Shown piece after piece: positions 1 to 64,000 of a stretch of DNA of 64,000 bases. A program made the position numbers and the translations under genes. Numbering within the stretch: position 1 is the first letter of the stretch; each line of letters opens with the position of its first letter. The DNA is from an uncultured bacterium (lineage in GTDB: Bacteria; Patescibacteriota; Kazan-3B-28): positions 413,456-477,455 of the forward strand of contig OY968788.1 of NCBI GenBank assembly GCA_963695435.1, in the 5' to 3' direction. The notes beneath the pieces are model-generated. The model saw only the letters and a program-made list of their open reading frames with translations. It was not told where the DNA came from and ran no database searches.

Positions 1-273
1 AAGATTCAATCAAAGTAAAACCACCATCGGAAGTGTTGATAGCATCAAGCCCTTCCACGCCAACGATAATAGATTCTTCGCTGTTGTTGTTGATAACTGC
101 CGTGTCGCTTTTAATTTCCCCTGGTTTTAGTGTGTAAACAAACCAGCTCCGCGATGGCTCGGCGGGAGTGGGTTGGGGCATAATACCGATTCCGCCAGCA
201 GCAGAAACTGATTGAACCAGCCAGAAAAATACTGCCAGTCCCCCAACAATAATTAGTCGCCAATTATATTTCA

Positions 274-1776
274 TCATTTGCGACGATTAGGTTTAGATTT
301 GGGTATAAGAAGTTCCTGACCAGCCCGCAAACGATACGGTGGGTGCAGACGATTCAGGCGAATAATAGTTTCGATTGTGGTACCAGCAAATTTAGCCACA
401 TCTTCAATCGTATCGCCACGGTCTACAATCACTACTTCGGCGGCAATATTTTTTTCAGTGGAAATAATTCCCTGCATCCGCTTGGAGATTTCGTGAGTGT
501 TGCGCCGACTAAAGAAATGAGTAAATGCTTTTGTGATAATATTCCGATGACCCAAAACTTGCTGGAGACGTTCTTGCCACTCGCTCTGTTGCAGTTTGCC
601 AATTGGGATTAGTAGCTTTTCACCAGCTTTGACTTCGTATGGCCAGCGCAAAAGATTAAACTTGGCCAATATCCGAGGATCGGCGCTCATCTTAGAAGCT
701 ATTTTGGTAAGTGTGTCGCCAGCTATTACGGTGTAGATGGTAGTTTTGGTTTTTAACCGATTCACAATTAGGTAATACAACCAAACTGAACGCAACAGGT
801 AGGCAACAAACAATGCGATTAGTAGGTAAAGTATCTCGGTCAACGGGAAGACCCAAAAAACATATCGTTTGGTAATCACAATTTCCGGTAGCTGAGTCTT
901 GGTACGATCTTTATTAACCTGCTCCCGAGCGGGAAGATGGAAAGTAAAATCGGCCACAAATCGACCGAAGTAAGGCGCTCTCCGTACCCATGCGCCTTCT
1001 AGTGTAGTAGTTTGACCTCGAGCGATGGTCCCATAAGTAGCACCTGTTTGTTCACCAACTTTGCCAAAAAATCCTCTAACTTTAATATCAATTTTGGGGG
1101 TAAGTCGAACATTGCCTTGATTATCAAATTTAATTCGGAAAAGTAATTTACGATTATCACCACGCCCCGAAACAACATGATGACCGATTTTTTTAATAAA
1201 CAAGTCTCTTTTAATGTCGCCGGGGACAATGTTATATACTCCAACTCCAATACGGGTCAGGATTTGAGCACCATTTCCTTTGGTTTGGGCTTCCGGTACG
1301 ATTTCTTGAGCATAGATTTCTCCTTGATAGTCGCCAACATCAGCATTATCAGGAACCTTGATAGTAAACTTTGCTACCGCCTCACTATGCGCTTTTAGCG
1401 TAAACCGATTTTTTTCAAAAGTAATCCAAGTACCAGTGTTGGGTTGTTTGTCGGGAGTGGTTTCAGCGGGCGACAAAGTATAGTCTGGATTAAGAGTTGA
1501 GCCACCACCGAAGAGGATGAATGTCTTGGTTTCGTTGGATGTATTTAAAACGGTGATAGCGTCATCCAGCTGTTCGCCTTCCGCCAAAACATAACCATAA
1601 TAGTTTCGATTTATCCCGCTACCTATGGTGGGGTCGAGGGCGATACCGTCATAGCCAATCTGACCAGCAACCACAACGGGTGCAAGTTGCTGAATAATCG
1701 GTAAAATGGCTATCAAAAACAAGCTTAACCTAACAACTGTCCAAATTCTTTTTTTCCCCAACACTTTCATAAACAA
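274..1776 (-). CDS. Surface protein: signal peptide, DUF916-like beta-sandwich N-domain, one TM helix, two C-terminal LysM domains. Paralog of 19473..20912.
   Basis: N-terminal hydrophobic signal. Motif KFTIKVPDNADVGDYQGEIYAQ matches KFTVNVPLDADVGDHIGGLAVY in the paralog. TM segment FWVFPLTEILYLLIALFVAYLL. Two LysM-like blocks (YTVIAGDTLTKIA...LLIPIG and VVIVDRGDTIEDVA...ELLIPK). Confidence 0.7.
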   Translation of the reverse strand: MFMKVLGKKRIWTVVRLSLFLIAILPIIQQLAPVVVAGQIGYDGIALDPTIGSGINRNYYGYVLAEGEQLDDAITVLNTSNETKTFILFGGGSTLNPDYTLSPAETTPDKQPNTGTWITFEKNRFTLKAHSEAVAKFTIKVPDNADVGDYQGEIYAQEIVPEAQTKGNGAQILTRIGVGVYNIVPGDIKRDLFIKKIGHHVVSGRGDNRKLLFRIKFDNQGNVRLTPKIDIKVRGFFGKVGEQTGATYGTIARGQTTTLEGAWVRRAPYFGRFVADFTFHLPAREQVNKDRTKTQLPEIVITKRYVFWVFPLTEILYLLIALFVAYLLRSVWLYYLIVNRLKTKTTIYTVIAGDTLTKIASKMSADPRILAKFNLLRWPYEVKAGEKLLIPIGKLQQSEWQERLQQVLGHRNIITKAFTHFFSRRNTHEISKRMQGIISTEKNIAAEVVIVDRGDTIEDVAKFAGTTIETIIRLNRLHPPYRLRAGQELLIPKSKPNRRK

Positions 1777-1831
1777 ACACTGCTCTAATACGGAGTATGC
1801 TTTTTTATTCTATTACAAACCCGACTGTAAG

Positions 1832-3337
1832 TTAAGAAATGGATGCGTTGTTCTTTGGCTGATATTGCCATAACAGAGAAAATTCGTCCGAGTAAATGAG
1901 TTTCCACCCCATGGGGTTATTTCCCAGCACATTATTAACCAGATGTTCTCTGGGCAACAGAATAATTTCAGGATGCCACTTGTCAACCATTTCGGTAATG
2001 TCTTTCGGGTTAAGAGATAGCAACTTAGTGTAGTCATCAAAGATTCGCAAACCGTTTTGACGCCAAATTGCCATTCTCCCGTCAATAAACAATTTGTATT
2101 CAGGCAATTGCCAGATAATATAACCGCCCCAACCATACTCGGTAACAAGTCTCACGTCGGGCGAAAAGTGTTGTTTAATGTAATCCGTTGCTTGAGTGGG
2201 GTAGCCAGTAGCTTGACCGTAACTAATAGACGAAGCAAGAGCCGTTCTCAAAACATCAACTCTGTTTAGCCCCCAACCAAATACTAATATCACCAGAATC
2301 AACAACAGCCATGTTCGACGAGCTAAATCCCGTAATCCGTGTTCGACTACCGGCCCTAATTGTTCAATCAGCAATGGCAAACTAACCAGAGCGAAAAGGG
2401 GCAAATGTCGCCAAGAGGTAACGCCGAAAAAGAAAAATGTGACAGCTAACACTAATTTAGTGAGGTCAAAATTGAACCTATTAATGAATATTAGAACGAT
2501 TATCAGAACACCCAAAATGACAGCATTGTAACTGCCGGATGATTGCAGAGTGACTGGCAACCATTCGGCAATTCGGTTCAAAATGTCGGACTGACTAAGG
2601 GTGTCGTAAATTTCTCGATAAATATGCCAACCGTAAGGATTAATCAGAGTAGCTAATAATCCCCCGCCTATGCCGATAAAGCCTAAGCGAAATAGTTCTT
2701 GCCAACTTAGGAGATGTAAATTTTTAGCAGGACGCGGACCAGCCAAAATTCGGCGGAGTGCCTCCCCTACTATAAACATACCAATTACGACAAAACCGCT
2801 TAAAAAGCCACCGTGAAAATTGACCCAGACAAAAAACAAAATAGGCAACCAGTACAACAATTTAATCCGCTGGTTTTCTCTCCAAGCAAATAGAATCAAC
2901 ATAGTAATAGCTGTGCCCACCAGCGTCAGCATTTGCGGACGCACACCGATGATGTTCCAACAAACCAACAGAGCGATGACAGACCCCACAATGGCGGATA
3001 ACGGAGTTTTTCTAAATTGTTGCATGCGAGTCGGTAGCCAGAAGGCTAAAACAATTATTAGTGAAAATAAAATTACCAATGGCCAGAGACCACCAATATG
3101 GTAGAGGACATACATAATTCGGTCTGTCATCCATTCATGGGCAATCCAAGGGAAATTTGGCATCGACCAAGAAAAAATATCGGTATGAGGCGGGAAAAGA
3201 TGAGCCCAAAGATAACGTCCGCTGCCCAAATGCCAGCCTAAATCTGGATCGCCCGGCAGACTAAGTGCGAAAAACAGCAAAAATGACAAAACGATACCTA
3301 TAAACCACCAATTTCGATTAAAAAAGATTTTATTCAT
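1832..3337 (-). CDS. GT-C fold polytopic membrane glycosyltransferase (ArnT/PMT/YfhO-like). Paralog of 17827..19395.
   Basis: More than 10 predicted TM helices. Conserved DPDLGWHL loop near the N-terminus and a C-terminal EYGWGGYIIWQLPEYKLFIDGRM block, both shared with 17827..19395. 4-bp overlap (ATGA) with the upstream gene. Confidence 0.6.
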   Translation of the reverse strand: MNKIFFNRNWWFIGIVLSFLLFFALSLPGDPDLGWHLGSGRYLWAHLFPPHTDIFSWSMPNFPWIAHEWMTDRIMYVLYHIGGLWPLVILFSLIIVLAFWLPTRMQQFRKTPLSAIVGSVIALLVCWNIIGVRPQMLTLVGTAITMLILFAWRENQRIKLLYWLPILFFVWVNFHGGFLSGFVVIGMFIVGEALRRILAGPRPAKNLHLLSWQELFRLGFIGIGGGLLATLINPYGWHIYREIYDTLSQSDILNRIAEWLPVTLQSSGSYNAVILGVLIIVLIFINRFNFDLTKLVLAVTFFFFGVTSWRHLPLFALVSLPLLIEQLGPVVEHGLRDLARRTWLLLILVILVFGWGLNRVDVLRTALASSISYGQATGYPTQATDYIKQHFSPDVRLVTEYGWGGYIIWQLPEYKLFIDGRMAIWRQNGLRIFDDYTKLLSLNPKDITEMVDKWHPEIILLPREHLVNNVLGNNPMGWKLIYSDEFSLLWQYQPKNNASIS

Positions 3338-4938
3338 AACGCAGAGCTGTTATTAAAAACGAACAGAATTTCACGATTATTTCTTAGCCAGTGAACGGTC
3401 GCCTCATCACTTAGGTCGTAATATGCCCAATCAATTTGGGGAAGAAGATTATAGATGGGATGTTCGTAACGCGCGCCTTCCGCCCCCAACACACTTTGAT
3501 CAGGAGTGCGTAAAACATATTTAATATTTGGACCGAGAGTAATGTTATCCAAGAATTCGTGCACTTGTTCTCCGCGAACATGCCAGATTGGGTTGGAACT
3601 CGAAAATGCCTTAGGCGCTAGAGAATAAACATCAAAATCGGGATAATAAAATTGATAGTGCCTAAGGCCAAAGAAAATATATCGATTGGAGGCAACAATA
3701 ACTGTATTCTCGGGAGTGAATTTTTCGTGAATTAATTTGGATGTTTCCGCCGATCCCCTATCCATCACCTGAACCGAGGGCAAACCAGCGCTTAAATAAT
3801 CGTAGGCGTCGGGATTAAGCGTATAAAATTGATAAATCTGGAAAGTTAGTACGGCTATAAAGCTCACCCCAATTACCAAATAGCCATAGATTTTAGAAAA
3901 TTTAGCTGCCACTTTGGCAATAGAGGCGGTACTTGCTCCAGCAAGAACCAATAATACTGGTGTAATAAATAGAAGGTAGCCGTTATTGGTCAGCCAGACA
4001 GTAATCACGAACAATAGACCGGGGATGATGGTTAATGACCAAAACCAGACCCAAGGCCAGCTGATTTTAAGATACTGTTTGGATTCGCGAGTAATAAACG
4101 GTATTGCACCCAAACCCAGCAACACCAAGACAGGCAGGAACGCCGAGCGTAATAAAGTAACCGCAAAACTTAAGCGACCAATCATAGCCTTGAAAGTAAT
4201 GGAGTTAGAAGGGTCGAGTGAAATTAGACTGGTCAACCGCCAATTGAGAGCGAGGTATTGGCCCAATCCCCCCGAGATGATTATCAGTGGGATTGCCCAG
4301 AGCAAATTGAGCCCAACCCAGAGTGGCAAAGCCCAGTTGATTTGTCGCCGCCAGTTTTTATAGTGCAGAAAGACAAAAACTATTAGTGGCAGGGTGATAA
4401 TAGCCGAGAATTGACGAATACCACCCAAAAAGGCGCTGATCACCAATAACCAGACTAGAGTAGTATTGCTAGGATGACGAAAGTGGCGATAAGCTACAAG
4501 AATCAAACCAGCAACCACAACTGTTTCAACGATGTAAACTTCAGCAACTAAACCGTGAAACCAAATTGATGAATTGAAAATAAACCAAATACCGGCTAAA
4601 CAACCAACTAATTCACCAAATGCTTCGCGACCAAGTTGATAAATTAACACAAAACCAACAATTGACGCCACAATCCCTAGAATAATTAATGCAAGATTGG
4701 GATCGTGAACAACATAATTTATTAATTTGGCAAGTTCTACATATAAAATGTAGCCTGGTGGGTGGGGTTGGTGTTTAATGAGATCAAAATTATTAATAGC
4801 CAAGGCAAACTGAGCTGAATCCCAGTGGTAGAGATAGTGAGCGTGATACATCCAGCGAGTAATGATAATCGTCAGTGCTCCGACTGTCAGGCCGATATAC
4901 CGCCACCAGTAGTAGTTGAAATTACGCAACTTAACCAT
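3334..4938 (-). CDS. GT-C fold membrane glycosyltransferase (PMT_2/GT39/GT83-like).
   Basis: Polytopic membrane protein. First extracytoplasmic loop carries an HPPGY motif resembling the HPP(L/F) loop-1 motif of GT39/GT83 enzymes. Large C-terminal soluble domain. Translationally coupled to 1832..3337. Confidence 0.55.
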   Translation of the reverse strand: MVKLRNFNYYWWRYIGLTVGALTIIITRWMYHAHYLYHWDSAQFALAINNFDLIKHQPHPPGYILYVELAKLINYVVHDPNLALIILGIVASIVGFVLIYQLGREAFGELVGCLAGIWFIFNSSIWFHGLVAEVYIVETVVVAGLILVAYRHFRHPSNTTLVWLLVISAFLGGIRQFSAIITLPLIVFVFLHYKNWRRQINWALPLWVGLNLLWAIPLIIISGGLGQYLALNWRLTSLISLDPSNSITFKAMIGRLSFAVTLLRSAFLPVLVLLGLGAIPFITRESKQYLKISWPWVWFWSLTIIPGLLFVITVWLTNNGYLLFITPVLLVLAGASTASIAKVAAKFSKIYGYLVIGVSFIAVLTFQIYQFYTLNPDAYDYLSAGLPSVQVMDRGSAETSKLIHEKFTPENTVIVASNRYIFFGLRHYQFYYPDFDVYSLAPKAFSSSNPIWHVRGEQVHEFLDNITLGPNIKYVLRTPDQSVLGAEGARYEHPIYNLLPQIDWAYYDLSDEATVHWLRNNREILFVFNNSSAL

Positions 4939-4959
4939 TAAGTTTATTGTCGCACAAAA

Positions 4960-4989
4960 TTGACCCCACTTTTATAAGCGGGGTCAATA
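4960..4989 (-). terminator. Intergenic hairpin (ttgaccccgc/gcggggtcaa, followed by a T-rich run on the minus strand) between the WxL-like gene and the downstream GT-C genes. Likely a partial terminator or attenuator.
   Basis: 8-9 bp GC-rich stem followed by ttttgtg on the minus strand. Same placement as terminator 17759..17788 in the paralogous locus. Confidence 0.45.
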
Positions 4990-5027
4990 TAATTCGAATA
5001 ACCTTCTAATTTATAAAAGGTAAAAGA

Positions 5028-5639
5028 TTAAGTACCATCGCTAGCCAGCAATGTTAGCACGAATTTACCCGTATATTCACCAGCAGGAAATACGGCTGGG
5101 ACAGGCACGGTGAATTTTATACCGTTGATTCTGGCTGCCATTGGTGCGTTGTAGGTTGAGTTGAAAATGTTGCGCAGAGTGCCGATTTCTACGTCGTTGC
5201 CTTCGCCAATTCCAATTTTTGTACCATCCCATGTGGCGACATTGCTGATGGTGGCGTTGCCGGGATGGACTTTAATGGTGCTGGCCAAAATTGAGTTAGT
5301 GCCACTATTCATATTGCTGGCGTTAACACGAACTGACCAGTAGGAGTTAGCTGCACCGCGTAGGTCACTAACAACATGGTTGCTTAAAACATTATTACCA
5401 GTGGCACCACTACCAACTCCAACAGCAGCAAAAGCCAAGGCAATATCACCATTGCTTAACGAAAGAGCACCGGCGGTAACTCCAATGTTGGTATCGATAT
5501 TATTAGTTAGTCCTGCAAAAACACCTGCTTGCGAATTGAACCACATCAAGCCGACGACCAAAAGAATTAGGCCGCCATAAATTTGTTGTGTTACCTTTGC
5601 TTGGACCTTGTGTAATACAAGATCATTACTGTTTTCCAT
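5028..5639 (-). CDS. Small secreted surface protein with N-terminal signal anchor and a WxL-like C-terminal domain. Paralog of 17108..17734.
   Basis: TM anchor GGLILLVVGLMWF. Gly/Ala/Asn/Thr-rich body. W-x-V/L motifs (SYWSVRV, ATWDG). C-terminal YTGKFVLTLL resembles the second WxL motif. Probable start at MENSND (5637-5639) preceded by AGGGGG; the ORF track extends to 5681. Confidence 0.55.
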   Translation of the reverse strand: MENSNDLVLHKVQAKVTQQIYGGLILLVVGLMWFNSQAGVFAGLTNNIDTNIGVTAGALSLSNGDIALAFAAVGVGSGATGNNVLSNHVVSDLRGAANSYWSVRVNASNMNSGTNSILASTIKVHPGNATISNVATWDGTKIGIGEGNDVEIGTLRNIFNSTYNAPMAARINGIKFTVPVPAVFPAGEYTGKFVLTLLASDGT

Positions 5640-6046
5640 TTTCCCCCTAATGGTACTCTTGTTGTTATTCGACATTTTCATTTTATTTTATTTTTGTTTT
5701 GTTGCGCAATAGTTTTTTTTCAAATTCTTTTTTCTGTGTTCTTCAACTGATTACTTTATTTTTTTATTCAATCAGTTTCTTTAGAATTTTCTTTTACTTT
5801 AGTTTGCACAAATTATTTTTCTTTTCTATTCAACAACTCTTGATTTGTAATAACTTTCTCAAAAAATGTTGTAAATCATTTTAGCAAGTGAAGGTCAGAG
5901 AAGTAAATTTATTTTCAAATTCGATTGGCGTTTTTTGGAAATTTCTAAATACTTTTTATCCTAATTACTTTAGTATATCACAATTATTATAAACTGTCAA
6001 TACCAACGGTTTCTTGAGATTGATGAGGGTATGCTAAAATCTAGGT

Positions 6047-7915
6047 ATGCCACCTTCGTCCAACAGATTAGCAAAGCAGATAACTAATTGGGCTACTGGC
6101 GTTCTATGGGGAGCTTGGGGGCTGGCTTTGGCGTTGGCGGCACGGGGCTTATTTAGCTCCAGCATTCACCGTACGCATGATACAACCCCATATCTGTGGG
6201 CAAAAGCAATGTTTGAGATGTGGCAAAGGGGTTGGTGGTGGCCTCAATGGTTGCCACAAGTTTGGGTTGGATTTGGGGCTCCGGTATTTCACTACTATGC
6301 TCCGTTGTATTATTGGTGGGTTAGTCTGTTCCAGCTGATGGGGCTAAATGCAATATTGGCCACCAAAGTAGTATTGATTATTAGCTTATTCCTCGGGGCA
6401 TGGGGAATGTACCGATTAGCCAGACATTGGTTTGGACTGGAAGCCTCACTGCTGGCAAGCGGGTTATTTGTTTGGGCACCATATTATCTGGCGTTGCTGT
6501 ACACTCGGGGAGCTTTCCCAGAATTTTTTGCTCTAAATCTAGTACCTTGGATTTTGTGGGCACTGGTGACCTACTATCGAAAACCAGCTCGCTGGATATG
6601 GATAGTATTGGTACTGGGTTTGGTCGGAGTGATTCTATCGCATACGCTGACTTCTTTTGTGACGGTAGCGGTGGTAATCGCCATGCTGTTTTATCTTTAT
6701 TATGGCGAGATAAAAAATCGCCGAGCGATTGGCCGAATTGGCCTAGCTGGTTTAGTAGCCTTAGGCCTGACGGCGTTTTATTGGCTGCCAGCACTAGTAG
6801 ATGCCAAACTAATCAATGCAATTTATCTAACCGTCAGTAAATTTGACTATCACCTTTCTTTCCCTAGTTTAGTCAATCTGATAAATCTGTATCGAGATCG
6901 TGAACAAGCTTGGCTGTCGGTTGGGGTGGTTCATTCGGCAACATGGTTAGCCGGATTATTGGTGTACTTTATTGTTCGGCGTCAGCCCTCGGCTAAATTA
7001 TTAGCTGTCCTACTAACCATCTCGGGGATTTTAATTTTTATGGCACTGCCGATTTCTCAATGGATTTGGCAAACTCTACCCGAACTGGCATATTTCCAAT
7101 TCCCTACTAGGTTCCTTGGTCCAGCGGCTATTTTTATTGGTCTAATCGGTGGTTGGTTAGTGCAACAAGCACCAACTGAAGCCAAGGCGCGAGCCAAATT
7201 GGCTAGTGTGATTTTGCTATTGGTTGTAATGGCCAACCTACCGGTATCATCCAATCTGGTTAGTTGGCTAGAGCACAACACAACCGCCGAAAGCTTAACG
7301 ATGAATGAGTATGTGGCTCTTAGATTTGCAACTTCATACGCAGGAGCTGTGAACGGCGTGGGATTGTTTGTTGCTGATTCGGGTATTATGCCGTCAGAAT
7401 ATTTACCTAGTGAATATGTAACAAATCCTAAAACTTATGTCGCCAATGACAGCGAGCCACTAATCACTTACGGTATTGATAACGCCGAACAGCGCTTGGT
7501 TGATGATAAAACATTGAGTCCGTTGCCACTGTTTGAAACTGTAAGTGGTCAGGCGACCATAAATATTCTGGTGGATAAGCCATGGCAAACTCAAGCCGAG
7601 ATTGATGCGACCACAAATACAACATTACAGATTAACCGCATGCGTTTCCCATTATGGAAAATTACTCTGGACGGTAAACCGGTTACGACTTATCTGAAAA
7701 CTGGGGTGTTGGGACAGTTTATGAGCATACCGGTCGGAAAGCACACTTTAGAAGTTAGCTGGAAAAACTCATTAGTTATGATTTGGTCGAGAGTTTTCTC
7801 TGGATTATCGGCGCTGGCACTGTTGGTCGTACTGGTTTTCTCTCGGCTAAGAACGAAAAAATCTGCTAAACTGGTTGCGTATGGCAAAAAAGATAAGAAA
7901 CGCAAAAGCAGATAA
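6047..7915 (+). CDS. GT-C fold membrane glycosyltransferase (YfhO/oligosaccharyltransferase-like) with large C-terminal extracytoplasmic domain.
   Basis: About 12 TM helices. Trp/Tyr-rich first loop (WQRGWWWPQWLPQVW...HYYAPLYYWW). About 230-aa soluble domain, then a final TM and a KKDKKRKSR tail. Confidence 0.5.
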   Translation: MPPSSNRLAKQITNWATGVLWGAWGLALALAARGLFSSSIHRTHDTTPYLWAKAMFEMWQRGWWWPQWLPQVWVGFGAPVFHYYAPLYYWWVSLFQLMGLNAILATKVVLIISLFLGAWGMYRLARHWFGLEASLLASGLFVWAPYYLALLYTRGAFPEFFALNLVPWILWALVTYYRKPARWIWIVLVLGLVGVILSHTLTSFVTVAVVIAMLFYLYYGEIKNRRAIGRIGLAGLVALGLTAFYWLPALVDAKLINAIYLTVSKFDYHLSFPSLVNLINLYRDREQAWLSVGVVHSATWLAGLLVYFIVRRQPSAKLLAVLLTISGILIFMALPISQWIWQTLPELAYFQFPTRFLGPAAIFIGLIGGWLVQQAPTEAKARAKLASVILLLVVMANLPVSSNLVSWLEHNTTAESLTMNEYVALRFATSYAGAVNGVGLFVADSGIMPSEYLPSEYVTNPKTYVANDSEPLITYGIDNAEQRLVDDKTLSPLPLFETVSGQATINILVDKPWQTQAEIDATTNTTLQINRMRFPLWKITLDGKPVTTYLKTGVLGQFMSIPVGKHTLEVSWKNSLVMIWSRVFSGLSALALLVVLVFSRLRTKKSAKLVAYGKKDKKRKSR

Positions 7916-9695
7916 GCAGTCGGATATCTCGAAAATCCGCCACTCCGCCAGTCATATCTTGGCGGAAGCGGTTTTGAATCTGTATCCCAAGACTAAACTC
8001 GCCATCGGCCCCGCCGTTGAGGATGGATTTTACTATGATTTGGATTTTCCCACTCCTCCCGAGGAGAAGGAGTTGGAAAAGATAGAAGCTGAAGCAAATC
8101 GGATAATTTCCGAAGAGCGGACTTTCAAGCGTTCCGAAATGCCGATTGATGAGGCAATTGAACAAGCGAAGGCGGAAAAACAACCTTACAAGACAGAATT
8201 GTTGGAAGATTTGAAAGCGCGGGGCGAGAAAATTGTTTCCTTCTATAGCTCGATGTCGGGCGATAAAATTACTTTTACCGATTTGTGCGCTGGTCCACAT
8301 GTGGATAATACCTCCGAAATTGGCGCGTTTAAAATTACAAAATTAGCCGGTGCCTACTGGCGCGGTGACGAAAAAAATAAACAACTCACTCGCATTTACG
8401 GAACTGCCTTTGCGACTAAAGAAGAATTGGACGAATATTTGTTGATGCTGGAAGAAGCAAAGAAACGCGACCATCGCAAACTCGGTCAAGAATTAGATTT
8501 GTTTTCACTACACGAAGAAGCTGGTTCGGGTTTGGTGTATTGGCATCCTAAAGGAAGTCGGGTTAGAAAAGTTGTTGAAGATTTTTGGCGGGAAGAACAT
8601 ATTCGCAACGGTTATGAAATTTTGTTCACCCCGCACATAGGAAGAGCGTGGTTGTGGGAAACTTCTGGACATCTTGGGTACTACAACGAAAATATGTACT
8701 CCCCAATGGAGATAGATAAGGATGATTATTACATCAAGCCGATGAATTGTCCTTTCCATATTTTGATGTACAAAACCCGCACTCGTTCATATCGGGATTT
8801 GCCAATGAGGTGGGCAGAGCTTGGAACAGTTTACCGCTACGAGCGCTCGGGTGTTTTGTATGGATTACTTCGGGTTCGCGGATTTACGCAAGATGACGCG
8901 CATATTTTCTGTACGCCTGAACAAATCGAAGATGAGGTTTCGGAAACTTTGCGATTCTCACTTTCAATGTGGAAAGCATTTGGATTTACTGATATCAAGG
9001 CATATCTTGCTACTAAGCCCGAAAAAAGTGTTGGTGATTCTGCTGATTGGGATGTTGCGATTGAATCTTTGCGCAAAGCTATAGATAAGGAAGGTTTGCA
9101 ATATGAAATGGACGAGGGCGGAGGCGCATTTTATGGACCGAAGATTGATTTGAAAATAAAAGATGCTCTGGGGCGGGAATGGCAGATGACCACGATTCAG
9201 TTCGATTTCACTCTGCCTGAAAGATTTGATATGACTTTTGTGGATGCCACTGGCAAAGAGCGCCGACCATTTATGGTGCATCGGGCGTTGCTTGGTTCTA
9301 TTGAAAGATTTTTTGGCGTATTGATTGAACATTACGCTGGAGCATTTCCGGTTTGGCTGGCTCCTGTGCAGGTGAAAGTTCTCCCTATTAGCGAAAAACA
9401 TTTGGAATATGCGGGGAAGGTTTATCAGGAATTACGCGAAGCGGGTTTGAGGGCAGAACTGGATGAAAGCAACGAATCGGTTGGCAAGAAAATCCGCGAA
9501 GCGGAAATAAATAAGATACCTTATATGTTGGTGGTTGGTGATAAGGAAAAAGAAGCTGGCACAGTTGCAGTTCGTAGTCGCGCTAAGGACCCCGCCTGCA
9601 ACGATGAGCGTAGCACTTCGGGCAGGGATTTGGGCGCGATGGATGTGAAAAAGTTTGTGAAATTAATTCACAATGAGATTAACGCGAAAAGATGA
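7875..9695 (+). CDS. thrS: Threonyl-tRNA synthetase.
   Basis: SASHILAEAV second-additional-domain signature. Class II catalytic core (HRKLGQELDLF, FTPHIGRAWLWETSGH). C-terminal anticodon-binding domain. 5' end overlaps the previous gene, so the true start may be an internal Met. Confidence 0.9.
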   Translation: MRMAKKIRNAKADKQSDISKIRHSASHILAEAVLNLYPKTKLAIGPAVEDGFYYDLDFPTPPEEKELEKIEAEANRIISEERTFKRSEMPIDEAIEQAKAEKQPYKTELLEDLKARGEKIVSFYSSMSGDKITFTDLCAGPHVDNTSEIGAFKITKLAGAYWRGDEKNKQLTRIYGTAFATKEELDEYLLMLEEAKKRDHRKLGQELDLFSLHEEAGSGLVYWHPKGSRVRKVVEDFWREEHIRNGYEILFTPHIGRAWLWETSGHLGYYNENMYSPMEIDKDDYYIKPMNCPFHILMYKTRTRSYRDLPMRWAELGTVYRYERSGVLYGLLRVRGFTQDDAHIFCTPEQIEDEVSETLRFSLSMWKAFGFTDIKAYLATKPEKSVGDSADWDVAIESLRKAIDKEGLQYEMDEGGGAFYGPKIDLKIKDALGREWQMTTIQFDFTLPERFDMTFVDATGKERRPFMVHRALLGSIERFFGVLIEHYAGAFPVWLAPVQVKVLPISEKHLEYAGKVYQELREAGLRAELDESNESVGKKIREAEINKIPYMLVVGDKEKEAGTVAVRSRAKDPACNDERSTSGRDLGAMDVKKFVKLIHNEINAKR

Positions 9696-9714
9696 CGCGA
9701 TATAGTTTTTGCGC

Positions 9715-9786
9715 GTCATCCTGAGCGAGCAAAGCGAGTCGAAGGATCTAAAAATATTATAGATTCTTCGTTTCACTCAGAATGAC
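9715..9786. repeat. Palindromic intergenic element, family 1 (GTCATCCTGAGCG..GAAGGATCT..AGATTCTTC..CAGAATGAC). Empty copy.
   Basis: Nested inverted repeats: outer gtcatcctgag/ctcagaatgac, inner gaaggatct/agattcttc. Four more copies in the window. Confidence 0.8.
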
Positions 9787-9955
9787 AAGAAGTTATGAGA
9801 CTAAGTAGAAAAGATAAGGTTGACAGTCTGGATCGTCATCATGCAGGACGGGATTTAAAATTGCGTAAACGCCAGACTTCCACTACCGATAATCGCAAAT
9901 CAATTCAGTTAATCTCGAAACTAGGTAAAAAAGTAAAATGACATCCCGAAGGGTG

Positions 9956-10290
9956 TCATCCTGAGCGTAGCGAAGGATCTATGGATAAAACCTATTATGT
10001 CTATATAATGGCAAGCCGATCAGGCGTGCTATATACTGGTGTAACCAGCAACTTGGAACGGAGAGTATACGAACATAAACATGGGATTATAGTCGGTTTT
10101 TCCAAAAAGTATCAGACCAACGCATTGGTTTATTACGAGCATACCGGAGACGTTGAATCAGCCATTGTTCGCGAGAAACAAATCAAGGGTTGGCTTCGCG
10201 CTAAAAAAGAAAAATTAATTCAAAATATGAACCCAAAATGGAATGATTTATCAGAAAGTTTTATAGATTCTTCACTGCGTTCAGAATGAC
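9956..10290 (+). mobile_element. Family-1 palindromic element whose central loop is replaced by a GIY-YIG nuclease gene (filled copy).
   Basis: Left arm tgtcatcctgagcgtagcgaaggatct runs directly into the ATG at 9981. Right arm atagattcttcactgcgttcagaatgac supplies the TGA stop at 10287-10289. Empty copies have aaaaatattat in place of the ORF. Confidence 0.7.
9981..10289 (+). CDS. GIY-YIG nuclease family protein (YhbQ/UPF0213-like, about 100 aa).
   Basis: YVYIMASRSGVLYTGVTSNLERRVYEHK is a canonical GIY-YIG motif. Small single-domain protein. Confidence 0.85.
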   Translation: MDKTYYVYIMASRSGVLYTGVTSNLERRVYEHKHGIIVGFSKKYQTNALVYYEHTGDVESAIVREKQIKGWLRAKKEKLIQNMNPKWNDLSESFIDSSLRSE

Positions 10291-10309
10291 AAAGAGAGGA
10301 GCTTTCAGA

Positions 10310-11197
10310 ATGACAAAAAATATATCACGGCAAAAAGTCATTGCAATAGTGGGGCCGACCGCCTCGGGAAAATCCGCGTGGGCGGTTGATTTGGCAAAAA
10401 AATATAACGGTGTAATAATCTCCGCCGATTCCAGACAAGTCTACAAGGGACTGAATGTCGCTACCGCCAAAATAACCAAAACGGAGATGAGTGGCATTCC
10501 CCACTATCTTTTGGATGTAGTAAAGCCAACCGAAAGTTTTGATGTGGCAACATATCAAAAACTAGTTTATGAATTGCTGAAAAAGTTGCGAAATAAAAAA
10601 CTTCCCATCATCGCGGGCGGAACGGGACTGTATGTTCAAGCGGTCACAGACGGTTATGTTTTTCCGACTACAAAGCCAAATTTGAAACTGCGCGCAAAGT
10701 TAGAAAAACAACCACTGTCAGAACTTGTCAGCAAACTAAAGAAACTCGCCCCTGACCTGCAGATTGATTTCAAAAATCCTAGACGAGTAATTAGAGCATT
10801 GGAAATTTATTCACAAACAGAAAGTCGTCCTGCCAAACATGAAACCCCCTTTGACACATTGAAAATAGGGATTAAATTATCCGTAGCAGAACAGGAAAAA
10901 CGGATTGCCAAACGAATCCAGCAAATGGATTTTGACGCACTGATTGCAGAAACTAAAAAACTAATCAAAGCAAAGTTTGATTTCGGGAGTAATCCCTTAA
11001 CCGCCTTTTACTATCGACTAGTTAAAGATTGGTTGGAGAAAAAAATAACTAAGTCGGAACTGATAGAAAAAATGATTCGCGCCGACCGCAAATATGCCAA
11101 GCGTCAAATGACTTGGTTCAAAAAAGACCCTCAAATCCATTGGGTAGAAAATCTAACCGACGCCGATCAGCTAGTCCGCCTTTTCCTAAAAAAATAA
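10310..11197 (+). CDS. miaA: tRNA dimethylallyltransferase.
   Basis: P-loop VIAIVGPTASGKS, DSRQVYKGLNVATAK motif. Length and order typical of MiaA. ORF-track start 10286 lies inside the repeat; Met at 10310 preferred. Confidence 0.9.
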   Translation: MTKNISRQKVIAIVGPTASGKSAWAVDLAKKYNGVIISADSRQVYKGLNVATAKITKTEMSGIPHYLLDVVKPTESFDVATYQKLVYELLKKLRNKKLPIIAGGTGLYVQAVTDGYVFPTTKPNLKLRAKLEKQPLSELVSKLKKLAPDLQIDFKNPRRVIRALEIYSQTESRPAKHETPFDTLKIGIKLSVAEQEKRIAKRIQQMDFDALIAETKKLIKAKFDFGSNPLTAFYYRLVKDWLEKKITKSELIEKMIRADRKYAKRQMTWFKKDPQIHWVENLTDADQLVRLFLKK

Positions 11198-11206
11198 CTT
11201 ATTCCC

Positions 11207-11230
11207 CAAAACTCACGATCGTGAGTTTTG
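11207..11230. terminator. Bidirectional rho-independent terminator between convergent miaA and the GT2 gene.
   Basis: Perfect palindrome caaaactcacgatcgtgagttttg flanked by A/T runs on both strands. Confidence 0.7.
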
Positions 11231-11231
11231 C

Positions 11232-11292
11232 GACTAGTGGCTAGTGGATAATTGTTTGTGGCTATTGTCTATTTGTCTGTCGTCTATTCGTC
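11232..11292. repeat. Low-complexity direct-repeat tract (ctagtggctagtgg / gtctatt units).
   Basis: Similar tracts at 50351..50445 and 55205..55310. Confidence 0.6.
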
Positions 11293-11295
11293 TAG

Positions 11296-12114
11296 CTACG
11301 GACGGCGAGGCAAAGTAAAATCTTGAATGTAACCAACCTGCAAATATTTTCCGCGCATCATATTCATTTTTATGCGGAATAAGTCTTTTAGTGTGCGAAT
11401 AGCTTCTTTTCCTGCGCGAACACGGCTATCTGGATCGTTGTACCATTCAATCCCCACCTCCTTGAACGGATATCCAAGTTGCCGAGCAATCACAAAAGCT
11501 TCGATATCGAAACCGAATCTTTCCAATCGAACATTGGCAAAAATATTCTTGCCAGCATTGCGTTCAAAAAGTTTGAAACCACATTGGGTGTCCCAAATTC
11601 CCGGCACTGCCACAATCCGAATTAGTAAGTTGGAAGCACGGGAAAGTAATTTGCGATGTTGAGCTTGGTGAATATGGATATGAGCACCCTTAATGTGACG
11701 AGAACCAAAAACGATTGGGAAAGTATCGACATACGGCCACATCTTCTCGATTTCCTCAATAGGAGTGGCGTTGTCGGCATCCGTAAAGAGCAGATATCTG
11801 CCTTTGGCGGACAACATTGCTCTCTTTACCGCTGCTCCCTTGCCCTGATTTTGGATGGCGGTAATCAGTTTCAGCTCTGGCCAGCCCTCCTGAATAATCT
11901 TTACGACTGGAACAGTGGTGTCTTTGCTCCCGTCATCAGAAACAATCACCTCATAGGTGTAAGATTGGGCATCCAGATATTTTCTCATCTGGGCGAGAGT
12001 TTTTCCGATACGGCGCTCTTCGTTATAGGCTGGAACAATAATTGAAAGCTGAACCTCCCCTACCGCAACGGTTGGTTGAGTTACTGGCTGGCTGGGGGCG
12101 ATTCCTACTTCCAT
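11296..12114 (-). CDS. GT2 family polyprenyl-phosphate glycosyltransferase (DPM1/GtrB/CsbB-like).
   Basis: LSIIVPAYNEERRI...VIVSDDGSKDTT (DxD-type GT-A signature). Start chosen at MEVGIAP; the longer ORF N-terminus (MDSRLRGNDRSGG) is a translation of a family-2 hairpin repeat. Confidence 0.8.
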   Translation of the reverse strand: MEVGIAPSQPVTQPTVAVGEVQLSIIVPAYNEERRIGKTLAQMRKYLDAQSYTYEVIVSDDGSKDTTVPVVKIIQEGWPELKLITAIQNQGKGAAVKRAMLSAKGRYLLFTDADNATPIEEIEKMWPYVDTFPIVFGSRHIKGAHIHIHQAQHRKLLSRASNLLIRIVAVPGIWDTQCGFKLFERNAGKNIFANVRLERFGFDIEAFVIARQLGYPFKEVGIEWYNDPDSRVRAGKEAIRTLKDLFRIKMNMMRGKYLQVGYIQDFTLPRRP

Positions 12115-12143
12115 ACCTCTTATTGTACCGTATCCTCCTGACC

Positions 12144-12170
12144 TGTCATTCCCGCGCAGGCGGGAATCCA
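12144..12170. repeat. Small hairpin repeat, family 2 (ATTCCCGC-loop-GCGGGAATGACA).
   Basis: 8-bp perfect stem. Copies at 30548..30574 and 38500..38526 with compensatory stem changes (cccgc/gcggg versus ccagc/gctgg). Confidence 0.7.
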
Positions 12171-12209
12171 TTTTCTCCGTCATGCTGAATTTAGTTCAGT
12201 ATCTTTTTT

Positions 12210-12284
12210 GTCATTCTGACGCTAGGAAGAATCTATAATATTCTCTTAGATCCTTCCCCCGACAAGTCGGGGTCGAGGATGACA
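12210..12284. repeat. Family-1 palindromic element, inverted orientation, with extra internal hairpin (ccccgacaagtcgggg).
   Basis: Reverse complement aligns with the copy at 16915..16995 along its whole length. Confidence 0.8.
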
Positions 12285-12292
12285 ATAAATTG

Positions 12293-12742
12293 TTACTTCT
12301 TGAATATCAGGAATTTGGGAGCGAGGAAGTTCCAAAGGAAAATCAAAACGACTGAAGTAAATTTCACAAGATTCAAATCGAAATGAAATATTAAACTCAT
12401 CAAATAAACAAATCCATTTGAGATGCCCAAGCCAACCAGACTAACAAAAACAAAAAACGGAAGTTGTGTTTGCCATTTCCCTGTTGTGTCGCCAAAGGTC
12501 CAATATTTGTTCATAAAGAAACTGTTGATAACAGCTACAACAAACGCAACTGTGTTGGCTGGCATAATCGGCCACGAATAGTAAACCAAAACATTCAATA
12601 GTCCAATATCGATAGCAGTATTCAAACCGCCCACAAGAGCGAACTTTGAGAATTGTCTAACCAGCTTCTCTACTTTCTCCGAATGAACACCAGTATATTT
12701 GCTAATCAGTTTGCTTGTCCAAACTATGAGATTGTTTAGCAT
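12293..12742 (-). CDS. GtrA-family small membrane protein (putative polyprenyl-phosphate-sugar flippase).
   Basis: About 150 aa with 4 TM helices. GtrA-like core FALVGGLNTAIDIGLLNVLV. Start set at MLNNLIV to avoid overlap with the upstream gene. Confidence 0.65.
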   Translation of the reverse strand: MLNNLIVWTSKLISKYTGVHSEKVEKLVRQFSKFALVGGLNTAIDIGLLNVLVYYSWPIMPANTVAFVVAVINSFFMNKYWTFGDTTGKWQTQLPFFVFVSLVGLGISNGFVYLMSLIFHFDLNLVKFTSVVLIFLWNFLAPKFLIFKK

Positions 12743-12746
12743 AATT

Positions 12747-13472
12747 TTATTTTTGAGCGAGAACAACCAAACTACTCCCCCATGGTAAGCGCCAGTTATG
12801 CGACAACCACCAAGCTTCAATTTTGCTGAGCCAGACTAAAATACCAGAGGTGTGAGTCGCCTCGCTGGCTGTTTCGTAGGTGGTTTTTTCCTTTCGACCC
12901 ATAATGAAACGCACTGCAACAAAAACTGGAAATACAAAAAAGAAAAATGGTGAAAGTAAAACTACTTTGAAACCAACTTGTTCTAATTTCCTTTTTAAGT
13001 CAGCCGGATTGTAGCGCCGTTGGTGATGTAAGGCTTTGTCGTGTCCTGTCCACATCCATTGATACGCAGGTACGGTAATAAAAACATATCCGTTTGGTTT
13101 GAGAGTGGTGTACCAATTTCGTAAAGCTGAAATATCATCTTGAATATGTTCTAAGACATCAAATGCGGTGAGCAAATCAAATTGAGAATCAAAGGAAAGA
13201 TTTGTTCCGTCAGTTTGAATCAATTCGTCATAGACATGTTTGTTCCGACAATAGTCGAGTGCTTCGGCGCTAGTATCCAACCCTGTCACCCTCCCCCAGT
13301 TTTTGAGCCAGTTGTAATTAATACCCGTACCACAACCAACATCTAAAATATCCAAATTTTGACCCTGAGGAATATGTTTCCCCAGTACCTTTTGCAAAAC
13401 TTCCCGACGGCCAATATGCCACCAGTAGTTCTGCTCTTCCTGCTCCATCCGACCGTATTCAGATAGCTCCAT
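12747..13472 (-). CDS. Class I SAM-dependent methyltransferase.
   Basis: Motif I LDILDVGCGTGINYNWL. About 240 aa. Co-directional with GtrA and the GT2 gene. Confidence 0.75.
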   Translation of the reverse strand: MELSEYGRMEQEEQNYWWHIGRREVLQKVLGKHIPQGQNLDILDVGCGTGINYNWLKNWGRVTGLDTSAEALDYCRNKHVYDELIQTDGTNLSFDSQFDLLTAFDVLEHIQDDISALRNWYTTLKPNGYVFITVPAYQWMWTGHDKALHHQRRYNPADLKRKLEQVGFKVVLLSPFFFFVFPVFVAVRFIMGRKEKTTYETASEATHTSGILVWLSKIEAWWLSHNWRLPWGSSLVVLAQK

Positions 13473-13579
13473 AAACCTATTATACGGACATAGGGATTTT
13501 CGGGTATAATAAACCCGTCGCAGAGCTGATTTTTACCAACCCTGTCGGGGCGTATAGTTGAAAGGTTGTGGCTTGGGGC

Positions 13580-13652
13580 CGGGGCGTAGCGCAGTTGGTA
13601 GCGCGCCGCGTTTGGGACGCGGAGGTCGCACGTTCGAATCGTGTCGCCCCGA
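13580..13652 (+). tRNA. tRNA-Pro (anticodon TGG).
   Basis: Cloverleaf readable: acceptor CGGGGCG/CGCCCCG, U8, D-stem GCGC, anticodon stem CCGCG/CGCGG with loop TTTGGGA, T-loop TTCGAAT. Flanked by complementary ggcttgggg/ccccaagcc. Confidence 0.85.
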
Positions 13653-13736
13653 CCCCAAGCCATCACAAAAATATGCGCGGTCCGACACTTCGGTCGGACA
13701 GGTCGTTTTGTCGCCCCGACCAGATACAATAGTCCT

Positions 13737-15029
13737 ATGAGATACACTCAATCTTTCATCAAAACTATTCGGGAAGTTCCCAAGGAAGCGGAGGTAATCA
13801 GCCACCAATATCTTCTGCGGGGTGGATTTGTCACGACACTAGCGGCGGGTTTTTACACTTACCTCCCGATGGGATTTCGGGTGTTTCGGAAAATCTACGA
13901 CATCATCACCGAAGAGCTGAACAAGATAGGTGTCGAAGATATGATAATGCCTGTCGTTCATCCAGCCAGACCGTGGAAAGAAACAAAGAGATTTTTTGAA
14001 GTTGGACCCGAATTGTGGAAAATCAAAAACCGTTCGGACGAAGATTTTGTATTGGCAATGACTCACGAGGAAATCGTGACAGACGCCGCCAAAAAAATTA
14101 TCAATTCATATAAAGATTTGCCGAAGTTGGTCGGTCAAATCCAAACCAAAGTTCGTGATGAAGCGCGAGTACGGGGCGGATTACTGCGTTTGCGCGAATT
14201 TACAATGCAAGATGCTTATTCTTTCAACCGAGACGAAAAAGGATTGGATGAAATTTATCTGAAGTTTATTGATGCCTATAAAAATATATTTGAACGGATG
14301 GGTGTCAAGACAGTAGTGATTGAATCCGACACGGGCGCAATGGGCGGAAGCGGTGCGCACGAATTTATGATGATTGCGGAATCCGGCGAGGATAAAATTG
14401 TCACCGATGGCGAGCGTGCGGTAAATGCGGAGAAATTAGGGATTACTCGGGAAGATGATTTGAAGTCGGTTGATTCCCGTCGCAAGATCGAGGCGTTTTT
14501 TGGCGCTGGCAAAAAAGTAGAATTCCTGCGAGGAATTGAAGTTGGAAACATCTTTAAGCTTGGGACGAAATACTCTACCCCCCAGAAACTGATGTATATA
14601 GATGAAAACAACGAATCCAAGCCGGTGATTATGGGAAGTTATGGAATCGGTTTGGATAGGTTAGTGGCCGCGATTGTGGAAGCCAGTCATGATGACAAAG
14701 GAGTCATTTGGCCAAAAGCAGTCGCCCCGCATCAAGTTCATTTAGTGAGTTTAGGAAACGATCCAATAGTGACAGCGGCGGCTACCAAACTTTATGAAAG
14801 TTTAAATTCATCCGGAATTGATGTTTTCTATGATGACCGCGAAGAAGTTAGCGCGGGAGAAAAATTTTCGGATGCGGATTTGATTGGAATCCCCTGCCGA
14901 GTGACCATTAGCAACAAAACATTGGCAGAAGATTCTGTCGAAATTAAATTGCGCAACTCTCAAGATGCAAAGCTGGTGAAATTGACAGAAATGACAAAAA
15001 AACTGAAGGAAGATTTTTTGTCATCCTGA
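13737..15029 (+). CDS. proS: Prolyl-tRNA synthetase.
   Basis: Class II aaRS motifs and C-terminal anticodon-binding domain. Start set at MRYTQSF because the ORF-track start overlaps tRNA-Pro. The TGA stop lies inside a family-1 repeat. Confidence 0.85.
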   Translation: MRYTQSFIKTIREVPKEAEVISHQYLLRGGFVTTLAAGFYTYLPMGFRVFRKIYDIITEELNKIGVEDMIMPVVHPARPWKETKRFFEVGPELWKIKNRSDEDFVLAMTHEEIVTDAAKKIINSYKDLPKLVGQIQTKVRDEARVRGGLLRLREFTMQDAYSFNRDEKGLDEIYLKFIDAYKNIFERMGVKTVVIESDTGAMGGSGAHEFMMIAESGEDKIVTDGERAVNAEKLGITREDDLKSVDSRRKIEAFFGAGKKVEFLRGIEVGNIFKLGTKYSTPQKLMYIDENNESKPVIMGSYGIGLDRLVAAIVEASHDDKGVIWPKAVAPHQVHLVSLGNDPIVTAAATKLYESLNSSGIDVFYDDREEVSAGEKFSDADLIGIPCRVTISNKTLAEDSVEIKLRNSQDAKLVKLTEMTKKLKEDFLSS

Positions 15030-15095
15030 GCGAAGCGAAGGATCTAAGATATTTTATAGATGCTTCGGTCGCCACGGTGACCTCGAGCATGACAG
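15020..15095. repeat. Family-1 palindromic element (empty copy), between proS and argS.
   Basis: gtcatcctgagcgaagcgaaggatcta...agatgcttcggtcgccacggtgacctcgagcatgacag. Confidence 0.8.
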
Positions 15096-15099
15096 TAAT

Positions 15100-16914
15100 A
15101 TGAATATTCCTGCAGACATCGAACAATCAGTTGCCAAAGCCGTAAAAAAATTATGGCCGACTGTTGATGTAAAAATAGATATTGTCACCCCGCCCAACAA
15201 AGAATTTGGTGATTATTCCTGCGCCGTAGCTTTGCAATTAGCAAAAGTTGCGGGTGAAAGCCCGACATCAATCGCCGAGAAGATAAAAGACTCTCTCGGG
15301 AAAATTGAATACATAGAGGAAGTCACTGTCACCGCCCCCGGTTATGTAAATTTCAAACTGGACTACCCTAAACTTGCCGAAGCTCTGCTCTGCCATGATT
15401 CTGGATTCTTGATTCATAATTCAACCCCCCTCAACATCAGCGTTGAACATACTTCGGTCAACCCCAACAAAGCCGCTCACATCGGGCATCTTAGAAATGC
15501 TTGTTTGGGAGATGCGCTGGCGCGAATCTTAAGAGGTGTCGGGCACACCGTCGAAGTGCAAAACTACATTGATGATTTGGGCGTACAGGTGGCGGATAGT
15601 GTAGTGGCTTTTGAAACTTTTGGCGACGCGCCAGAAGGTTACGAAATTGATAAGTGGCTTTGGAAGATTTATTCCGATATCAATAAAAAATACGAATCAG
15701 ACCCGAAACTTTTGAAGCGGCGGGAAGAAGTTTTGCATGAGATGGAGCAGGGCGAAAGTGAAACTGCTAAACAGATTGTAAAAGAAATCGTGGAAGCGCA
15801 GGGACAAACTTTTGCCCGATTTGGAATTGATTACGACCTGTTGGTGTACGAACACGACATCGTGAACAATCACTTGTGGGATAAATTGTTTGAAATATTA
15901 AAGAAAGAAAAGTTAATTATTCAACCTGGCACTGGCGAACATCAGGGCGCATGGGTGGTAAAGTTTGGTGAGTCTGAACGGGAGGATAAGATTTTGGTGA
16001 AAAGCGATGGATTACTTACCTACACCGCCAAAGATTTAGCATATGCACTGTGGAAATTTGGAAAAACGGATGAAATGAAAGGATATGAAAAACGGCTCTC
16101 CCCTATTAATCAGCATTTCAATATTGTTGATGAACGCCAGAGTTATCCGCAAGCAGTGATAAAACATGTGATTGGAAAACTGGGTTATAAAAAAGAAGCT
16201 GAAAACTATCTTCACCTGAAATATGGGGTAGTAAAACTCTCCAATAAGGCGGCGAAAAAAATGGGGGTAGATATTGAGCCTGATAAAAAATCGCAGTCGA
16301 TGTCGGGGCGCGCCGGAATTGGCGTTATGGTGGATGATTTGGTAGATACAACAACTGCGCAACAGATAAAAGAACACTCCACAGAAAAAGAGGTGGCGGA
16401 GAAGATTGCAATCGGCTCGATTCGCTATTATATGTTGAAATCTCGTCCTGAACGGGAAATCGTGTTTGATTTTGACGAAGCGCTGAAAACAGACGGTAAC
16501 ACTGGCGTATATCTGCAATATGCCTACGCCCGCGCCAATAATATTTTGTCTAAGGTTGTCCCTCCGTCCGTCGGGATAACAGACTCTGATTCTCCGAGGG
16601 TAAGCAAGGTTCCGAGTCCATCGAGGAAAGGAGATGCCTTGGTATTGAATGAATCAGAAAAGGAGTTGGTAAAGGTGTTGGGCGAGGCAAATCAAAGTGT
16701 CCAGCAAGCGGTTGAAAGTGCTGATCCTTCCCTTCTTTGTGATTATGCCTACAGATTAGCGAGCATTTTTGCCGGATTTTATGAAAATAGTCCTGTCCTA
16801 CAGGCTTCAGACGAAAAAACGAAGAGTTTTCGGCTGGGGCTGGTTTCCTCCTATAAGGAGATCTTAGGAACGACTTTAGATCTGTTGGGTATTCCCATTC
16901 TCCCCCGCCTCTAG
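15100..16914 (+). CDS. argS: Arginyl-tRNA synthetase.
   Basis: Class I HIGH motif (AAHIGHLRNA), N-terminal Arg-tRNA-binding add-on domain, DALR-type C-terminal domain. Confidence 0.9.
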   Translation: MNIPADIEQSVAKAVKKLWPTVDVKIDIVTPPNKEFGDYSCAVALQLAKVAGESPTSIAEKIKDSLGKIEYIEEVTVTAPGYVNFKLDYPKLAEALLCHDSGFLIHNSTPLNISVEHTSVNPNKAAHIGHLRNACLGDALARILRGVGHTVEVQNYIDDLGVQVADSVVAFETFGDAPEGYEIDKWLWKIYSDINKKYESDPKLLKRREEVLHEMEQGESETAKQIVKEIVEAQGQTFARFGIDYDLLVYEHDIVNNHLWDKLFEILKKEKLIIQPGTGEHQGAWVVKFGESEREDKILVKSDGLLTYTAKDLAYALWKFGKTDEMKGYEKRLSPINQHFNIVDERQSYPQAVIKHVIGKLGYKKEAENYLHLKYGVVKLSNKAAKKMGVDIEPDKKSQSMSGRAGIGVMVDDLVDTTTAQQIKEHSTEKEVAEKIAIGSIRYYMLKSRPEREIVFDFDEALKTDGNTGVYLQYAYARANNILSKVVPPSVGITDSDSPRVSKVPSPSRKGDALVLNESEKELVKVLGEANQSVQQAVESADPSLLCDYAYRLASIFAGFYENSPVLQASDEKTKSFRLGLVSSYKEILGTTLDLLGIPILPRL

Positions 16915-16995
16915 TGTCATCCTCGAGTCCCGACTTGTCGGAACGAAGGATCTATAATTTTATAGATTCTTCTCTTTACAGATCAGAATGACAGC
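16915..16995. repeat. Family-1 palindromic element (empty copy with internal cccgacttgtcgg hairpin).
   Basis: Begins immediately after the argS TAG stop. Outer arms gtcatcctcgag / tcagaatgacag. Confidence 0.8.
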
Positions 16996-17033
16996 TTCTT
17001 GGTAAGTTCATCGTCTATCGTCCAGCTTCACTC

Positions 17034-17062
17034 TTGACATAACCTGATTACTGTGCTATACT
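17034..17062 (+). promoter_or_regulatory. Sigma-70-type promoter (TTGACA-N17-TATACT) driving the WxL-like gene at 17108.
   Basis: Exact -35 consensus, 17-nt spacer, 5/6 match at -10. About 45 nt upstream of the ATG. Confidence 0.7.
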
Positions 17063-17107
17063 AAGAGAAAGTTAGTTGCCCTACAGGCAGAAAGCCCAAA
17101 AACAAAA

Positions 17108-17734
17108 ATGAAAAACAAGATTAGTAACCTTTTACAGGTTCAGGCAGAAATCAGCCGACAAGCCTTAGTGCTTGGCACGGTTTTGTTTTTCGCTGGTGTG
17201 ATGTCAATCGCAACAATCAAAGTTAGTAGTGCGGCTACCGGTGATACCAATATGCTGCAAAATGTTGAGGGTGGGGCTATGGCATTTGATAATGTTCCTA
17301 ATAATGTCAACTTTGGAGCTACTTCTCTGGGGGAGGTAAATGCAAATGTTAGTACTGGTAGCAGTGGTATTGTTCTTAACGATCTTCGTGGAACTAAGGC
17401 GGGTTGGTCAATTACTGGTTATGTAAATAGTAATTTTTATAGTGCTGCTACACCGGCCACCCAAATGGCTGTTGCGGATAGGTTGACTTGGCTCGCAAAT
17501 GCCGTAACAATCGCAAATATTACTGGTGATACTGGAGGCGTTGTCCAACAAGCTAATAATACTTTTACCGCAGCGGGTGATGCTGCTAATTTGACTCTTG
17601 CCCTTGATGTTGGTTCAGGTAATAATGGCGCGGGAGCTTACAATATTACTAATTTGGAATTTCAATATGATGTTCCTGCGTTAGCAACAGTTGCTGCTGA
17701 TTATAAAACAATGTTTACATTAACCATCGTCTAA
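17108..17734 (+). CDS. Small secreted surface protein with WxL-like C-terminal domain. Paralog of 5028..5639.
   Basis: Signal anchor ALVLGTVLFFAGVMSIA. Gly/Ala/Asn/Thr-rich body. GWSITGY and RLTWLANA (W-x-L) motifs. C-terminal YKTMFTLTIV. Monocistronic between a consensus promoter and a terminator. Confidence 0.55.
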   Translation: MKNKISNLLQVQAEISRQALVLGTVLFFAGVMSIATIKVSSAATGDTNMLQNVEGGAMAFDNVPNNVNFGATSLGEVNANVSTGSSGIVLNDLRGTKAGWSITGYVNSNFYSAATPATQMAVADRLTWLANAVTIANITGDTGGVVQQANNTFTAAGDAANLTLALDVGSGNNGAGAYNITNLEFQYDVPALATVAADYKTMFTLTIV

Positions 17735-17758
17735 TTACTTTACTTAGGAATAGTGGAT

Positions 17759-17788
17759 AAATCAGGGCTTATAAGCCCTGATTTTTTA
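17759..17788 (+). terminator. Rho-independent terminator after the WxL-like gene.
   Basis: aatcagggctt-ata-aagccctgatt followed by TTTTTTAT. Confidence 0.8.
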
Positions 17789-17826
17789 TTTGTACCGATA
17801 AATTAGTCTTATGGTAATCTAATACT

Positions 17827-19395
17827 ATGAGACGCCGTAAACAGCAACCGCGATTCTCTTTGCCACTAACGATAGCCAGAACAACTGTTGCTAAGAAGTG
17901 GCGAGAGTTTTGGAATCAATTCGATACGCTAACTTGGTTGCTGTTTGGTCTGCTTCTGACTTTTTGCTGGAGGATACCTACAACCGACCCTGATTTCGGC
18001 TGGCATTTGCGTTCAGGGTTAGACCTGCTAAAGAATTTTTTTGTCCCCAAATTTGACCCATATTCATACACTCTCCCCGATTGGCCGTGGGTGAACCACG
18101 AATGGCTGGCTGACGGGTTGGCAGCTCTAATTTACAAAGCAGGTGGAATCTGGGGGCTAAGCTTGGTGTTCGCAATCCTTCTGATAGGAATCTTTTTATT
18201 GGCTGCTTCTGCGACCAAAAAAGTAAAAAATAGATATAAAATATTGGCTGGTCTGGTAGCTATTTTGGCAGCATCACCGATTTTGGGGGTTCGAATGCAG
18301 ATGATTACCCTCTTGGGGATGGTCTGGCTCTTGTGGATTTTATATCGCTATCGTATTGGTGAAATTAAGCACCTGTGGTGGCTTCCTGTTATCTTTCTTT
18401 TTTGGGCAAACCTTCACGGTGGATTCTTAATGGGGTTTGTTGTTTTGGGAATATTCTGGTTAGTTGAGGGTATAAAGTTTATCGTCAAACAGTATCGGCT
18501 GAAGTGGTATAAGTGGTTAAAAATTGATGAGGCGAGTTTGGGTGGACCAAAACTTAAACATCTCCTTCTGATAAGCGGATTATCTTTTCTTGCGACCTTC
18601 ATCAATCCTTACGGCTGGGGGCTGTACTACGATTTTTACAAATTATTTACCAATCCTTTTGCAATAAAGAATATTTCGGAATGGCAACCAGTATCATTGG
18701 CTAGCACCTTGTCGGCGAACTTTACGCTGTATATGATTTTGTTCGCAGTGCTTTTACTTTTGACTTACCGAAAAGTTGAGCCGACTCGCTGGGCGATTAC
18801 GGGTTCATTTTTATGGCTTTCGTTTTTGTATTGGCGTAATCTCCCCTTCTTTATGGTGATGAGTGTTGGTTTTTTGGCGGAAACAATTCAAGAACATACG
18901 CATCTGATTTTTGACTATATAGCCCGACAACGCTGGATACTGGTCAGTTGGGTGATAATTGTTGGAATTATTGTGTCCCAACAGATTATTAGTATTAGTG
19001 ACCGGATACAGTACCCTACTATCGGCTTACAGGCGGCTGGTTATCCTGTGGAGGCGGTGAAATGGATTCAGCAAAACCGCGGAGAATTGGGTGACAAAAT
19101 GTTCAACGAATATGACTGGGGTGGTTATCTCATCTGGAAATTACCCGAATACAAAGTATTTCTAGACGGTCGGATGCCTTACTGGCAGATTGGCGACAGA
19201 TTCCCCTTTGTTGATCATCAGTATGCAATGTCGGCTCAAGCGGGTTCGATTGAAATGTTGGAAAATAAGTATGGGGTGGACTGGTTTCTAATTAGACAGG
19301 GACGACCGTTGGCCGTTGCGTTGTATGGGCAAACTGAAAAGTGGAAAGAAGTATATCGTGACGGAGCAGCAGTGATTTATCGGAAAATTATTTAG
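17827..19395 (+). CDS. GT-C fold membrane glycosyltransferase. Paralog of 1832..3337.
   Basis: Shares the DPDFGWHL loop and the C-terminal EYDWGGYLIWKLPEYKVFLDGRMPYW block with 1832..3337. More than 10 TM helices. Confidence 0.6.
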   Translation: MRRRKQQPRFSLPLTIARTTVAKKWREFWNQFDTLTWLLFGLLLTFCWRIPTTDPDFGWHLRSGLDLLKNFFVPKFDPYSYTLPDWPWVNHEWLADGLAALIYKAGGIWGLSLVFAILLIGIFLLAASATKKVKNRYKILAGLVAILAASPILGVRMQMITLLGMVWLLWILYRYRIGEIKHLWWLPVIFLFWANLHGGFLMGFVVLGIFWLVEGIKFIVKQYRLKWYKWLKIDEASLGGPKLKHLLLISGLSFLATFINPYGWGLYYDFYKLFTNPFAIKNISEWQPVSLASTLSANFTLYMILFAVLLLLTYRKVEPTRWAITGSFLWLSFLYWRNLPFFMVMSVGFLAETIQEHTHLIFDYIARQRWILVSWVIIVGIIVSQQIISISDRIQYPTIGLQAAGYPVEAVKWIQQNRGELGDKMFNEYDWGGYLIWKLPEYKVFLDGRMPYWQIGDRFPFVDHQYAMSAQAGSIEMLENKYGVDWFLIRQGRPLAVALYGQTEKWKEVYRDGAAVIYRKII

Positions 19396-19472
19396 CTGAC
19401 AGATATGTAAAGAATAAACTCACCTGTTGGCGAGATACTTTATCCTAGAGAAAAGTCACGAATTAGCATAAA

Positions 19473-20912
19473 ATGGAATCTGTGAACAATCGAAAATTGT
19501 TAGCACGAACAACTGGAATTTTACTCTTGACTGTAGCGTTGTCAGCTGTGGCAGCTTTGCCTATGTCGGCTTTAGCATTGTCTACGGGTAGTATGGGTAT
19601 ATTACCCGCTCATCCAGATCCGAGTATCCCTCTCTCTAGTAGCTGGTTTTTATATGAAGTGGATCCTGGTGCCACCATTGAAGACGCTGTTCAGATATCA
19701 AACCCCGGTGATAAATCAACTAAATTAAAATTGGAAGGTCTAGATGCGGGGATGAATGATGATGGCGGGTTTGGGTTGGCCAGTTCTTCTGAAGAAAATG
19801 AGGATATTGGCAAGTGGATTACTCTGGAAAGTAGCGAAATCAGTCTAGCACCTAAGGAAAAAAAGATTGTGAAATTTACCGTCAATGTTCCCCTTGATGC
19901 TGATGTGGGAGACCATATTGGAGGGTTGGCTGTATATAAGATGAGTGACGTGGCCGACGAGACTGTTAAGGCGGGCGGAGCTAGTGTGGGTATTTCTACT
20001 CGAGTTGGAGCTCGAATTTATTTGACGGTCAAAGGTGATATTGTCCGAAAGTTAATTTTGAAAAGTAAAAAGTTTTTTAGTCGAGGCAAGACAATGCTCT
20101 TTCGATTCAAGTGGGAGAATAAAGGAAATGTTCGCGCCAAACCAATTGCTAATGGAAAAATTTACGGGATTTTTGGAGTGTATCATGTTGTTGATAATGT
20201 TAGTTTGGGCGAAATTTTCCCCAAAAAGAATGTTGTGAGAGAAGTTGCATTACAAGGGAAGGACCGACCAATATTCGGACCGTATTTAGCGGTTCTAAAA
20301 ATCCAAGATGAATTTACAGGTCTTAACCCCACAAACCCAATCCCGACAACCGAACCGTTTACGGTCTGGATGTTCACCTTCTTCATCCCCTACACTCAAG
20401 TTTTGATTCTATTGATTCTGCTGTTCTTGGTTTGGTTCTTTATGCAACTTAGAAAATGGCGACAGATGATTAATCTTTCAAAAACACCAGTGGCCACTTA
20501 CAAAATAAACAAGGGCGATCATTTGACAAGTATCGCATCTCGGTACGGTGTGAATTGGAAATTGTTGGCAAAACTGAACGAAATCAAACCGCCGTACAGT
20601 CTCGACGGAGTTACCCAGATTTATGTGCCTGACGTCAGAGGCACTCGGCGAAATATCCGTGTCCCCCACTTTTTGACCTATATCACCAGACCATTACATC
20701 ATTTCTTGGTTGATTTTGTTGCTCGCTTCTTAAAGAAAAAGAAGCTATATTACACCATCGTGGTTGATGGGAATGATACTAAAGAAGATATTGAGAAGTT
20801 CACTAAAATGAGTTGGGCGGAAATTGCCAGATATAACGGAATTGGAGCAACTGCTCGTCCTAAAGTTGGTCAGGAACTTCGAATCCCTCACCGCCGACTA
20901 AAATCAAAATAA
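19473..20912 (+). CDS. Surface protein: signal peptide, DUF916-like domain, TM helix, two LysM domains. Paralog of 274..1776.
   Basis: Same architecture and conserved motifs as 274..1776. TM segment WMFTFFIPYTQVLILLILLFLVWFF. LysM blocks YKINKGDHLTSIASRYG... and YTIVVDGNDTKEDIEKF...GQELRIP. Confidence 0.7.
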   Translation: MESVNNRKLLARTTGILLLTVALSAVAALPMSALALSTGSMGILPAHPDPSIPLSSSWFLYEVDPGATIEDAVQISNPGDKSTKLKLEGLDAGMNDDGGFGLASSSEENEDIGKWITLESSEISLAPKEKKIVKFTVNVPLDADVGDHIGGLAVYKMSDVADETVKAGGASVGISTRVGARIYLTVKGDIVRKLILKSKKFFSRGKTMLFRFKWENKGNVRAKPIANGKIYGIFGVYHVVDNVSLGEIFPKKNVVREVALQGKDRPIFGPYLAVLKIQDEFTGLNPTNPIPTTEPFTVWMFTFFIPYTQVLILLILLFLVWFFMQLRKWRQMINLSKTPVATYKINKGDHLTSIASRYGVNWKLLAKLNEIKPPYSLDGVTQIYVPDVRGTRRNIRVPHFLTYITRPLHHFLVDFVARFLKKKKLYYTIVVDGNDTKEDIEKFTKMSWAEIARYNGIGATARPKVGQELRIPHRRLKSK

Positions 20913-20914
20913 GT

Positions 20915-23900
20915 ATGAGGTGTTTGATGGTTACTCGTCACCGAATTACTACACAGCGAGCCATTCCCCCATCATCAATCTGGTGGCTAACTGTACTCGT
21001 ATTAGTGAGTTTGTTTTGTGATTTACCAATGGCTGGTGCAGTAACCAACGACGCCATGATGGTCTATGACACTCAAACGATTACCTCAACTCCAAAGTAT
21101 CAACGATGGAACGGATCATGGGGTGGTGAAGCATCAGCTAACACGACCACTGGAGAGATTAGATACATGGAGCTGAAGTTTTCACCCGTAGCCGACCAAG
21201 CTATTTTAGTAACTCAAGGTAGCAGTGGAGTGTTAGAAGCTCAAGTCTGGACAGGAGGAGGAACTAATAGTTGGGGGGCAATCACGATTATTGGGACAGT
21301 CGGAGCTGGGACATTAGAAGGAGCTGGGATTAATGATGGTGAACAGTTTCGATGTTGGGATATTGAGTATGAACAAGTGTCTGGTGATGCGGTAATTGTC
21401 TACCAAGATGGAACGGCCGATCCAGATTACAAAGTGTATTCTAGTGGGGCTTGGTCTGTTAGCGGATCTGACATAAATATTCTCACTACTGGGGCACCGG
21501 CTTGGATCGAGTTAGCTTCATCACCAGGAGAAGATTATTTAGCGATGATTTCGATAGATGTGACGATTGATGTCTATGGTATGCGGTGGAACGGAAGCGC
21601 TTGGGATGATATGAATAGCGGTGGGGCGGAAGCAATTTGGGACACTGGTGGGTCAATCTATTACCGTAAGAGTATTGATGTGGCATTTGAAACTAACTCG
21701 GCTGATATTTTATTTATGTGGTATGACGCCACCCAAGATGTTCAAAACTACCGCAGATACACTCAAGGCACCACCACACTAGAAACACTGCAAACTCTGT
21801 CTATGACCAACCAAGCTGGGTTGGGTCAGTGGGTGCAATTGGCAGCCGACCCAACGGCTGGTTCGGACAAGATTATGTATGTGGAACAAGATGCGCAGTT
21901 AGACATTTGGTCAGCGTATTGGGATGGTTCAGCTTGGACGGCTGAGACTGTCGCCCATGATGCGACTGTGGAAATTGTGACTAACATGAACTTTGATGTA
22001 GCTTGGGAAACCTATACTGGTCATACTGGTCATTGCTGGATTGTGTATGGTGATGGGGCTGGTACGTCATCTCGACATTGGAACGGCAGTAGCTGGGACT
22101 CTGTCTCCACCACTCCAACTAGTGATGATGATACTGGGCATGTTCGAGTAGCTGTTCAACCGAATGATGGAACATTATTTGCCATGTCGTACGAAACAAC
22201 TGGTTCAGCTAGTGACAACATTGAAGTTTCATCCAATGCCAGTGGTTCGTCAACTTGGGGAGCCCAAAGTGAAATCTGGGCTGGACCGACTGTAACCGAC
22301 ACTGCGACGGTGGCATTAGGTGGCACTTTCCGGATGGCGATTGCGGCGGAGATATACAGCTCTTCAACCGACGCCATGATGGTCTATGACACTCAAACGA
22401 TTACCTCAACTCCAAAGTATCAACGATGGAACGGATCATGGGGTGGTGAAGCATCAGCTAACACGACCACTGGAGAGATTAGATACATGGAGCTGAAGTT
22501 TTCACCCGTAGCCGACCAAGCTATTTTAGTAACTCAAGGTAGCAGTGGAGTGTTAGAAGCTCAAGTCTGGACAGGAGGAGGAACTAATAGTTGGGGGGCA
22601 ATCACGATTATTGGGACAGTCGGAGCTGGGACATTAGAAGGAGCTGGGATTAATAATGGTGAACAGTTCCGATGTTGGGATATTGAGTATGAACAAGTGT
22701 CTGGTGATGCGGTAATTGTCTACCAAGATGGAACGGCCGATCCAGATTACAAAGTGTATTCTAGTGGGGCTTGGTCTGTTAGCGGATCTGACATAAATAT
22801 TCTCACTACTGGGGCACCGGCTTGGATCGAGTTAGCTTCATCACCAGGTGAGGATTATTTAGCGATGATTGTCCTAGACCAAAACACAGATGTCTACGGC
22901 ATGCGGTGGAATGGGAGTGGCTGGGATGACATGAACAGTGGTGGAGATGAAGCTGTCTGGGACACAGCTGCAGCTTTGTATTACCGCAAATGTATTGATG
23001 TAGCATTTGAAACTAACTCCAACGACATTTTATTTATGTGGTATGACGGTGTCCAAGATGTTCAAAACTACCGCAGATACACCCATGGCACCACCACACT
23101 AGAAACACTGCAAACTCTGTCTATGACCAACCAAGCTGGGTTGGGTCAGTGGGTGCAATTGGCAGCCGACCCAACGGCTGGTTCGGACAAGATTATGTAT
23201 GTGGAACAAGATGCGCAGTTAGACATTTGGTCAGCGTATTGGGATGGTTCAGCTTGGACGGCTGAGACTGTCGCCCATGATGCGACTGTGGAAATTGTGA
23301 CTAACATGAACTTTGATGTAGCTTGGGAAACCTATACTGGTCATACTGGTCATTGCTGGATTGTGTATGGTGATGGGGCTGGTACGTCATCTCGACATTG
23401 GAACGGCAGTAGCTGGGACTCTGTCTCCACCACTCCAACTAGTGATGATGATACTGGGCATGTTCGAGTAGCTGTTCAACCGAATGATGGAACATTATTT
23501 GCCATGTCGTACGAAACAACTGGTTCAGCTAGTGACAACATTGAAGTTTCATCCAATGCCAGTGGTTCGTCAACTTGGGGAGCCCAAAGTGAAATCTGGG
23601 CTGGACCGACTGTAACCGACACTGCGACGGTGACATTAGGTGGCACTTTCCGGATGGCGATTGCGGCGGAGATAGCTGAATCGGCAACACTGGGTATCAC
23701 CGCCCCAACTGATGTCACATTAACCACTGGCAATCCGGGAACAACCGTGGATACGACTTTTGGGACTGGTGAAAAAGTGACTCTGACGGATGGCGGCGCG
23801 GGCTGGACTTTGAGTGCACGGATGCTGGCTACTTTGACTTCAGGCAGTTATACGATTCCCAACACTAATGTGTACTTGCGCAAAGACGGAAATGTCGGAT

Positions 23901-24115
23901 CAAGTGATACTTACACGATTTGGTCAGGAACTTACACTAATGTATCCGAAACAAACGCCACCGAATCGCTGGACGCTTCTCGAACAGTTGGCATACGAAG
24001 CAGTGGAACAGGGGGTGATTCTACCGAAGTGCGACCTAGCATTCAATTGGTGATTCCGCCCAGCCAGACACCAGCCTCAGATTATGCTGGCTCAATCCGA
24101 TTTACTGTCATATAG
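20915..24115 (+). CDS. Giant secreted protein: signal peptide, two tandem 440-aa beta-propeller-like units (W-N-G-S-x-W blades), C-terminal WxL-like domain.
   Basis: Internal 1320-bp tandem duplication (21051..22370 and 22371..23690). Each unit has 7-8 blade-like subrepeats (YxxWNGSxW with DGxxxxxVY). C-terminus has GAGWTLSA (WxL) and ends YAGSIRFTVI, like the two small WxL-like proteins. Confidence 0.6.
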   Translation: MRCLMVTRHRITTQRAIPPSSIWWLTVLVLVSLFCDLPMAGAVTNDAMMVYDTQTITSTPKYQRWNGSWGGEASANTTTGEIRYMELKFSPVADQAILVTQGSSGVLEAQVWTGGGTNSWGAITIIGTVGAGTLEGAGINDGEQFRCWDIEYEQVSGDAVIVYQDGTADPDYKVYSSGAWSVSGSDINILTTGAPAWIELASSPGEDYLAMISIDVTIDVYGMRWNGSAWDDMNSGGAEAIWDTGGSIYYRKSIDVAFETNSADILFMWYDATQDVQNYRRYTQGTTTLETLQTLSMTNQAGLGQWVQLAADPTAGSDKIMYVEQDAQLDIWSAYWDGSAWTAETVAHDATVEIVTNMNFDVAWETYTGHTGHCWIVYGDGAGTSSRHWNGSSWDSVSTTPTSDDDTGHVRVAVQPNDGTLFAMSYETTGSASDNIEVSSNASGSSTWGAQSEIWAGPTVTDTATVALGGTFRMAIAAEIYSSSTDAMMVYDTQTITSTPKYQRWNGSWGGEASANTTTGEIRYMELKFSPVADQAILVTQGSSGVLEAQVWTGGGTNSWGAITIIGTVGAGTLEGAGINNGEQFRCWDIEYEQVSGDAVIVYQDGTADPDYKVYSSGAWSVSGSDINILTTGAPAWIELASSPGEDYLAMIVLDQNTDVYGMRWNGSGWDDMNSGGDEAVWDTAAALYYRKCIDVAFETNSNDILFMWYDGVQDVQNYRRYTHGTTTLETLQTLSMTNQAGLGQWVQLAADPTAGSDKIMYVEQDAQLDIWSAYWDGSAWTAETVAHDATVEIVTNMNFDVAWETYTGHTGHCWIVYGDGAGTSSRHWNGSSWDSVSTTPTSDDDTGHVRVAVQPNDGTLFAMSYETTGSASDNIEVSSNASGSSTWGAQSEIWAGPTVTDTATVTLGGTFRMAIAAEIAESATLGITAPTDVTLTTGNPGTTVDTTFGTGEKVTLTDGGAGWTLSARMLATLTSGSYTIPNTNVYLRKDGNVGSSDTYTIWSGTYTNVSETNATESLDASRTVGIRSSGTGGDSTEVRPSIQLVIPPSQTPASDYAGSIRFTVI
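21051..23690 (+). repeat. Two-copy 1320-bp in-frame tandem duplication inside the giant surface gene.
   Basis: Flanks of the units are nearly identical at the nucleotide level. A central stretch of roughly 220 bp (21551..21770 versus 22871..23090) is diverged at both synonymous and nonsynonymous sites. Confidence 0.9.
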
Positions 24116-24153
24116 ACTGGCTTTAGATTCCTTCTGGAAGGTATAATTGGAAT

Positions 24154-25281
24154 ATGCGATTTACCTCTGACCTGATAATTAGCGCTTTGGCCGTATTATT
24201 ACTACTGGCTGGCGCTTTGTGGTTGCCGTTAGTCGGGGCTAGTACTGGAAATATGGGGATGTCTCTGGCTGTTGTTGAAGAGGACGACGGTGGCGGCGGA
24301 AGTGGTGGCGGAGGTGGTGGAAATCCAAATCAACCGTCCACACCAGTTATCCCTGTTGTGCCTGTTGTACCCGTACCGCCGAAAGAGTTTAGATTGGTGG
24401 ATTATGTGCCCAAAGTTATACCTGCATATCGCGATACGCCAATCGTTCTGTACGGCTACAATTTCCCTTCAGATTTCAAAATTGTGGTGAAAGCCAGAGA
24501 TGCAATGTTGGTGGCAGATAGCGCTATGGTGAATAAGAAAACTGTCATAATAGAGGGGGCTGTATTAGAGGCCGTACAATATGTTGTTCCCGCAAAAACA
24601 CTAACGCCGGGTGAGGCGGTGTTGCTGATTCAGGAAGCCGACAAGGCGTTAACTTCTCCGTTACCGATATTAGTGTACGATTCTGTCAAAAGAATAAATT
24701 TGCGGGCGCAGATCGCCGAGCGAACAATTAATATAATTGTTGCTAGTGGTCAGTCAGCCAATGTCACCGTCAAATTTAAAAACATTGGGCTGACCGAATG
24801 GGACTATTTGCTCCAGCCGTTACATATCGGTACCAATAGCCCTCATGATCGGCAATCCCGATTTATTCACAAAGATTGGCCCTATAACAATCGGGTGGTA
24901 AAAGTAAGTTTGCCGCCGGATGTAAAGACGGGCGAAACATTTGATGCCACCTTTCCCATCCAAGCCCCCGTGGTAAAACGAACTACTCGTTACACCGAGA
25001 ACTTTGCACTGGTAGCAGAGGGCATCGCTTGGATTCCCGGTTCTAACTTTACCGTCCGGATTACCGTTTCCGCACCGGTGGCGGAGAAGATAGTAAAAGC
25101 GACTACCCAAAAAACTACGCCGGTACCCGCTGTCAAAAAGCCCGCTGCCCCCTACAAAATTCCTAATACCATACCAGCAACTGCTGTTAAGAGTGGTAGT
25201 TGGTTGAGCGGGATAAAATCATTCCTTGCGCAAGCACTTGGTCTTGTGGGAACATTAGCCAGTAATTTACTCCCTAAATAA
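24154..25281 (+). CDS. Secreted, C-terminally anchored hypothetical protein with Gly-rich and Pro-rich linker.
   Basis: Signal peptide. Linker GGGGSGGGGGGNPNQPSTPVIPVVPVVPVPP. C-terminal hydrophobic segment. Directly follows the giant surface gene. Confidence 0.45.
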   Translation: MRFTSDLIISALAVLLLLAGALWLPLVGASTGNMGMSLAVVEEDDGGGGSGGGGGGNPNQPSTPVIPVVPVVPVPPKEFRLVDYVPKVIPAYRDTPIVLYGYNFPSDFKIVVKARDAMLVADSAMVNKKTVIIEGAVLEAVQYVVPAKTLTPGEAVLLIQEADKALTSPLPILVYDSVKRINLRAQIAERTINIIVASGQSANVTVKFKNIGLTEWDYLLQPLHIGTNSPHDRQSRFIHKDWPYNNRVVKVSLPPDVKTGETFDATFPIQAPVVKRTTRYTENFALVAEGIAWIPGSNFTVRITVSAPVAEKIVKATTQKTTPVPAVKKPAAPYKIPNTIPATAVKSGSWLSGIKSFLAQALGLVGTLASNLLPK

Positions 25282-26306
25282 TGTTTCGAAATATGAAAGG
25301 GGTTAATTGGAGTATATTTTTGCTGGTGGCGGCCGTCTTTGTCGGCGCCGGACTTTGGTATGCGGCTGTCAGACCGGGGTTGGAAGAAAATGGCGTTCTG
25401 CCTACTGGTGATTCTAGTATCACGGTGATTGCTGGCGGAGATGTGAATCTGGGGCGACAGACCGGACAGAAAATTTTGGCTGGTGATATCAATTACCCAT
25501 TTGCGAATATGGGTGATACTTTGAAAAATGCTGATGTGGCATTTGTGAATTTGGAAAGTCAGCTGGCTGATTTGGGCGATGAAACTCAATCCCCCACTTC
25601 CGAATACCGCTTTGCCGGTCCGCCAGAAGGAGCGCAAAGTTTAGCAAACGCAGGAATTGATGTTGTATCTCTTGCCAACAATCATATGTGGGATTACGGC
25701 AAAGCGCGGCTGGAAGAAACCATAAGTGCGTTGACCGCTATGAACATTAAATATGTCGGTGCCAATATGGACACAGAAAAAGTTTGGGAACCTGTAATTA
25801 CCGAAGTAAAAGGCAAAAAAATCGCATGGCTGGCAATGACCAACTTGTTGAACGGATACGAAAACGCTGGTGCAAGTAAATATGTCGCGTTTCAGGATGG
25901 CGCAAAGCTAATTGAAGAAATAGGAAAAATAAAAGACAGTGTCGATTGGGTTTTTGTTTCACTGCATAGCGGAGCGGAATATGCTGAAAATCCAAGCTCG
26001 GCGTTGGAAACAATGGCACACGATTTGGTTGATGCAGGTGCAGATGCAGTGTTGGCGGGGCACCCGCATGTACCGCAAAAGATTGAGGTTTATAACGAAA
26101 AACCAATTTTCTATTCCCTCGGTAATTTTGCTTTCTGGCAACCGTTTTCTTTTTGGACACAAAATAGCTTTCTCGCCAAATTAAAACTTACCGAACCACA
26201 CAAAGTGGCGTATGAAGTTATTCCCATTGCCGCCGGCTGGCAACCCTCGCTCCTCACGGATAGTGATGCCATTGCCCAACTAATGGAAAGGATTGTGCCA
26301 CAATGA
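25281..26306 (+). CDS. CapA/PgsA-family metallophosphatase (poly-gamma-glutamate capsule synthesis-type).
   Basis: N-terminal signal anchor. Metallophosphoesterase motifs (GDVNLGRQ, ANNHMWDYG, GHPHVPQ). Membrane-anchored with an extracytoplasmic domain. Confidence 0.7.
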   Translation: MFRNMKGVNWSIFLLVAAVFVGAGLWYAAVRPGLEENGVLPTGDSSITVIAGGDVNLGRQTGQKILAGDINYPFANMGDTLKNADVAFVNLESQLADLGDETQSPTSEYRFAGPPEGAQSLANAGIDVVSLANNHMWDYGKARLEETISALTAMNIKYVGANMDTEKVWEPVITEVKGKKIAWLAMTNLLNGYENAGASKYVAFQDGAKLIEEIGKIKDSVDWVFVSLHSGAEYAENPSSALETMAHDLVDAGADAVLAGHPHVPQKIEVYNEKPIFYSLGNFAFWQPFSFWTQNSFLAKLKLTEPHKVAYEVIPIAAGWQPSLLTDSDAIAQLMERIVPQ

Positions 26307-26941
26307 ACATTCAAGAAATCCTAACTCAACGGCAAAAACTGTTGAAAAAAATACACCAGCTTGAGAAGATCGCGTTTTTTGATCAACTTACAGGTTTGCC
26401 CAATCGCCATGCCTTGGCAGCTGACCTCGTAAAACTCCCTCACGGTCGGACCAAAAGAAGGGGTCGGTTCTTGGGGGTACTTCTGCTTGATATTGACTGG
26501 TTCAAGCCTATCAACGATAAATTCGGGCATCTTACTGGTGACAAAGTACTAAAAAAAGCGGCCAAAATTATTGATGACAGTACTCGAAAAACATTGTTTC
26601 GTTCTGGCGACAAAGTCTACCGCTTTGGGGGCGAGGAGTTCGTGGTTATATTGCTCGGAGTTTCACTTAAGGGTATCTGGGTAATAGCTGAAAGAATTCG
26701 CAAAAATATCGCGAAAAATTTGGTAAAAGAATTTCCTGATATCAAGAAGGTAAGAAGTCGAATCACTATTTCTGTCGGGGGGAAAACCTACGATTTAATG
26801 GAGCTGCAGAAGCAAGCGCTAACCGTGGATCAACTGCAACAGCATCTCGTTGCTGAACCAGATGACTATTTGTACAAAGCTAAAAATTTGGGCAGAAATC
26901 GGATTGTCATAAACGGCAAAAGTTCCCGTCTGCCGTCTTAA
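26303..26941 (+). CDS. GGDEF-domain diguanylate cyclase with N-terminal coiled-coil.
   Basis: LTGLPNRHAL, LLDIDWFKPINDKFGH, RFGGEEFVVIL (GGEEF active-site motif). Confidence 0.8.
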   Translation: MNIQEILTQRQKLLKKIHQLEKIAFFDQLTGLPNRHALAADLVKLPHGRTKRRGRFLGVLLLDIDWFKPINDKFGHLTGDKVLKKAAKIIDDSTRKTLFRSGDKVYRFGGEEFVVILLGVSLKGIWVIAERIRKNIAKNLVKEFPDIKKVRSRITISVGGKTYDLMELQKQALTVDQLQQHLVAEPDDYLYKAKNLGRNRIVINGKSSRLPS

Positions 26942-26982
26942 GCCTACTAGGCGAGAATGCGAGGGAGGGATAGAATTGGGTC

Positions 26983-28497
26983 ATGGGGGTAGCGAGTTTA
27001 GCGAAAATTCAGAGTGCGGCAGTAGTTGGATTAGATGCTACTCCAGTCGAAGTTGAGGCAGATATTAGTAATGGTCTGCCGATGTTTAAAATTGTGGGGC
27101 TTCCAGACAAGGCAGTCGAGGAAGCTAAAGAGCGAGTGCGGTCGGCATTGAAAAATTCGGGAATGCATATGCCTGATAGGCGCATTACTGTAAATCTCGC
27201 GCCAGCGGATGTGAAGAAAATCGGACCAGCATATGACCTGCCGATTGCAATTGGACTATTGGTGGCTAGTGAACAACTTCGCCCAATTGAAAGCGCGATG
27301 TTTGTGGGCGAATTAGCGCTGGATGGAGAAATTCGCTCCTGTAGCGGAGTAATTGCAATGTCTGCAATGGCACGGCATTTGGGATATCAAAACTTTTATG
27401 TAGGAGAGAAAAATTCTGCCGAAGCGGCATTGATTCCTAATATCACCGTCTATCCTGTCAAAAATTTGCGAGATTTGATTTATCACTTGCGGGGAGAAAA
27501 AGAAATTGCTCCCGCTCCCCCGACTAAGATTACTATTACCGAAAATGAAAATCCGCACGACCTGAAATTTATCGCGGGACAAGAACAAGCAAAACGAGCG
27601 TTGGAAATTGCGGCGGCTGGCGGACACAACATGCTGATGAGTGGACCTCCGGGAAGTGGGAAAACAATGTTGGCAAAAGCGCTCCCCAGTATTTTACCGC
27701 CAATGACAATGCGCGAGATTTTGGATGTGACGAGAATTTATAGTGTAGTAGGATTGGCAAATGAAAATGCGGTGCAAACTGTTCGACCGTTTAGAAGTCC
27801 GCACCACACCGCTTCGTATGTCGCATTAGTTGGAGGCGGAAATTGGCCTCAACCGGGAGAGATATCTCTGGCTCATCGCGGAGTTTTATTTTTGGATGAG
27901 TTGCCGGAATTTCCTCGACAAGTCTTGGAAGTATTGCGCCAGCCCTTGGAAGACGGATTGGTAAATGTTGCCCGCTCGGCAGGGAAAGTGACTTTTCCTG
28001 CCCGATTTATGCTGGTGGCGGCAAAAAATCCCTGCCCATGCGGATATTACGGCGATACCCAAAAACAATGCACATGTAGTGCGGGACAAATCGCAGGATA
28101 CAACAAAAAGATTTCAGGACCGCTACTTGATAGAATAGACATTCACATTGATGTCCCGCGAGTAGAATATGACAAACTCCGCACTGCCACATTAGCGGAA
28201 GATTCGGCGACTGTTCGGGAACGAGTAGTTCAAGCGCGGAAAATCCAAAACGAAAGATTTGCTGACGCTGGCACAACCACAAATAGTGAAATGTCTGTGG
28301 AACAGGTCAAACAATTCTGCCAGCTCACACCCGACAGCGAAACCTTACTGGAACGAGCAGTGCAGACTTATCACCTCTCCCCTAGAAGTTATATGCGGAT
28401 ATTAAAATTGGCCCGCACCATCGCAGACCTCTCTTCGTCTTTAAATATTGAACCCCAACACCTCGCCGAATCCATCCGCTATAAAATCGTGGAATAA
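26983..28497 (+). CDS. yifB: YifB/ComM-family Mg-chelatase-like AAA+ ATPase.
   Basis: N-terminal Lon-protease-C-like domain. Walker A LMSGPPGSGKTMLAKAL. C-terminal Mg-chelatase ChlI-type domain. Confidence 0.85.
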   Translation: MGVASLAKIQSAAVVGLDATPVEVEADISNGLPMFKIVGLPDKAVEEAKERVRSALKNSGMHMPDRRITVNLAPADVKKIGPAYDLPIAIGLLVASEQLRPIESAMFVGELALDGEIRSCSGVIAMSAMARHLGYQNFYVGEKNSAEAALIPNITVYPVKNLRDLIYHLRGEKEIAPAPPTKITITENENPHDLKFIAGQEQAKRALEIAAAGGHNMLMSGPPGSGKTMLAKALPSILPPMTMREILDVTRIYSVVGLANENAVQTVRPFRSPHHTASYVALVGGGNWPQPGEISLAHRGVLFLDELPEFPRQVLEVLRQPLEDGLVNVARSAGKVTFPARFMLVAAKNPCPCGYYGDTQKQCTCSAGQIAGYNKKISGPLLDRIDIHIDVPRVEYDKLRTATLAEDSATVRERVVQARKIQNERFADAGTTTNSEMSVEQVKQFCQLTPDSETLLERAVQTYHLSPRSYMRILKLARTIADLSSSLNIEPQHLAESIRYKIVE

Positions 28498-28504
28498 AAA
28501 AAAT

Positions 28505-28521
28505 GGCCGCTTCAGGCGGCC
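28505..28521 (-). terminator. Hairpin between convergent yifB and 28512..29477, followed by T7 on the minus strand.
   Basis: ggccgc-ttca-ggcggcc with the minus-gene stop codon in the loop, and aaaaaaa immediately 5' on the plus strand. Confidence 0.5.
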
Positions 28522-29477
28522 AGTCTCAAGGTTCGTCTCTGAAAAGTATTCAGAGTATAAATAACAGATGAAGTTGTCAGCAACGGCTTACCGTAATCAG
28601 CGTTGATGTGCTGAACAAAGCGCGAGTCAACCGCGTCGTGATACGGCACACCAAGAACTGGTAGTGCTCGCCACGAACCATCCGGTCTTTGACTGTTTAT
28701 CAGACAATCAATCATCGCCTCTCCCACCCTGTCATAGCCGGAGTCTCTCATCAACTCAATGGCTAGTACTGCCATTGCCGTAACAAGCGGGTGGTGGCAA
28801 AGTTCCCAATCAAGTTCCGCCTCGGATGTTGGGATTGGTAATGGCGGTAATTGGGATAATGAAATGCCAGATTCGATAGCGAAGGCTGCAGCAGTGACCG
28901 GAGACCAGTACCAGTAGTTGCGATACCCGTTTTCACGAATATGCGACAAGATGTACTGTTCTGTGGTCGCCAGAAGATCACCTGCACCGGGTTCGTTAGC
29001 TTGAAGCGTGACAAGTTTTCTTAGGTTGGTTGCAATTTCCGGGTGAGAGCTAACCCACCCTTCAACCGATTTACCTGGGCGAAGTGTCGTTGCATCAGCT
29101 AAGGTATAGGTTCCGAACCCGCCGTCAGCGTGTTGGATACCGCGTAGATTTTGCAAACTGACAAGAGTGTCTCCCCAGTTGTGCAAAAATCTTGCAGTCT
29201 CCAGTGTGGAGTCCAAGTCGGATACTACCCTATCGTTATAGCCCCAGCCCTTACCGTAGTCAGGGTGCGGCTGCATCCGACTAATCAGAAAGTTGCGCGC
29301 TTTTTCTAGCGCAGACCGGAAAATCTTTGGCAGACGGTTGCCTACCCACGCAGTAGTCCAAGCTTGTGCCGGACCATGACGGAAACCGAAGTCAGCACAC
29401 CAACTTCCATCAGGCTCTTGTGAAGCCAGAAGGAAATCAGTGCCTTTTTCGATTGCGATCTGTAATACTGTAGACAT
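28512..29477 (-). CDS. Prenyltransferase/squalene-oxidase-repeat (alpha/alpha-toroid) protein.
   Basis: Repeated QxPDGSW-type units (LASQEPDGSWCA, LINSQRPDGSWRA) typical of terpene cyclase and prenyltransferase beta-subunit folds. Confidence 0.45.
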   Translation of the reverse strand: MSTVLQIAIEKGTDFLLASQEPDGSWCADFGFRHGPAQAWTTAWVGNRLPKIFRSALEKARNFLISRMQPHPDYGKGWGYNDRVVSDLDSTLETARFLHNWGDTLVSLQNLRGIQHADGGFGTYTLADATTLRPGKSVEGWVSSHPEIATNLRKLVTLQANEPGAGDLLATTEQYILSHIRENGYRNYWYWSPVTAAAFAIESGISLSQLPPLPIPTSEAELDWELCHHPLVTAMAVLAIELMRDSGYDRVGEAMIDCLINSQRPDGSWRALPVLGVPYHDAVDSRFVQHINADYGKPLLTTSSVIYTLNTFQRRTLRLAA

Positions 29478-29746
29478 TATTTTCTCCTCCCATACCAGTG
29501 CATCTGCCAGACCAGACCAGCTGACAAAATAAATCCTGGAATATCGGCGGTGATAATAAACACATCGTGTTTAACCAACCCGTAGATACCCCAGAAAAAG
29601 TAGATGACAGCGGCTGACCACGCTAGATCGGGCGAGAGGCCTTCGCAGCTCTTCCGCTTCCAGTTGAGCCAGATTTGCTTCGGAAGACCCCAAACAATAA
29701 TAGTTAGCGACGCGATGGCCGCTAGAGTACCGAAAAATGACACCAT
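29477..29746 (-). CDS. Small 3-TM membrane protein (hypothetical).
   Basis: Start codon overlaps the stop of 28512..29477. Likely start at MVSFFGTL. Confidence 0.4.
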   Translation of the reverse strand: MVSFFGTLAAIASLTIIVWGLPKQIWLNWKRKSCEGLSPDLAWSAAVIYFFWGIYGLVKHDVFIITADIPGFILSAGLVWQMHWYGRRK

Positions 29747-29867
29747 TGCTGGAGCCCTCCTTTTCCTAGTTTGTCGGGGTGCACAGTGCCCCCGTGTTGT
29801 CTGCACTATACCCTAACTACAAAAAATCCGCAACTGATGTGCTTTTCTGGCCATTGCCACTTTCGTT

Positions 29868-30110
29868 CTCCTACCCCCTGCCATAGGAGGAGGGCTGTAC
29901 TGAATTGAGATAAATTGCCGTCGCGGGGGCATGTTTGAACCCGATAGCTATCGGGTGAGTTTGCCCTTTAAGCGGTAAGGTAATTTATCCAATGAATAAG
30001 CCTGACGACGTGGGCAAGCGGTTTCCGTCGCTTTGACAAGACAAAGCGACAATCGGTCGAGCGCGATTCGGCGCTCGGAAAAAATAACATAAAAAAATGG
30101 CCTTTCGGCC
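29868..30110. repeat. About 250-nt structured intergenic element, copy 1 of 3 (candidate ncRNA or MITE).
   Basis: Shares a 5' block with the other two copies (ccataggaggagggctg versus ccattggaggagggatg). With the copy at 38269 it shares a near-identical core (gcatgtttgaacccgatagctatcgggtgagtttgcc) and a series of hairpins with compensatory substitutions. Confidence 0.6.
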
Positions 30111-30151
30111 TAGATGCTTCGCTCCGCTCGAGCATGACAAAAGAAAATTCC

Positions 30152-30472
30152 CTAGCGGATGCTACTGCCAAGATTCACAATCCAACTCGCCAACGCAGTA
30201 TTATTAACCAACCAATCCAATCCAAATAATAATCCAATCATCACTATCATAAGGATGACGACGAATACTAGGTCGCGGCGGATTACTTTGTAATGCTCGG
30301 GTGTACCGATTGCCATTGTGAACGTCGAACGTTCTCCAGCAGAAGCGATGGGAGTAGCTGAAACGGCTGTACCAGAAATCACCGGTGCTCCGATTGGAGC
30401 AACGGGTTGATTTTGATGGAGTGCGGCAACTTTTTGGAGTTCGCGCAAACGTTTGTTGAGGTTTTTGGACAT
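30152..30472 (-). CDS. Hypothetical small protein with C-terminal TM segment.
   Basis: ORF only, no recognisable domain. Confidence 0.35.
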   Translation of the reverse strand: MSKNLNKRLRELQKVAALHQNQPVAPIGAPVISGTAVSATPIASAGERSTFTMAIGTPEHYKVIRRDLVFVVILMIVMIGLLFGLDWLVNNTALASWIVNLGSSIR

Positions 30473-30547
30473 AAGAATAAGGATGATCCGTAATCCCCAA
30501 CTTGATTGGGGAACTAAACAGAAACAAAAACATTTTCTGTTCTTGTT

Positions 30548-30574
30548 TGGATTCCCGCCTACGCGGGAATGACA
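30548..30574. repeat. Family-2 hairpin repeat.
   Basis: ggattcccgc-cta-cgcgggaatgacaa. Confidence 0.7.
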
Positions 30575-30612
30575 ATTATCTAATTAATAAGGTGTGTCAT
30601 CTTCGGCTTGCA

Positions 30613-30732
30613 ATTCCCGCGACGACCTACTTTGGCAGGACCTTGCGGTCCAACTATCATCGGCGCTGGGGAGCTTAACTTCTCTGTTCGGGATGGGAAG
30701 AGGTGTTGCCTCCCCGCTATCATCACGAGAAT
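30613..30732 (-). rRNA. rrf: 5S ribosomal RNA.
   Basis: Reverse complement contains CCGAAC...AGAAGTTAAGC...AGCGCCGATGATAGT at canonical 5S positions. Helix I pairs ATTCTCGTGA with TCGCGGGAAT. About 120 nt. Confidence 0.85.
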
Positions 30733-30779
30733 TCCAAGCCCAAGAGAAACTTGGGTCATCAATTCAATTTACCAATGTG

Positions 30780-31070
30780 TTATTTCTTACTGAAGAATGT
30801 ACGAATCTTTTTCACATCTTCATACGAATCTATCATCAGCACCAGCATTTCAGCGCTGGCTAACCACATAATTGTCAGAATAAATGTCACCAGCAATACA
30901 ACGAATCCGGTAACAATTGGCGAATGCAAAACGAGTGGCATATGCAACTGCATAATCCAAGTGTTATTGATAAATGAAGCGGCGGCCAAGACAATTCCAA
31001 AAATGAAAGTCAGCCAGCCGAGGCCAATAAACACATAGATCATTGCACGAAGCATTTTGAATTGATTCAT
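30780..31070 (-). CDS. ORF for a hydrophobic 96-aa protein inside the 23S-5S spacer. May be spurious.
   Basis: Three predicted TM helices, no Shine-Dalgarno. Sits within the rRNA operon on the same strand. Confidence 0.2.
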   Translation of the reverse strand: MNQFKMLRAMIYVFIGLGWLTFIFGIVLAAASFINNTWIMQLHMPLVLHSPIVTGFVVLLVTFILTIMWLASAEMLVLMIDSYEDVKKIRTFFSKK

Positions 31071-31307
31071 AACATCAATGAAGTTATTTTTACTTATTTA
31101 GCATAAGCCAAAACAACCAATTTTTCCAATGGTTTCCTTAGATCACCGATCTAAGATAAAGCACTAAACTACAAAAGCGAAAAAGCGATTGGCCTATTAG
31201 TACAACTCGGCTGAACGTATTACTACGCTTACACCTGTTGCCTATCAACCAAGTGGTCTACTTGGGGCCTTGCGTCCTTACGGACATGGAAATTGATTTT
31301 GAAGTAT

Positions 31308-31338
<31 letters not shown>

Positions 31339-31477
31339 ATTTCCATACGTAGCTACTCGACAATGCTCTTGGTAGAACAGCCGATACACCAGCGGTATGT
31401 TCACTGAGGTCCTCTCGTACTATCAGCGACTCTCCTCAAATTTCCTCCATCCACAGCAGATAGAGACCGAACTGTCT

Positions 31478-32236
31478 CACGCATGATTGTCCATTATTAC
31501 TAATGGCATAGACTATATCTTCATCCTTTCTGCCCACCGGCAGAGGAGGAGGTGGCGTGTGATAGCGATGATTAACTTTGCGCTATCTCATCAACCCATT
31601 TTGCTTTTAATGAATTGAATCAGTCGTTACGGGGAACGAGTTTATGTTCTTGCAGAAATTGTTTGACCGTTGCTTGTGTGGTCGTGCGTTTCTTGGAGTA
31701 ATTATACTTTGCGGTTTCGTCCACAAGCTTTGCTCTTTTAAGCAATTCTTGGGGCGAGATTCTTTCGTACGAAGAGCCAATTCCTAGCAAACATAAAGCA
31801 ATAACTTTTTGCGCTAGGACTTGTTTCAGCCGTAAATACGGAAGCAACTTGGTTAAAACTTCGTAGACCGGCTGATACCCGACAATCGTGTATTCAGCCA
31901 TATGGTCATTACGAATACGAACATACCCATACTTCAGTTGGCTTTTTAGCCATTCGAGAAAGTCTTTTCTTTCTTCTTTTTGATAAAAGACAATACTAAC
32001 TCGAATCTGATAACCATAGATATATCCGCTACGTTTCACTAGTTGCGCCATAATGCAACCATCTCCGTCTAAGAATCCCGCAATGTAAGCAAGTAATTTT
32101 TCTGCCATAATCTCGATCTTCCCTCGGAATTGCCCTCTTTTCGTTCGGTAAGAGAAAAGTAGGGTTTCTCCGATACAGCCACGTTTATTGTACCGCATTT
32201 CTGCGGTAGAACGCAATGTGATTTACGTTCTGAACC
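31478..32236 (-). mobile_element. Group I intron 1 in 23S (domain V, between GACCGAACTGTCTCACG and ACGTTCTGAACCCAGC) carrying a LAGLIDADG gene.
   Basis: Exon sequence is continuous across the insertion when compared with the 23S consensus. Contains a group-I S-like element (aagatatagtct in RNA sense) and the shared cagtcgttacgggg block. Confidence 0.75.
31620..32216 (-). CDS. LAGLIDADG homing endonuclease (intron-encoded).
   Basis: [19 protein letters not shown] motif, about 200-aa single-motif family. Embedded in 23S intron 1. Confidence 0.8.
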
Positions 32237-32247
32237 CAGCTCGCGTG

Positions 32248-32279
<32 letters not shown>

Positions 32280-32318
32280 AACCTGCTCCAGCTCCAGGAT
32301 GTGACGGGCCGACATCGT

Positions 32319-32608
32319 ACATAATTCCATAGTTTCATATGGTGTAGACTATATCTTCATCCTATCGCAAACCTTAGGTCTAATGGCCATAGTCTTGCTT
32401 TAATGTGATAGGAGGCGGCGTATTACCCTATTTTTGATAATAGAGTTTCCTCTTTCGAGTCAGTCGTTACGGGGTTAATTTTTGCATAGCAAAAATAACT
32501 TCCCACGGTATTGCCCTTCATCTTTTTTGTATACCACTGATGAGTAGGGTTTCACCGTTATAAGCCGCATTTTTGGTATGAGATTGCTCTCATAGCACCC
32601 CAATGTAT
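32319..32608 (-). mobile_element. Group I intron 2 in 23S (between GACATCG and AGGTGCCAAAC). No ORF.
   Basis: About 290-nt insertion. Shares agactatatcttcatc and cagtcgttacgggg blocks with introns 1 and 3. Confidence 0.65.
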
Positions 32609-32649
32609 TAAGGTGCCAAACCAGACCGTCGATATGGACTCTTGGGTCT

Positions 32650-32688
<39 letters not shown>

Positions 32689-33160
32689 GCTTCGGCGCAC
32701 CCATGTGCAACCGTCGGATCACTATATCCTGCTTTCGCATCTGCTTGACTTGTAGGTCTCGCAGTTAAGCTCCCATATACTATTGCGCTATCATCCCGAT
32801 TTCCATCCGGGATTAGGGAACCTTTGAACGCCTCCGTTACATTTTAGGAGGCAACCGCCCCAGTTAAACTACCCGCCAAACGCTGTTCTCCCACCAGATA
32901 ATGGTAAGGAGTTAGAATTAAAAATGTGCTAGGGTGGTATTTCACCGTTGACTCGCCGATGGCTAGCGCCACCGGGTCATAGTCTCCCACCTATCCTACA
33001 CAAACAAATTTCTAACCCAACGCCAGGCTGTAGTAAAGCTCCACGGGGTCTTTTTGTCTTGCTGCGGAAATCCGGCATCTTCACCGGCAATGTAGTTTCG
33101 CCGAGTCCCTCGTTGAGACAGTCTTCAGACCGTTATGCTATTCGTGCGGGTCGGAACTTC

Positions 33161-33506
<346 letters not shown>

Positions 33507-34376
33507 AGGGCTTAGATTCAAAGCTGCACCTTGCGGTTGACCTCTCCTCTTGACCTACTGGCACTGGGCAAGCATCAGTCCCTATACGTCATCTTTCGAT
33601 TTAGCAGAGACCTGAGTTTTTGTTAAACAGTCGCCTGAAGTCTTTAGCTGCGGCCTGTCTTGCGACAGGCAATCCTTATTCCAAAGTTACGGATGATTTT
33701 TTGCCGAGTTCCTTAACGAGGGTTCTCTCGTACGCCTGAGGCTACTCGCCCTATCCACCTGTGTCGGTTTCGGTACGGATGCTTTGAAGTCTCGCTAGAA
33801 GTTTTTCTTGTCAGTCTGGATCAATCGAATCGTCTCATCCCGAAGGAATCAACTTTCCCACAGCTTGGGTTCGGTCCGATAAATCGGACCAGTCTCCCGG
33901 ATTTGCCTAAGAGACACCTTAACTGCTTAGACTCGGAAACCTGTCCGAGCTCAACCTACCAGTCCGCGTCACTCCATTGCTAAACGCGCGAGCCAGCGAA
34001 ACCGACATTTACTTCACCTTGCGGCAAAGCAATCATTCGGCTCACCAATTCGCTTGTTTTGGTCGACTTCAACGCAGTACAGGAATATTAACCTGTTGTC
34101 CATCGCTTACGCCTTGCGGCCTCAGCTTAGGTCCGACTAACCCTGAGACGAAAACCGTTGCCCAGGAAACCTCGGATAAATCGGCGTCGAAGGTTTTCAC
34201 TTCGATCTCGCTACTCGTGCCAACATTCTCACTTCTATGCGCTCCACCCAACCTCACAGTTGAACTTCACTGCAGCATAGAACGCTCCCCTACCACTGCC
34301 ATCTTGCGATGACAATTCGTATCTTCGGTATCCAACTTAGCCCCGTTACATTTTCGGCGCAGACACACATCGACCA

Positions 34377-34433
<57 letters not shown>

Positions 34434-34929
34434 TAATGTGTCTCCACTTCCTTTCACACTTAGTTGGAATTAGGGACCTTAGATGACGATCTGGGCTGTT
34501 TCCCTTTTGATTTACGACGCTTAGCCGCCGTTTTCTGACTCCCAGGCTTTAACCGGTCAGTATTCGGAGTTTAATTGGACGTGGTACCTTGCGGCCCAAA
34601 TCCATTCAGTAGCTCTACCACTGCCGGGAACGCTCTGAGGCTATACCTAAATATATTTCGGGGAGAACCAGCTATCTCTGAGTTCGATTGGCATTTCACC
34701 TCTAACCACAGTTCATCCCCCCACTTTTCAACGTAGGTGGGTGCGGCCCTCCACTGCTTTTTACGGCAGCTTCGGCCTGACCATGGTTAGCTCACTCAGT
34801 TTCGGGTCTAATCCCTGCCACTTCAATCGCGCTATTCGCACTTGCTTTCGCTTCGGCTCCTCTGTCTAAACAGATTAGCCTTGCGGCAGAGATTAACTCG
34901 TTGGCTCATTCTACAAAAGGCACGCCGTC

Positions 34930-35207
34930 GCCCCGCCAATTTAAAGCTCGTATCTAGACGTTGTTTCAGTCTTGTCCACGTGGTTCCATAGTTCTTCAAC
35001 ACTAACTCGCGTTTGCGAGCAGCGTGAGGATCTTGATACGCCTCGTAATAGACAAGTTCATATGCACCACGTTTCTGATGTTCAGACAACCTGCGACGCA
35101 AATCGGGCGTTTGCCCGATGTACGGTTTTCCAGTGTCAGCATTTATCAGTACGTAAAGATAATGCATAAATTAATTATACGTCCATACCAACTCTAAATT
35201 GGCGGGG
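34930..35207 (-). mobile_element. Insertion in the 23S helix-25 region: a 19-bp-arm palindromic element (cccgccaatttaaagctcg/agctctaaattggcggg) carrying a GIY-YIG gene. Likely an RNase III-excised intervening sequence.
   Basis: The arms form a perfect extended stem replacing the helix-25 tip. An empty 48-bp copy of the same palindrome is at 35692..35739. Confidence 0.6.
34945..35167 (-). CDS. GIY-YIG nuclease (YhbQ-like) encoded inside the 23S helix-25 insertion.
   Basis: HYLYVLINADTGKPYIGQTPDLRRRLSEH. The ORF-track C-terminal extension (to 34832) is read-through into the palindrome arm and rRNA. Confidence 0.7.
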
Positions 35208-35265
35208 CTCCGACTCTTAAACGAACACACGGTTTCAGGTACTATTTCACTCCCCTCACAGGGGG

Positions 35266-35305
<40 letters not shown>

Positions 35306-35691
35306 GAGAAATGATATTTAGCCTTACCAGATGGTCCTGGCAGTTTCCGGCAGGATTTCACGGGTCCCACCGTACTTAAGAAAGAATATATCAGAGTGAT
35401 TTGCTTTTCGTTTACGGGACTTTCACCCTCTATGGTTACCCTTTCCAGGGACCTTCAACTAAGCAAACCATTTTTGACTCCTGAGTCGGTTCTACTGTCC
35501 GACAAAATATTCCCCTTGCAACCCTCTCCTACACAACGCCAGTAGGCTATAAGTGTAAGAAAGTTTAGGCTCTTCCCTTTTCGCTCGCCGCTACTAAGGG
35601 AATAAACATTTGTTCTATTTTCCTCGTGTTACTAAGATGTTTCAGTTCACACGGTTCCCTCCTCACTATCTATGTATTCAATAGTGGGTTC

Positions 35692-35739
35692 CCGCCAATT
35701 TAAAGCTCGTATAAAAACCAGCTCTAAATTGGCGGGAGG
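35692..35739. repeat. Empty copy of the 23S-embedded palindrome (cccgccaatttaaagctcg-tataaaaacc-agctctaaattggcggg) within 23S domain I.
   Basis: Replaces a short native hairpin. Both copies begin the loop with tat. Confidence 0.7.
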
Positions 35740-36298
35740 ATTACTCCATTCGGACATTCCCGGATCAGCGGGTGTTTGGCCCCTCCCCGAGACTTTTCGC
35801 AGCCTACTACGTCCTTCTTCGGTCATTTCTCCCAAGGCATCCACCGAGTGCTCTTATGTAGCTTGATCGCTTTTGTTTTCTTAATAAGGCTAGTGCCTTA
35901 TAACTTAAATCGGCGATTTAAGAAAACCATTGCTTTCATTTTTTCATTGATGCCCAAGTTGTCAATGAACCAAATTTCCAAAATCGTTACTGAAAAAACT
36001 CAAAAAAATAGCAGGGATCACCCTGCTTGTGCGAGAACCAATTTAGGTCCGCTTTATGCAGGCGTGAAAGTTAACAAATTCAAATCAGCCGTGTTGGTGT
36101 AACTGGAAAGACTAATATATATGTAGGTGTAACTCAAACGCTTAATTAGTGAGTGATATATAGCTGATATTCAGCTAGTTGGTATTCTATAATATATCCA
36201 AAATCAACGCAAGAGGTTTTCGCCATTTTGTGGGGCAAAAGTCAAGGCAAGGCCGATTTATATCTGGAAATAAGGTTAGACTGGTACAATAAACCCGT

Positions 36299-36568
36299 AT
36301 GGAAGATTTGAAAAAGTCCCTAGAGACTAAGAAATACCAGAGGAATCCCCACCTCCACTCGGAGCTTCATTTGCTGGTGGATGAGGTACGGCGGAAGTTC
36401 GGAGAAACGGCCACTAAGGGAGTTGGCTCGTTCAGTTTTTACTTAGGATTTTTTAAGCGGTTAGGGGTACAAAAAGTCCGCCGAATTCTGGCGGAGATAG
36501 AACAAGCTAACGTGGACCATCCAGAGAAATTATTTTGGTGGAAAGTAAAACAGGAATCAAAGAAGTAG
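36299..36568 (+). CDS. Hypothetical protein (89 aa).
   Basis: ORF only. Confidence 0.35.
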   Translation: MEDLKKSLETKKYQRNPHLHSELHLLVDEVRRKFGETATKGVGSFSFYLGFFKRLGVQKVRRILAEIEQANVDHPEKLFWWKVKQESKK

Positions 36569-36577
36569 AATATAAGT

Positions 36578-37084
36578 ATGAAGAAAAAGATATTACTTGG
36601 AGAAGTAAAAGAAGAAGTGGCGGGTTTGCGAAAAATCAGCAAACCGGTCGCAGTCGTTGATAATGAAACACGCAAGTTAGTTGTGGATATGTTTGATTCT
36701 ATGCACGGCGATAATGGCATTGGACTTTCCGCTCCGCAACTTGGCGTACTGCAAAGAATTATTGTTGCGGAATATAAAGAAGCAAAACCAGCGGTGCCAA
36801 AAACCGTAATTATCAACCCAAAAATTACTTGGAGTTCGAAACAAATGGTACTCGACGAGGAAGGGTGTTTGTCGTTCCCGAATTTATACGGAATGGTGCT
36901 ACGCTCGGAAAAAATTAAATACAGTGGTTTGGATGAAAACGGAAAAAAGATTGAAGGAAAAGTTAGTGGACTTTTGGCACGAATTATCCAACACGAGTAC
37001 GACCATCTCGACGGAACACTATTTATAGACAAAGTCGAGGGCGACCTCTACACCTACGAAAAAGAAGATGGAAAAGCGTTATAG
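36578..37084 (+). CDS. def: Peptide deformylase.
   Basis: GLSAPQLG, EGCLSFP, QHEYDHLDG motifs. Confidence 0.95.
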   Translation: MKKKILLGEVKEEVAGLRKISKPVAVVDNETRKLVVDMFDSMHGDNGIGLSAPQLGVLQRIIVAEYKEAKPAVPKTVIINPKITWSSKQMVLDEEGCLSFPNLYGMVLRSEKIKYSGLDENGKKIEGKVSGLLARIIQHEYDHLDGTLFIDKVEGDLYTYEKEDGKAL

Positions 37085-38000
37085 AGTTGTCTTTATGGGA
37101 ACGCCGGAGTTTGCTGTGCCTTCTTTGCAGGCACTTTTAGCAGACGAACGATTTGAAATTGTCGCCGTTGTCACCCAGCCAGATAAACCGGTAGGGAGAA
37201 AACAGATTATTACCCCGTCCCCTGTCAAAGTGGTGGTGGAGGGAAAAGGAATCGCAGTTCTTCAACCTAGCAAAGTAAAAACTAATTCTGATTTTTGGAC
37301 TGAACTTCGGGAGCTGAATCCTGATGTAATTGTGGTTGCCGCCTACGGAAAGATTTTGCCGCAGGAAGTTTTGGATATCCCAGAAAAAGGCATCGTGAAT
37401 GTTCATGCATCATTTTTACCTAAATACCGCGGAGCTTCGCCGATTTCTGCCAGTATTTTAAATGGCGACTTTGAGACCGGTGTGACAATTATGAAAATGG
37501 AACTTGCTATGGATACAGGAGAGATTATTGCTCAAAGCCCGCCTGTCGCAATCTCCCCCACCGATACCACCGAAACACTTACAAAAAAATTAGCAGAAGT
37601 GGGGGCACAAACATTGGCTGAAACTTTGCCGAAATATTTGGATGGTGAAATCACGCTCACTTCGCAAGATGAATCTCAAGCGACTTATGTAAAACCTATC
37701 AGCAAAGAAGAAGGGCTGATTGATTGGAATAATGAAGAAGATTATATTTCCCGCCAAGTGCGCGCTTATTCCCCATGGCCAAGCGCATACACAAATTGGC
37801 AGGGGCAGATGATGAAGATTCTATCCGCCGAAGTAAATCCGTCAGTCGAAAATTCAAAAGGCACAATTGCCAAAATCGACGGACAGCTTTACATCGGCAA
37901 ACTAAAAATCAGTCAACTACAGTTGTCTGGCCGGAAACCTTCGGATGGAAAAGCATTTTTGGCAGGTTATCCACAGAGCATCGGTCAAAGCTTGATATAA
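37068..38000 (+). CDS. fmt: Methionyl-tRNA formyltransferase.
   Basis: VFMGTPEFAVPSL N-terminus, formyltransferase core (NVHASFLPKYRG), C-terminal domain. Overlaps the def stop. Confidence 0.95.
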   Translation: MEKRYRVVFMGTPEFAVPSLQALLADERFEIVAVVTQPDKPVGRKQIITPSPVKVVVEGKGIAVLQPSKVKTNSDFWTELRELNPDVIVVAAYGKILPQEVLDIPEKGIVNVHASFLPKYRGASPISASILNGDFETGVTIMKMELAMDTGEIIAQSPPVAISPTDTTETLTKKLAEVGAQTLAETLPKYLDGEITLTSQDESQATYVKPISKEEGLIDWNNEEDYISRQVRAYSPWPSAYTNWQGQMMKILSAEVNPSVENSKGTIAKIDGQLYIGKLKISQLQLSGRKPSDGKAFLAGYPQSIGQSLI

Positions 38001-38061
38001 TGTAAGTGGTCTTATTTTGCACACTACAAGTCATATTAAATAAAGAGGAGGGAGGCCCAAC

Positions 38062-38205
38062 ATGGCATATCTCTATCTCTTAATCGGTATTGTGGACCTG
38101 ATTTTGGTCTTCATTAACCGTGATTGGGGCTTCACATTAGCTGTGGTGCTTGGCATCATCTATGTGATTTTCGGTCTGTACGAAGTCTTTATGCCCCGCA
38201 AATAG
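38062..38205 (+). CDS. Small membrane protein (47 aa, hypothetical).
   Basis: Strong SD (gaggagggagg) 7 nt upstream. Two hydrophobic helices. Followed by hairpin taaaatcccgtgtaaacgggatttta. Confidence 0.45.
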   Translation: MAYLYLLIGIVDLILVFINRDWGFTLAVVLGIIYVIFGLYEVFMPRK

Positions 38206-38268
38206 GACTTATCCAGTTCTTATAGGATCCTAGTTAAAATCCCGTGTAAACGGGATTTTAATTTGTGC

Positions 38269-38498
38269 CTCTCCTATCCGCCATTGGAGGAGGGATGTAT
38301 TGAGCCAACAAAATTAGCGCAGGCGAAGGCATGTTTGAACCCGATGGCTATCGGGTGAGTTTGCCGATAGCGAAGAAAGCTAATTTTGTTAGGCGAACAA
38401 TCCCGACGACTGGCGGGACGGTTTGGTTACTTTGCCAAGACAAAGTAACCGCGGTACAAGGGTCGCGCAGACCCTTGAAAAGAAAAACAAAAAGAAAA
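38269..38498. repeat. About 250-nt structured intergenic element, copy 2 of 3.
   Basis: See copy 1. ggttactttgccaagacaaagtaacc hairpin covaries with gtcgctttgacaagacaaagcgac (copy 1) and ggttactttcctcaagcggaaagtaac (copy 3). Confidence 0.6.
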
Positions 38499-38499
38499 T

Positions 38500-38526
38500 G
38501 GATTCCAGCCTTCGCTGGAATGACAA
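38500..38526. repeat. Family-2 hairpin repeat (attccagc-cttc-gctggaatgaca).
   Basis: Compensatory stem variant of 30548 and 12144. Confidence 0.7.
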
Positions 38527-38531
38527 AAAGA

Positions 38532-38978
38532 TTATCTAATCAACAAAAATAACAAGACACCAATCAAAACCACCTGCGGAAGCAATCCAATCACCCAACC
38601 GGCAGGTTCTCTCGCAAACTGCAGAATCGGTCCGTGCCAATTGTGAAATTGTTTTTGGATGGGAAGTGAATTCCACTTTTCCCAAAAAATTCCGGGGACT
38701 TCAAATAGATCGGGCAAACAAGCAAACATTCCAATTGTAAAAGCGTACCAACGATTTGTTTCTGGCACCAACCACCACCAAAGCGCCAGTGCCAACAAAC
38801 CATCCACAAGCACGAGAACTAAATTACCGACATTCAAATGATGCCCGCCGACTGTATCGCGGTGTGGGATAGCGTCTAAAACAAAATGAGAACTAACCGC
38901 AGCAAGCGCGGCTGGAGCAGTTTCGGGAATGCCTTGAGAAATTGCGACCCCAGTTAGAAAGTGAGGCGTAATCAGCAT
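38532..38978 (-). CDS. Hypothetical membrane protein (4 TM).
   Basis: ORF with hydrophobic helices and conserved His residues. No family assignment. Confidence 0.4.
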   Translation of the reverse strand: MLITPHFLTGVAISQGIPETAPAALAAVSSHFVLDAIPHRDTVGGHHLNVGNLVLVLVDGLLALALWWWLVPETNRWYAFTIGMFACLPDLFEVPGIFWEKWNSLPIQKQFHNWHGPILQFAREPAGWVIGLLPQVVLIGVLLFLLIR

Positions 38979-39241
38979 TATTTAAGTGTTGGCAAAGCAT
39001 TATCCATCAGCTGGCTAATGCGGGAAAAAAATCCCCCAACCACAGGGAGAACCCCGAGGTGGTCTAAAACTAGCCCAGCTAATCCTAGTATCAATGCCAA
39101 GCCGACAGTTGCTCCAAGGGCAGTAAACAACCCGCTTACAAATGAGCGGGCCATGAGATTACTCCAACTGTTGTAGTATTTTTCTAAAGCGGTAGCGAAC
39201 TGACCAAGTGTCTGGGTCGGATTGACCTTTTTGGTTTTCAT
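38978..39241 (-). CDS. Hypothetical small protein with C-terminal TM.
   Basis: Start overlaps the downstream gene stop (ATGA). Confidence 0.35.
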   Translation of the reverse strand: MKTKKVNPTQTLGQFATALEKYYNSWSNLMARSFVSGLFTALGATVGLALILGLAGLVLDHLGVLPVVGGFFSRISQLMDNALPTLK

Positions 39242-39258
39242 ATTTGTATTATACCAAT

Positions 39259-39750
39259 CTAAGCGCTTTTTGACTTGGCGACAGCAATAACATTTTCCTG
39301 AATGTCATTCAGGGAATAATTTACATTCCCTAGCCAACCGCCGAACGGACGAATGTATTTCCATCGCGCCACCATTGCCTTTGGTTCGGGCGAACCACTT
39401 TCGTCATACTTGAATAGTAGCTCGGAGGTGTAAGCAATTGACTCATCCCACGACACGAAGTCGCGGTAACCGCGATAGTGTTTACTGGCTACTCGAAAAT
39501 CTTTTATCCCCCACGCGTTGTAGTCACCCGCCAATTTTTTACCATAACCACTTTCAGCCGCAGAAAGCGCAACTATCATTTGCCAGTTGGGATATTTTAC
39601 TAAAACTTCCGCCGGCATTGGGCTTTTCTTTTCAGCCAAAAAATCCTGCAGTTCTAAAACAATCGGGTCAACTGCCGGTTGGGGCTGATAGATAGGGTTG
39701 GAAACCGAAGAAATAAGGGCAAATATTGCCCCCAACAGATTGTCCATTTT
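39259..39750 (-). CDS. Secreted glucosaminidase-domain (FlgJ-like) peptidoglycan hydrolase.
   Basis: SAAESGYGKKL...YNAWGIK matches the mannosyl-glycoprotein endo-beta-N-acetylglucosaminidase signature. Start at MDNLLGAIFAL with signal peptide. Confidence 0.65.
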   Translation of the reverse strand, partial: KMDNLLGAIFALISSVSNPIYQPQPAVDPIVLELQDFLAEKKSPMPAEVLVKYPNWQMIVALSAAESGYGKKLAGDYNAWGIKDFRVASKHYRGYRDFVSWDESIAYTSELLFKYDESGSPEPKAMVARWKYIRPFGGWLGNVNYSLNDIQENVIAVAKSKSA

Positions 39751-40017
39751 CACCTCCTTACGCCTAAACCTAGCCCCCATCAGGCGTAGGGTTAGAATAG
39801 CACAAACTGGGTAAGTGGTCAAGCCCAAAAATCCGCTCTAGAAACGGATTTCCTTGCTAAAACTGGAGATATAATTAGGAGCTTCTAAGCTTCAAACCGA
39901 CAGTAAATTCATATATTGGTCCTGCCAGCATCCCCCACGCGAACCCCCATATCAGTTCTTCGATGGAGAAAATTAGGGGAAATGGTCTAGACAGTCGGAT
40001 TATCGTATTATGTCATT

Positions 40018-41004
40018 ATGTGGAAAGGCTTAGGTTGGAAATTGGGTGGCATCGGTCTGGTGGTAGGGATATTGATTGGTTTTTGGATTAGCTACAGCTT
40101 TGGTGGCGACATTGCCGTGTCCCGCTGTGACTATCAATTCATTAGCCCCGTCAGGTGTTTTCAGCCAGCCCTAGAGCAAGAAGGTGGATATGGAAAGCTA
40201 GAAACCAATCTGACGACTTATATTAACCAACAAAAACAGACCAATGGCGCGACTAGGGTGGGACTGCACTTTCGGAACTTGCGCAACGGTGCCACTATCG
40301 GCATAAACTCTAATGAATTTTTCTATCCAGCCAGCCTGTTTAAGGTTCCAGTAGCGATGGTGTATTACCGCATGGCACAAAATGATGGGAGTATTTTGAA
40401 ACAATCCTTAACCGCACCGAACAATTTCAATAATATGACTACCCAAACCGTGCCAGCTGTCACAGAAGAAATCCAACCAAAACAAACCTACACCGTTGAT
40501 GATTTAATCAGACGGATGTTGGTTTATTCCGACAATCGAGCGTTGAGCGTACTAAAACAACAACTGGCAAAGTTGGCGGCCCAAAATAATGATGATGATC
40601 TGACTGGACAGATTCTAGAAGACTTAGGGATATTGTATCAATCTCGTGAAGGAGAATTGGTAGTGAGTGCTCGGCAATATTCATCAATTATGCGAATTTT
40701 ATTCAATACCAACTTCCTTGATAACGAATACTCGGAAAAACTATTAAAGATTTTGTCGGAAACTGATTTTCAAGATGGTCTGGAGAAATATTTACCAGAT
40801 GATATAAAAATAGCTCACAAATACGGCATAACCAGACTACCCCCCAGCAAGGCAGTTCAGCTGATGGACTGCGGAGTGATATACCATCCAAAAGTAAGTT
40901 ATTCGGCTTGTGTAATGGTAGAAGCCAAAGATTACGATACCGCTGCAAATATAGTGGCGAATCTATCGAAAATCATCTATCAAGAGATAGACGATCGGTA
41001 TTAG
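40018..41004 (+). CDS. Membrane-anchored serine hydrolase of the class A beta-lactamase / penicillin-binding fold.
   Basis: N-terminal TM anchor. SxxK (ASLFKV), SDN (YSDN), KTG-like (HKYG) motifs in canonical order. Confidence 0.6.
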   Translation: MWKGLGWKLGGIGLVVGILIGFWISYSFGGDIAVSRCDYQFISPVRCFQPALEQEGGYGKLETNLTTYINQQKQTNGATRVGLHFRNLRNGATIGINSNEFFYPASLFKVPVAMVYYRMAQNDGSILKQSLTAPNNFNNMTTQTVPAVTEEIQPKQTYTVDDLIRRMLVYSDNRALSVLKQQLAKLAAQNNDDDLTGQILEDLGILYQSREGELVVSARQYSSIMRILFNTNFLDNEYSEKLLKILSETDFQDGLEKYLPDDIKIAHKYGITRLPPSKAVQLMDCGVIYHPKVSYSACVMVEAKDYDTAANIVANLSKIIYQEIDDRY

Positions 41005-41039
41005 ATTAAGACTAGTTCGTGGTGGACCCGGCGGGAATC

Positions 41040-42526
<1,487 letters not shown>

Positions 42527-42606
42527 CATCTCCTTCTCATCATAAACTAAAAAGCTCTTAGGTTTATCCCTAAGAGTCATCTGCCAGCTAGTCTAGCTGG
42601 GTTTGG

Positions 42607-43608
42607 TTAGATTGCCAAGTTGGAAGTTGAGTCCGTAGTGTCTTCAACCTGCACAGACTTGCGAGTAGCAAGCTTGGTGTAGGTCAGACCAGCCATACCG
42701 AAGGCGGACATCGCCAGCCCTAGGAACGGTAACATTTCTGGTCCAGAGTGAGGCAACATATCGTAAGTGTAGCCTACGAAGGTTGCTTCCTCTCCGTCGT
42801 TACGGTGAACTTTGATTTGACGAGTGCTGGCTTCACTCAAGTCTGGTTCGGATTCAATATCAATAACGATTCGAGTGTCGCTCCAAGAAGTGATCACGGC
42901 AAGCTTGGTGCCGATATAAACTTTGGAATCAGCGCCCTCTACTCCGAAATTAGTACCGGTGATGGTGACTGATTGTGCTAAGTTCTTACTCCCGTGAGTC
43001 GGACTAATGCTAGTAATAGTTGGCGTAGTCGGAAGCACTTCGGCTTCGGCAACGGTGAAGGTTGCGCTAGAACCGGCACTCAAAATGTCAGTACTAGTGC
43101 TGCTGATTACATTGCTGTCAGTGGTTGCGCCAAGGCTGGTAAAACCTAGTGTCAAAGCTACAGTTGAATTAATCGGAGCCAATGTTTTGAAAGTGAGGGT
43201 GGCAACATTACCCGTCCCAGTTGGATAAGCGTTAGGAAGTGTACCTGGCTTTACCGAGTGACCAATATCAACTGTGCCAGCTAGTTTGTCAGTATCACGT
43301 GTAACGAAAGAGTCTTCGTGATTGACATCGCCTGGGGTCCAATAGAAATCATTTGTGGCAGGTCTGGTCGCGGAAACATATTCCAATTTTGCGGGATCAA
43401 AAGTGACTACTATATCGGCACCAGAAGTTCTGCTGGTACCATTGGTGTTGATTACTACATCAACTTTGAAGTTGGAATTGACTGCCACCGAACCGCTGGA
43501 CGGACTGAATGTCATGGTAGCAGGATGAGTATCATCGGCAAACGCAAAAGCCGGTAGAGCAGCTACCAGATAGATCGCCAGAATGCTGATTTTTGCGAAG
43601 TTTTTCAT
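42607..43608 (-). CDS. Membrane-anchored surface protein with cohesin-like N-domain and IPT/TIG domain.
   Basis: Signal peptide. Cohesin-like pattern NFKVDVVINTNGTSRTSGADIVVTFDPAKLEYVS...GNVATLTFKTLAPI. TIG-like ITSISPTHGSK...VTITGTNFG. C-terminal TM (GPEMLPFLGLAMSAFGMAGLTYTKLATRK). Confidence 0.5.
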   Translation of the reverse strand: MKNFAKISILAIYLVAALPAFAFADDTHPATMTFSPSSGSVAVNSNFKVDVVINTNGTSRTSGADIVVTFDPAKLEYVSATRPATNDFYWTPGDVNHEDSFVTRDTDKLAGTVDIGHSVKPGTLPNAYPTGTGNVATLTFKTLAPINSTVALTLGFTSLGATTDSNVISSTSTDILSAGSSATFTVAEAEVLPTTPTITSISPTHGSKNLAQSVTITGTNFGVEGADSKVYIGTKLAVITSWSDTRIVIDIESEPDLSEASTRQIKVHRNDGEEATFVGYTYDMLPHSGPEMLPFLGLAMSAFGMAGLTYTKLATRKSVQVEDTTDSTSNLAI

Positions 43609-43649
43609 TTTTATTTTTTGCCTGCCTTTGTTTTTATTATACTATACTT

Positions 43650-44825
43650 TTAGCTTTCTGTCAAGTCCCCTTGACCATATTGCTCAAGCAACACCTGCAT
43701 ATCCATCCCATTGACTTTGCCATCACCATTGAGATCGGCAGAGTTGCTGGAAGTGTTGCTCTGACCCGCCTCAAACGCGCCCAAAGGCACTGTTTGGGTA
43801 TCTTCGCCTGTTGCCTCAAAAGGCACTATGATCTCTCTCGTAGTCGGGCTGGTAACGACTATCGTGTAGGTGCCAGCTCGAAGCTTGAGTGGGATGACAT
43901 ATTCCCCACCGCTTGCGGATAGGTCAATTTTGTCTTTGTTGTAAATCGGGTTGAGCGCAAGGTCAGTGCAAAGCAGCTTGATGGTCGCATCACTAGGAAT
44001 ATTTTGCGTACCACCGCTAAACGATAGGGTGAGCGCAGAAGTTTCGCTGGTGGACAATACTGCATCAGACGAATCGGCTGCAGAAGTTTGACCATATTCG
44101 ATTATCCAACCGTAAACTGCTGGTCGGTCATCAACCGCAAATGTGCTGAAATCAATTTCCATTCTCAAATATTGTTTGACTGCCCTATCCAAAGTAATTG
44201 TGGCGGATTTAATATTTTCATTTGCTGGAACGGAGACGAAAGCGGGACTAGCCAAATCATGCAGTTCGCTAGTGTCAGATAGATCTTTCTCGTCAGCGGT
44301 GCGATAACCAAAATTAGCCATAGTGGTATCTGGCAAATAGGCGTAAACAGTGATTGAATTCACCAGCACGCCAGTTGTCCCTAAATTGACGGCAGGAGAA
44401 GTGTAGCGATGATTAGCGGAAGTGTCTTCTCCCTCTACCAGCGAAGATACCACCGGCATAACAAATCCTGCTTCGTCAGCCCCCGGAACCATAAAGTCCG
44501 GCTCACCGGCAAAATTGGAAAAGATGCCTGTCCCATCAAAAATAGCAGCGGGCCAATCTTTCGTTTCACCATTAGCAGTTTCAGCACCAGAGGGCACTAT
44601 CCAACTATCTGCTGTGGGGTTTCCTTCAAGATCTGGCAAACCTGCCAAAACATAAGTATTTTCGATGCCAGCCCTGGAACCAAAAATGCGAGACAGCACT
44701 TCGAAACCGCCGGCATAAATAAGAAAAGCCGCAACTGTGACCAGCACGATTACTATCAGCGCAATCGCCCGCCAGCTAATGTGGCGAAGATTATGTTCTG
44801 GAAGTTGATTGAGCAATTGTTCCAT
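43650..44825 (-). CDS. N-terminally anchored surface protein ending in a dockerin-like calcium-binding repeat.
   Basis: N-terminal TM. C-terminal DLNGDGKVNGMDMQVLLEQYG matches the DxNxDGxVNxxD dockerin/EF-hand loop. Confidence 0.5.
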   Translation of the reverse strand: MEQLLNQLPEHNLRHISWRAIALIVIVLVTVAAFLIYAGGFEVLSRIFGSRAGIENTYVLAGLPDLEGNPTADSWIVPSGAETANGETKDWPAAIFDGTGIFSNFAGEPDFMVPGADEAGFVMPVVSSLVEGEDTSANHRYTSPAVNLGTTGVLVNSITVYAYLPDTTMANFGYRTADEKDLSDTSELHDLASPAFVSVPANENIKSATITLDRAVKQYLRMEIDFSTFAVDDRPAVYGWIIEYGQTSAADSSDAVLSTSETSALTLSFSGGTQNIPSDATIKLLCTDLALNPIYNKDKIDLSASGGEYVIPLKLRAGTYTIVVTSPTTREIIVPFEATGEDTQTVPLGAFEAGQSNTSSNSADLNGDGKVNGMDMQVLLEQYGQGDLTES

Positions 44826-44830
44826 TTTGT

Positions 44831-47014
44831 TTAGCGGATTTCGTCTGGTAATTTAGTGCCCCACAAAGCAAAATTGTTAATTATCCAGTTGAGATCCGCC
44901 ATGTTCACCGTCCCATCGTTATTCAAATCACCTAACAAATTGGCAACTGTTTCACCATAGTGAGCAGCAATCGCATCGAAGTCGACCATATTGATTTTGT
45001 TGTCTACGGAAACATTACCGGCTTTGAGGATCGGGAAAGTAACGCCGTAAGCGTTGTTGTCGCCGTTGATAGTAAGAGTATCGGCAAATTTACTCCACAA
45101 GTGGCGATCGCTACGGACGAATACGGAGTAAGTGTCGGCAGGAATTTCAGTACGAGTAGCGGTAATAACCTTAGTGTATTGAGTTTCGTCAGCACTGATG
45201 GTGCCGTGAAAGTTAAGATTCTCGTAAACCTTAGCACCAGTAGTAGTGTTATATAACCTCAAAGTAAATAGTGGGTGTTCTGGGGCGGTAAAGTTGTCTG
45301 GAGAGGTTTCTTCTACTGGAATTGTGAGATTCAAAGTAACCGTGTCACTTTCGCCGAGAATAGTAAGCAAGGCGGTAGCAACGGGGCCGGCTTGGCCGAG
45401 GTCGACAATTGTGCCTGTTACGGTAAGGGTTTTTGCACTGGTTGCTGTTGCCATATCAGTTGCTGTAACAGTCAGTAGTGAAGTTTTGGTTAAAACTGGT
45501 CCGCCGGGGACAATTATCTCATCTGCCCTAAAAGTAATTGATGTTGGGTTAAAGTTGGCCGTTACGCCAGCACCGAAAACCGTAGCAATATCGCTAGACA
45601 AGGCAACTGTACCGGCAAAAGTAGAAACTCGAGTTACTGTGATGGTGTAAGTGGCTGGTGCATCATTTTTTACGACATTATTGGTTGCGGGAACTATCGA
45701 CAAAGTGACTGGCTGATTGGTTTGTGATTCAGATTGGTAATTTAGCGTTATGCTGGTAACAGAAGGCTCGTAGAGATTCAAATCAGTGGAAGACATTGCA
45801 ATGCGGAAGCGAGCTGAACTGATTTCAGCAAGTAAATCGTCATCTGGTAATGACGGGAGAATCGTCCCAGACGATTTCAGCAAGTCTTCACTATCTTCGA
45901 GAATCAAATAATAACCATCTGCACCAAAACCATTTATTGAACTATACACCGGAGTGATACCATCGGCTTTAAATAAACCAATGGAAAATTTAATATTGGA
46001 TCCTGTTGGCTGATCATATTCCGCGGTAAGCGAATTTATGGATGCTACGGGAACTGTAGAAGCAATATTGAATTTTGGTGAGGTATAAACAATTGGAGCT
46101 GGGTCAGTACCGACAAGAAGAGGTGTCCCAATCATCGTGAATGCTGGTTGGAGATCTTCGGTAAAATCTTCATCGTTATCGAACCCCGCATAAAAATTAC
46201 TGGGGATACTTATTGCTTTGGGATACAGATAAAAGCGTGTCTTATAACCAATTAAATCAGCTTTAGGGATGAGCGGGATGGAGTCTCCGTTGGGTCCGGC
46301 TTGGTAATATCCCAGTTTTTTATATGTGAAAAATCCATCTTCCATGTTGGGAAAATCGTCTGTCACTTTGTTATAAACCGGAGCACTGCCGTCTGTTTTC
46401 CAAGTCACTAAATATAAGTCGGCTTTGGCGGTTAGGTTGGTTTCCCAAGTAAGAGTAATGGGCAAACCGTATACCGGAGATTCCAAATAAGTGAGATCCT
46501 TATACAGCAATATCGCAAAGAGGTTGTCGAGAAAATCTGCCCCGACATTATTGCCGTCTGGCTGATTTAATTTCACCAAAATGCGACGGTCGTATGGGTT
46601 GGGGTCAGTCATTAAGCTCGCCCCATCTTCTGTTGGTATTGTCCAATTGTAGATACCAATCCCACTACCGCTACCCTCTGTTTCTGCTGGCAAAGCAGTC
46701 TTGATTATCGATGCGGTGTTACCAGTACCTTCTTGTCTTATCAGCCAAATATCTACAGTCCAGCCGGCGTAGCCTGTCTGCGAGGTTGCTAGTGACCAAC
46801 TAATCGGAACCGTATTCCCAACCAAAAATTTTTGCGAAGAAGCGTTCGAAGGAGAAGTGAGCGTAATTAAATCAGTAGCGGCTTGGGTAGTGCCCAGCGA
46901 ACCGTAAAGAGAATATCCTACGGCGATAGATATAAAACCCAGCGCTATTACTAATTGGAGGGCCCATGGGTGGCGATGAATTGCGGAATTAAATTTTTGT
47001 TTTATTCGTTTCAT
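44831..47014 (-). CDS. Large N-terminally anchored surface protein with C-terminal dockerin-like module (two repeats).
   Basis: N-terminal TM. C-terminus VDNKINMVDFDAIAAHYG + DLNNDGTVNMADLNWIINNF. Confidence 0.5.
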   Translation of the reverse strand: MKRIKQKFNSAIHRHPWALQLVIALGFISIAVGYSLYGSLGTTQAATDLITLTSPSNASSQKFLVGNTVPISWSLATSQTGYAGWTVDIWLIRQEGTGNTASIIKTALPAETEGSGSGIGIYNWTIPTEDGASLMTDPNPYDRRILVKLNQPDGNNVGADFLDNLFAILLYKDLTYLESPVYGLPITLTWETNLTAKADLYLVTWKTDGSAPVYNKVTDDFPNMEDGFFTYKKLGYYQAGPNGDSIPLIPKADLIGYKTRFYLYPKAISIPSNFYAGFDNDEDFTEDLQPAFTMIGTPLLVGTDPAPIVYTSPKFNIASTVPVASINSLTAEYDQPTGSNIKFSIGLFKADGITPVYSSINGFGADGYYLILEDSEDLLKSSGTILPSLPDDDLLAEISSARFRIAMSSTDLNLYEPSVTSITLNYQSESQTNQPVTLSIVPATNNVVKNDAPATYTITVTRVSTFAGTVALSSDIATVFGAGVTANFNPTSITFRADEIIVPGGPVLTKTSLLTVTATDMATATSAKTLTVTGTIVDLGQAGPVATALLTILGESDTVTLNLTIPVEETSPDNFTAPEHPLFTLRLYNTTTGAKVYENLNFHGTISADETQYTKVITATRTEIPADTYSVFVRSDRHLWSKFADTLTINGDNNAYGVTFPILKAGNVSVDNKINMVDFDAIAAHYGETVANLLGDLNNDGTVNMADLNWIINNFALWGTKLPDEIR

Positions 47015-47397
47015 TATTCCTGATCAAAATAGCTGTAATTCAACATCAATTTGCCGTCATTGGTGACGGTGAATGCCTCATTAACAGGTGAGGCAGACCA
47101 ACCAGAACCCATAAAGTTAGGAGTACTTGTATTGCTCAACGTTACTGATTCACCGGCCTTACTCCCCCGCAGATTCAAGAGCGTAGTCAAACGAGGACCG
47201 AATAAAATTGCTAACAGTACAACTACGACACCAGCGGAAATTAAACCAGCTCGCCAAAAATTGCGACGGGGTTTGATGGGGGTAGATTTGTTAGCTGTTT
47301 CCAGTTGAAGAACTGGAGTAGCTACTGGCAATTGGACTGGCTGATCCTCAAGAGGATCCGGTAACAGCGGAAGTGGATTTTCGTTTTGATTTGTCAT
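47014..47397 (-). CDS. Small membrane-anchored protein, co-operonic with the dockerin proteins.
   Basis: Start overlaps the upstream stop (ATGA). One TM. Confidence 0.4.
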   Translation of the reverse strand: MTNQNENPLPLLPDPLEDQPVQLPVATPVLQLETANKSTPIKPRRNFWRAGLISAGVVVVLLAILFGPRLTTLLNLRGSKAGESVTLSNTSTPNFMGSGWSASPVNEAFTVTNDGKLMLNYSYFDQE

Positions 47398-47403
47398 CGA
47401 GCT

Positions 47404-47601
47404 TTATAACTTAGATTCAAAGGTTTGTTCCATGGCCAAAACAGGCTTTTGGGTCAGCTGGTCAAGCTGATAAGAGATCTGATCATAAACAAACCAACCG
47501 GTTAGCATAGTCACGAGCATCAAAAACAAAGTCAGCTGACCATAGATAGGACTGGGTCGGCTGGGTTGTTCCCGTAAGCGTTGAGAGAGTCTCTCTAACA
47601 T
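47404..47601 (-). CDS. Small membrane protein (65 aa), first gene of the operon.
   Basis: ORF with one TM. 6-nt gap to the next gene. Confidence 0.35.
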   Translation of the reverse strand: MLERLSQRLREQPSRPSPIYGQLTLFLMLVTMLTGWFVYDQISYQLDQLTQKPVLAMEQTFESKL

Positions 47602-47664
47602 AGGTTTTGTTTTTGATTTTTTACTTTTGATTATTATGACATTATATCTTATTTTTCGGCTTTT

Positions 47665-47820
47665 GTCAACCCAGTAGAAGATTTTGGAGAATATGCCTCT
47701 TTGTTTTAGCGAAGTTGAGATAATCCAATGAACCTAAAAAATAATTTTATCCTTATATTTATCTGGACTACCGGCATATTTGAGTAGCTAAAACACTCCA
47801 AAATTCTCTACTGGGTCAAC
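47665..47820. mobile_element. MITE-like element (family 3).
   Basis: TIRs gtcaacccagtagaagattttggag / ctccaaaattctctactgggtcaac (25 bp). Confidence 0.7.
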
Positions 47821-47995
47821 TCCTACGCCTATTTGACGAGAGTAACCACCTATGATAAGGTTGCTGTTGTGAAATCCCGTTAGAAATCACCTAACGGCAT
47901 TCTCATAGAGAAAATATAGTAGCGATTGCCGATAAGAATAGTATCTATACATCTGATGTCGGTACAGAAACGCTAGGTTTCTTATTTCTAACGGG

Positions 47996-48241
47996 ATGAA
48001 AAAGGATACCCACCCAACTTATCACCCGAAAGCCAAAGTCACCTGTTCCTGCGGGAATGTGATGGAAGTTGGCTCGACGGCGGAAGATATGCGGACGGAC
48101 AGTTGTTCTGCCTGTCATCCTTTCTATACGGGCAAACAAAAGCAGATTGAGCGAGGCGGACGGATTGAACGATTCAAGGCAAAGGTGGAAAAAGCCGCCG
48201 GTGCCAAGAAAGTGGTCAAGAAACCCAAAAAGACAGTCTAA
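47996..48241 (+). CDS. rpmE: 50S ribosomal protein L31.
   Basis: [22 protein letters not shown]...CHPFYTG (zinc-ribbon L31 signature). Confidence 0.9.
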
Positions 48242-48292
48242 CAATTTTAGTAGTAACTACGGCTCTTCCTATATGGCAGGGCTGTTTTTGTG

Positions 48293-48436
48293 CCCAGTAG
48301 AGAATTTTAGATTTGATTATGCCGGTAATACTCGTCTCTAATCTGGCAATCGTACTCTAACTTGGTTAGTGCTGGTCGGAGTGCGTATTGAATAGCATAA
48401 TCAAAGAGTATTACCATCTAAAATCTTCTACCGGGT
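48293..48436. mobile_element. MITE-like element (family 3) between rpmE and prfA.
   Basis: TIRs cccagtagagaattttagat / atctaaaatcttctaccggg. Confidence 0.65.
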
Positions 48437-48458
48437 GTGTCAGAATAAGGATATCGTT

Positions 48459-49511
48459 ATGAAATTCGACCAATTCCAACAAGAATATGAAAAAATCCAG
48501 AGCCAGTTGGAGGATTTATCGAAACTGTCGCCAGTCGAGCAAGGAAAAATGTTCAAGCGACAAGGAGAATTGAAAGAAATTCTAAATATGGCAACTCGGG
48601 CAGAAAAAATTGAAGAAGAAGTTGCTGAACATAAACAGACTATCAAGGATGGTGGTGAATTATCAGAGTTGGCAACAGAGGAATTGCCGCGACTGGAAGC
48701 GGAATATCAACAACTTCAAGCCAAACTAGTTGAGACGACTATTCCAAAAGACCCGGCGGATGATGGAGATGCGATTGTGGAAATTCGCGCAGGTGCCGGG
48801 GGAGATGAAGCAGCGTTATTCGCGGGAGAATTGTTTAGAATGTACTCTCGATTTGCCGAAAAACAGGGTTGGAAAACAGAATTAATCGACAGTAGCGGAA
48901 GCGATGGTGACGGGTTCAAGGAAATAACTTTTCAGATCTTGGGGACGAGAGTATTCGGACAATTGAAATGGGAAAGTGGAGTGCATCGAGTTCAGCGAGT
49001 ACCGGTGACAGAAGCAAAGGGAAGAGTGCACACCTCTACTGCAACTGTTGCCGTATTGCCTGTAGCGGACGAATCTGAAATAGAAATCCGCCCCGAAGAT
49101 TTGCGAATTGATGTTTTTCGTTCGGGCGGACATGGTGGACAAAGCGTGAACACAACCGATTCCGCAGTGCGTATCACTCACCTACCGACTGGGCTGGTCG
49201 CTACTTGCCAAGATGAGAAATCGCAGACGAAAAATAAATTGAAAGCGATGGGTGTGCTTCGGGCAAGAATTTCTGATTTTGAGCGTGCCAAGAAACAGCA
49301 GGAACGGGGTGATACTCGTCGTCAGCAGATTGGTACTGGAGATAGGAGTGAAAAAATCCGAACCTATAATTTCCCGCAAGATAGAATCACCGACCACCGC
49401 ATAAATGAGAGTTGGCACAATATCGCGGGTATCTTGGAAGGTAATTTATCCCCTATCGTAGATACTTTGCGGGCTGAAGAAATTAAACGATTGACCGGCA
49501 ATGCCGACTAA
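48459..49511 (+). CDS. prfA: Peptide chain release factor 1.
   Basis: GGQ motif ([24 protein letters not shown]). Start at MKFDQ with AAGGA SD 8 nt upstream. Confidence 0.9.
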
Positions 49512-50328
49512 CCCATTGCGCGTAAGTGAGGCATTACGGTGGGGACAGCAACAATTGAAGATGGGCCGTACTGCCAATTTGGATGCGCGAGTTTTGCTGG
49601 CGGATGTTTTGGGTTATTCAACAACAGAATTGTTGAGTAATTTGCAAAGAACATTACCTGCTAGTATTCATAAAAAATATAAGTTGCTTATCAAACAACG
49701 GGTAAATGGTGTACCGGTGGCGTATTTGGTTGGAGAAAAAGAATTCGGCGATATAACTTTGAAAGTAAATCGTAATGTATTAATACCTCGCCCTGCTACC
49801 GAAGCAATAGTTGAAGAAGCAATAAAAACTGCAAAATTGCAGAAAGCAAAATCTATTTACGAAATTGGCACAGGCAGTGGAGTAATTGCTATTTCTATCG
49901 CCAAAAAACTTCCTAAAGTAAAAATAGTCGCTAGTGATATTTCCCCAAAAGCACTCCTTGTTGCTAAAGAAAATATTCGCCGATACAAGCTGAATGGACA
50001 AATCAAATTGGTGAAAAGTAATCTGGGAGAACATATCAAAAAACCTGCTTTGGTAGTGGCAAATCTACCGTATTTGCCAAACATTTTACGAAAGAAAAAT
50101 GAATTGAAATTCGAACCGAGCAAGGCACTCTTTGCTGGCGAAACTGGATTGGAATTGTATAAAAAAATGTTCGCCGATTTGTTATTCACCACGGCAATTA
50201 TCGAACTTGGAGCAAAACAATACCCACCGATAAATAAATGGCTAAAACAAAAATATCCCTGCGCTGATATTGTGCCTGTGCGGGATTTGGATAAAACAAT
50301 TTGTGGAATAAAAATAATTAAAAGTTAA
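49501..50328 (+). CDS. prmC: Release-factor glutamine N5-methyltransferase (HemK/PrmC).
   Basis: SAM motif [15 protein letters not shown] (NPPY-type) catalytic motif. Overlaps the prfA stop. Confidence 0.85.
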
Positions 50329-50350
50329 AAATGAAAAATGAAAAATTTTG

Positions 50351-50445
50351 GTAGCTCCTTCGTTGCCTTCTAGTGGCTAGTGGCTATTCGCTAGTGGCTG
50401 CTCCTAGATACTAGATACTAGACGCTAGATACTAGATGCTATTTA
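50351..50445. repeat. Low-complexity tract (ctagtggctagtgg... ctagatactagat...).
   Basis: Direct 7-bp-scale repeats between convergent prmC and rnhA. Confidence 0.6.
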
Positions 50446-50853
50446 GCGTGCATCCAATGCACGATTGACCAGACTATCGGCGTGAGTATTTTTTTCGCGG
50501 CGAATATGGGTAAAAACAATGTGTCCAAATGTTTGGCTAAGTTTTTGGACTTTAGCGAACAGGGGTTTCAAGTCTTCGTCTTTCACGCGATATTCCCCTT
50601 TCATTTGTTTGACCACCAATTCGCTATCCAAAAAAGCTCGCAGAGCAACACCTGCTGGTTTTGATAATTTGCCGACTTGTTCAAGCCCAGCAATTAGCGC
50701 TTTGTATTCGGCTTGATTGTTGGTGGTTTCGCCAAGATAACGGATAAATTCTTTTACCACTTTTCCCGATTCATCCATTATCACTACCCCCAGAGCCGCT
50801 GGCCCGGGGTTGCCTCTGGCACCACCGTCAGTATAAACAGAGAGTTGTTTCAT
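50443..50853 (-). CDS. rnhA: Ribonuclease HI.
   Basis: VYTDGGARGNPGPAALGVVI, TNNQAEYKALI, catalytic DEDD arrangement. Confidence 0.9.
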   Translation of the reverse strand: MKQLSVYTDGGARGNPGPAALGVVIMDESGKVVKEFIRYLGETTNNQAEYKALIAGLEQVGKLSKPAGVALRAFLDSELVVKQMKGEYRVKDEDLKPLFAKVQKLSQTFGHIVFTHIRREKNTHADSLVNRALDAR

Positions 50854-50901
50854 AATGGTTTACTCAGATAATCTCACACCACGCACCGACTGGTGCTGTG
50901 G

Positions 50902-50979
50902 TGGTCGGGGTGGGGAGATTTGAACTCCCGATCTCAAGACCCCCAGCCTTGCGCCTTAGACCAACTAGGCCACACCCCG
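50902..50979 (-). tRNA. tRNA-Pro (anticodon GGG) with encoded CCA.
   Basis: Acceptor CGGGGTG/CACCCCG, T-loop TTCAAAT, anticodon loop CTGGGGG. Confidence 0.7.
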
Positions 50980-50996
50980 AAAGTTATCTTTTTAAT

Positions 50997-51071
50997 TGGT
51001 GCCCTCGGCAGGAATTGAACCTGCATTTAAGGCTTAGGAGTCCCTTGTTCTATCCGTTGAACTACGAGGGC
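50997..51071 (-). tRNA. tRNA-Arg (anticodon CCT) with encoded CCA.
   Basis: Acceptor GCCCTCG/CGAGGGC, D-stem GTTC/GAAC, anticodon loop CTCCTAA, T-loop TTCAATT. Confidence 0.7.
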
Positions 51072-51685
51072 ATACTCGTATATAAATTTTTTAAGGCTAT
51101 TATCTTTTTTAGTATAATACCTCCCTTACGGACTCTTACCCGGCACATTCCATAAGGAAGTTTTGCTATTTTTGACCCGCAAGAGTGTTCCACACTCACT
51201 TCATTGAGATTAAGTTTTTTACCTGTTATTTTTGACCAGAACCGTGCAGATGCATCTAAATCGAGACCTGGATATGTGCGCAAAGAGATTATTAGTTGTT
51301 CGTTTGAGATTCCAAAACACTTTCGTAAGAATACAAGAAATAACTTAATCATTTCAGCATCACTATTCATAAAACTCAAATCCTTCTTTGTACCCTCTGC
51401 CCAATACAAAGCAGTCCCTAACAACATCAATTCTGGTACGCCGATGGTTTTTGTATGTTGGTGGGCAAAATTTTTCGCTTCTATCCATTGCTTCTGAGAA
51501 GCTATCGTGCTGGTGTTCTGGCGAGCCTGCAGTCTGGCCTGATGTTGTGGTAAGACGGGAACAATTCGAACAAGTCTGTATACGGTAGAACGAGGCATTT
51601 TTGCGAGACGGCTAATCTCCGGGATGCTGTGTCCCGTACGTCTTAAATTGACGATACTCTCTTTGATCTGAGGAGAAAGCACCAT
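51062..51685 (-). CDS. HTH-domain protein with LAGLIDADG-like C-terminal domain (putative homing-endonuclease-derived).
   Basis: N-terminal HTH IPEISRLAKMPRSTVYRLV. LLGTALYWAEGTKKD resembles a LAGLIDADG motif. 3' end overlaps tRNA-Arg. Confidence 0.35.
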   Translation of the reverse strand: MVLSPQIKESIVNLRRTGHSIPEISRLAKMPRSTVYRLVRIVPVLPQHQARLQARQNTSTIASQKQWIEAKNFAHQHTKTIGVPELMLLGTALYWAEGTKKDLSFMNSDAEMIKLFLVFLRKCFGISNEQLIISLRTYPGLDLDASARFWSKITGKKLNLNEVSVEHSCGSKIAKLPYGMCRVRVRKGGIILKKIIALKNLYTSMPS

Positions 51686-51887
51686 ACATAAATTGTAAAA
51701 TATAACTTATCCTAGGACAAGTTTGGATTTCTAGTTGTCAAACCGTCCTATCCCCTAATAGAACGAGCTGATTGTATAGGGTAGAATAAGACTAATGGCT
51801 AGGACAATCAATAAGATTATCCAGATTAGCCGTTCTGACTTGCGTGATTTTTTCGTCATAAGTTTATTATAGAGAGGCATCTGTCTA

Positions 51888-52463
51888 ATGGCTAACCCCC
51901 AAGAATTTATTCCCGAGTTTATTGGTCAGCGTGAAAGCGAACAAATTAAGTTCGTACTGTTTCGGCATTGGTATTTCATTGCTTTTCCGATTGTTGAAGC
52001 CATTGGCATTATCCTGATTTCGCTCGTCGTTCCGATTTGGTTCCATTGGACCAAGTGGATTTTCAGCTACGGGCTAAGCACTCTAATTTATTACGGCTGG
52101 ATGGTATTTTGGATTTTATTCATGATTTACAGATATATGAATTGGTACCGTGACCGATTTATCATTACCAGTGAACGGATTGTCGATATTGACCAACGCG
52201 GATTATTCAGCCGAAAAGTTTCCGAGGTAGAGCTGGATAAGGTGCAAAATATCACTCATTCCGTGGATGGAGTAGCCGCAACAATGTTTAATTTTGGGAC
52301 CATCATCGTTCAATCGGCAGGAGCGGGAGAATTGACATTGGAGCAAGTGACAGACCCAGCGGGAGTCCAAGAAGAAATTACCCGCTTGGTCAAAATCGCT
52401 TCAGAAGACAAGCCCGTAACAGCGAATGAATTAATAGATTACATTAAGCAGAATAGACAATGA
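51888..52463 (+). CDS. Membrane protein with bacterial PH domain (YdbS/YdbT-like, bPH_2).
   Basis: Two N-terminal TM helices followed by a PH-like domain (FIITSERIVDIDQRGLFSRKVSEVELDKVQNI). Confidence 0.6.
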   Translation: MANPQEFIPEFIGQRESEQIKFVLFRHWYFIAFPIVEAIGIILISLVVPIWFHWTKWIFSYGLSTLIYYGWMVFWILFMIYRYMNWYRDRFIITSERIVDIDQRGLFSRKVSEVELDKVQNITHSVDGVAATMFNFGTIIVQSAGAGELTLEQVTDPAGVQEEITRLVKIASEDKPVTANELIDYIKQNRQ

Positions 52464-52987
52464 AAATATTTTGGCAAATCTTTTCAGGGATAGTTCTTAT
52501 CGCTCTGTTTTGGGTAACCTACAGCTTGGTTTCAATGATAAAACCACCGACCATACCCGAAGGTTTTTCTAATAAACCGCAGGTTATCGGACAAGAAGGA
52601 GGTTTTCACCTGCTAAACGATATCAAGATTCTTCGGTATGACAAATACGATACAGTGGCAATTTATACTAATCTCAATCGCAGTAGTGCAGCGGAGGATG
52701 TTGAAACGCCAACTACTAGTATGGCTATAGGCACTACCGATGATCAAACCCCTATTCTCAAAGTTGCGCTAACCGATACTAAGATGTCAGACAAATTATC
52801 ACAGGCAGACATCAGTCGTATTTCAAGACAGTTAGTACCAAAAAGCCCAATCGAAGAAGTGATTGTTACAAACCCAAAAAATCCTGATATGCAACAGATT
52901 GAAATTAGGATTACCAAGGGCGGCCAGTACCGCTTGAGTGCTGATACGAAAAATGCTGGTACTATTCTTGTTGATATACTAAAATAG
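52460..52987 (+). CDS. Hypothetical N-terminally anchored protein.
   Basis: Start overlaps the upstream stop. One TM then a soluble domain. Confidence 0.4.
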   Translation: MKIFWQIFSGIVLIALFWVTYSLVSMIKPPTIPEGFSNKPQVIGQEGGFHLLNDIKILRYDKYDTVAIYTNLNRSSAAEDVETPTTSMAIGTTDDQTPILKVALTDTKMSDKLSQADISRISRQLVPKSPIEEVIVTNPKNPDMQQIEIRITKGGQYRLSADTKNAGTILVDILK

Positions 52988-52999
52988 CTTCGTTCTTGT

Positions 53000-53076
53000 G
53001 GGGGTGTAGCTCAGCTGGTTAGAGCGCCTCCCTGTCACGGAGGAGGTCGCGGGTTCGAGCCCCGTCACTCCCGCCA
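53000..53076 (+). tRNA. tRNA-Asp (anticodon GTC) with encoded CCA.
   Basis: TAGCTCAGCTGGTTAGAGC D-arm, anticodon stem-loop CCTCC-CTGTCAC-GGAGG, T-loop TTCGAGC. Flanked by complementary cttgtgg/ccacaag. Confidence 0.85.
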
Positions 53077-53118
53077 CAAGAAAAACAACTCTGTAATAGA
53101 GTTGTTTTTGTATGTTGG

Positions 53119-53271
53119 GTTGACCCCGTAGAGAATTTTGGAGTGTTTTAGTTATTCAATATGCCGGTAGTTAAAAGCAATAATACGCATTAATATCTTT
53201 TGACCCTATCAGCTTACCCAGCTCCACTAAAACAAGGAGGCGGATTCTCCAAAATCTTCTACGGGGTTGAC
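53119..53271. mobile_element. MITE-like element (family 3) just downstream of tRNA-Asp.
   Basis: 25-bp TIRs gttgaccccgtagagaattttggag / ctccaaaatcttctacggggttgac. Confidence 0.7.
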
Positions 53272-53349
53272 TAATCAGATTCGAGAGACTAAACTCGCGG
53301 AGGTTGGTCTTAACTAACCACCTCTCAATCCCATCTTTGGAGGTGCGGT

Positions 53350-53661
53350 ATGAAATTGCACTTTTTCGGATTTATCAGGCTTGCGGCGATACGTTTTCTT
53401 TTTCCCAAGCATAAGGAAACTCCCGAGGATAGTCTTGCAAGTTATGTACTGTTCGTTGATAGCACCTTAACAGAGGTGCAAACAGAATGTCTTGAAGCTG
53501 ATTCTGGTTTAGTTGAGCTCAAAGAAAAGCTCAATAGCCAATTTGGCGCTTGCCGAAACAGAGAGGTGGCAGAAACTTTGGTCCGATACTGTTTGTCCAA
53601 GTCTGATCTACCTCCATCAATCCAGAACCTCGTTGCAGAGCGCTTGAAAGCACAGGCCTGA
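53350..53661 (+). CDS. Hypothetical protein (103 aa).
   Basis: Strong SD ggaggtgcggtATG. No recognised domain. Confidence 0.4.
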   Translation: MKLHFFGFIRLAAIRFLFPKHKETPEDSLASYVLFVDSTLTEVQTECLEADSGLVELKEKLNSQFGACRNREVAETLVRYCLSKSDLPPSIQNLVAERLKAQA

Positions 53662-53743
53662 AAATTCGTATAATTAGTGCCGCCCTGTTTCCAGCAGGGT
53701 GGCACTTACCATATCTATCGTATAATTAGACCTGTTAGAATCT

Positions 53744-53817
53744 GCGAGTGTGGTTCAGTGGCAGAACGCGACCTTCCCAAGGTTGAGACGGGAGTTCGAT
53801 TCTCCTCACTCGCTCCA
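53744..53817 (+). tRNA. tRNA-Gly (anticodon CCC) with encoded CCA.
   Basis: Acceptor GCGAGTG/CACTCGC, anticodon loop TTCCCAA, T-loop TTCGATT. Followed by terminator hairpin at 53827..53851. Confidence 0.8.
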
Positions 53818-53826
53818 GAAACAAAG

Positions 53827-53851
53827 AAATCGGATTTACTCCGATTTTTTT
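53827..53851 (+). terminator. Rho-independent terminator after tRNA-Gly.
   Basis: aatcggatttactccgatt followed by TTTTTTTG. Confidence 0.7.
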
Positions 53852-53928
53852 GTTTGGGTGAGAGAGAATTGAGCTCTGCGAAGCATGAGTTCGCGCACGA
53901 GACCACTTTATAAATTTGTTGTCTTCTA

Positions 53929-53997
53929 TTAGGTGGCGAGTGAAGGGCCCCCACAGCCAGTGGGGAAAATCTTCTACCTCACTCGCTCCAGAAAACA
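53929..53997 (+). pseudogene. Truncated tRNA-Gly remnant: acceptor halves retained (gcgagtg...cactcgctcca), core replaced.
   Basis: 18-nt direct repeat of the tRNA-Gly 3' end (cctcactcgctccagaaa) at 53804 and 53978. Confidence 0.5.
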
Positions 53998-54019
53998 TAA
54001 CCCCCTATCCATTCTTCTA

Positions 54020-54275
54020 TCCGCCATTGGAGGAGGGATGTTTTTGTCTTTTACCCCATCGAGCAAATTGCGTTATCCAATTAGAAAATCAGCCGGTATG
54101 GATAGCGTTGTTTGAGCGTAGCGAGTATAGCGTATAGTCCAGAAAGGTCTGATTTTCTATTTTGGATAGCAATTTGTGAGTGGGGAGCGACTTTGGTTAC
54201 TTTCCTCAAGCGGAAAGTAACAATCGCTGAAGCGCGATTCGGCGCTTCAAAACAAAAAAGAAAAGAAAAAAGGGT
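54020..54275. repeat. About 250-nt structured intergenic element, copy 3 of 3 (most diverged).
   Basis: Shares the 5' block ccgccattggaggagggatgt and two hairpins with compensatory changes (gaagcgcgattcggcgcttc versus cgagcgcgattcggcgctcg). Confidence 0.5.
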
Positions 54276-54501
54276 TAATAGGAACTCCTATTACTCAACT
54301 AAAAGACACCACTAGTTCGTTCCGTGTAGATTCTTGGTTCCGAGCAACCAAGTGGGTTCTCACACCCCACCCCCACGGGGGCGAGAAATATTGAGATCCC
54401 GTATCTAAAGTTTGTTGGCCAAAATTACAGGAACGAATCAATGGTGCTACTCTTATTTTACACCCGATTTTTTCTGCCTAATTTTGAACGGTGGATAAAA
54501 G

Positions 54502-55158
54502 TCAGAATGGCAGAGTGCTAGAGCCAACAATCCATTGTAAAACGGCAATTATTGGTTCCAGAAGCCGATAAAGTAACCCTGTGTTAAATATCGTATCGGA
54601 AAAAATCAGCAGTAGGAGCGCAATTGGCCCCATTTGTTCAATGCGTAAAATTGTCTCTTGACGCACATTAAAACTATCCAAAATTAGGTACAAAATCTTG
54701 GAGCCATCTAATGGTGGGATTGGTATCAAATTGAATGCCGCCAGAAAAATATTTAGCGTCACGACTGTTGCCAAAAAAATGTAAAGTTGTCCTTCTGGCA
54801 GGGCTTGATGTTGAATTAAATAAATTCTTCCCGGCAACGCAAAGACAAACGCCAATAATATATTTGATATCGGACCGCTAATTGCAATAAGCACTTCACT
54901 GAATCTTCCGCGAGTAAGTCGTGCTGGATTATATGGAACTGGTTTGCCCCAACCGAACCCCACCAACAAAATCATAATAGTTCCCATTGGGTCCAGATGT
55001 GCTAGCGGATTTAGAGTCAATCGACCGAGATGTTTGGCAGTCGAATCCCCTAGTTGGTTCGCCATCCACGCGTGAGCAAACTCATGAAAGGTAATCGCTA
55101 TTGTAAGAGCAACTAGTAGGAAAACCACAGTGTCGAGCTGAAAATTAGATAACAACAT
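54502..55158 (-). CDS. Site-2 protease family (M50) zinc metalloprotease.
   Basis: HEFAHAW (HExxH) in TM1. Polytopic. LDGSKIL third-ligand region. Confidence 0.8.
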   Translation of the reverse strand: MLLSNFQLDTVVFLLVALTIAITFHEFAHAWMANQLGDSTAKHLGRLTLNPLAHLDPMGTIMILLVGFGWGKPVPYNPARLTRGRFSEVLIAISGPISNILLAFVFALPGRIYLIQHQALPEGQLYIFLATVVTLNIFLAAFNLIPIPPLDGSKILYLILDSFNVRQETILRIEQMGPIALLLLIFSDTIFNTGLLYRLLEPIIAVLQWIVGSSTLPF

Positions 55159-55204
55159 AAAAACCTTGTCCTAAATTACCTTTTTTGCTAACCTGATATA
55201 GACT

Positions 55205-55310
55205 GATGGACTTATAGTCCTATAGACTTATAGCCAGAACATTTCAGACCGTCTGTCTATTAGTTTATCCGTCCATCGTCTATTAGTCTATTAGTCTATC
55301 GTCTAACCTT
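55205..55310. repeat. Low-complexity tract of GTCTATT-type direct repeats (tctattagtctattagtctatcgtcta).
   Basis: Same motif class as 11232..11292. Confidence 0.6.
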
Positions 55311-55520
55311 ATGTCTAAGATTTGCTATATCTGCAACAAGCAGGCAGTGTCGGGCAACAATGTCAGCCACTCCAAACGCCGAACCAAGCGTACTTTTAGT
55401 GCGAATTTGATTTCCACAAAAATCGCTGGTAAGAGCGTATTGGTTTGTACTCGGTGTCTAAAGACTCTGAGCAAGCCTGCGGTTCCTAGTCGAGCCGCCA
55501 AACGAGCTGCGAAAAAGTAA
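55311..55520 (+). CDS. rpmB: 50S ribosomal protein L28.
   Basis: [33 protein letters not shown]. Confidence 0.85.
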
Positions 55521-55537
55521 AAAGAATACCGCCTGTG

Positions 55538-55572
55538 GCGGTACTTCTTTTTCTGGTCGGGGTGACAGGATT
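55538..55572 (+). terminator. Rho-independent terminator after rpmB.
   Basis: aataccgcc-tgt-ggcggtact followed by tctttttct. Confidence 0.7.
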
Positions 55573-55585
55573 CGCACCTGCGACC

Positions 55586-55660
55586 TCGTCGTCCCGAACG
55601 ACGCGCGCTACTCCTGCGCTACACCCCGTGGAGCCGCCTCTGGGATTCGGACCCAGGATC
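55586..55660 (-). tRNA. tRNA-Pro (anticodon CGG) with encoded CCA.
   Basis: Near-paralog of tRNA-Pro(TGG). Anticodon loop TTCGGGA. Confidence 0.8.
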
Positions 55661-55736
55661 TCTACTTTACGAAAGTATTGCTCTACCAGCTGAGCTAAGG
55701 CGGCAACTACAACAGCCAGACTACATTGTTAGTATA
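55661..55736 (-). tRNA. tRNA-Thr (anticodon CGT) with encoded CCA, abutting tRNA-Pro.
   Basis: Acceptor GCCGCCT/AGGCGGC, D-arm TAGCTCAGCTGGTAGAGC, anticodon loop TTCGTAA, T-loop TCCGAAT. Confidence 0.75.
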
Positions 55737-55799
55737 GCTAAGTCAAAAGGATAAAAAAGGTGCGTTCAGCTTATTCAGCAGAACGCACAAGTTCCTTAA

Positions 55800-55948
55800 T
55801 GATCATCATCGGCTTTTTCCCCCTCTCAGGTTGGCAATGTCTGAGTTGTTTTCTTGCTTACCGCCTTTCCTGTTGGGTGGGATTACTCCTTTTGATGACC
55901 GTTTCTTTTTCTTCGGTTCTTTTTTGGGCCGATCGCGTTTACCCATGA
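55800..55948 (-). CDS. Small highly basic protein (about 49 aa), hypothetical.
   Basis: MGKRDRPKKEPKKKKRSSKG... with consensus SD (tttGGAGGAcatcATG). Not in the ORF track (below 60 aa). Confidence 0.4.
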
Positions 55949-56008
55949 TGTCCTCCAAAGTACAAGTTCTTGACAGACAATAGAAATCTTCTGGTCAGTG
56001 AATGCGAA

Positions 56009-56224
56009 CTAAACGAAGATTATGGGGCGTCGTCTAATGGCGCTAATACGCCGAATCCTGTCGTCAATCTCCTTGCCTGCTTCTTCCGCAATTCGGTTTA
56101 ATTCAGCTCTTTCTTTCGGATCTAATCCTGCCCAGTTTTCGAAAAGACCTGATTGACTTGCGTCGGATTCACACTCATAGAGGTGAATCGTATCGTCGTC
56201 TTCTTTATCCGCCTCACGGCTCAT
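56009..56224 (-). CDS. Small acidic protein (71 aa), hypothetical.
   Basis: Consensus SD (GGAGGAGG). Leader resembles that of the neighbouring small basic ORF. Confidence 0.45.
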   Translation of the reverse strand: MSREADKEDDDTIHLYECESDASQSGLFENWAGLDPKERAELNRIAEEAGKEIDDRIRRISAIRRRPIIFV

Positions 56225-56295
56225 AGGGATCCTCCTCCAAGGTACAAAGATACCCGCAGACTATACCTCGAGAGGTGGAATGTCTAGCAGGAAAG

Positions 56296-56859
56296 CTATT
56301 TGTTCTCTAATTCTTTCCGAATAATATCGGCTGTTTCGGCGACTATCTTTTCCAGCTTGCCGTCATAGTTAGTGACGCGATAAGTAAATCGAGGTGCTTC
56401 GGCAATTTCCTCACGGGCAATCTTCAGACGATTGCGAATTTCTTCTTTGGATAGAGCACGATTCTCTAGTCGCGTACGAAGAATTTCAAAAGAACTGGGC
56501 ACAATAAAAATAACTCTTGCCTCGGGATAATGCTCATGCAAAAATTCCGCTCCCCTTACATCCACCACCCAAAGTGGAGATTTGCCAGACTGGACGATAG
56601 TTTCGACATCTCGTTTTTGACTGCCATAATGTTCATCGTTGTAAATCGCCCATTCGAACATTTCGTCTTTTTCAATCATCTGCAGGAATTCTTCCCTAGT
56701 GACAAAATGATATTCTCTATCATCCACCTCCCCTTCCCGAGCGGGGCGGGTGGTTGTGGTGATAACTTTAGCAATTGGTAAATTAGTTTTTAGCAACTCT
56801 CTGGCGAGAGTAGTTTTGCCGACAGCGGAAGGACCGGTAATAACAAAAAATTTATCCAA
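56296..56859 (-). CDS. gmk: Guanylate kinase.
   Basis: P-loop ITGPSAVGKTTL, TTTRPAREGEVDDREYHFV guanylate-kinase signature. Confidence 0.85.
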   Translation of the reverse strand: MDKFFVITGPSAVGKTTLARELLKTNLPIAKVITTTTRPAREGEVDDREYHFVTREEFLQMIEKDEMFEWAIYNDEHYGSQKRDVETIVQSGKSPLWVVDVRGAEFLHEHYPEARVIFIVPSSFEILRTRLENRALSKEEIRNRLKIAREEIAEAPRFTYRVTNYDGKLEKIVAETADIIRKELENK

Positions 56860-57508
56860 TGCTTTTAATAAAATTATTTAAATCGGCTGGGAGAGGTGAA
56901 ATAAATTTTCGTAGCTTACCTTTCCAGTCAGTAAAAGAAATTTGATGAGCATGCAGAAATTGGCGGGGCGCTGAATCGGTTTTTCCATAAACTTTATCCC
57001 CCGCCACGGGGTATCCAAGACTTCCAAAATGAACACGCAGTTGGTGAGTGCGGCCAGTTTTAGGATAAGCAAAAAGGTAAGTGTAGCGCGGATAATAATG
57101 CTTCACTTGGTAGATTGTTTCAGCTAACCGACCACCCATGGCTGGTTCAAACTTAGTGCGATGAATAAGATGACGAGACAAGGGAATTTGAATCGATCCT
57201 TTTTCAGGGCTCAGCCTTCCGTGCACCAGCACCAAGTATTCTTTGGTGATTTCATGTTTCTTGAATAGTTGTTTTAGATATTCAAATGTCGGTTTAGTTT
57301 TGGCAACTAATAACAACCCAGAAGTGTCTTTATCCAGCCGATGAAGAAGACCAAATCTTTCTTTAGCAAGTGGCGAGCGAGGAAGATGTTTCTTTAGCCA
57401 GTCCACCAAAGTGGTTCCGTGATGACCGGCGCCTTCATGCACAACCAAACCAGCTGGCTTATCCAGCACCAACAAATCCGCATCTTCAAAAATTATTTTT
57501 GGTTCCAT
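56852..57508 (-). CDS. RluA-family pseudouridine synthase (no S4 domain).
   Basis: HRLDKDTSGLLLVAKT catalytic motif. Confidence 0.85.
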   Translation of the reverse strand: MEPKIIFEDADLLVLDKPAGLVVHEGAGHHGTTLVDWLKKHLPRSPLAKERFGLLHRLDKDTSGLLLVAKTKPTFEYLKQLFKKHEITKEYLVLVHGRLSPEKGSIQIPLSRHLIHRTKFEPAMGGRLAETIYQVKHYYPRYTYLFAYPKTGRTHQLRVHFGSLGYPVAGDKVYGKTDSAPRQFLHAHQISFTDWKGKLRKFISPLPADLNNFIKSIG

Positions 57509-57912
57509 GAATTTTTGATAAGTATCCCTAACGCCATGATTATGCCAAAAGTAATAGCAACATCAGCCAAATTGATAAAACTCAAACTTCCTAAATTCCA
57601 GTAATCAGCCACGCCGCCAGAGAGCAACACTCTATCCAGCAAATTACTCGCTCCCCCGCCCACAATCAACCCCAATGCCCACGCCCAACCAACCCCAATT
57701 CTTTTTTGCGAATAGAACAACCAAAGCATCGCCATCAAAAAAACAATCATCACCGCAAAAACTATTGCGGTCGGAAGCATAATATTGAACGCCAGCCCCA
57801 TATTGAGGGTGCTAGATTCGGCAAAATACCAGCGCGCTAATTGGCAAAGCGCCAGCGTGAAGAGCGCGGCCAGCCAAAAAGTGGTAGTCGTTTTTGTTTG
57901 TTGAGAAAACAT
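57493..57912 (-). CDS. lspA: Lipoprotein signal peptidase (signal peptidase II).
   Basis: Four TM helices. GGGASNLLDR and FNIADVAI-type conserved blocks. Confidence 0.8.
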   Translation of the reverse strand: MFSQQTKTTTTFWLAALFTLALCQLARWYFAESSTLNMGLAFNIMLPTAIVFAVMIVFLMAMLWLFYSQKRIGVGWAWALGLIVGGGASNLLDRVLLSGGVADYWNLGSLSFINLADVAITFGIIMALGILIKNSWNQK

Positions 57913-57915
57913 ATT

Positions 57916-58284
57916 TTAGTCGTCAGTACAGGCGCGAGCCGCCGGATAGGCCACTAGACGGTCTTCGTCAATCCAATCACCCGTTGATTCACACCGACCA
58001 TAAGTGCCAGCAGCGAATTTTTCCAGAGCGTTATCGATTTCAACTAAAGATTTTTCCAGTTCTGACACCTGGGCTTGATGTTCCTGCAAAGCTTGGGATT
58101 CGTCTCCGCTTTCCCCCTCATCTTCCGGGCTCCCGGATTCGTAGTCTGGTTGAAGTGCCACCCAGCCGCCAGCCGATTGGTCAAACCTGGCAATCTGTTT
58201 CAATTCCTCTTCTAACTCCCCCTTTTGACGCAAAAGTTCTTCTTTTCTTATCTGTAAAAATTCTGGTGAGTAGTGAGAGTCCAT
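57916..58284 (-). CDS. DksA/TraR-family C4-type zinc-finger protein (putative).
   Basis: Coiled-coil N-terminus and C-terminal Cys-containing segment (GTYGRCESTG...AARACTDD). Divergent. Confidence 0.45.
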   Translation of the reverse strand: MDSHYSPEFLQIRKEELLRQKGELEEELKQIARFDQSAGGWVALQPDYESGSPEDEGESGDESQALQEHQAQVSELEKSLVEIDNALEKFAAGTYGRCESTGDWIDEDRLVAYPAARACTDD

Positions 58285-58294
58285 AACCTACCTC

Positions 58295-59320
58295 CTATTT
58301 ACGAATATTCGCACCTAGCAAGCTTAGCACAGCTTCTAGTTTTTCTTGGGTGCCGAGCAGGATCAGCCGATCTCCTGCGTCTACCAGCACATCGCCGGTT
58401 GGGTTGATGATCGCCTCTCCGTCTTGTTTGTGAATCGCCAGCACAGTGGCGCCGTAGTTCCGATTTGATAATTTATCAGCAATGGTGTGACCCGCTACTG
58501 GCGAGTGGGCAGGAACGATGACCTCATCGATTCGCACTTCGCGATTGGATAAATCTTGAATGTCGTCAATAAAGTCAGCCACTGTTGGGCTAAGTGCGAA
58601 ACTTGCCATCCGAAATCCGCCGATGTGATGAGGTGAAACAACGCGGTTGGCGCCGATCTTCAATAATTTATTTGCGGTGCCTTCGCCGTTGGCGCGAGCA
58701 ACTATAAACAAATCTTTGTTCATTGTGCGGGCGGTTACTACTGTCATTACCGCGTCGCTATCCTCGCCCAAACAAATGATTAGCCCTTTGGCGTCCAGAA
58801 TGCCGGCGCGCTTGAGAGTTTCTTCGCTGGTCGCGTCTCCGATGAGATAGGGGTAGCCTGCTTTTTCGCATTCCTCTGCGACAGTGGGGTGGCGTTCAAT
58901 AATTACAAAATTGGCGTGTTCCTGAACAAGCTCGCTTACAACCTGGCGACCAACTCGACCAAAACCGCAGATAATATAATGACCAGACAAATTGCGTAGA
59001 GTTTTTTCCATCTTCTTATATTTTAGCGCCTCTTCCAGCTTATTTTCTAGGATATATTCACTGACTACTCTGATTACATAATAAATCGTAATCAGTCCAA
59101 AAATAATTAATATGATTGTAAAAATTGTTCCAGCTGATGTCTGTAGCTCAGGATGAGCAAACCCGAGAGTGGAAAAAATAGTGACAACAACATAAAGCGA
59201 TGTCAGAGGGTCCCATCCTTCAATGAACATAAAACCAATCGTACCGACTATCACCAGAACAATAATCAGCAGTAATAGTCCCCAGAGATTAATTTTTTTT
59301 GTCGGTTGATTGTCCCCCAT
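58295..59320 (-). CDS. Potassium channel with RCK/TrkA-N domains (Kch-like).
   Basis: 2-TM pore module with selectivity-filter-like TLGFA. Rossmann RCK motif YIICGFGRVGRQV. Second RCK-C domain. Confidence 0.75.
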   Translation of the reverse strand: MGDNQPTKKINLWGLLLLIIVLVIVGTIGFMFIEGWDPLTSLYVVVTIFSTLGFAHPELQTSAGTIFTIILIIFGLITIYYVIRVVSEYILENKLEEALKYKKMEKTLRNLSGHYIICGFGRVGRQVVSELVQEHANFVIIERHPTVAEECEKAGYPYLIGDATSEETLKRAGILDAKGLIICLGEDSDAVMTVVTARTMNKDLFIVARANGEGTANKLLKIGANRVVSPHHIGGFRMASFALSPTVADFIDDIQDLSNREVRIDEVIVPAHSPVAGHTIADKLSNRNYGATVLAIHKQDGEAIINPTGDVLVDAGDRLILLGTQEKLEAVLSLLGANIRK

Positions 59321-59688
59321 TAGACCAGACGATTAAGTATCACTATTAGTGTAGCAATACTAATAGCAAAATATATCAGCCACATTACGAGCCAAGCCAA
59401 ATTAGTAAGCCAAAACCATCGAGCATTTCTCCACTTTGGGATAAACCAGCCGACAAGGATTGCCGTGGCGATTAGCCACGCTCCTACGCTCAAAACCCAA
59501 AGCCAAATCGGTGTGCCCGAGTTGCGAATTATTTCCATAAACTTGCCTGGATCGGCTGAAAGCAGTTCGCGGCTAAGCGCGTCCTTAACGGACAAATATT
59601 TCTCGTAAAGCTTGTATAAGTTAAAACTCAAAAACAGCCAAAGGAAAATTTGACCGAGAATAACAAGTGCTTTTACGAAGTACTTCAT
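59320..59688 (-). CDS. Hypothetical 4-TM membrane protein.
   Basis: ORF. Start/stop overlap with neighbours (operonic). Confidence 0.4.
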   Translation of the reverse strand: MKYFVKALVILGQIFLWLFLSFNLYKLYEKYLSVKDALSRELLSADPGKFMEIIRNSGTPIWLWVLSVGAWLIATAILVGWFIPKWRNARWFWLTNLAWLVMWLIYFAISIATLIVILNRLV

Positions 59689-60674
59689 TGGGGTTGTCCA
59701 ATTTTAGGATGTTCTTCTGTCGCCTGTAAATTCAACGAGTCACCGCGAATTTTGCTGACTGCTTGCTTAAAATCGTTGTAGGCGTTGCTGACCATCACAT
59801 TGCCTCGGGCGATTTTGTTATCCAAGATTTCATCCATTTGAGATAACGAATGACTCAATTCAACCAAAAACGCTTTCACTCTTTCTTCGTCCAAATGGAC
59901 GGCGTGCTTGCGATGAAGGTCAAGGAAGGTCAAAAGATACGGAATTGTCATACCGTAAGGAATAATAATGACGTGATGTTCGCGGTACGCCCGCATTACC
60001 GAATCTTTCAATAAATGATGCAGGGCATCAGGCACTGCCATAATCGCCCATTCGTAAGTAGCGGGCGGAGAAATGTATTGGCTCACTTCGCGAGCTTGGC
60101 GAAGAACCAGCAGTTCGATTTTTTGAATAATTCTCAATTTCGCCGCTTCGTCTTGCGATTGGTCCAATACAGTTAGTTCATCCACCGCTAAAATCTTGGA
60201 ATCGATGGGAACAATTCTGCCGTCCGGCAACTTCAGCCCAAATTCCACAACTTTGGAGCCAACTTTCACATTGTATGCCATGGCATCTGGAGGGAATATT
60301 TTCAGGATTTCGCGGATGATGTTCTCCCCCGCCATGCCCTTCGTCTTACTCCCGCGCATCACACTTTCGATATTTTTTGAGGCTTCCAGCAAATTTCTAA
60401 AATAAACTTGGTCGCGTTGTTCACGCTCTTCTGATGTTACTGCCAGATTTTTGAGATGGTCGGAGGTCAGACGCAGTTCGTCTTTTAGACCGCGCTCAAC
60501 TTCCTGACTGGCGCGCTGTTCGGTTTGTACCTTTTGAATTGACTGCGCAATGATTTCCATATTCCGCCCAAGACCTTCATCGGTCAGTGGTTTTGATTTT
60601 TGCCAAATCACCACCAGCGCGGTAATAAGCGCAAGTGCCAAAATCCCAATTACAACCGCTTCAACGATGCCCAT
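59685..60674 (-). CDS. rmuC: DNA recombination protein RmuC family.
   Basis: N-terminal TM, long coiled-coil, RmuC core (LKLPDGRIVPIDSK...). Confidence 0.7.
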   Translation of the reverse strand: MGIVEAVVIGILALALITALVVIWQKSKPLTDEGLGRNMEIIAQSIQKVQTEQRASQEVERGLKDELRLTSDHLKNLAVTSEEREQRDQVYFRNLLEASKNIESVMRGSKTKGMAGENIIREILKIFPPDAMAYNVKVGSKVVEFGLKLPDGRIVPIDSKILAVDELTVLDQSQDEAAKLRIIQKIELLVLRQAREVSQYISPPATYEWAIMAVPDALHHLLKDSVMRAYREHHVIIIPYGMTIPYLLTFLDLHRKHAVHLDEERVKAFLVELSHSLSQMDEILDNKIARGNVMVSNAYNDFKQAVSKIRGDSLNLQATEEHPKIGQPQ

Positions 60675-60697
60675 TCCCGGTAGAAGAATTTAGAACT

Positions 60698-60972
60698 TAT
60701 ATTACTTGGTTATTATACCGATAGTCTTTGAGTCTGCGATGGAGCAGTCTTCGGCCTTGGGTAGTTTTGAGATATCTCTCGCGTCTTCGAGCATCTGATT
60801 CGGTGAGACAAGCTTCGTAATAAATCAGTGCCCAAGGCCGATAAGGTTTAGTCGATTGATCGCGCCCCTGATTATGTTCTAGGAACCTCTTTTTAAGATT
60901 GTCCGTAAAGCCGACATATAGATTGCCGTGTTCAACACTTTCTAACACATAAGTATAGAACATAATCATTCT
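60698..60972 (-). CDS. GIY-YIG nuclease (YhbQ-like). Third copy in the window.
   Basis: FYTYVLESVEHGNLYVGFTDNLKKRFLEHNQG. ORF-track N-terminal extension overlaps the lgt 3' end and is probably not translated. Confidence 0.7.
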
Positions 60973-60980
60973 AAATTTCT

Positions 60981-61847
60981 CTACCGGGCATGTTTGTAGA
61001 GATAAATTAGTATAGTCACTCCTGCGACAATTATTCCCAAGCTCCCCCATTGTGCGACGGTTAGAACTCCCAGATGTTCACTATCGATACGGAAGTATTC
61101 CACGACAAACCGCCAGCTACTATATAGTATCAGATACCAAAGAGCGATGCTCCCCGCAGACAGATTGCGACGGGAACGCAGTAACCACCATAAAATACCA
61201 GCAATAATTAGGTTCCCGACCGCTTCATATAAAAAGGTAGGGTGAAAAAAGCTTGACGATAAAAGCTCTGGCGGACGAAATTGGGGCGCGACATACATTT
61301 TCCAAGGAAGATTGGTCGGACCACCGAATGCTTCGGAGTTGAAAAAGTTCCCGAATCGTCCAATCGCCTGACCAATTGGCAGGACAACAGCAATAAGGTC
61401 GGCTATTTTAAAAACATTTAGTTTGAAAAGTTTTGCACAGAGCCAAAGAGCCAGCGCTCCACCAATTAGTGCTCCGTGAATACTCATCCCGCCATGAGAC
61501 ACTCGCCAAATTTCGTTCAAGTTAGCAGAATAAAACGACCACTCCAAAATTACAAATAGAATTCTGGCGCCAATAAATCCGCCGAAAATTGTCCAGACCA
61601 ATGTGAAGAATAACGGATCAACGGAAAAATGAGTAAATCGGCGATTGAGCCAAAAAAACAGTGCCATACAAAGAAGTACGGCAATTGCCATCAGTAGACC
61701 ATACCAATAAAGCTCGATTCCGCCCAATTCCAGCCAGATGGGGCTGGGCACTAGCGCTCCTGCGAAATACGGCCTCAACCACCAGCCGATTATATAAATA
61801 AAAATCGCGCCTAGAGCCAATTTTATCCAAACACTTGCTCGTTGCAT
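60981..61847 (-). CDS. lgt: Prolipoprotein diacylglyceryl transferase.
   Basis: Seven TM helices. Lgt signature (HPTFLYEA), GGPTNLPWKMYV. Confidence 0.85.
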   Translation of the reverse strand: MQRASVWIKLALGAIFIYIIGWWLRPYFAGALVPSPIWLELGGIELYWYGLLMAIAVLLCMALFFWLNRRFTHFSVDPLFFTLVWTIFGGFIGARILFVILEWSFYSANLNEIWRVSHGGMSIHGALIGGALALWLCAKLFKLNVFKIADLIAVVLPIGQAIGRFGNFFNSEAFGGPTNLPWKMYVAPQFRPPELLSSSFFHPTFLYEAVGNLIIAGILWWLLRSRRNLSAGSIALWYLILYSSWRFVVEYFRIDSEHLGVLTVAQWGSLGIIVAGVTILIYLYKHAR

Positions 61848-61963
61848 ATTGTCTTTCTCCCGTCCCTATCCTATCATAAGGCGTCAGGGGGTGCGGTAAA
61901 AACGCAGTTGGCAAGTCACTTTCTCTATCGTTATAATGAGTTTGCTTTCAAGAGAAGTACTTT

Positions 61964-64000
61964 ATGGCTATCGCCACAAGAAAAGGACTAGAAACCCGAA
62001 TCGGCAAAGTTCTGTCACACCAAAAAGCGCGTGGTGGTTTTTCGACTTCTATTGCATACGAACCGGATGATGAGGTGGAGAGACAGCACGGCAGTCTGTA
62101 TTTTGTGATTGATATCGGAAGCCCTTCGCCGCTCACTGCCGACATCGCCTACAATATTATCGATATTATTAAGGAAGAGTATTACAGCGACTTGGAGCTA
62201 ACTCCCTCCGAAAGTTTTGAAAATGCGTTGAAGGCGGCAAATGACGAATTGTCCGCGATTGCCAAGCAAGGTGAAAAGGACTGGATCGGTAAGTTCAACG
62301 CGGTTATCGCGGCGGTTGCTGGCAAGAATGCTTATATCGTTCAGCGTGGTACGGCAGAAATGCATCTTCTTCGGAGCAACACCATCACCAACCTGACCAA
62401 AGGAATGTATACCCCCGGCGAAACTTATCGCCCGGAGGAAACTTTGGTAAATCTGATCGAAGGAGAGATTGAAGTCAGCGACAAGCTGGTGTTGTCCACC
62501 TCCGAGCTTTTCTATTATGTATCGATGGAGAAATTGAAGCGGCTAATCGAGGGGCACACCCCCGCCCAGGCTGCCAAAAAGTTGGCTGGGCTTCTTGAAC
62601 AGGAGGCCGAAGTCAACCACACTAGCGTATTGATTTCTGAATTTTCTCTGCCAGAACTTTTGGCGCAAGAAGAAGAAACCGAACCAACCGAAAACTGGAT
62701 AGGGACTCCTGCTGAACCGCCGGTTCGCAGAACTGGTTTGTTTGGCGGAACTCCGGCACCGATTATCGACAAAGAGCAGACTGTGGAAGAAGCGATGGAC
62801 CAAAAGGTAGAAGAAATCGAAGAAGAGCTGCGCAAAGTCGAGCAGGAACCGGCCACCGAAACTATCACCAGAGAAGAACTAGTGATTGATGAATCCAGCG
62901 AGGAGGCAGACACAGAAGAAACTTACAAACTGCGGATGCCGAAAATCAGTATCCCCCGCCCATCATTTGATAACTTCAAGGGTGGCATCAGCCGCGCGGG
63001 AGATTACGCCAAGGGAGTAAAGTTTGATTCAAAACAACTTGGCCGTGCCGGGAAGATCACTTGGCAACTACTTCGTGTAATCGGAGCCGTTGGCTTGGTA
63101 GTAATTGATTGGTTTGTAAAAGTCATTTCCCAAGGAGTCCGGACTATCAAGCGCCATCCGAAAGGAAATTATATTTTAGTAGGTATAGTGGCGGTGTTGG
63201 CGGTAGTGGTAATTGCCTCCACCATTGGTTTATCGAGCAGCCACTCAACCGTATTGAGTACCAAGAAGGCGACAGCAGCATTGAGTGATGCGCAACAAAA
63301 ACGAGATGCCGCGCAGGCGGCTTTGATTTATGAAGACACCGCGAAAGCCAGAACTTTATTGGCTGAAGCCTACGCTTCGGCTCAATCGGCTGCGACCAAC
63401 AAGCGAACTAAAGCGCAGGCAGATACTTTACTTGTCGATTTGCAAAAACAGCTCGATACCGTTAGTAATGTAAAACGGTTCAACGATATTCAGCCGTTGG
63501 GTGATTTCAACGTGCTGACTTCGCAAGTCGCTGGTAGCGATACCACCAAGCAGGTTAAGGTGGGGCAGACTACTATCTTGGCAGGTAATGTTTACGCCGT
63601 TGATCCTGACAACAATAAAGTTTATAAATTCAAATCTAGCAGCGGTGACGCGGCCATCGTAAATTCTCTGGTCAGTACCGACCGTAAGCTGAAGCTAATT
63701 ACAGCCTCAAGCGCCGAAGAGCTAATTTTATATACTACCCCGCCGAACATTTACAGTCTGAATTTGGTAAACAACAGCATGACTGGCAAGGCTTTGGATG
63801 CTGGCGCGTGGAATAACGCTGACTTCCTTATCTCCTACACCAACAAACTTTATATGTTGGATATTCCGAATAATCAGGTTTGGAAATATCAGACTATCCC
63901 AGAAGGCTACACCAAGGTTGCTCCGTATTTTGAAACTAACACTGGGCTGAATCTAACCGGAGCAATGGACTTCGCGATTGATGGCAGTATCTACATGCTC
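61964..64000 (+). CDS. Large membrane protein, partial (continues beyond the window): N-terminal cytoplasmic domain, acidic linker, one TM, extracytoplasmic coiled-coil and beta-rich domain.
   Basis: Uninterrupted reading frame from the ATG at 61964 to the window end (more than 675 codons). Absent from the ORF track because no stop lies within the window. TM segment YILVGIVAVLAVVVIASTI. Confidence 0.6.
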   Translation, partial: MAIATRKGLETRIGKVLSHQKARGGFSTSIAYEPDDEVERQHGSLYFVIDIGSPSPLTADIAYNIIDIIKEEYYSDLELTPSESFENALKAANDELSAIAKQGEKDWIGKFNAVIAAVAGKNAYIVQRGTAEMHLLRSNTITNLTKGMYTPGETYRPEETLVNLIEGEIEVSDKLVLSTSELFYYVSMEKLKRLIEGHTPAQAAKKLAGLLEQEAEVNHTSVLISEFSLPELLAQEEETEPTENWIGTPAEPPVRRTGLFGGTPAPIIDKEQTVEEAMDQKVEEIEEELRKVEQEPATETITREELVIDESSEEADTEETYKLRMPKISIPRPSFDNFKGGISRAGDYAKGVKFDSKQLGRAGKITWQLLRVIGAVGLVVIDWFVKVISQGVRTIKRHPKGNYILVGIVAVLAVVVIASTIGLSSSHSTVLSTKKATAALSDAQQKRDAAQAALIYEDTAKARTLLAEAYASAQSAATNKRTKAQADTLLVDLQKQLDTVSNVKRFNDIQPLGDFNVLTSQVAGSDTTKQVKVGQTTILAGNVYAVDPDNNKVYKFKSSSGDAAIVNSLVSTDRKLKLITASSAEELILYTTPPNIYSLNLVNNSMTGKALDAGAWNNADFLISYTNKLYMLDIPNNQVWKYQTIPEGYTKVAPYFETNTGLNLTGAMDFAIDGSIYML

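Follow-up and report, generated by a model that had tools for sequence, protein, structure and literature searches.

A candidate non-cellulosomal cohesin-dockerin gene cluster for surface assembly in the Patescibacteria

Introduction

Does a small gene cluster in a Patescibacteria genome encode proteins that are held at the cell surface by a cohesin and its dockerins? Most Patescibacteria (CPR) are uncultured epibionts whose means of surface construction and host attachment are poorly understood. The genome considered here belongs to this group, and its closest relatives carry the label Candidatus Saccharibacteria. An initial annotation of a 64-kb stretch of this genome (the window) had proposed a minimal operon in which an anchored cohesin/TIG protein lies next to two anchored proteins that end in dockerin loops, a cellulosome-style assembly separate from the WxL system. 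We examined this proposal by sequence, profile and structure-model comparison, in the window and in related clusters.

Results

Five co-directional genes lie behind two predicted promoters

Five co-directional genes, g1 to g5, span 47601..42607, and their open reading frames were confirmed at these coordinates; all features of the cluster given below are on the minus strand. The first two genes encode a 65-aa small single-pass membrane protein (g1, 47404..47601) and a 127-aa single-pass membrane or secreted protein (g2, 47014..47397). The g3 protein (44831..47014; 727 aa) begins with a signal or signal-anchor and carries an Ig-like module plus dockerin at its C-terminus, and the g4 protein (43650..44825; 391 aa) consists of an N-terminal TM, a beta-rich center, an Ig-like module and one dockerin repeat. 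The last gene, g5 (42607..43608), encodes a 333-aa anchoring protein with a signal peptide, a cohesin, a TIG stalk, an LPHSG motif, a TM helix and a basic/acidic tail. From g1 to g5, the intergenic gaps are 6, -1, 5 and 41 nt, with the g2 stop codon overlapping the g3 start (TAATG). The WxL system is distinct from this cluster, as had been claimed: WxLIP_PGBD+LysM proteins are encoded at 274..1776 and 19473..20912.

A consensus scan returned two perfect promoters (TTGACA-17-TATAAT, 12/12 matches), one for g1-g4 at 47641..47669 (P1) and one for g5 at 43636..43664 (P2), the latter overlapping the last codons and the stop of g4. A P1-type perfect promoter also lies 55-68 nt 5' of g1 in five of six related loci, and the perfect P2 consensus is kept 5' of g5 in L002, L004, L006, L007 and L008. 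A terminator-like hairpin with a T-run (42555..42576) follows 31 nt after the g5 stop. The co-directional arrangement of the proposed operon stands, but it comprises five genes, and g1-g4 and g5 are driven by two separate predicted sigma-70 promoters.

The N-terminal domain of g5 is predicted to be a cohesin

Residues 28-188 of g5 (43045..43527) were assigned as a cohesin domain by Pfam, by profile matches to the PDB and by Foldseek. The Pfam Cohesin family (PF00963) matched residues 37-170 at 23.9 bits (E 5.2e-5), 0.2 bits short of the curated cut-off of 24.1. The same family was matched by 13 of 15 g5 homologs (E<=0.01; best E 1.1e-7), several of which have a precomputed PF00963 match, and the orthologs of L049 and of the JGI 3300050046 contig match it without a "weak" flag. 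Searched against the PDB, the g5 family profile matched two cohesins of solved structure, 5nrm_A and 5nrk_A, with E-values of about 2e-4. The AlphaFold2 model of g5 had a mean pLDDT of 79.7, with values >90 over most of the cohesin (residues 30-190) and TIG domains, and its cohesin domain agrees with the flattened nine-stranded beta-sandwich (jelly-roll) of about 140-150 residues that characterizes cohesins. When this model was compared with the PDB by Foldseek, cohesins of types I, II and III made up 49 of the 50 best matches, led by 6kgf_C (E 7e-11, target TM 0.79, rmsd 2.8 Å); type I cohesins gave a target TM of 0.75-0.82 and an rmsd of 2.6-3.0 Å. Sequence identity to known cohesins is 14-21%. 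The predicted fold of the domain is that of a cohesin. The initial annotation would have treated the loops of the neighboring proteins as generic EF-hands had this domain lacked a match to cohesin profiles, an outcome that did not occur.

The TIG domain had been recognized correctly: residues 196-283 (42760..43023) form a stalk between the cohesin and the anchor, and Pfam TIG (PF01833) matched residues 196-273 at E 6.4e-13 (48.9 bits, cut-off 20.9). Among g5 relatives, the stalk is a TIG domain, a CarboxypepD_reg domain or a Pro/Thr linker, such that TIG has been swapped for other Ig-like modules or a linker in P0015, L049 and L051, while the cohesin and the anchor are constant.

g5 probably carries a sortase-type sorting signal

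The C-terminal TM helix of the initial annotation is present (residues 292-314 of the model), but a conserved LPxTG-like motif lies before it. The sorting/anchor signal (42667..42756) comprises LPHSGPE, a hydrophobic helix with many small residues, and K/R; it is followed by a 19-residue tail (42610..42666) with the conserved end ..NLAI. Residues L285, P286, G289, P290 and E291 are invariant among close relatives, and LPxNG is one form of the motif in g5 relatives. Distant relatives carry MPNTG...RRRIKF or LSDTG...KRKWF at the extreme C-terminus, and the conserved motif is [LM]Px[TSN]G followed by a hydrophobic helix and K/R. The anchor of g5 is probably a sortase-type sorting signal rather than a mere TM helix. 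A conserved 19-residue tail past the basic residues, as found in the window lineage, is unusual for a cleaved sorting signal. An NCBIfam search of g5 did not find a sorting-signal family, and neither a sortase gene nor a TLxTC motif was found in the window. Sortases are encoded by Saccharibacteria, and one of those in Southlakia is essential (PMC10633639 supplement).

g3 ends in two dockerin repeats

Both g3 and g4 are acidic (pI 4.5 and 4.2, respectively), Cys-poor and beta-rich, g3 being Cys-free and Thr-rich. The g3 tail (residues 660-722; 44849..45037) contains the loops NVSVDNKINMVD (residues 667-678) and DLNNDGTVNMAD (residues 696-707), each followed by a helix, in the tandem layout of a dockerin, whose ~22-residue segments each consist of a 12-residue Ca2+-binding loop and a helix. 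At the Asp/Asn loop positions 1, 3, 5, 9 and 12, repeat 2 reads D-N-D-N-D and repeat 1 reads N-S-D-N-D; repeat 1 of the g3 orthologs reads N/D-D-N-N-D. Pfam Dockerin_1 (PF00404) matched g3 at E 7.5e-3 (16.9 bits, below the curated cut-off of 22.9). Pfam found nothing else in g3, whose relatives have just an occasional Ig-like domain (TIG, Kre9_KNH, Big_3). The g3 tail profile (A2) retrieved the type II dockerins 5k39_B (7.6e-7) and 2b59_B (4e-6) from the PDB with both repeats aligned, and further matched 3kcp_A, 2y3n_B and 1daq_A. The two-repeat module is kept in all g3-type proteins with readable C-termini, and a custom dockerin HMM found it in the large proteins of L048-L051 at E 1e-11 to 1e-16. 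By these profile comparisons, the g3 tail is a predicted dockerin whose nearest sequence matches are type II X-dockerins.

g4 ends in a single, highly conserved dockerin repeat

Both genes upstream of g5 had been described as ending in dockerin loops. This description holds in full for g3; g4 has one repeat and is not a full dockerin. The single repeat (residues 364-386, DLNGDGKVNGMDMQVLLEQYGQG; 43668..43736) begins with the loop DLNGDGKVNGMD (residues 364-375), which reads D-N-D-N-D at positions 1, 3, 5, 9 and 12. The stretch upstream of it is degenerate, and hhalign placed this stretch opposite repeat 1 of g3; the Ig-like module and dockerin C-terminus are homologous between g3 and g4 (hhalign probability 92%, E 5e-7). 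Pfam Dockerin_1 matched g4 at E 2.1e-4 and 21.8 bits against the cut-off of 22.9. The Pfam check proposed at the outset therefore returned the expected Cohesin and Dockerin_1 families, but every match fell below its curated cut-off.

The g4 family comprises about 30 clusters (37 representative clusters at E<=1e-10). In a 28-member alignment, six of nine invariant columns lie inside the dockerin repeat, where D364, N366, D368, G369, N372 and D375 are invariant across the 28 relatives; the repeat, and not the TM region, is the most conserved part of the family. Dockerin_1 was found in all eight g4 orthologs and EF-hand Pfam families in one of the eight. Every significant PDB match of the g4 family profile (A5) was a dockerin, the best being 2y3n_B at 1.4e-10. 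Together, these data support the assignment of the g3 and g4 tails, by sequence, as dockerin-type rather than generic EF-hands. The AlphaFold2 model of g4 was poor (pLDDT 50.2), and the folds that Foldseek paired with it (jelly-roll, CBM, Eph-LBD and Ig) are weak matches.

A surface assembly with non-enzymatic cargo is the favored reading

We found no enzyme domain in g1-g5, and the cluster is not a cellulosome for that reason. Pfam identified no GH, CE, PL or CBM among the g3 and g4 families, for which PDB and Pfam profiles gave only dockerin and Ig-like matches, the PDB sequence matches being confined to the dockerin. Nor does g5 resemble a multi-cohesin scaffoldin with a CBM, as it has one cohesin and no CBM. 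Of the cellulosome-style arrangement first proposed, the assembly principle survives and the enzymatic content does not.

We consider it reasonably probable that the cluster encodes a non-cellulosomal cohesin-dockerin surface assembly, in which the anchored single-cohesin protein g5 holds secreted g3 and g4. g5 would be exported via its classical signal peptide, display its cohesin at the outer end of the TIG stalk, and be retained at the envelope by the LPxTG-like motif, TM helix and basic tail; a sortase would link it to peptidoglycan, or else it would stay a type I membrane protein. g3 and g4 would be secreted, and their C-terminal dockerins would tether them non-covalently, probably in a Ca2+-dependent manner, to the g5 cohesin; support for this contact comes from the gene neighborhood. 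Transcribed from its own strong promoter, g5 would be made in amounts sufficient to anchor both ligands, each copy offering one cohesin, and g1 and g2 may be small membrane or secreted accessory components. The product would be a surface layer, fibril or adhesin, not an enzyme complex, and for an epibiotic CPR cell, host attachment or envelope architecture would be its likeliest purpose.

What had been read as N-terminal "anchors" in g3 and g4 may be secretion signals that are cleaved off. AxA-like sites follow the hydrophobic segments (TQA|A in g3), and putative cleavage in g4 and g2 would fall at the invariant Ala of "..FGSKA|G". These sites in g3 and g4 were assigned by eye. If the N-termini were uncleaved, both ends of each protein would be tethered.

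The cohesin and dockerin genes are retained together

The cohesin protein and the single-repeat protein are kept together in all 13 related clusters examined, as they are in the window, and the large protein ends in a two-repeat dockerin in every related cluster where its C-terminus is readable. All 13 clusters adjoin obg and/or rpmE-prfA. Within them, gene order is permuted: the cohesin gene leads the cluster in L049 and in the JGI 3300050046 contig but closes it in the others, and g4 identity falls to about 20-25%. This conserved neighborhood supports a functional link between the cohesin and dockerin proteins. We also scanned all six frames of the window with a loop pattern and custom dockerin and cohesin HMMs. 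Matches were confined to g3, g4 and g5 and are therefore not background; the scan found no further cohesin or dockerin in the window.

These observations bear on a rather unlikely reading in which the domains are real but their partners are elsewhere: g5 would bind a dockerin encoded at another locus or a host molecule, g3 and g4 would bind other cohesins or the host surface, and the genes would be co-regulated neighbors only. The window covers 64 kb of a roughly 560-kb genome, and the half-dockerin of g4 may need another partner. A single cohesin would also have to serve two dockerin types, an awkward ratio that counts against the assembly that we favor. Moreover, Southlakia epibionticum, the one Saccharibacterium that is genetically tractable, encodes SEML1_0315, a ~927-aa envelope protein with Ig-like domains and a dockerin that was reported to be essential, with a speculated role in host adhesion; it stands by itself, and the tables of that study annotate no cohesin (Wang et al., 2023, Cell, PMC10633639). 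However, co-retention across 13 clusters despite reordering and deep divergence is difficult to account for unless the proteins are directly linked in function, and the window itself holds no second cohesin or dockerin to serve as a partner.

Membrane-embedded and pilus-like alternatives are less consistent with the data

An improbable alternative is that the five proteins form a membrane-embedded complex through their TM helices and a shared "..FGSKAG" module, with the repeats acting as Ca2+-stabilizing loops and the cohesin-like domain as a generic beta-sandwich spacer. Each of the five proteins has exactly one hydrophobic helix, that of g2 being marked by a hydropathy peak at residues 46-76. 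g2 and g4 have in common an N-terminal module of a basic stretch, a TM helix and a juxtamembrane "..L.GSKAG" motif; the g2 motif aligns with g4, which reads FGSRAG after its N-terminal TM, and with small proteins of L048-L051. A module of this kind with an invariant Ala extends to g1, whose orthologs head the cluster in L001-L008 and which gave no match against Pfam and NCBIfam. The g5 helix, rich in small residues, contains a conserved GxxxG-like GLAMSAFGMAG, and the sub-threshold Pfam scores would also suit a complex of this type. Against it, conservation in the g4 family is strongest in the dockerin repeat rather than the TM region, both repeats of the g3 tail, helices included, align to solved dockerins and not to EF-hand proteins, the g5 fold matches cohesins specifically among beta-sandwiches, and g5 relatives retain the cohesin while the stalk changes.

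It is very improbable that g5 is instead the pilin subunit of a sortase-assembled pilus or fimbria with g3 and g4 as tip or accessory adhesins; the LPxTG-like signal and the Ig-like or beta-sandwich nature of all extracellular parts would fit, but no sortase gene adjoins the cluster in the window or in related clusters, g3 and g4 end in dockerin repeats in place of a C-terminal sorting signal, and the g5 fold is that of a cohesin, not a CnaB/CnaA pilin.

g4 could carry a split dockerin

Returning to the anchored cohesin assembly, we considered how g4 would dock. In Clostridium thermocellum, both dockerin segments are required for cohesin binding; because g4 has one repeat, it may not bind g5 as a monomer. 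A bolder version of the assembly, which we hold only speculatively and think unlikely as a whole, is a surface organelle that would occur throughout the lineage at high expression, either as a device for attaching to hosts or as an S-layer-like coat, built on a wall-anchored single cohesin, in which the "split" dockerin of g4 would pair with a second copy, as a homodimer or with another single repeat, and rebuild the two-fold-symmetric dockerin for the cohesin. If true, this would be a new coupling of oligomerization to cohesin docking and a concrete handle on the surface organization of CPR epibionts.

Discussion

The cluster offers a defined, testable protein-protein module of one cohesin and two dockerin-type ligands, and a clean natural case of the cohesin-dockerin principle with non-enzymatic cargo. 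Its vertical conservation beside housekeeping genes and its consensus-strength promoters suggest an envelope structure that is abundant and part of the core, as opposed to an accessory trait. g4 defines a family with only a single dockerin repeat under strong selection, and the cohesin-dockerin pair could act as an orthogonal affinity tag.

Single-cohesin anchoring scaffoldins are known from Ruminococcus flavefaciens (ScaE, sortase/LPXTG-anchored) and Clostridium thermocellum (OlpA/OlpC and SdbA, SLH-anchored). Like these proteins, g5 is predicted to be secreted, with one distal cohesin, a C-terminal envelope anchor and dockerin partners encoded nearby. Its cohesin fold matched 3ul4, 4dh2 and 5lxv, which we take to belong with single-cohesin anchoring scaffoldins, at a target TM of 0.67-0.80, and its LPxTG-like anchor resembles that of ScaE. 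Unlike the partners of cellulosomal scaffoldins, those of g5 bear no glycoside hydrolase, CBM or further cohesin. Unlike Firmicute scaffoldins, g5 comes from a Patescibacteria host and, in the window lineage, an extended conserved tail comes after its LPx[N/S/T]G motif.

The g3 tail gave its best sequence matches (E 7.6e-7 to 1.3e-5), aligned across both repeats, to type II X-module-dockerin dyads: 2b59/3kcp, presumably the XDocII of C. thermocellum CipA, and 5k39/5m0y, which we assume to be dyads of the same type. As in these dyads, an Ig-like beta-sandwich abuts the g3 dockerin without a linker, the Ig-like module being likened to an X-module by position only. Unlike in a type II pairing, however, the g5 cohesin is nearer to the compact type I (target TM about 0.8) than to type II (0.56-0.65).

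Within the Saccharibacteria, the genomic context of SEML1_0315 differs from that of g3, as its gene lies between one for an alpha/beta hydrolase and one for tRNA-Glu, and the obg neighbor in Southlakia encodes a LysM/CHAP protein (PMC10633639). By description, SEML1_0315 and g3 represent one kind of cargo.

Finally, non-cellulosomal cohesin- and dockerin-like modules have reportedly been cataloged across bacteria and archaea by Peer and colleagues. The cohesin 2xdh, which we take to be from Archaeoglobus fulgidus, is among the structural matches of g5 (E 2.5e-7, target TM 0.76). A literature search found no published description of such a cluster in Patescibacteria or Saccharibacteria. On our best reading, the cluster belongs to this known non-cellulosomal kind, and its occurrence in Patescibacteria appears to be new. 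As in the cataloged cases, cohesin and dockerin are placed on proteins unrelated to cellulose degradation, in organisms without cellulosomes; unlike them, the pair resides next to obg and rpmE-prfA in a five-gene cluster that is syntenic and deeply conserved, has strong promoters of its own and includes a dedicated single-repeat family.

An operon carrying an anchored cohesin protein

Five co-directional, close-packed genes lie on the minus strand between obg (41094..42440, minus) and rpmE-prfA-prmC, which run in the opposite direction (47996..50328, plus): g1 (47601..47404, 65 aa), g2 (47397..47014, 127 aa), g3 (47014..44831, 727 aa), g4 (44825..43650, 391 aa) and g5 (43608..42607, 333 aa). 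The g2 stop overlaps the g3 start in TAATG, and g3 and g4 are spaced by 5 nt. Scanning for the consensus identified two minus-strand promoters that match TTGACA-17-TATAAT perfectly. The first (47669..47641) precedes g1 by 40 nt, and the second (43664..43636) lies within the last g4 codons and precedes g5 by 28 nt; downstream of g5 is a hairpin with a T-run (42576..42555, minus). Both promoters recur at the same positions in related contigs, again with a perfect consensus, arguing that they are real signals. Having its own promoter, g5 could thus be transcribed alone as well as with the other genes. The final g4 codons (..D-L-T-E-S-stop, GACTTGACAGAAAGCTAA) contain the -35 box of the promoter for g5. 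In close relatives, it may therefore be the promoter, rather than the function of the protein, that constrains the short LTES tail of g4; in more distant g4 proteins the tail is missing, and the promoter is kept just 3' of the stop codon.

The g5 protein is predicted to start with a signal peptide (MKNFAKISILAIYLVAALPAFAFA|DD), followed by a beta-sandwich domain (residues 28-188), a TIG domain (residues 196-283; Pfam E 6.4e-13), the motif LPHSGPE, a small-residue-rich helix (residues 292-314), and TRKS with a short acidic tail. The initial annotation had read 42607..43608 as a cohesin with a TIG domain, and both assignments held up. Against Pfam Cohesin, g5 itself scored just below the cut-off (E 5.2e-5, 23.9 bits versus 24.1). 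Three independent results remove this doubt: 13 of the 15 g5 homologues matched Pfam Cohesin (best E 1.1e-7), the family profile matched the solved cohesins 5nrm_A and 5nrk_A, and cohesins made up 49 of the 50 top PDB matches of the g5 AlphaFold2 model (mean pLDDT 79.7; >90 across most of both domains). These matches spanned cohesin types I, II and III and the archaeal non-cellulosomal cohesin 2xdh; against type I cohesins, the target-normalised TM score was ~0.8 with an rmsd of 2.6-3.0 Å. The 15-member g5 alignment was too diverse for a genome scan; a narrower alignment, used instead, recovered full-length relatives in three Patescibacteria/Saccharibacteria MAGs only, the remaining matches being TIG-only.

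A two-repeat dockerin and a half-dockerin

The two genes upstream of g5 had both been proposed to end in dockerin loops. This was borne out for g3, the C-terminal end of which (FPILKAGNVSVDNKINMVDFDAIAAHYGETVANLLGDLNNDGTVNMADLNWIINNFALWG) contains two 12-residue loops with a helix after each, whereas g4 ends in one repeat only (ADLNGDGKVNGMDMQVLLEQYG). The single g3 sequence matched Pfam Dockerin_1 weakly (E 7.5e-3) and had no significant match among PDB sequences. A profile of seven orthologous g3 tails matched solved dockerins over both repeats, best of all the type II X-dockerins 5k39_B (7.6e-7) and CipA 2b59_B (4e-6), with many type I dockerins next in rank.

All eight close g4 orthologues matched Dockerin_1 (best E 4.4e-5), and EF-hand families appeared among them only once each. 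When 1.84 billion representative proteins were searched with a g4 profile, we recovered 37 clusters at E<=1e-10, ~30 of them full-length; weaker matches were multi-repeat dockerin proteins only, aligned via the single-repeat segment. Six of the nine invariant columns in a 28-member g4 alignment (down to 20% identity) fell within the dockerin repeat, and the significant PDB matches of the g4 profile were dockerins only (best 2y3n_B, 1.4e-10). Profile-profile alignment revealed a homologous C-terminal block of ~100 residues common to g3 and g4 and made up of an Ig-like module and the dockerin (probability 92%, E 5e-7), in which a degenerate g4 stretch lies opposite g3 repeat 1. Overall, the profile, alignment and PDB results indicate that g3 carries a genuine dockerin and g4 a half-dockerin under strong selection. 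The loop pattern and purpose-built cohesin and dockerin HMMs, applied to all six frames of the 64-kb window, gave no match beyond g3, g4 and g5.

Anchoring and export

The C-terminal transmembrane helix that the initial annotation assigned to g5 is present, and it is preceded by an LPxTG-like motif. Close g5 relatives have an invariant L-P-x-x-G-P-E ahead of this helix, and distant relatives end in MPNTG-hydrophobic-RRRIKF or LSDTG-hydrophobic-KRKWF; the latter arrangement is the one classically seen in sortase sorting signals. Alternatively, g5 might be a plain type I membrane anchor: we found no sortase within the 64-kb window, an NCBIfam search of g5 returned no sorting-signal family, and g5 in this lineage has a conserved 19-residue tail beyond the basic residues, all of which speak against a sorting signal. 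However, Saccharibacteria have sortases, including an essential one (PMC10633639), and weighing this against the three points, we consider attachment of g5 by sortase likely, if unproven. A PEP-CTERM/exosortase signal, as the GPE, helix and basic end might suggest, is less probable than a sortase one, given that the distant orthologues read MPNTG or LSDTG without PE.

Both g3 and g4 begin with a basic stretch and then one hydrophobic helix. An AxA-like site lies within ~10 residues after the helix in g3-type proteins (TQA|A in the window), and a conserved '..(F/L)G.(K/R)A(G/S)' follows the helix in g4, in g2 and in small proteins from distant clusters; judged by eye, both are putative secretion-signal cleavage sites. 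We rejected type IV pilin-like class III signals at the g1, g2 and g4 N-termini, since no G|F(T/S)LxE precedes the hydrophobic segment and the conserved motif comes after it. A common N-terminal module, consisting of a basic stretch, a TM helix, a short amphipathic helix and this motif with its invariant Ala, is carried by otherwise unrelated proteins: g2 (47014..47397) and g4 (43650..44825) in the window, and L048:198-518, L049:5259-5516, L050:6849-7148 and L051:3454-3768 in related loci. The module matched no Pfam or NCBIfam family and may be a signal dedicated to processing or secretion.

The gene set survives rearrangement and divergence

Homologues of g5 came from Patescibacteria MAGs, the closest genome-collection matches being labelled Candidatus Saccharibacteria or Patescibacteria group. 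We compared 13 related clusters, seven on contigs looked up through g5 homologues and six through distant g4 homologues. Every one contained a cohesin protein, a single-repeat g4-type protein and a large protein of 640-1400 aa, which ends in a two-repeat dockerin wherever its C-terminus was read (the tails apart from those of the JGI contig and L054). Small TM protein genes accompany the clusters where the contig spans that cluster end, and all 13 adjoin obg and/or rpmE-prfA. Gene order is variable: the cohesin gene comes first in L049 and the JGI 3300050046 contig, and in L050 g4 lies ahead of g3. Relatives also differ in the stalk of the cohesin protein, which is TIG, CarboxypepD_reg or a Pro/Thr linker, yet they retain both cohesin and anchor. 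A metagenome scan with the g4 alignment yielded two loci only, both previously found.

Our analysis establishes the domain identities, the operon signals and the conservation of the gene neighbourhood. That these genes stay together across rearranged and deeply diverged clusters is our chief line of evidence for joint action of the cohesin and the dockerins. The domains could instead be real while the partners of the g5 cohesin and of the g3 and g4 dockerins are encoded elsewhere, the main rival reading, which we regard as unlikely. We lean towards a cohesin-dockerin assembly of g5, g3 and g4 as the somewhat probable arrangement. In such an assembly, g5 would be exported and anchored with its cohesin displayed outermost, and g3 and g4 would be secreted and then caught via their C-terminal dockerins, presumably in a Ca2+-dependent manner. 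The separate strong g5 promoter would supply enough anchors for both ligands.

Small GIY-YIG nuclease ORFs occur in a related genome (L002:1697-1984 and L002:10966-11208; also in L003), one placed between prfA and prmC and the other 3' of obg. The window lacks them at those positions, suggesting mobile insertions on either side of the conserved cluster.

The putatively captured proteins

Pfam and profile searches found no enzyme or CBM domain in g3, g4 or their families, in which Ig-like domains (TIG, Kre9_KNH, Big_3) are sporadic. Both proteins are acidic (pI 4.5 for g3 and 4.2 for g4), Thr/Ser/Ala-rich and nearly Cys-free, a composition fitting for surface proteins with a structural or adhesive role rather than for a cellulosome. 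The cluster may serve in a surface layer, a fibril or host adhesion. An AlphaFold2 model of g4 from 8 sequences (pLDDT 50.2) was too poor to assign the central fold; Foldseek matches to endo-beta-N-acetylglucosaminidase accessory domains, Eph-LBD/MAM/CBM jelly-rolls and Ig folds had query TM scores <=0.22 and were not relied on. Alignment of the g3 and g4 central domains by hhalign gave an E of 6.6e-4 at a probability of only 27%.

Other features of the window

The initial annotation was right to separate the cluster from the WxL system, which is a second surface-protein cluster elsewhere (274..1776; 17108..25281). In each of two paralogues (274..1776, minus, and 19473..20912, plus), a WxL-interacting-protein peptidoglycan-binding domain is joined to LysM repeats, and the plus-strand paralogue lies within a run (17108..25281, plus) of large ORFs of 208, 522, 1066 and 375 aa without a Pfam match. 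Within 25281..26941 (plus), a PGA_cap gene (poly-gamma-glutamate capsule synthesis-type) and a short gene for a stand-alone GGDEF diguanylate cyclase (212 aa) share a 4-nt overlap.

Two group I introns (33172..33460 and 32326..32620) break the 23S rRNA gene (32170..35868, minus), and a 5S rRNA gene (30614..30730, minus) lies downstream; intron-bearing rRNA genes are consistent with a CPR/Patescibacteria genome. There is no 16S rRNA gene in the 64-kb window, and the 16S and 23S genes therefore appear unlinked. Among tRNA genes, an ORF of 207 aa (51062..51685, minus), helix-turn-helix-like in sequence at its N-terminus, overlaps tRNA-Arg (50997..51071) at its 3' end and may be a mobile-element or homing-endonuclease-type gene.

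Comparison with known systems

We found no description in the literature of a cohesin in Saccharibacteria or Patescibacteria. The nearest report is of an essential dockerin-bearing Ig-repeat protein in Southlakia (PMC10633639), the genomic context of which differs from that of g1-g5. Experiments would, in our view, be best spent on the half-dockerin family, which is conserved, and on a possible role at the CPR surface. The cellulosome-style assembly proposed initially is supported in refined form: with no enzymes, no CBM and one cohesin, the cluster falls outside the definition of a cellulosome. Non-cellulosomal cohesin and dockerin modules were reportedly catalogued in many prokaryotes by Peer et al. 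in 2009, and the g1-g5 cluster belongs with these. In its proposed working, the cluster resembles the single-cohesin anchoring scaffoldins that capture X-dockerin proteins, such as R. flavefaciens ScaE and C. thermocellum OlpA, OlpC and SdbA.
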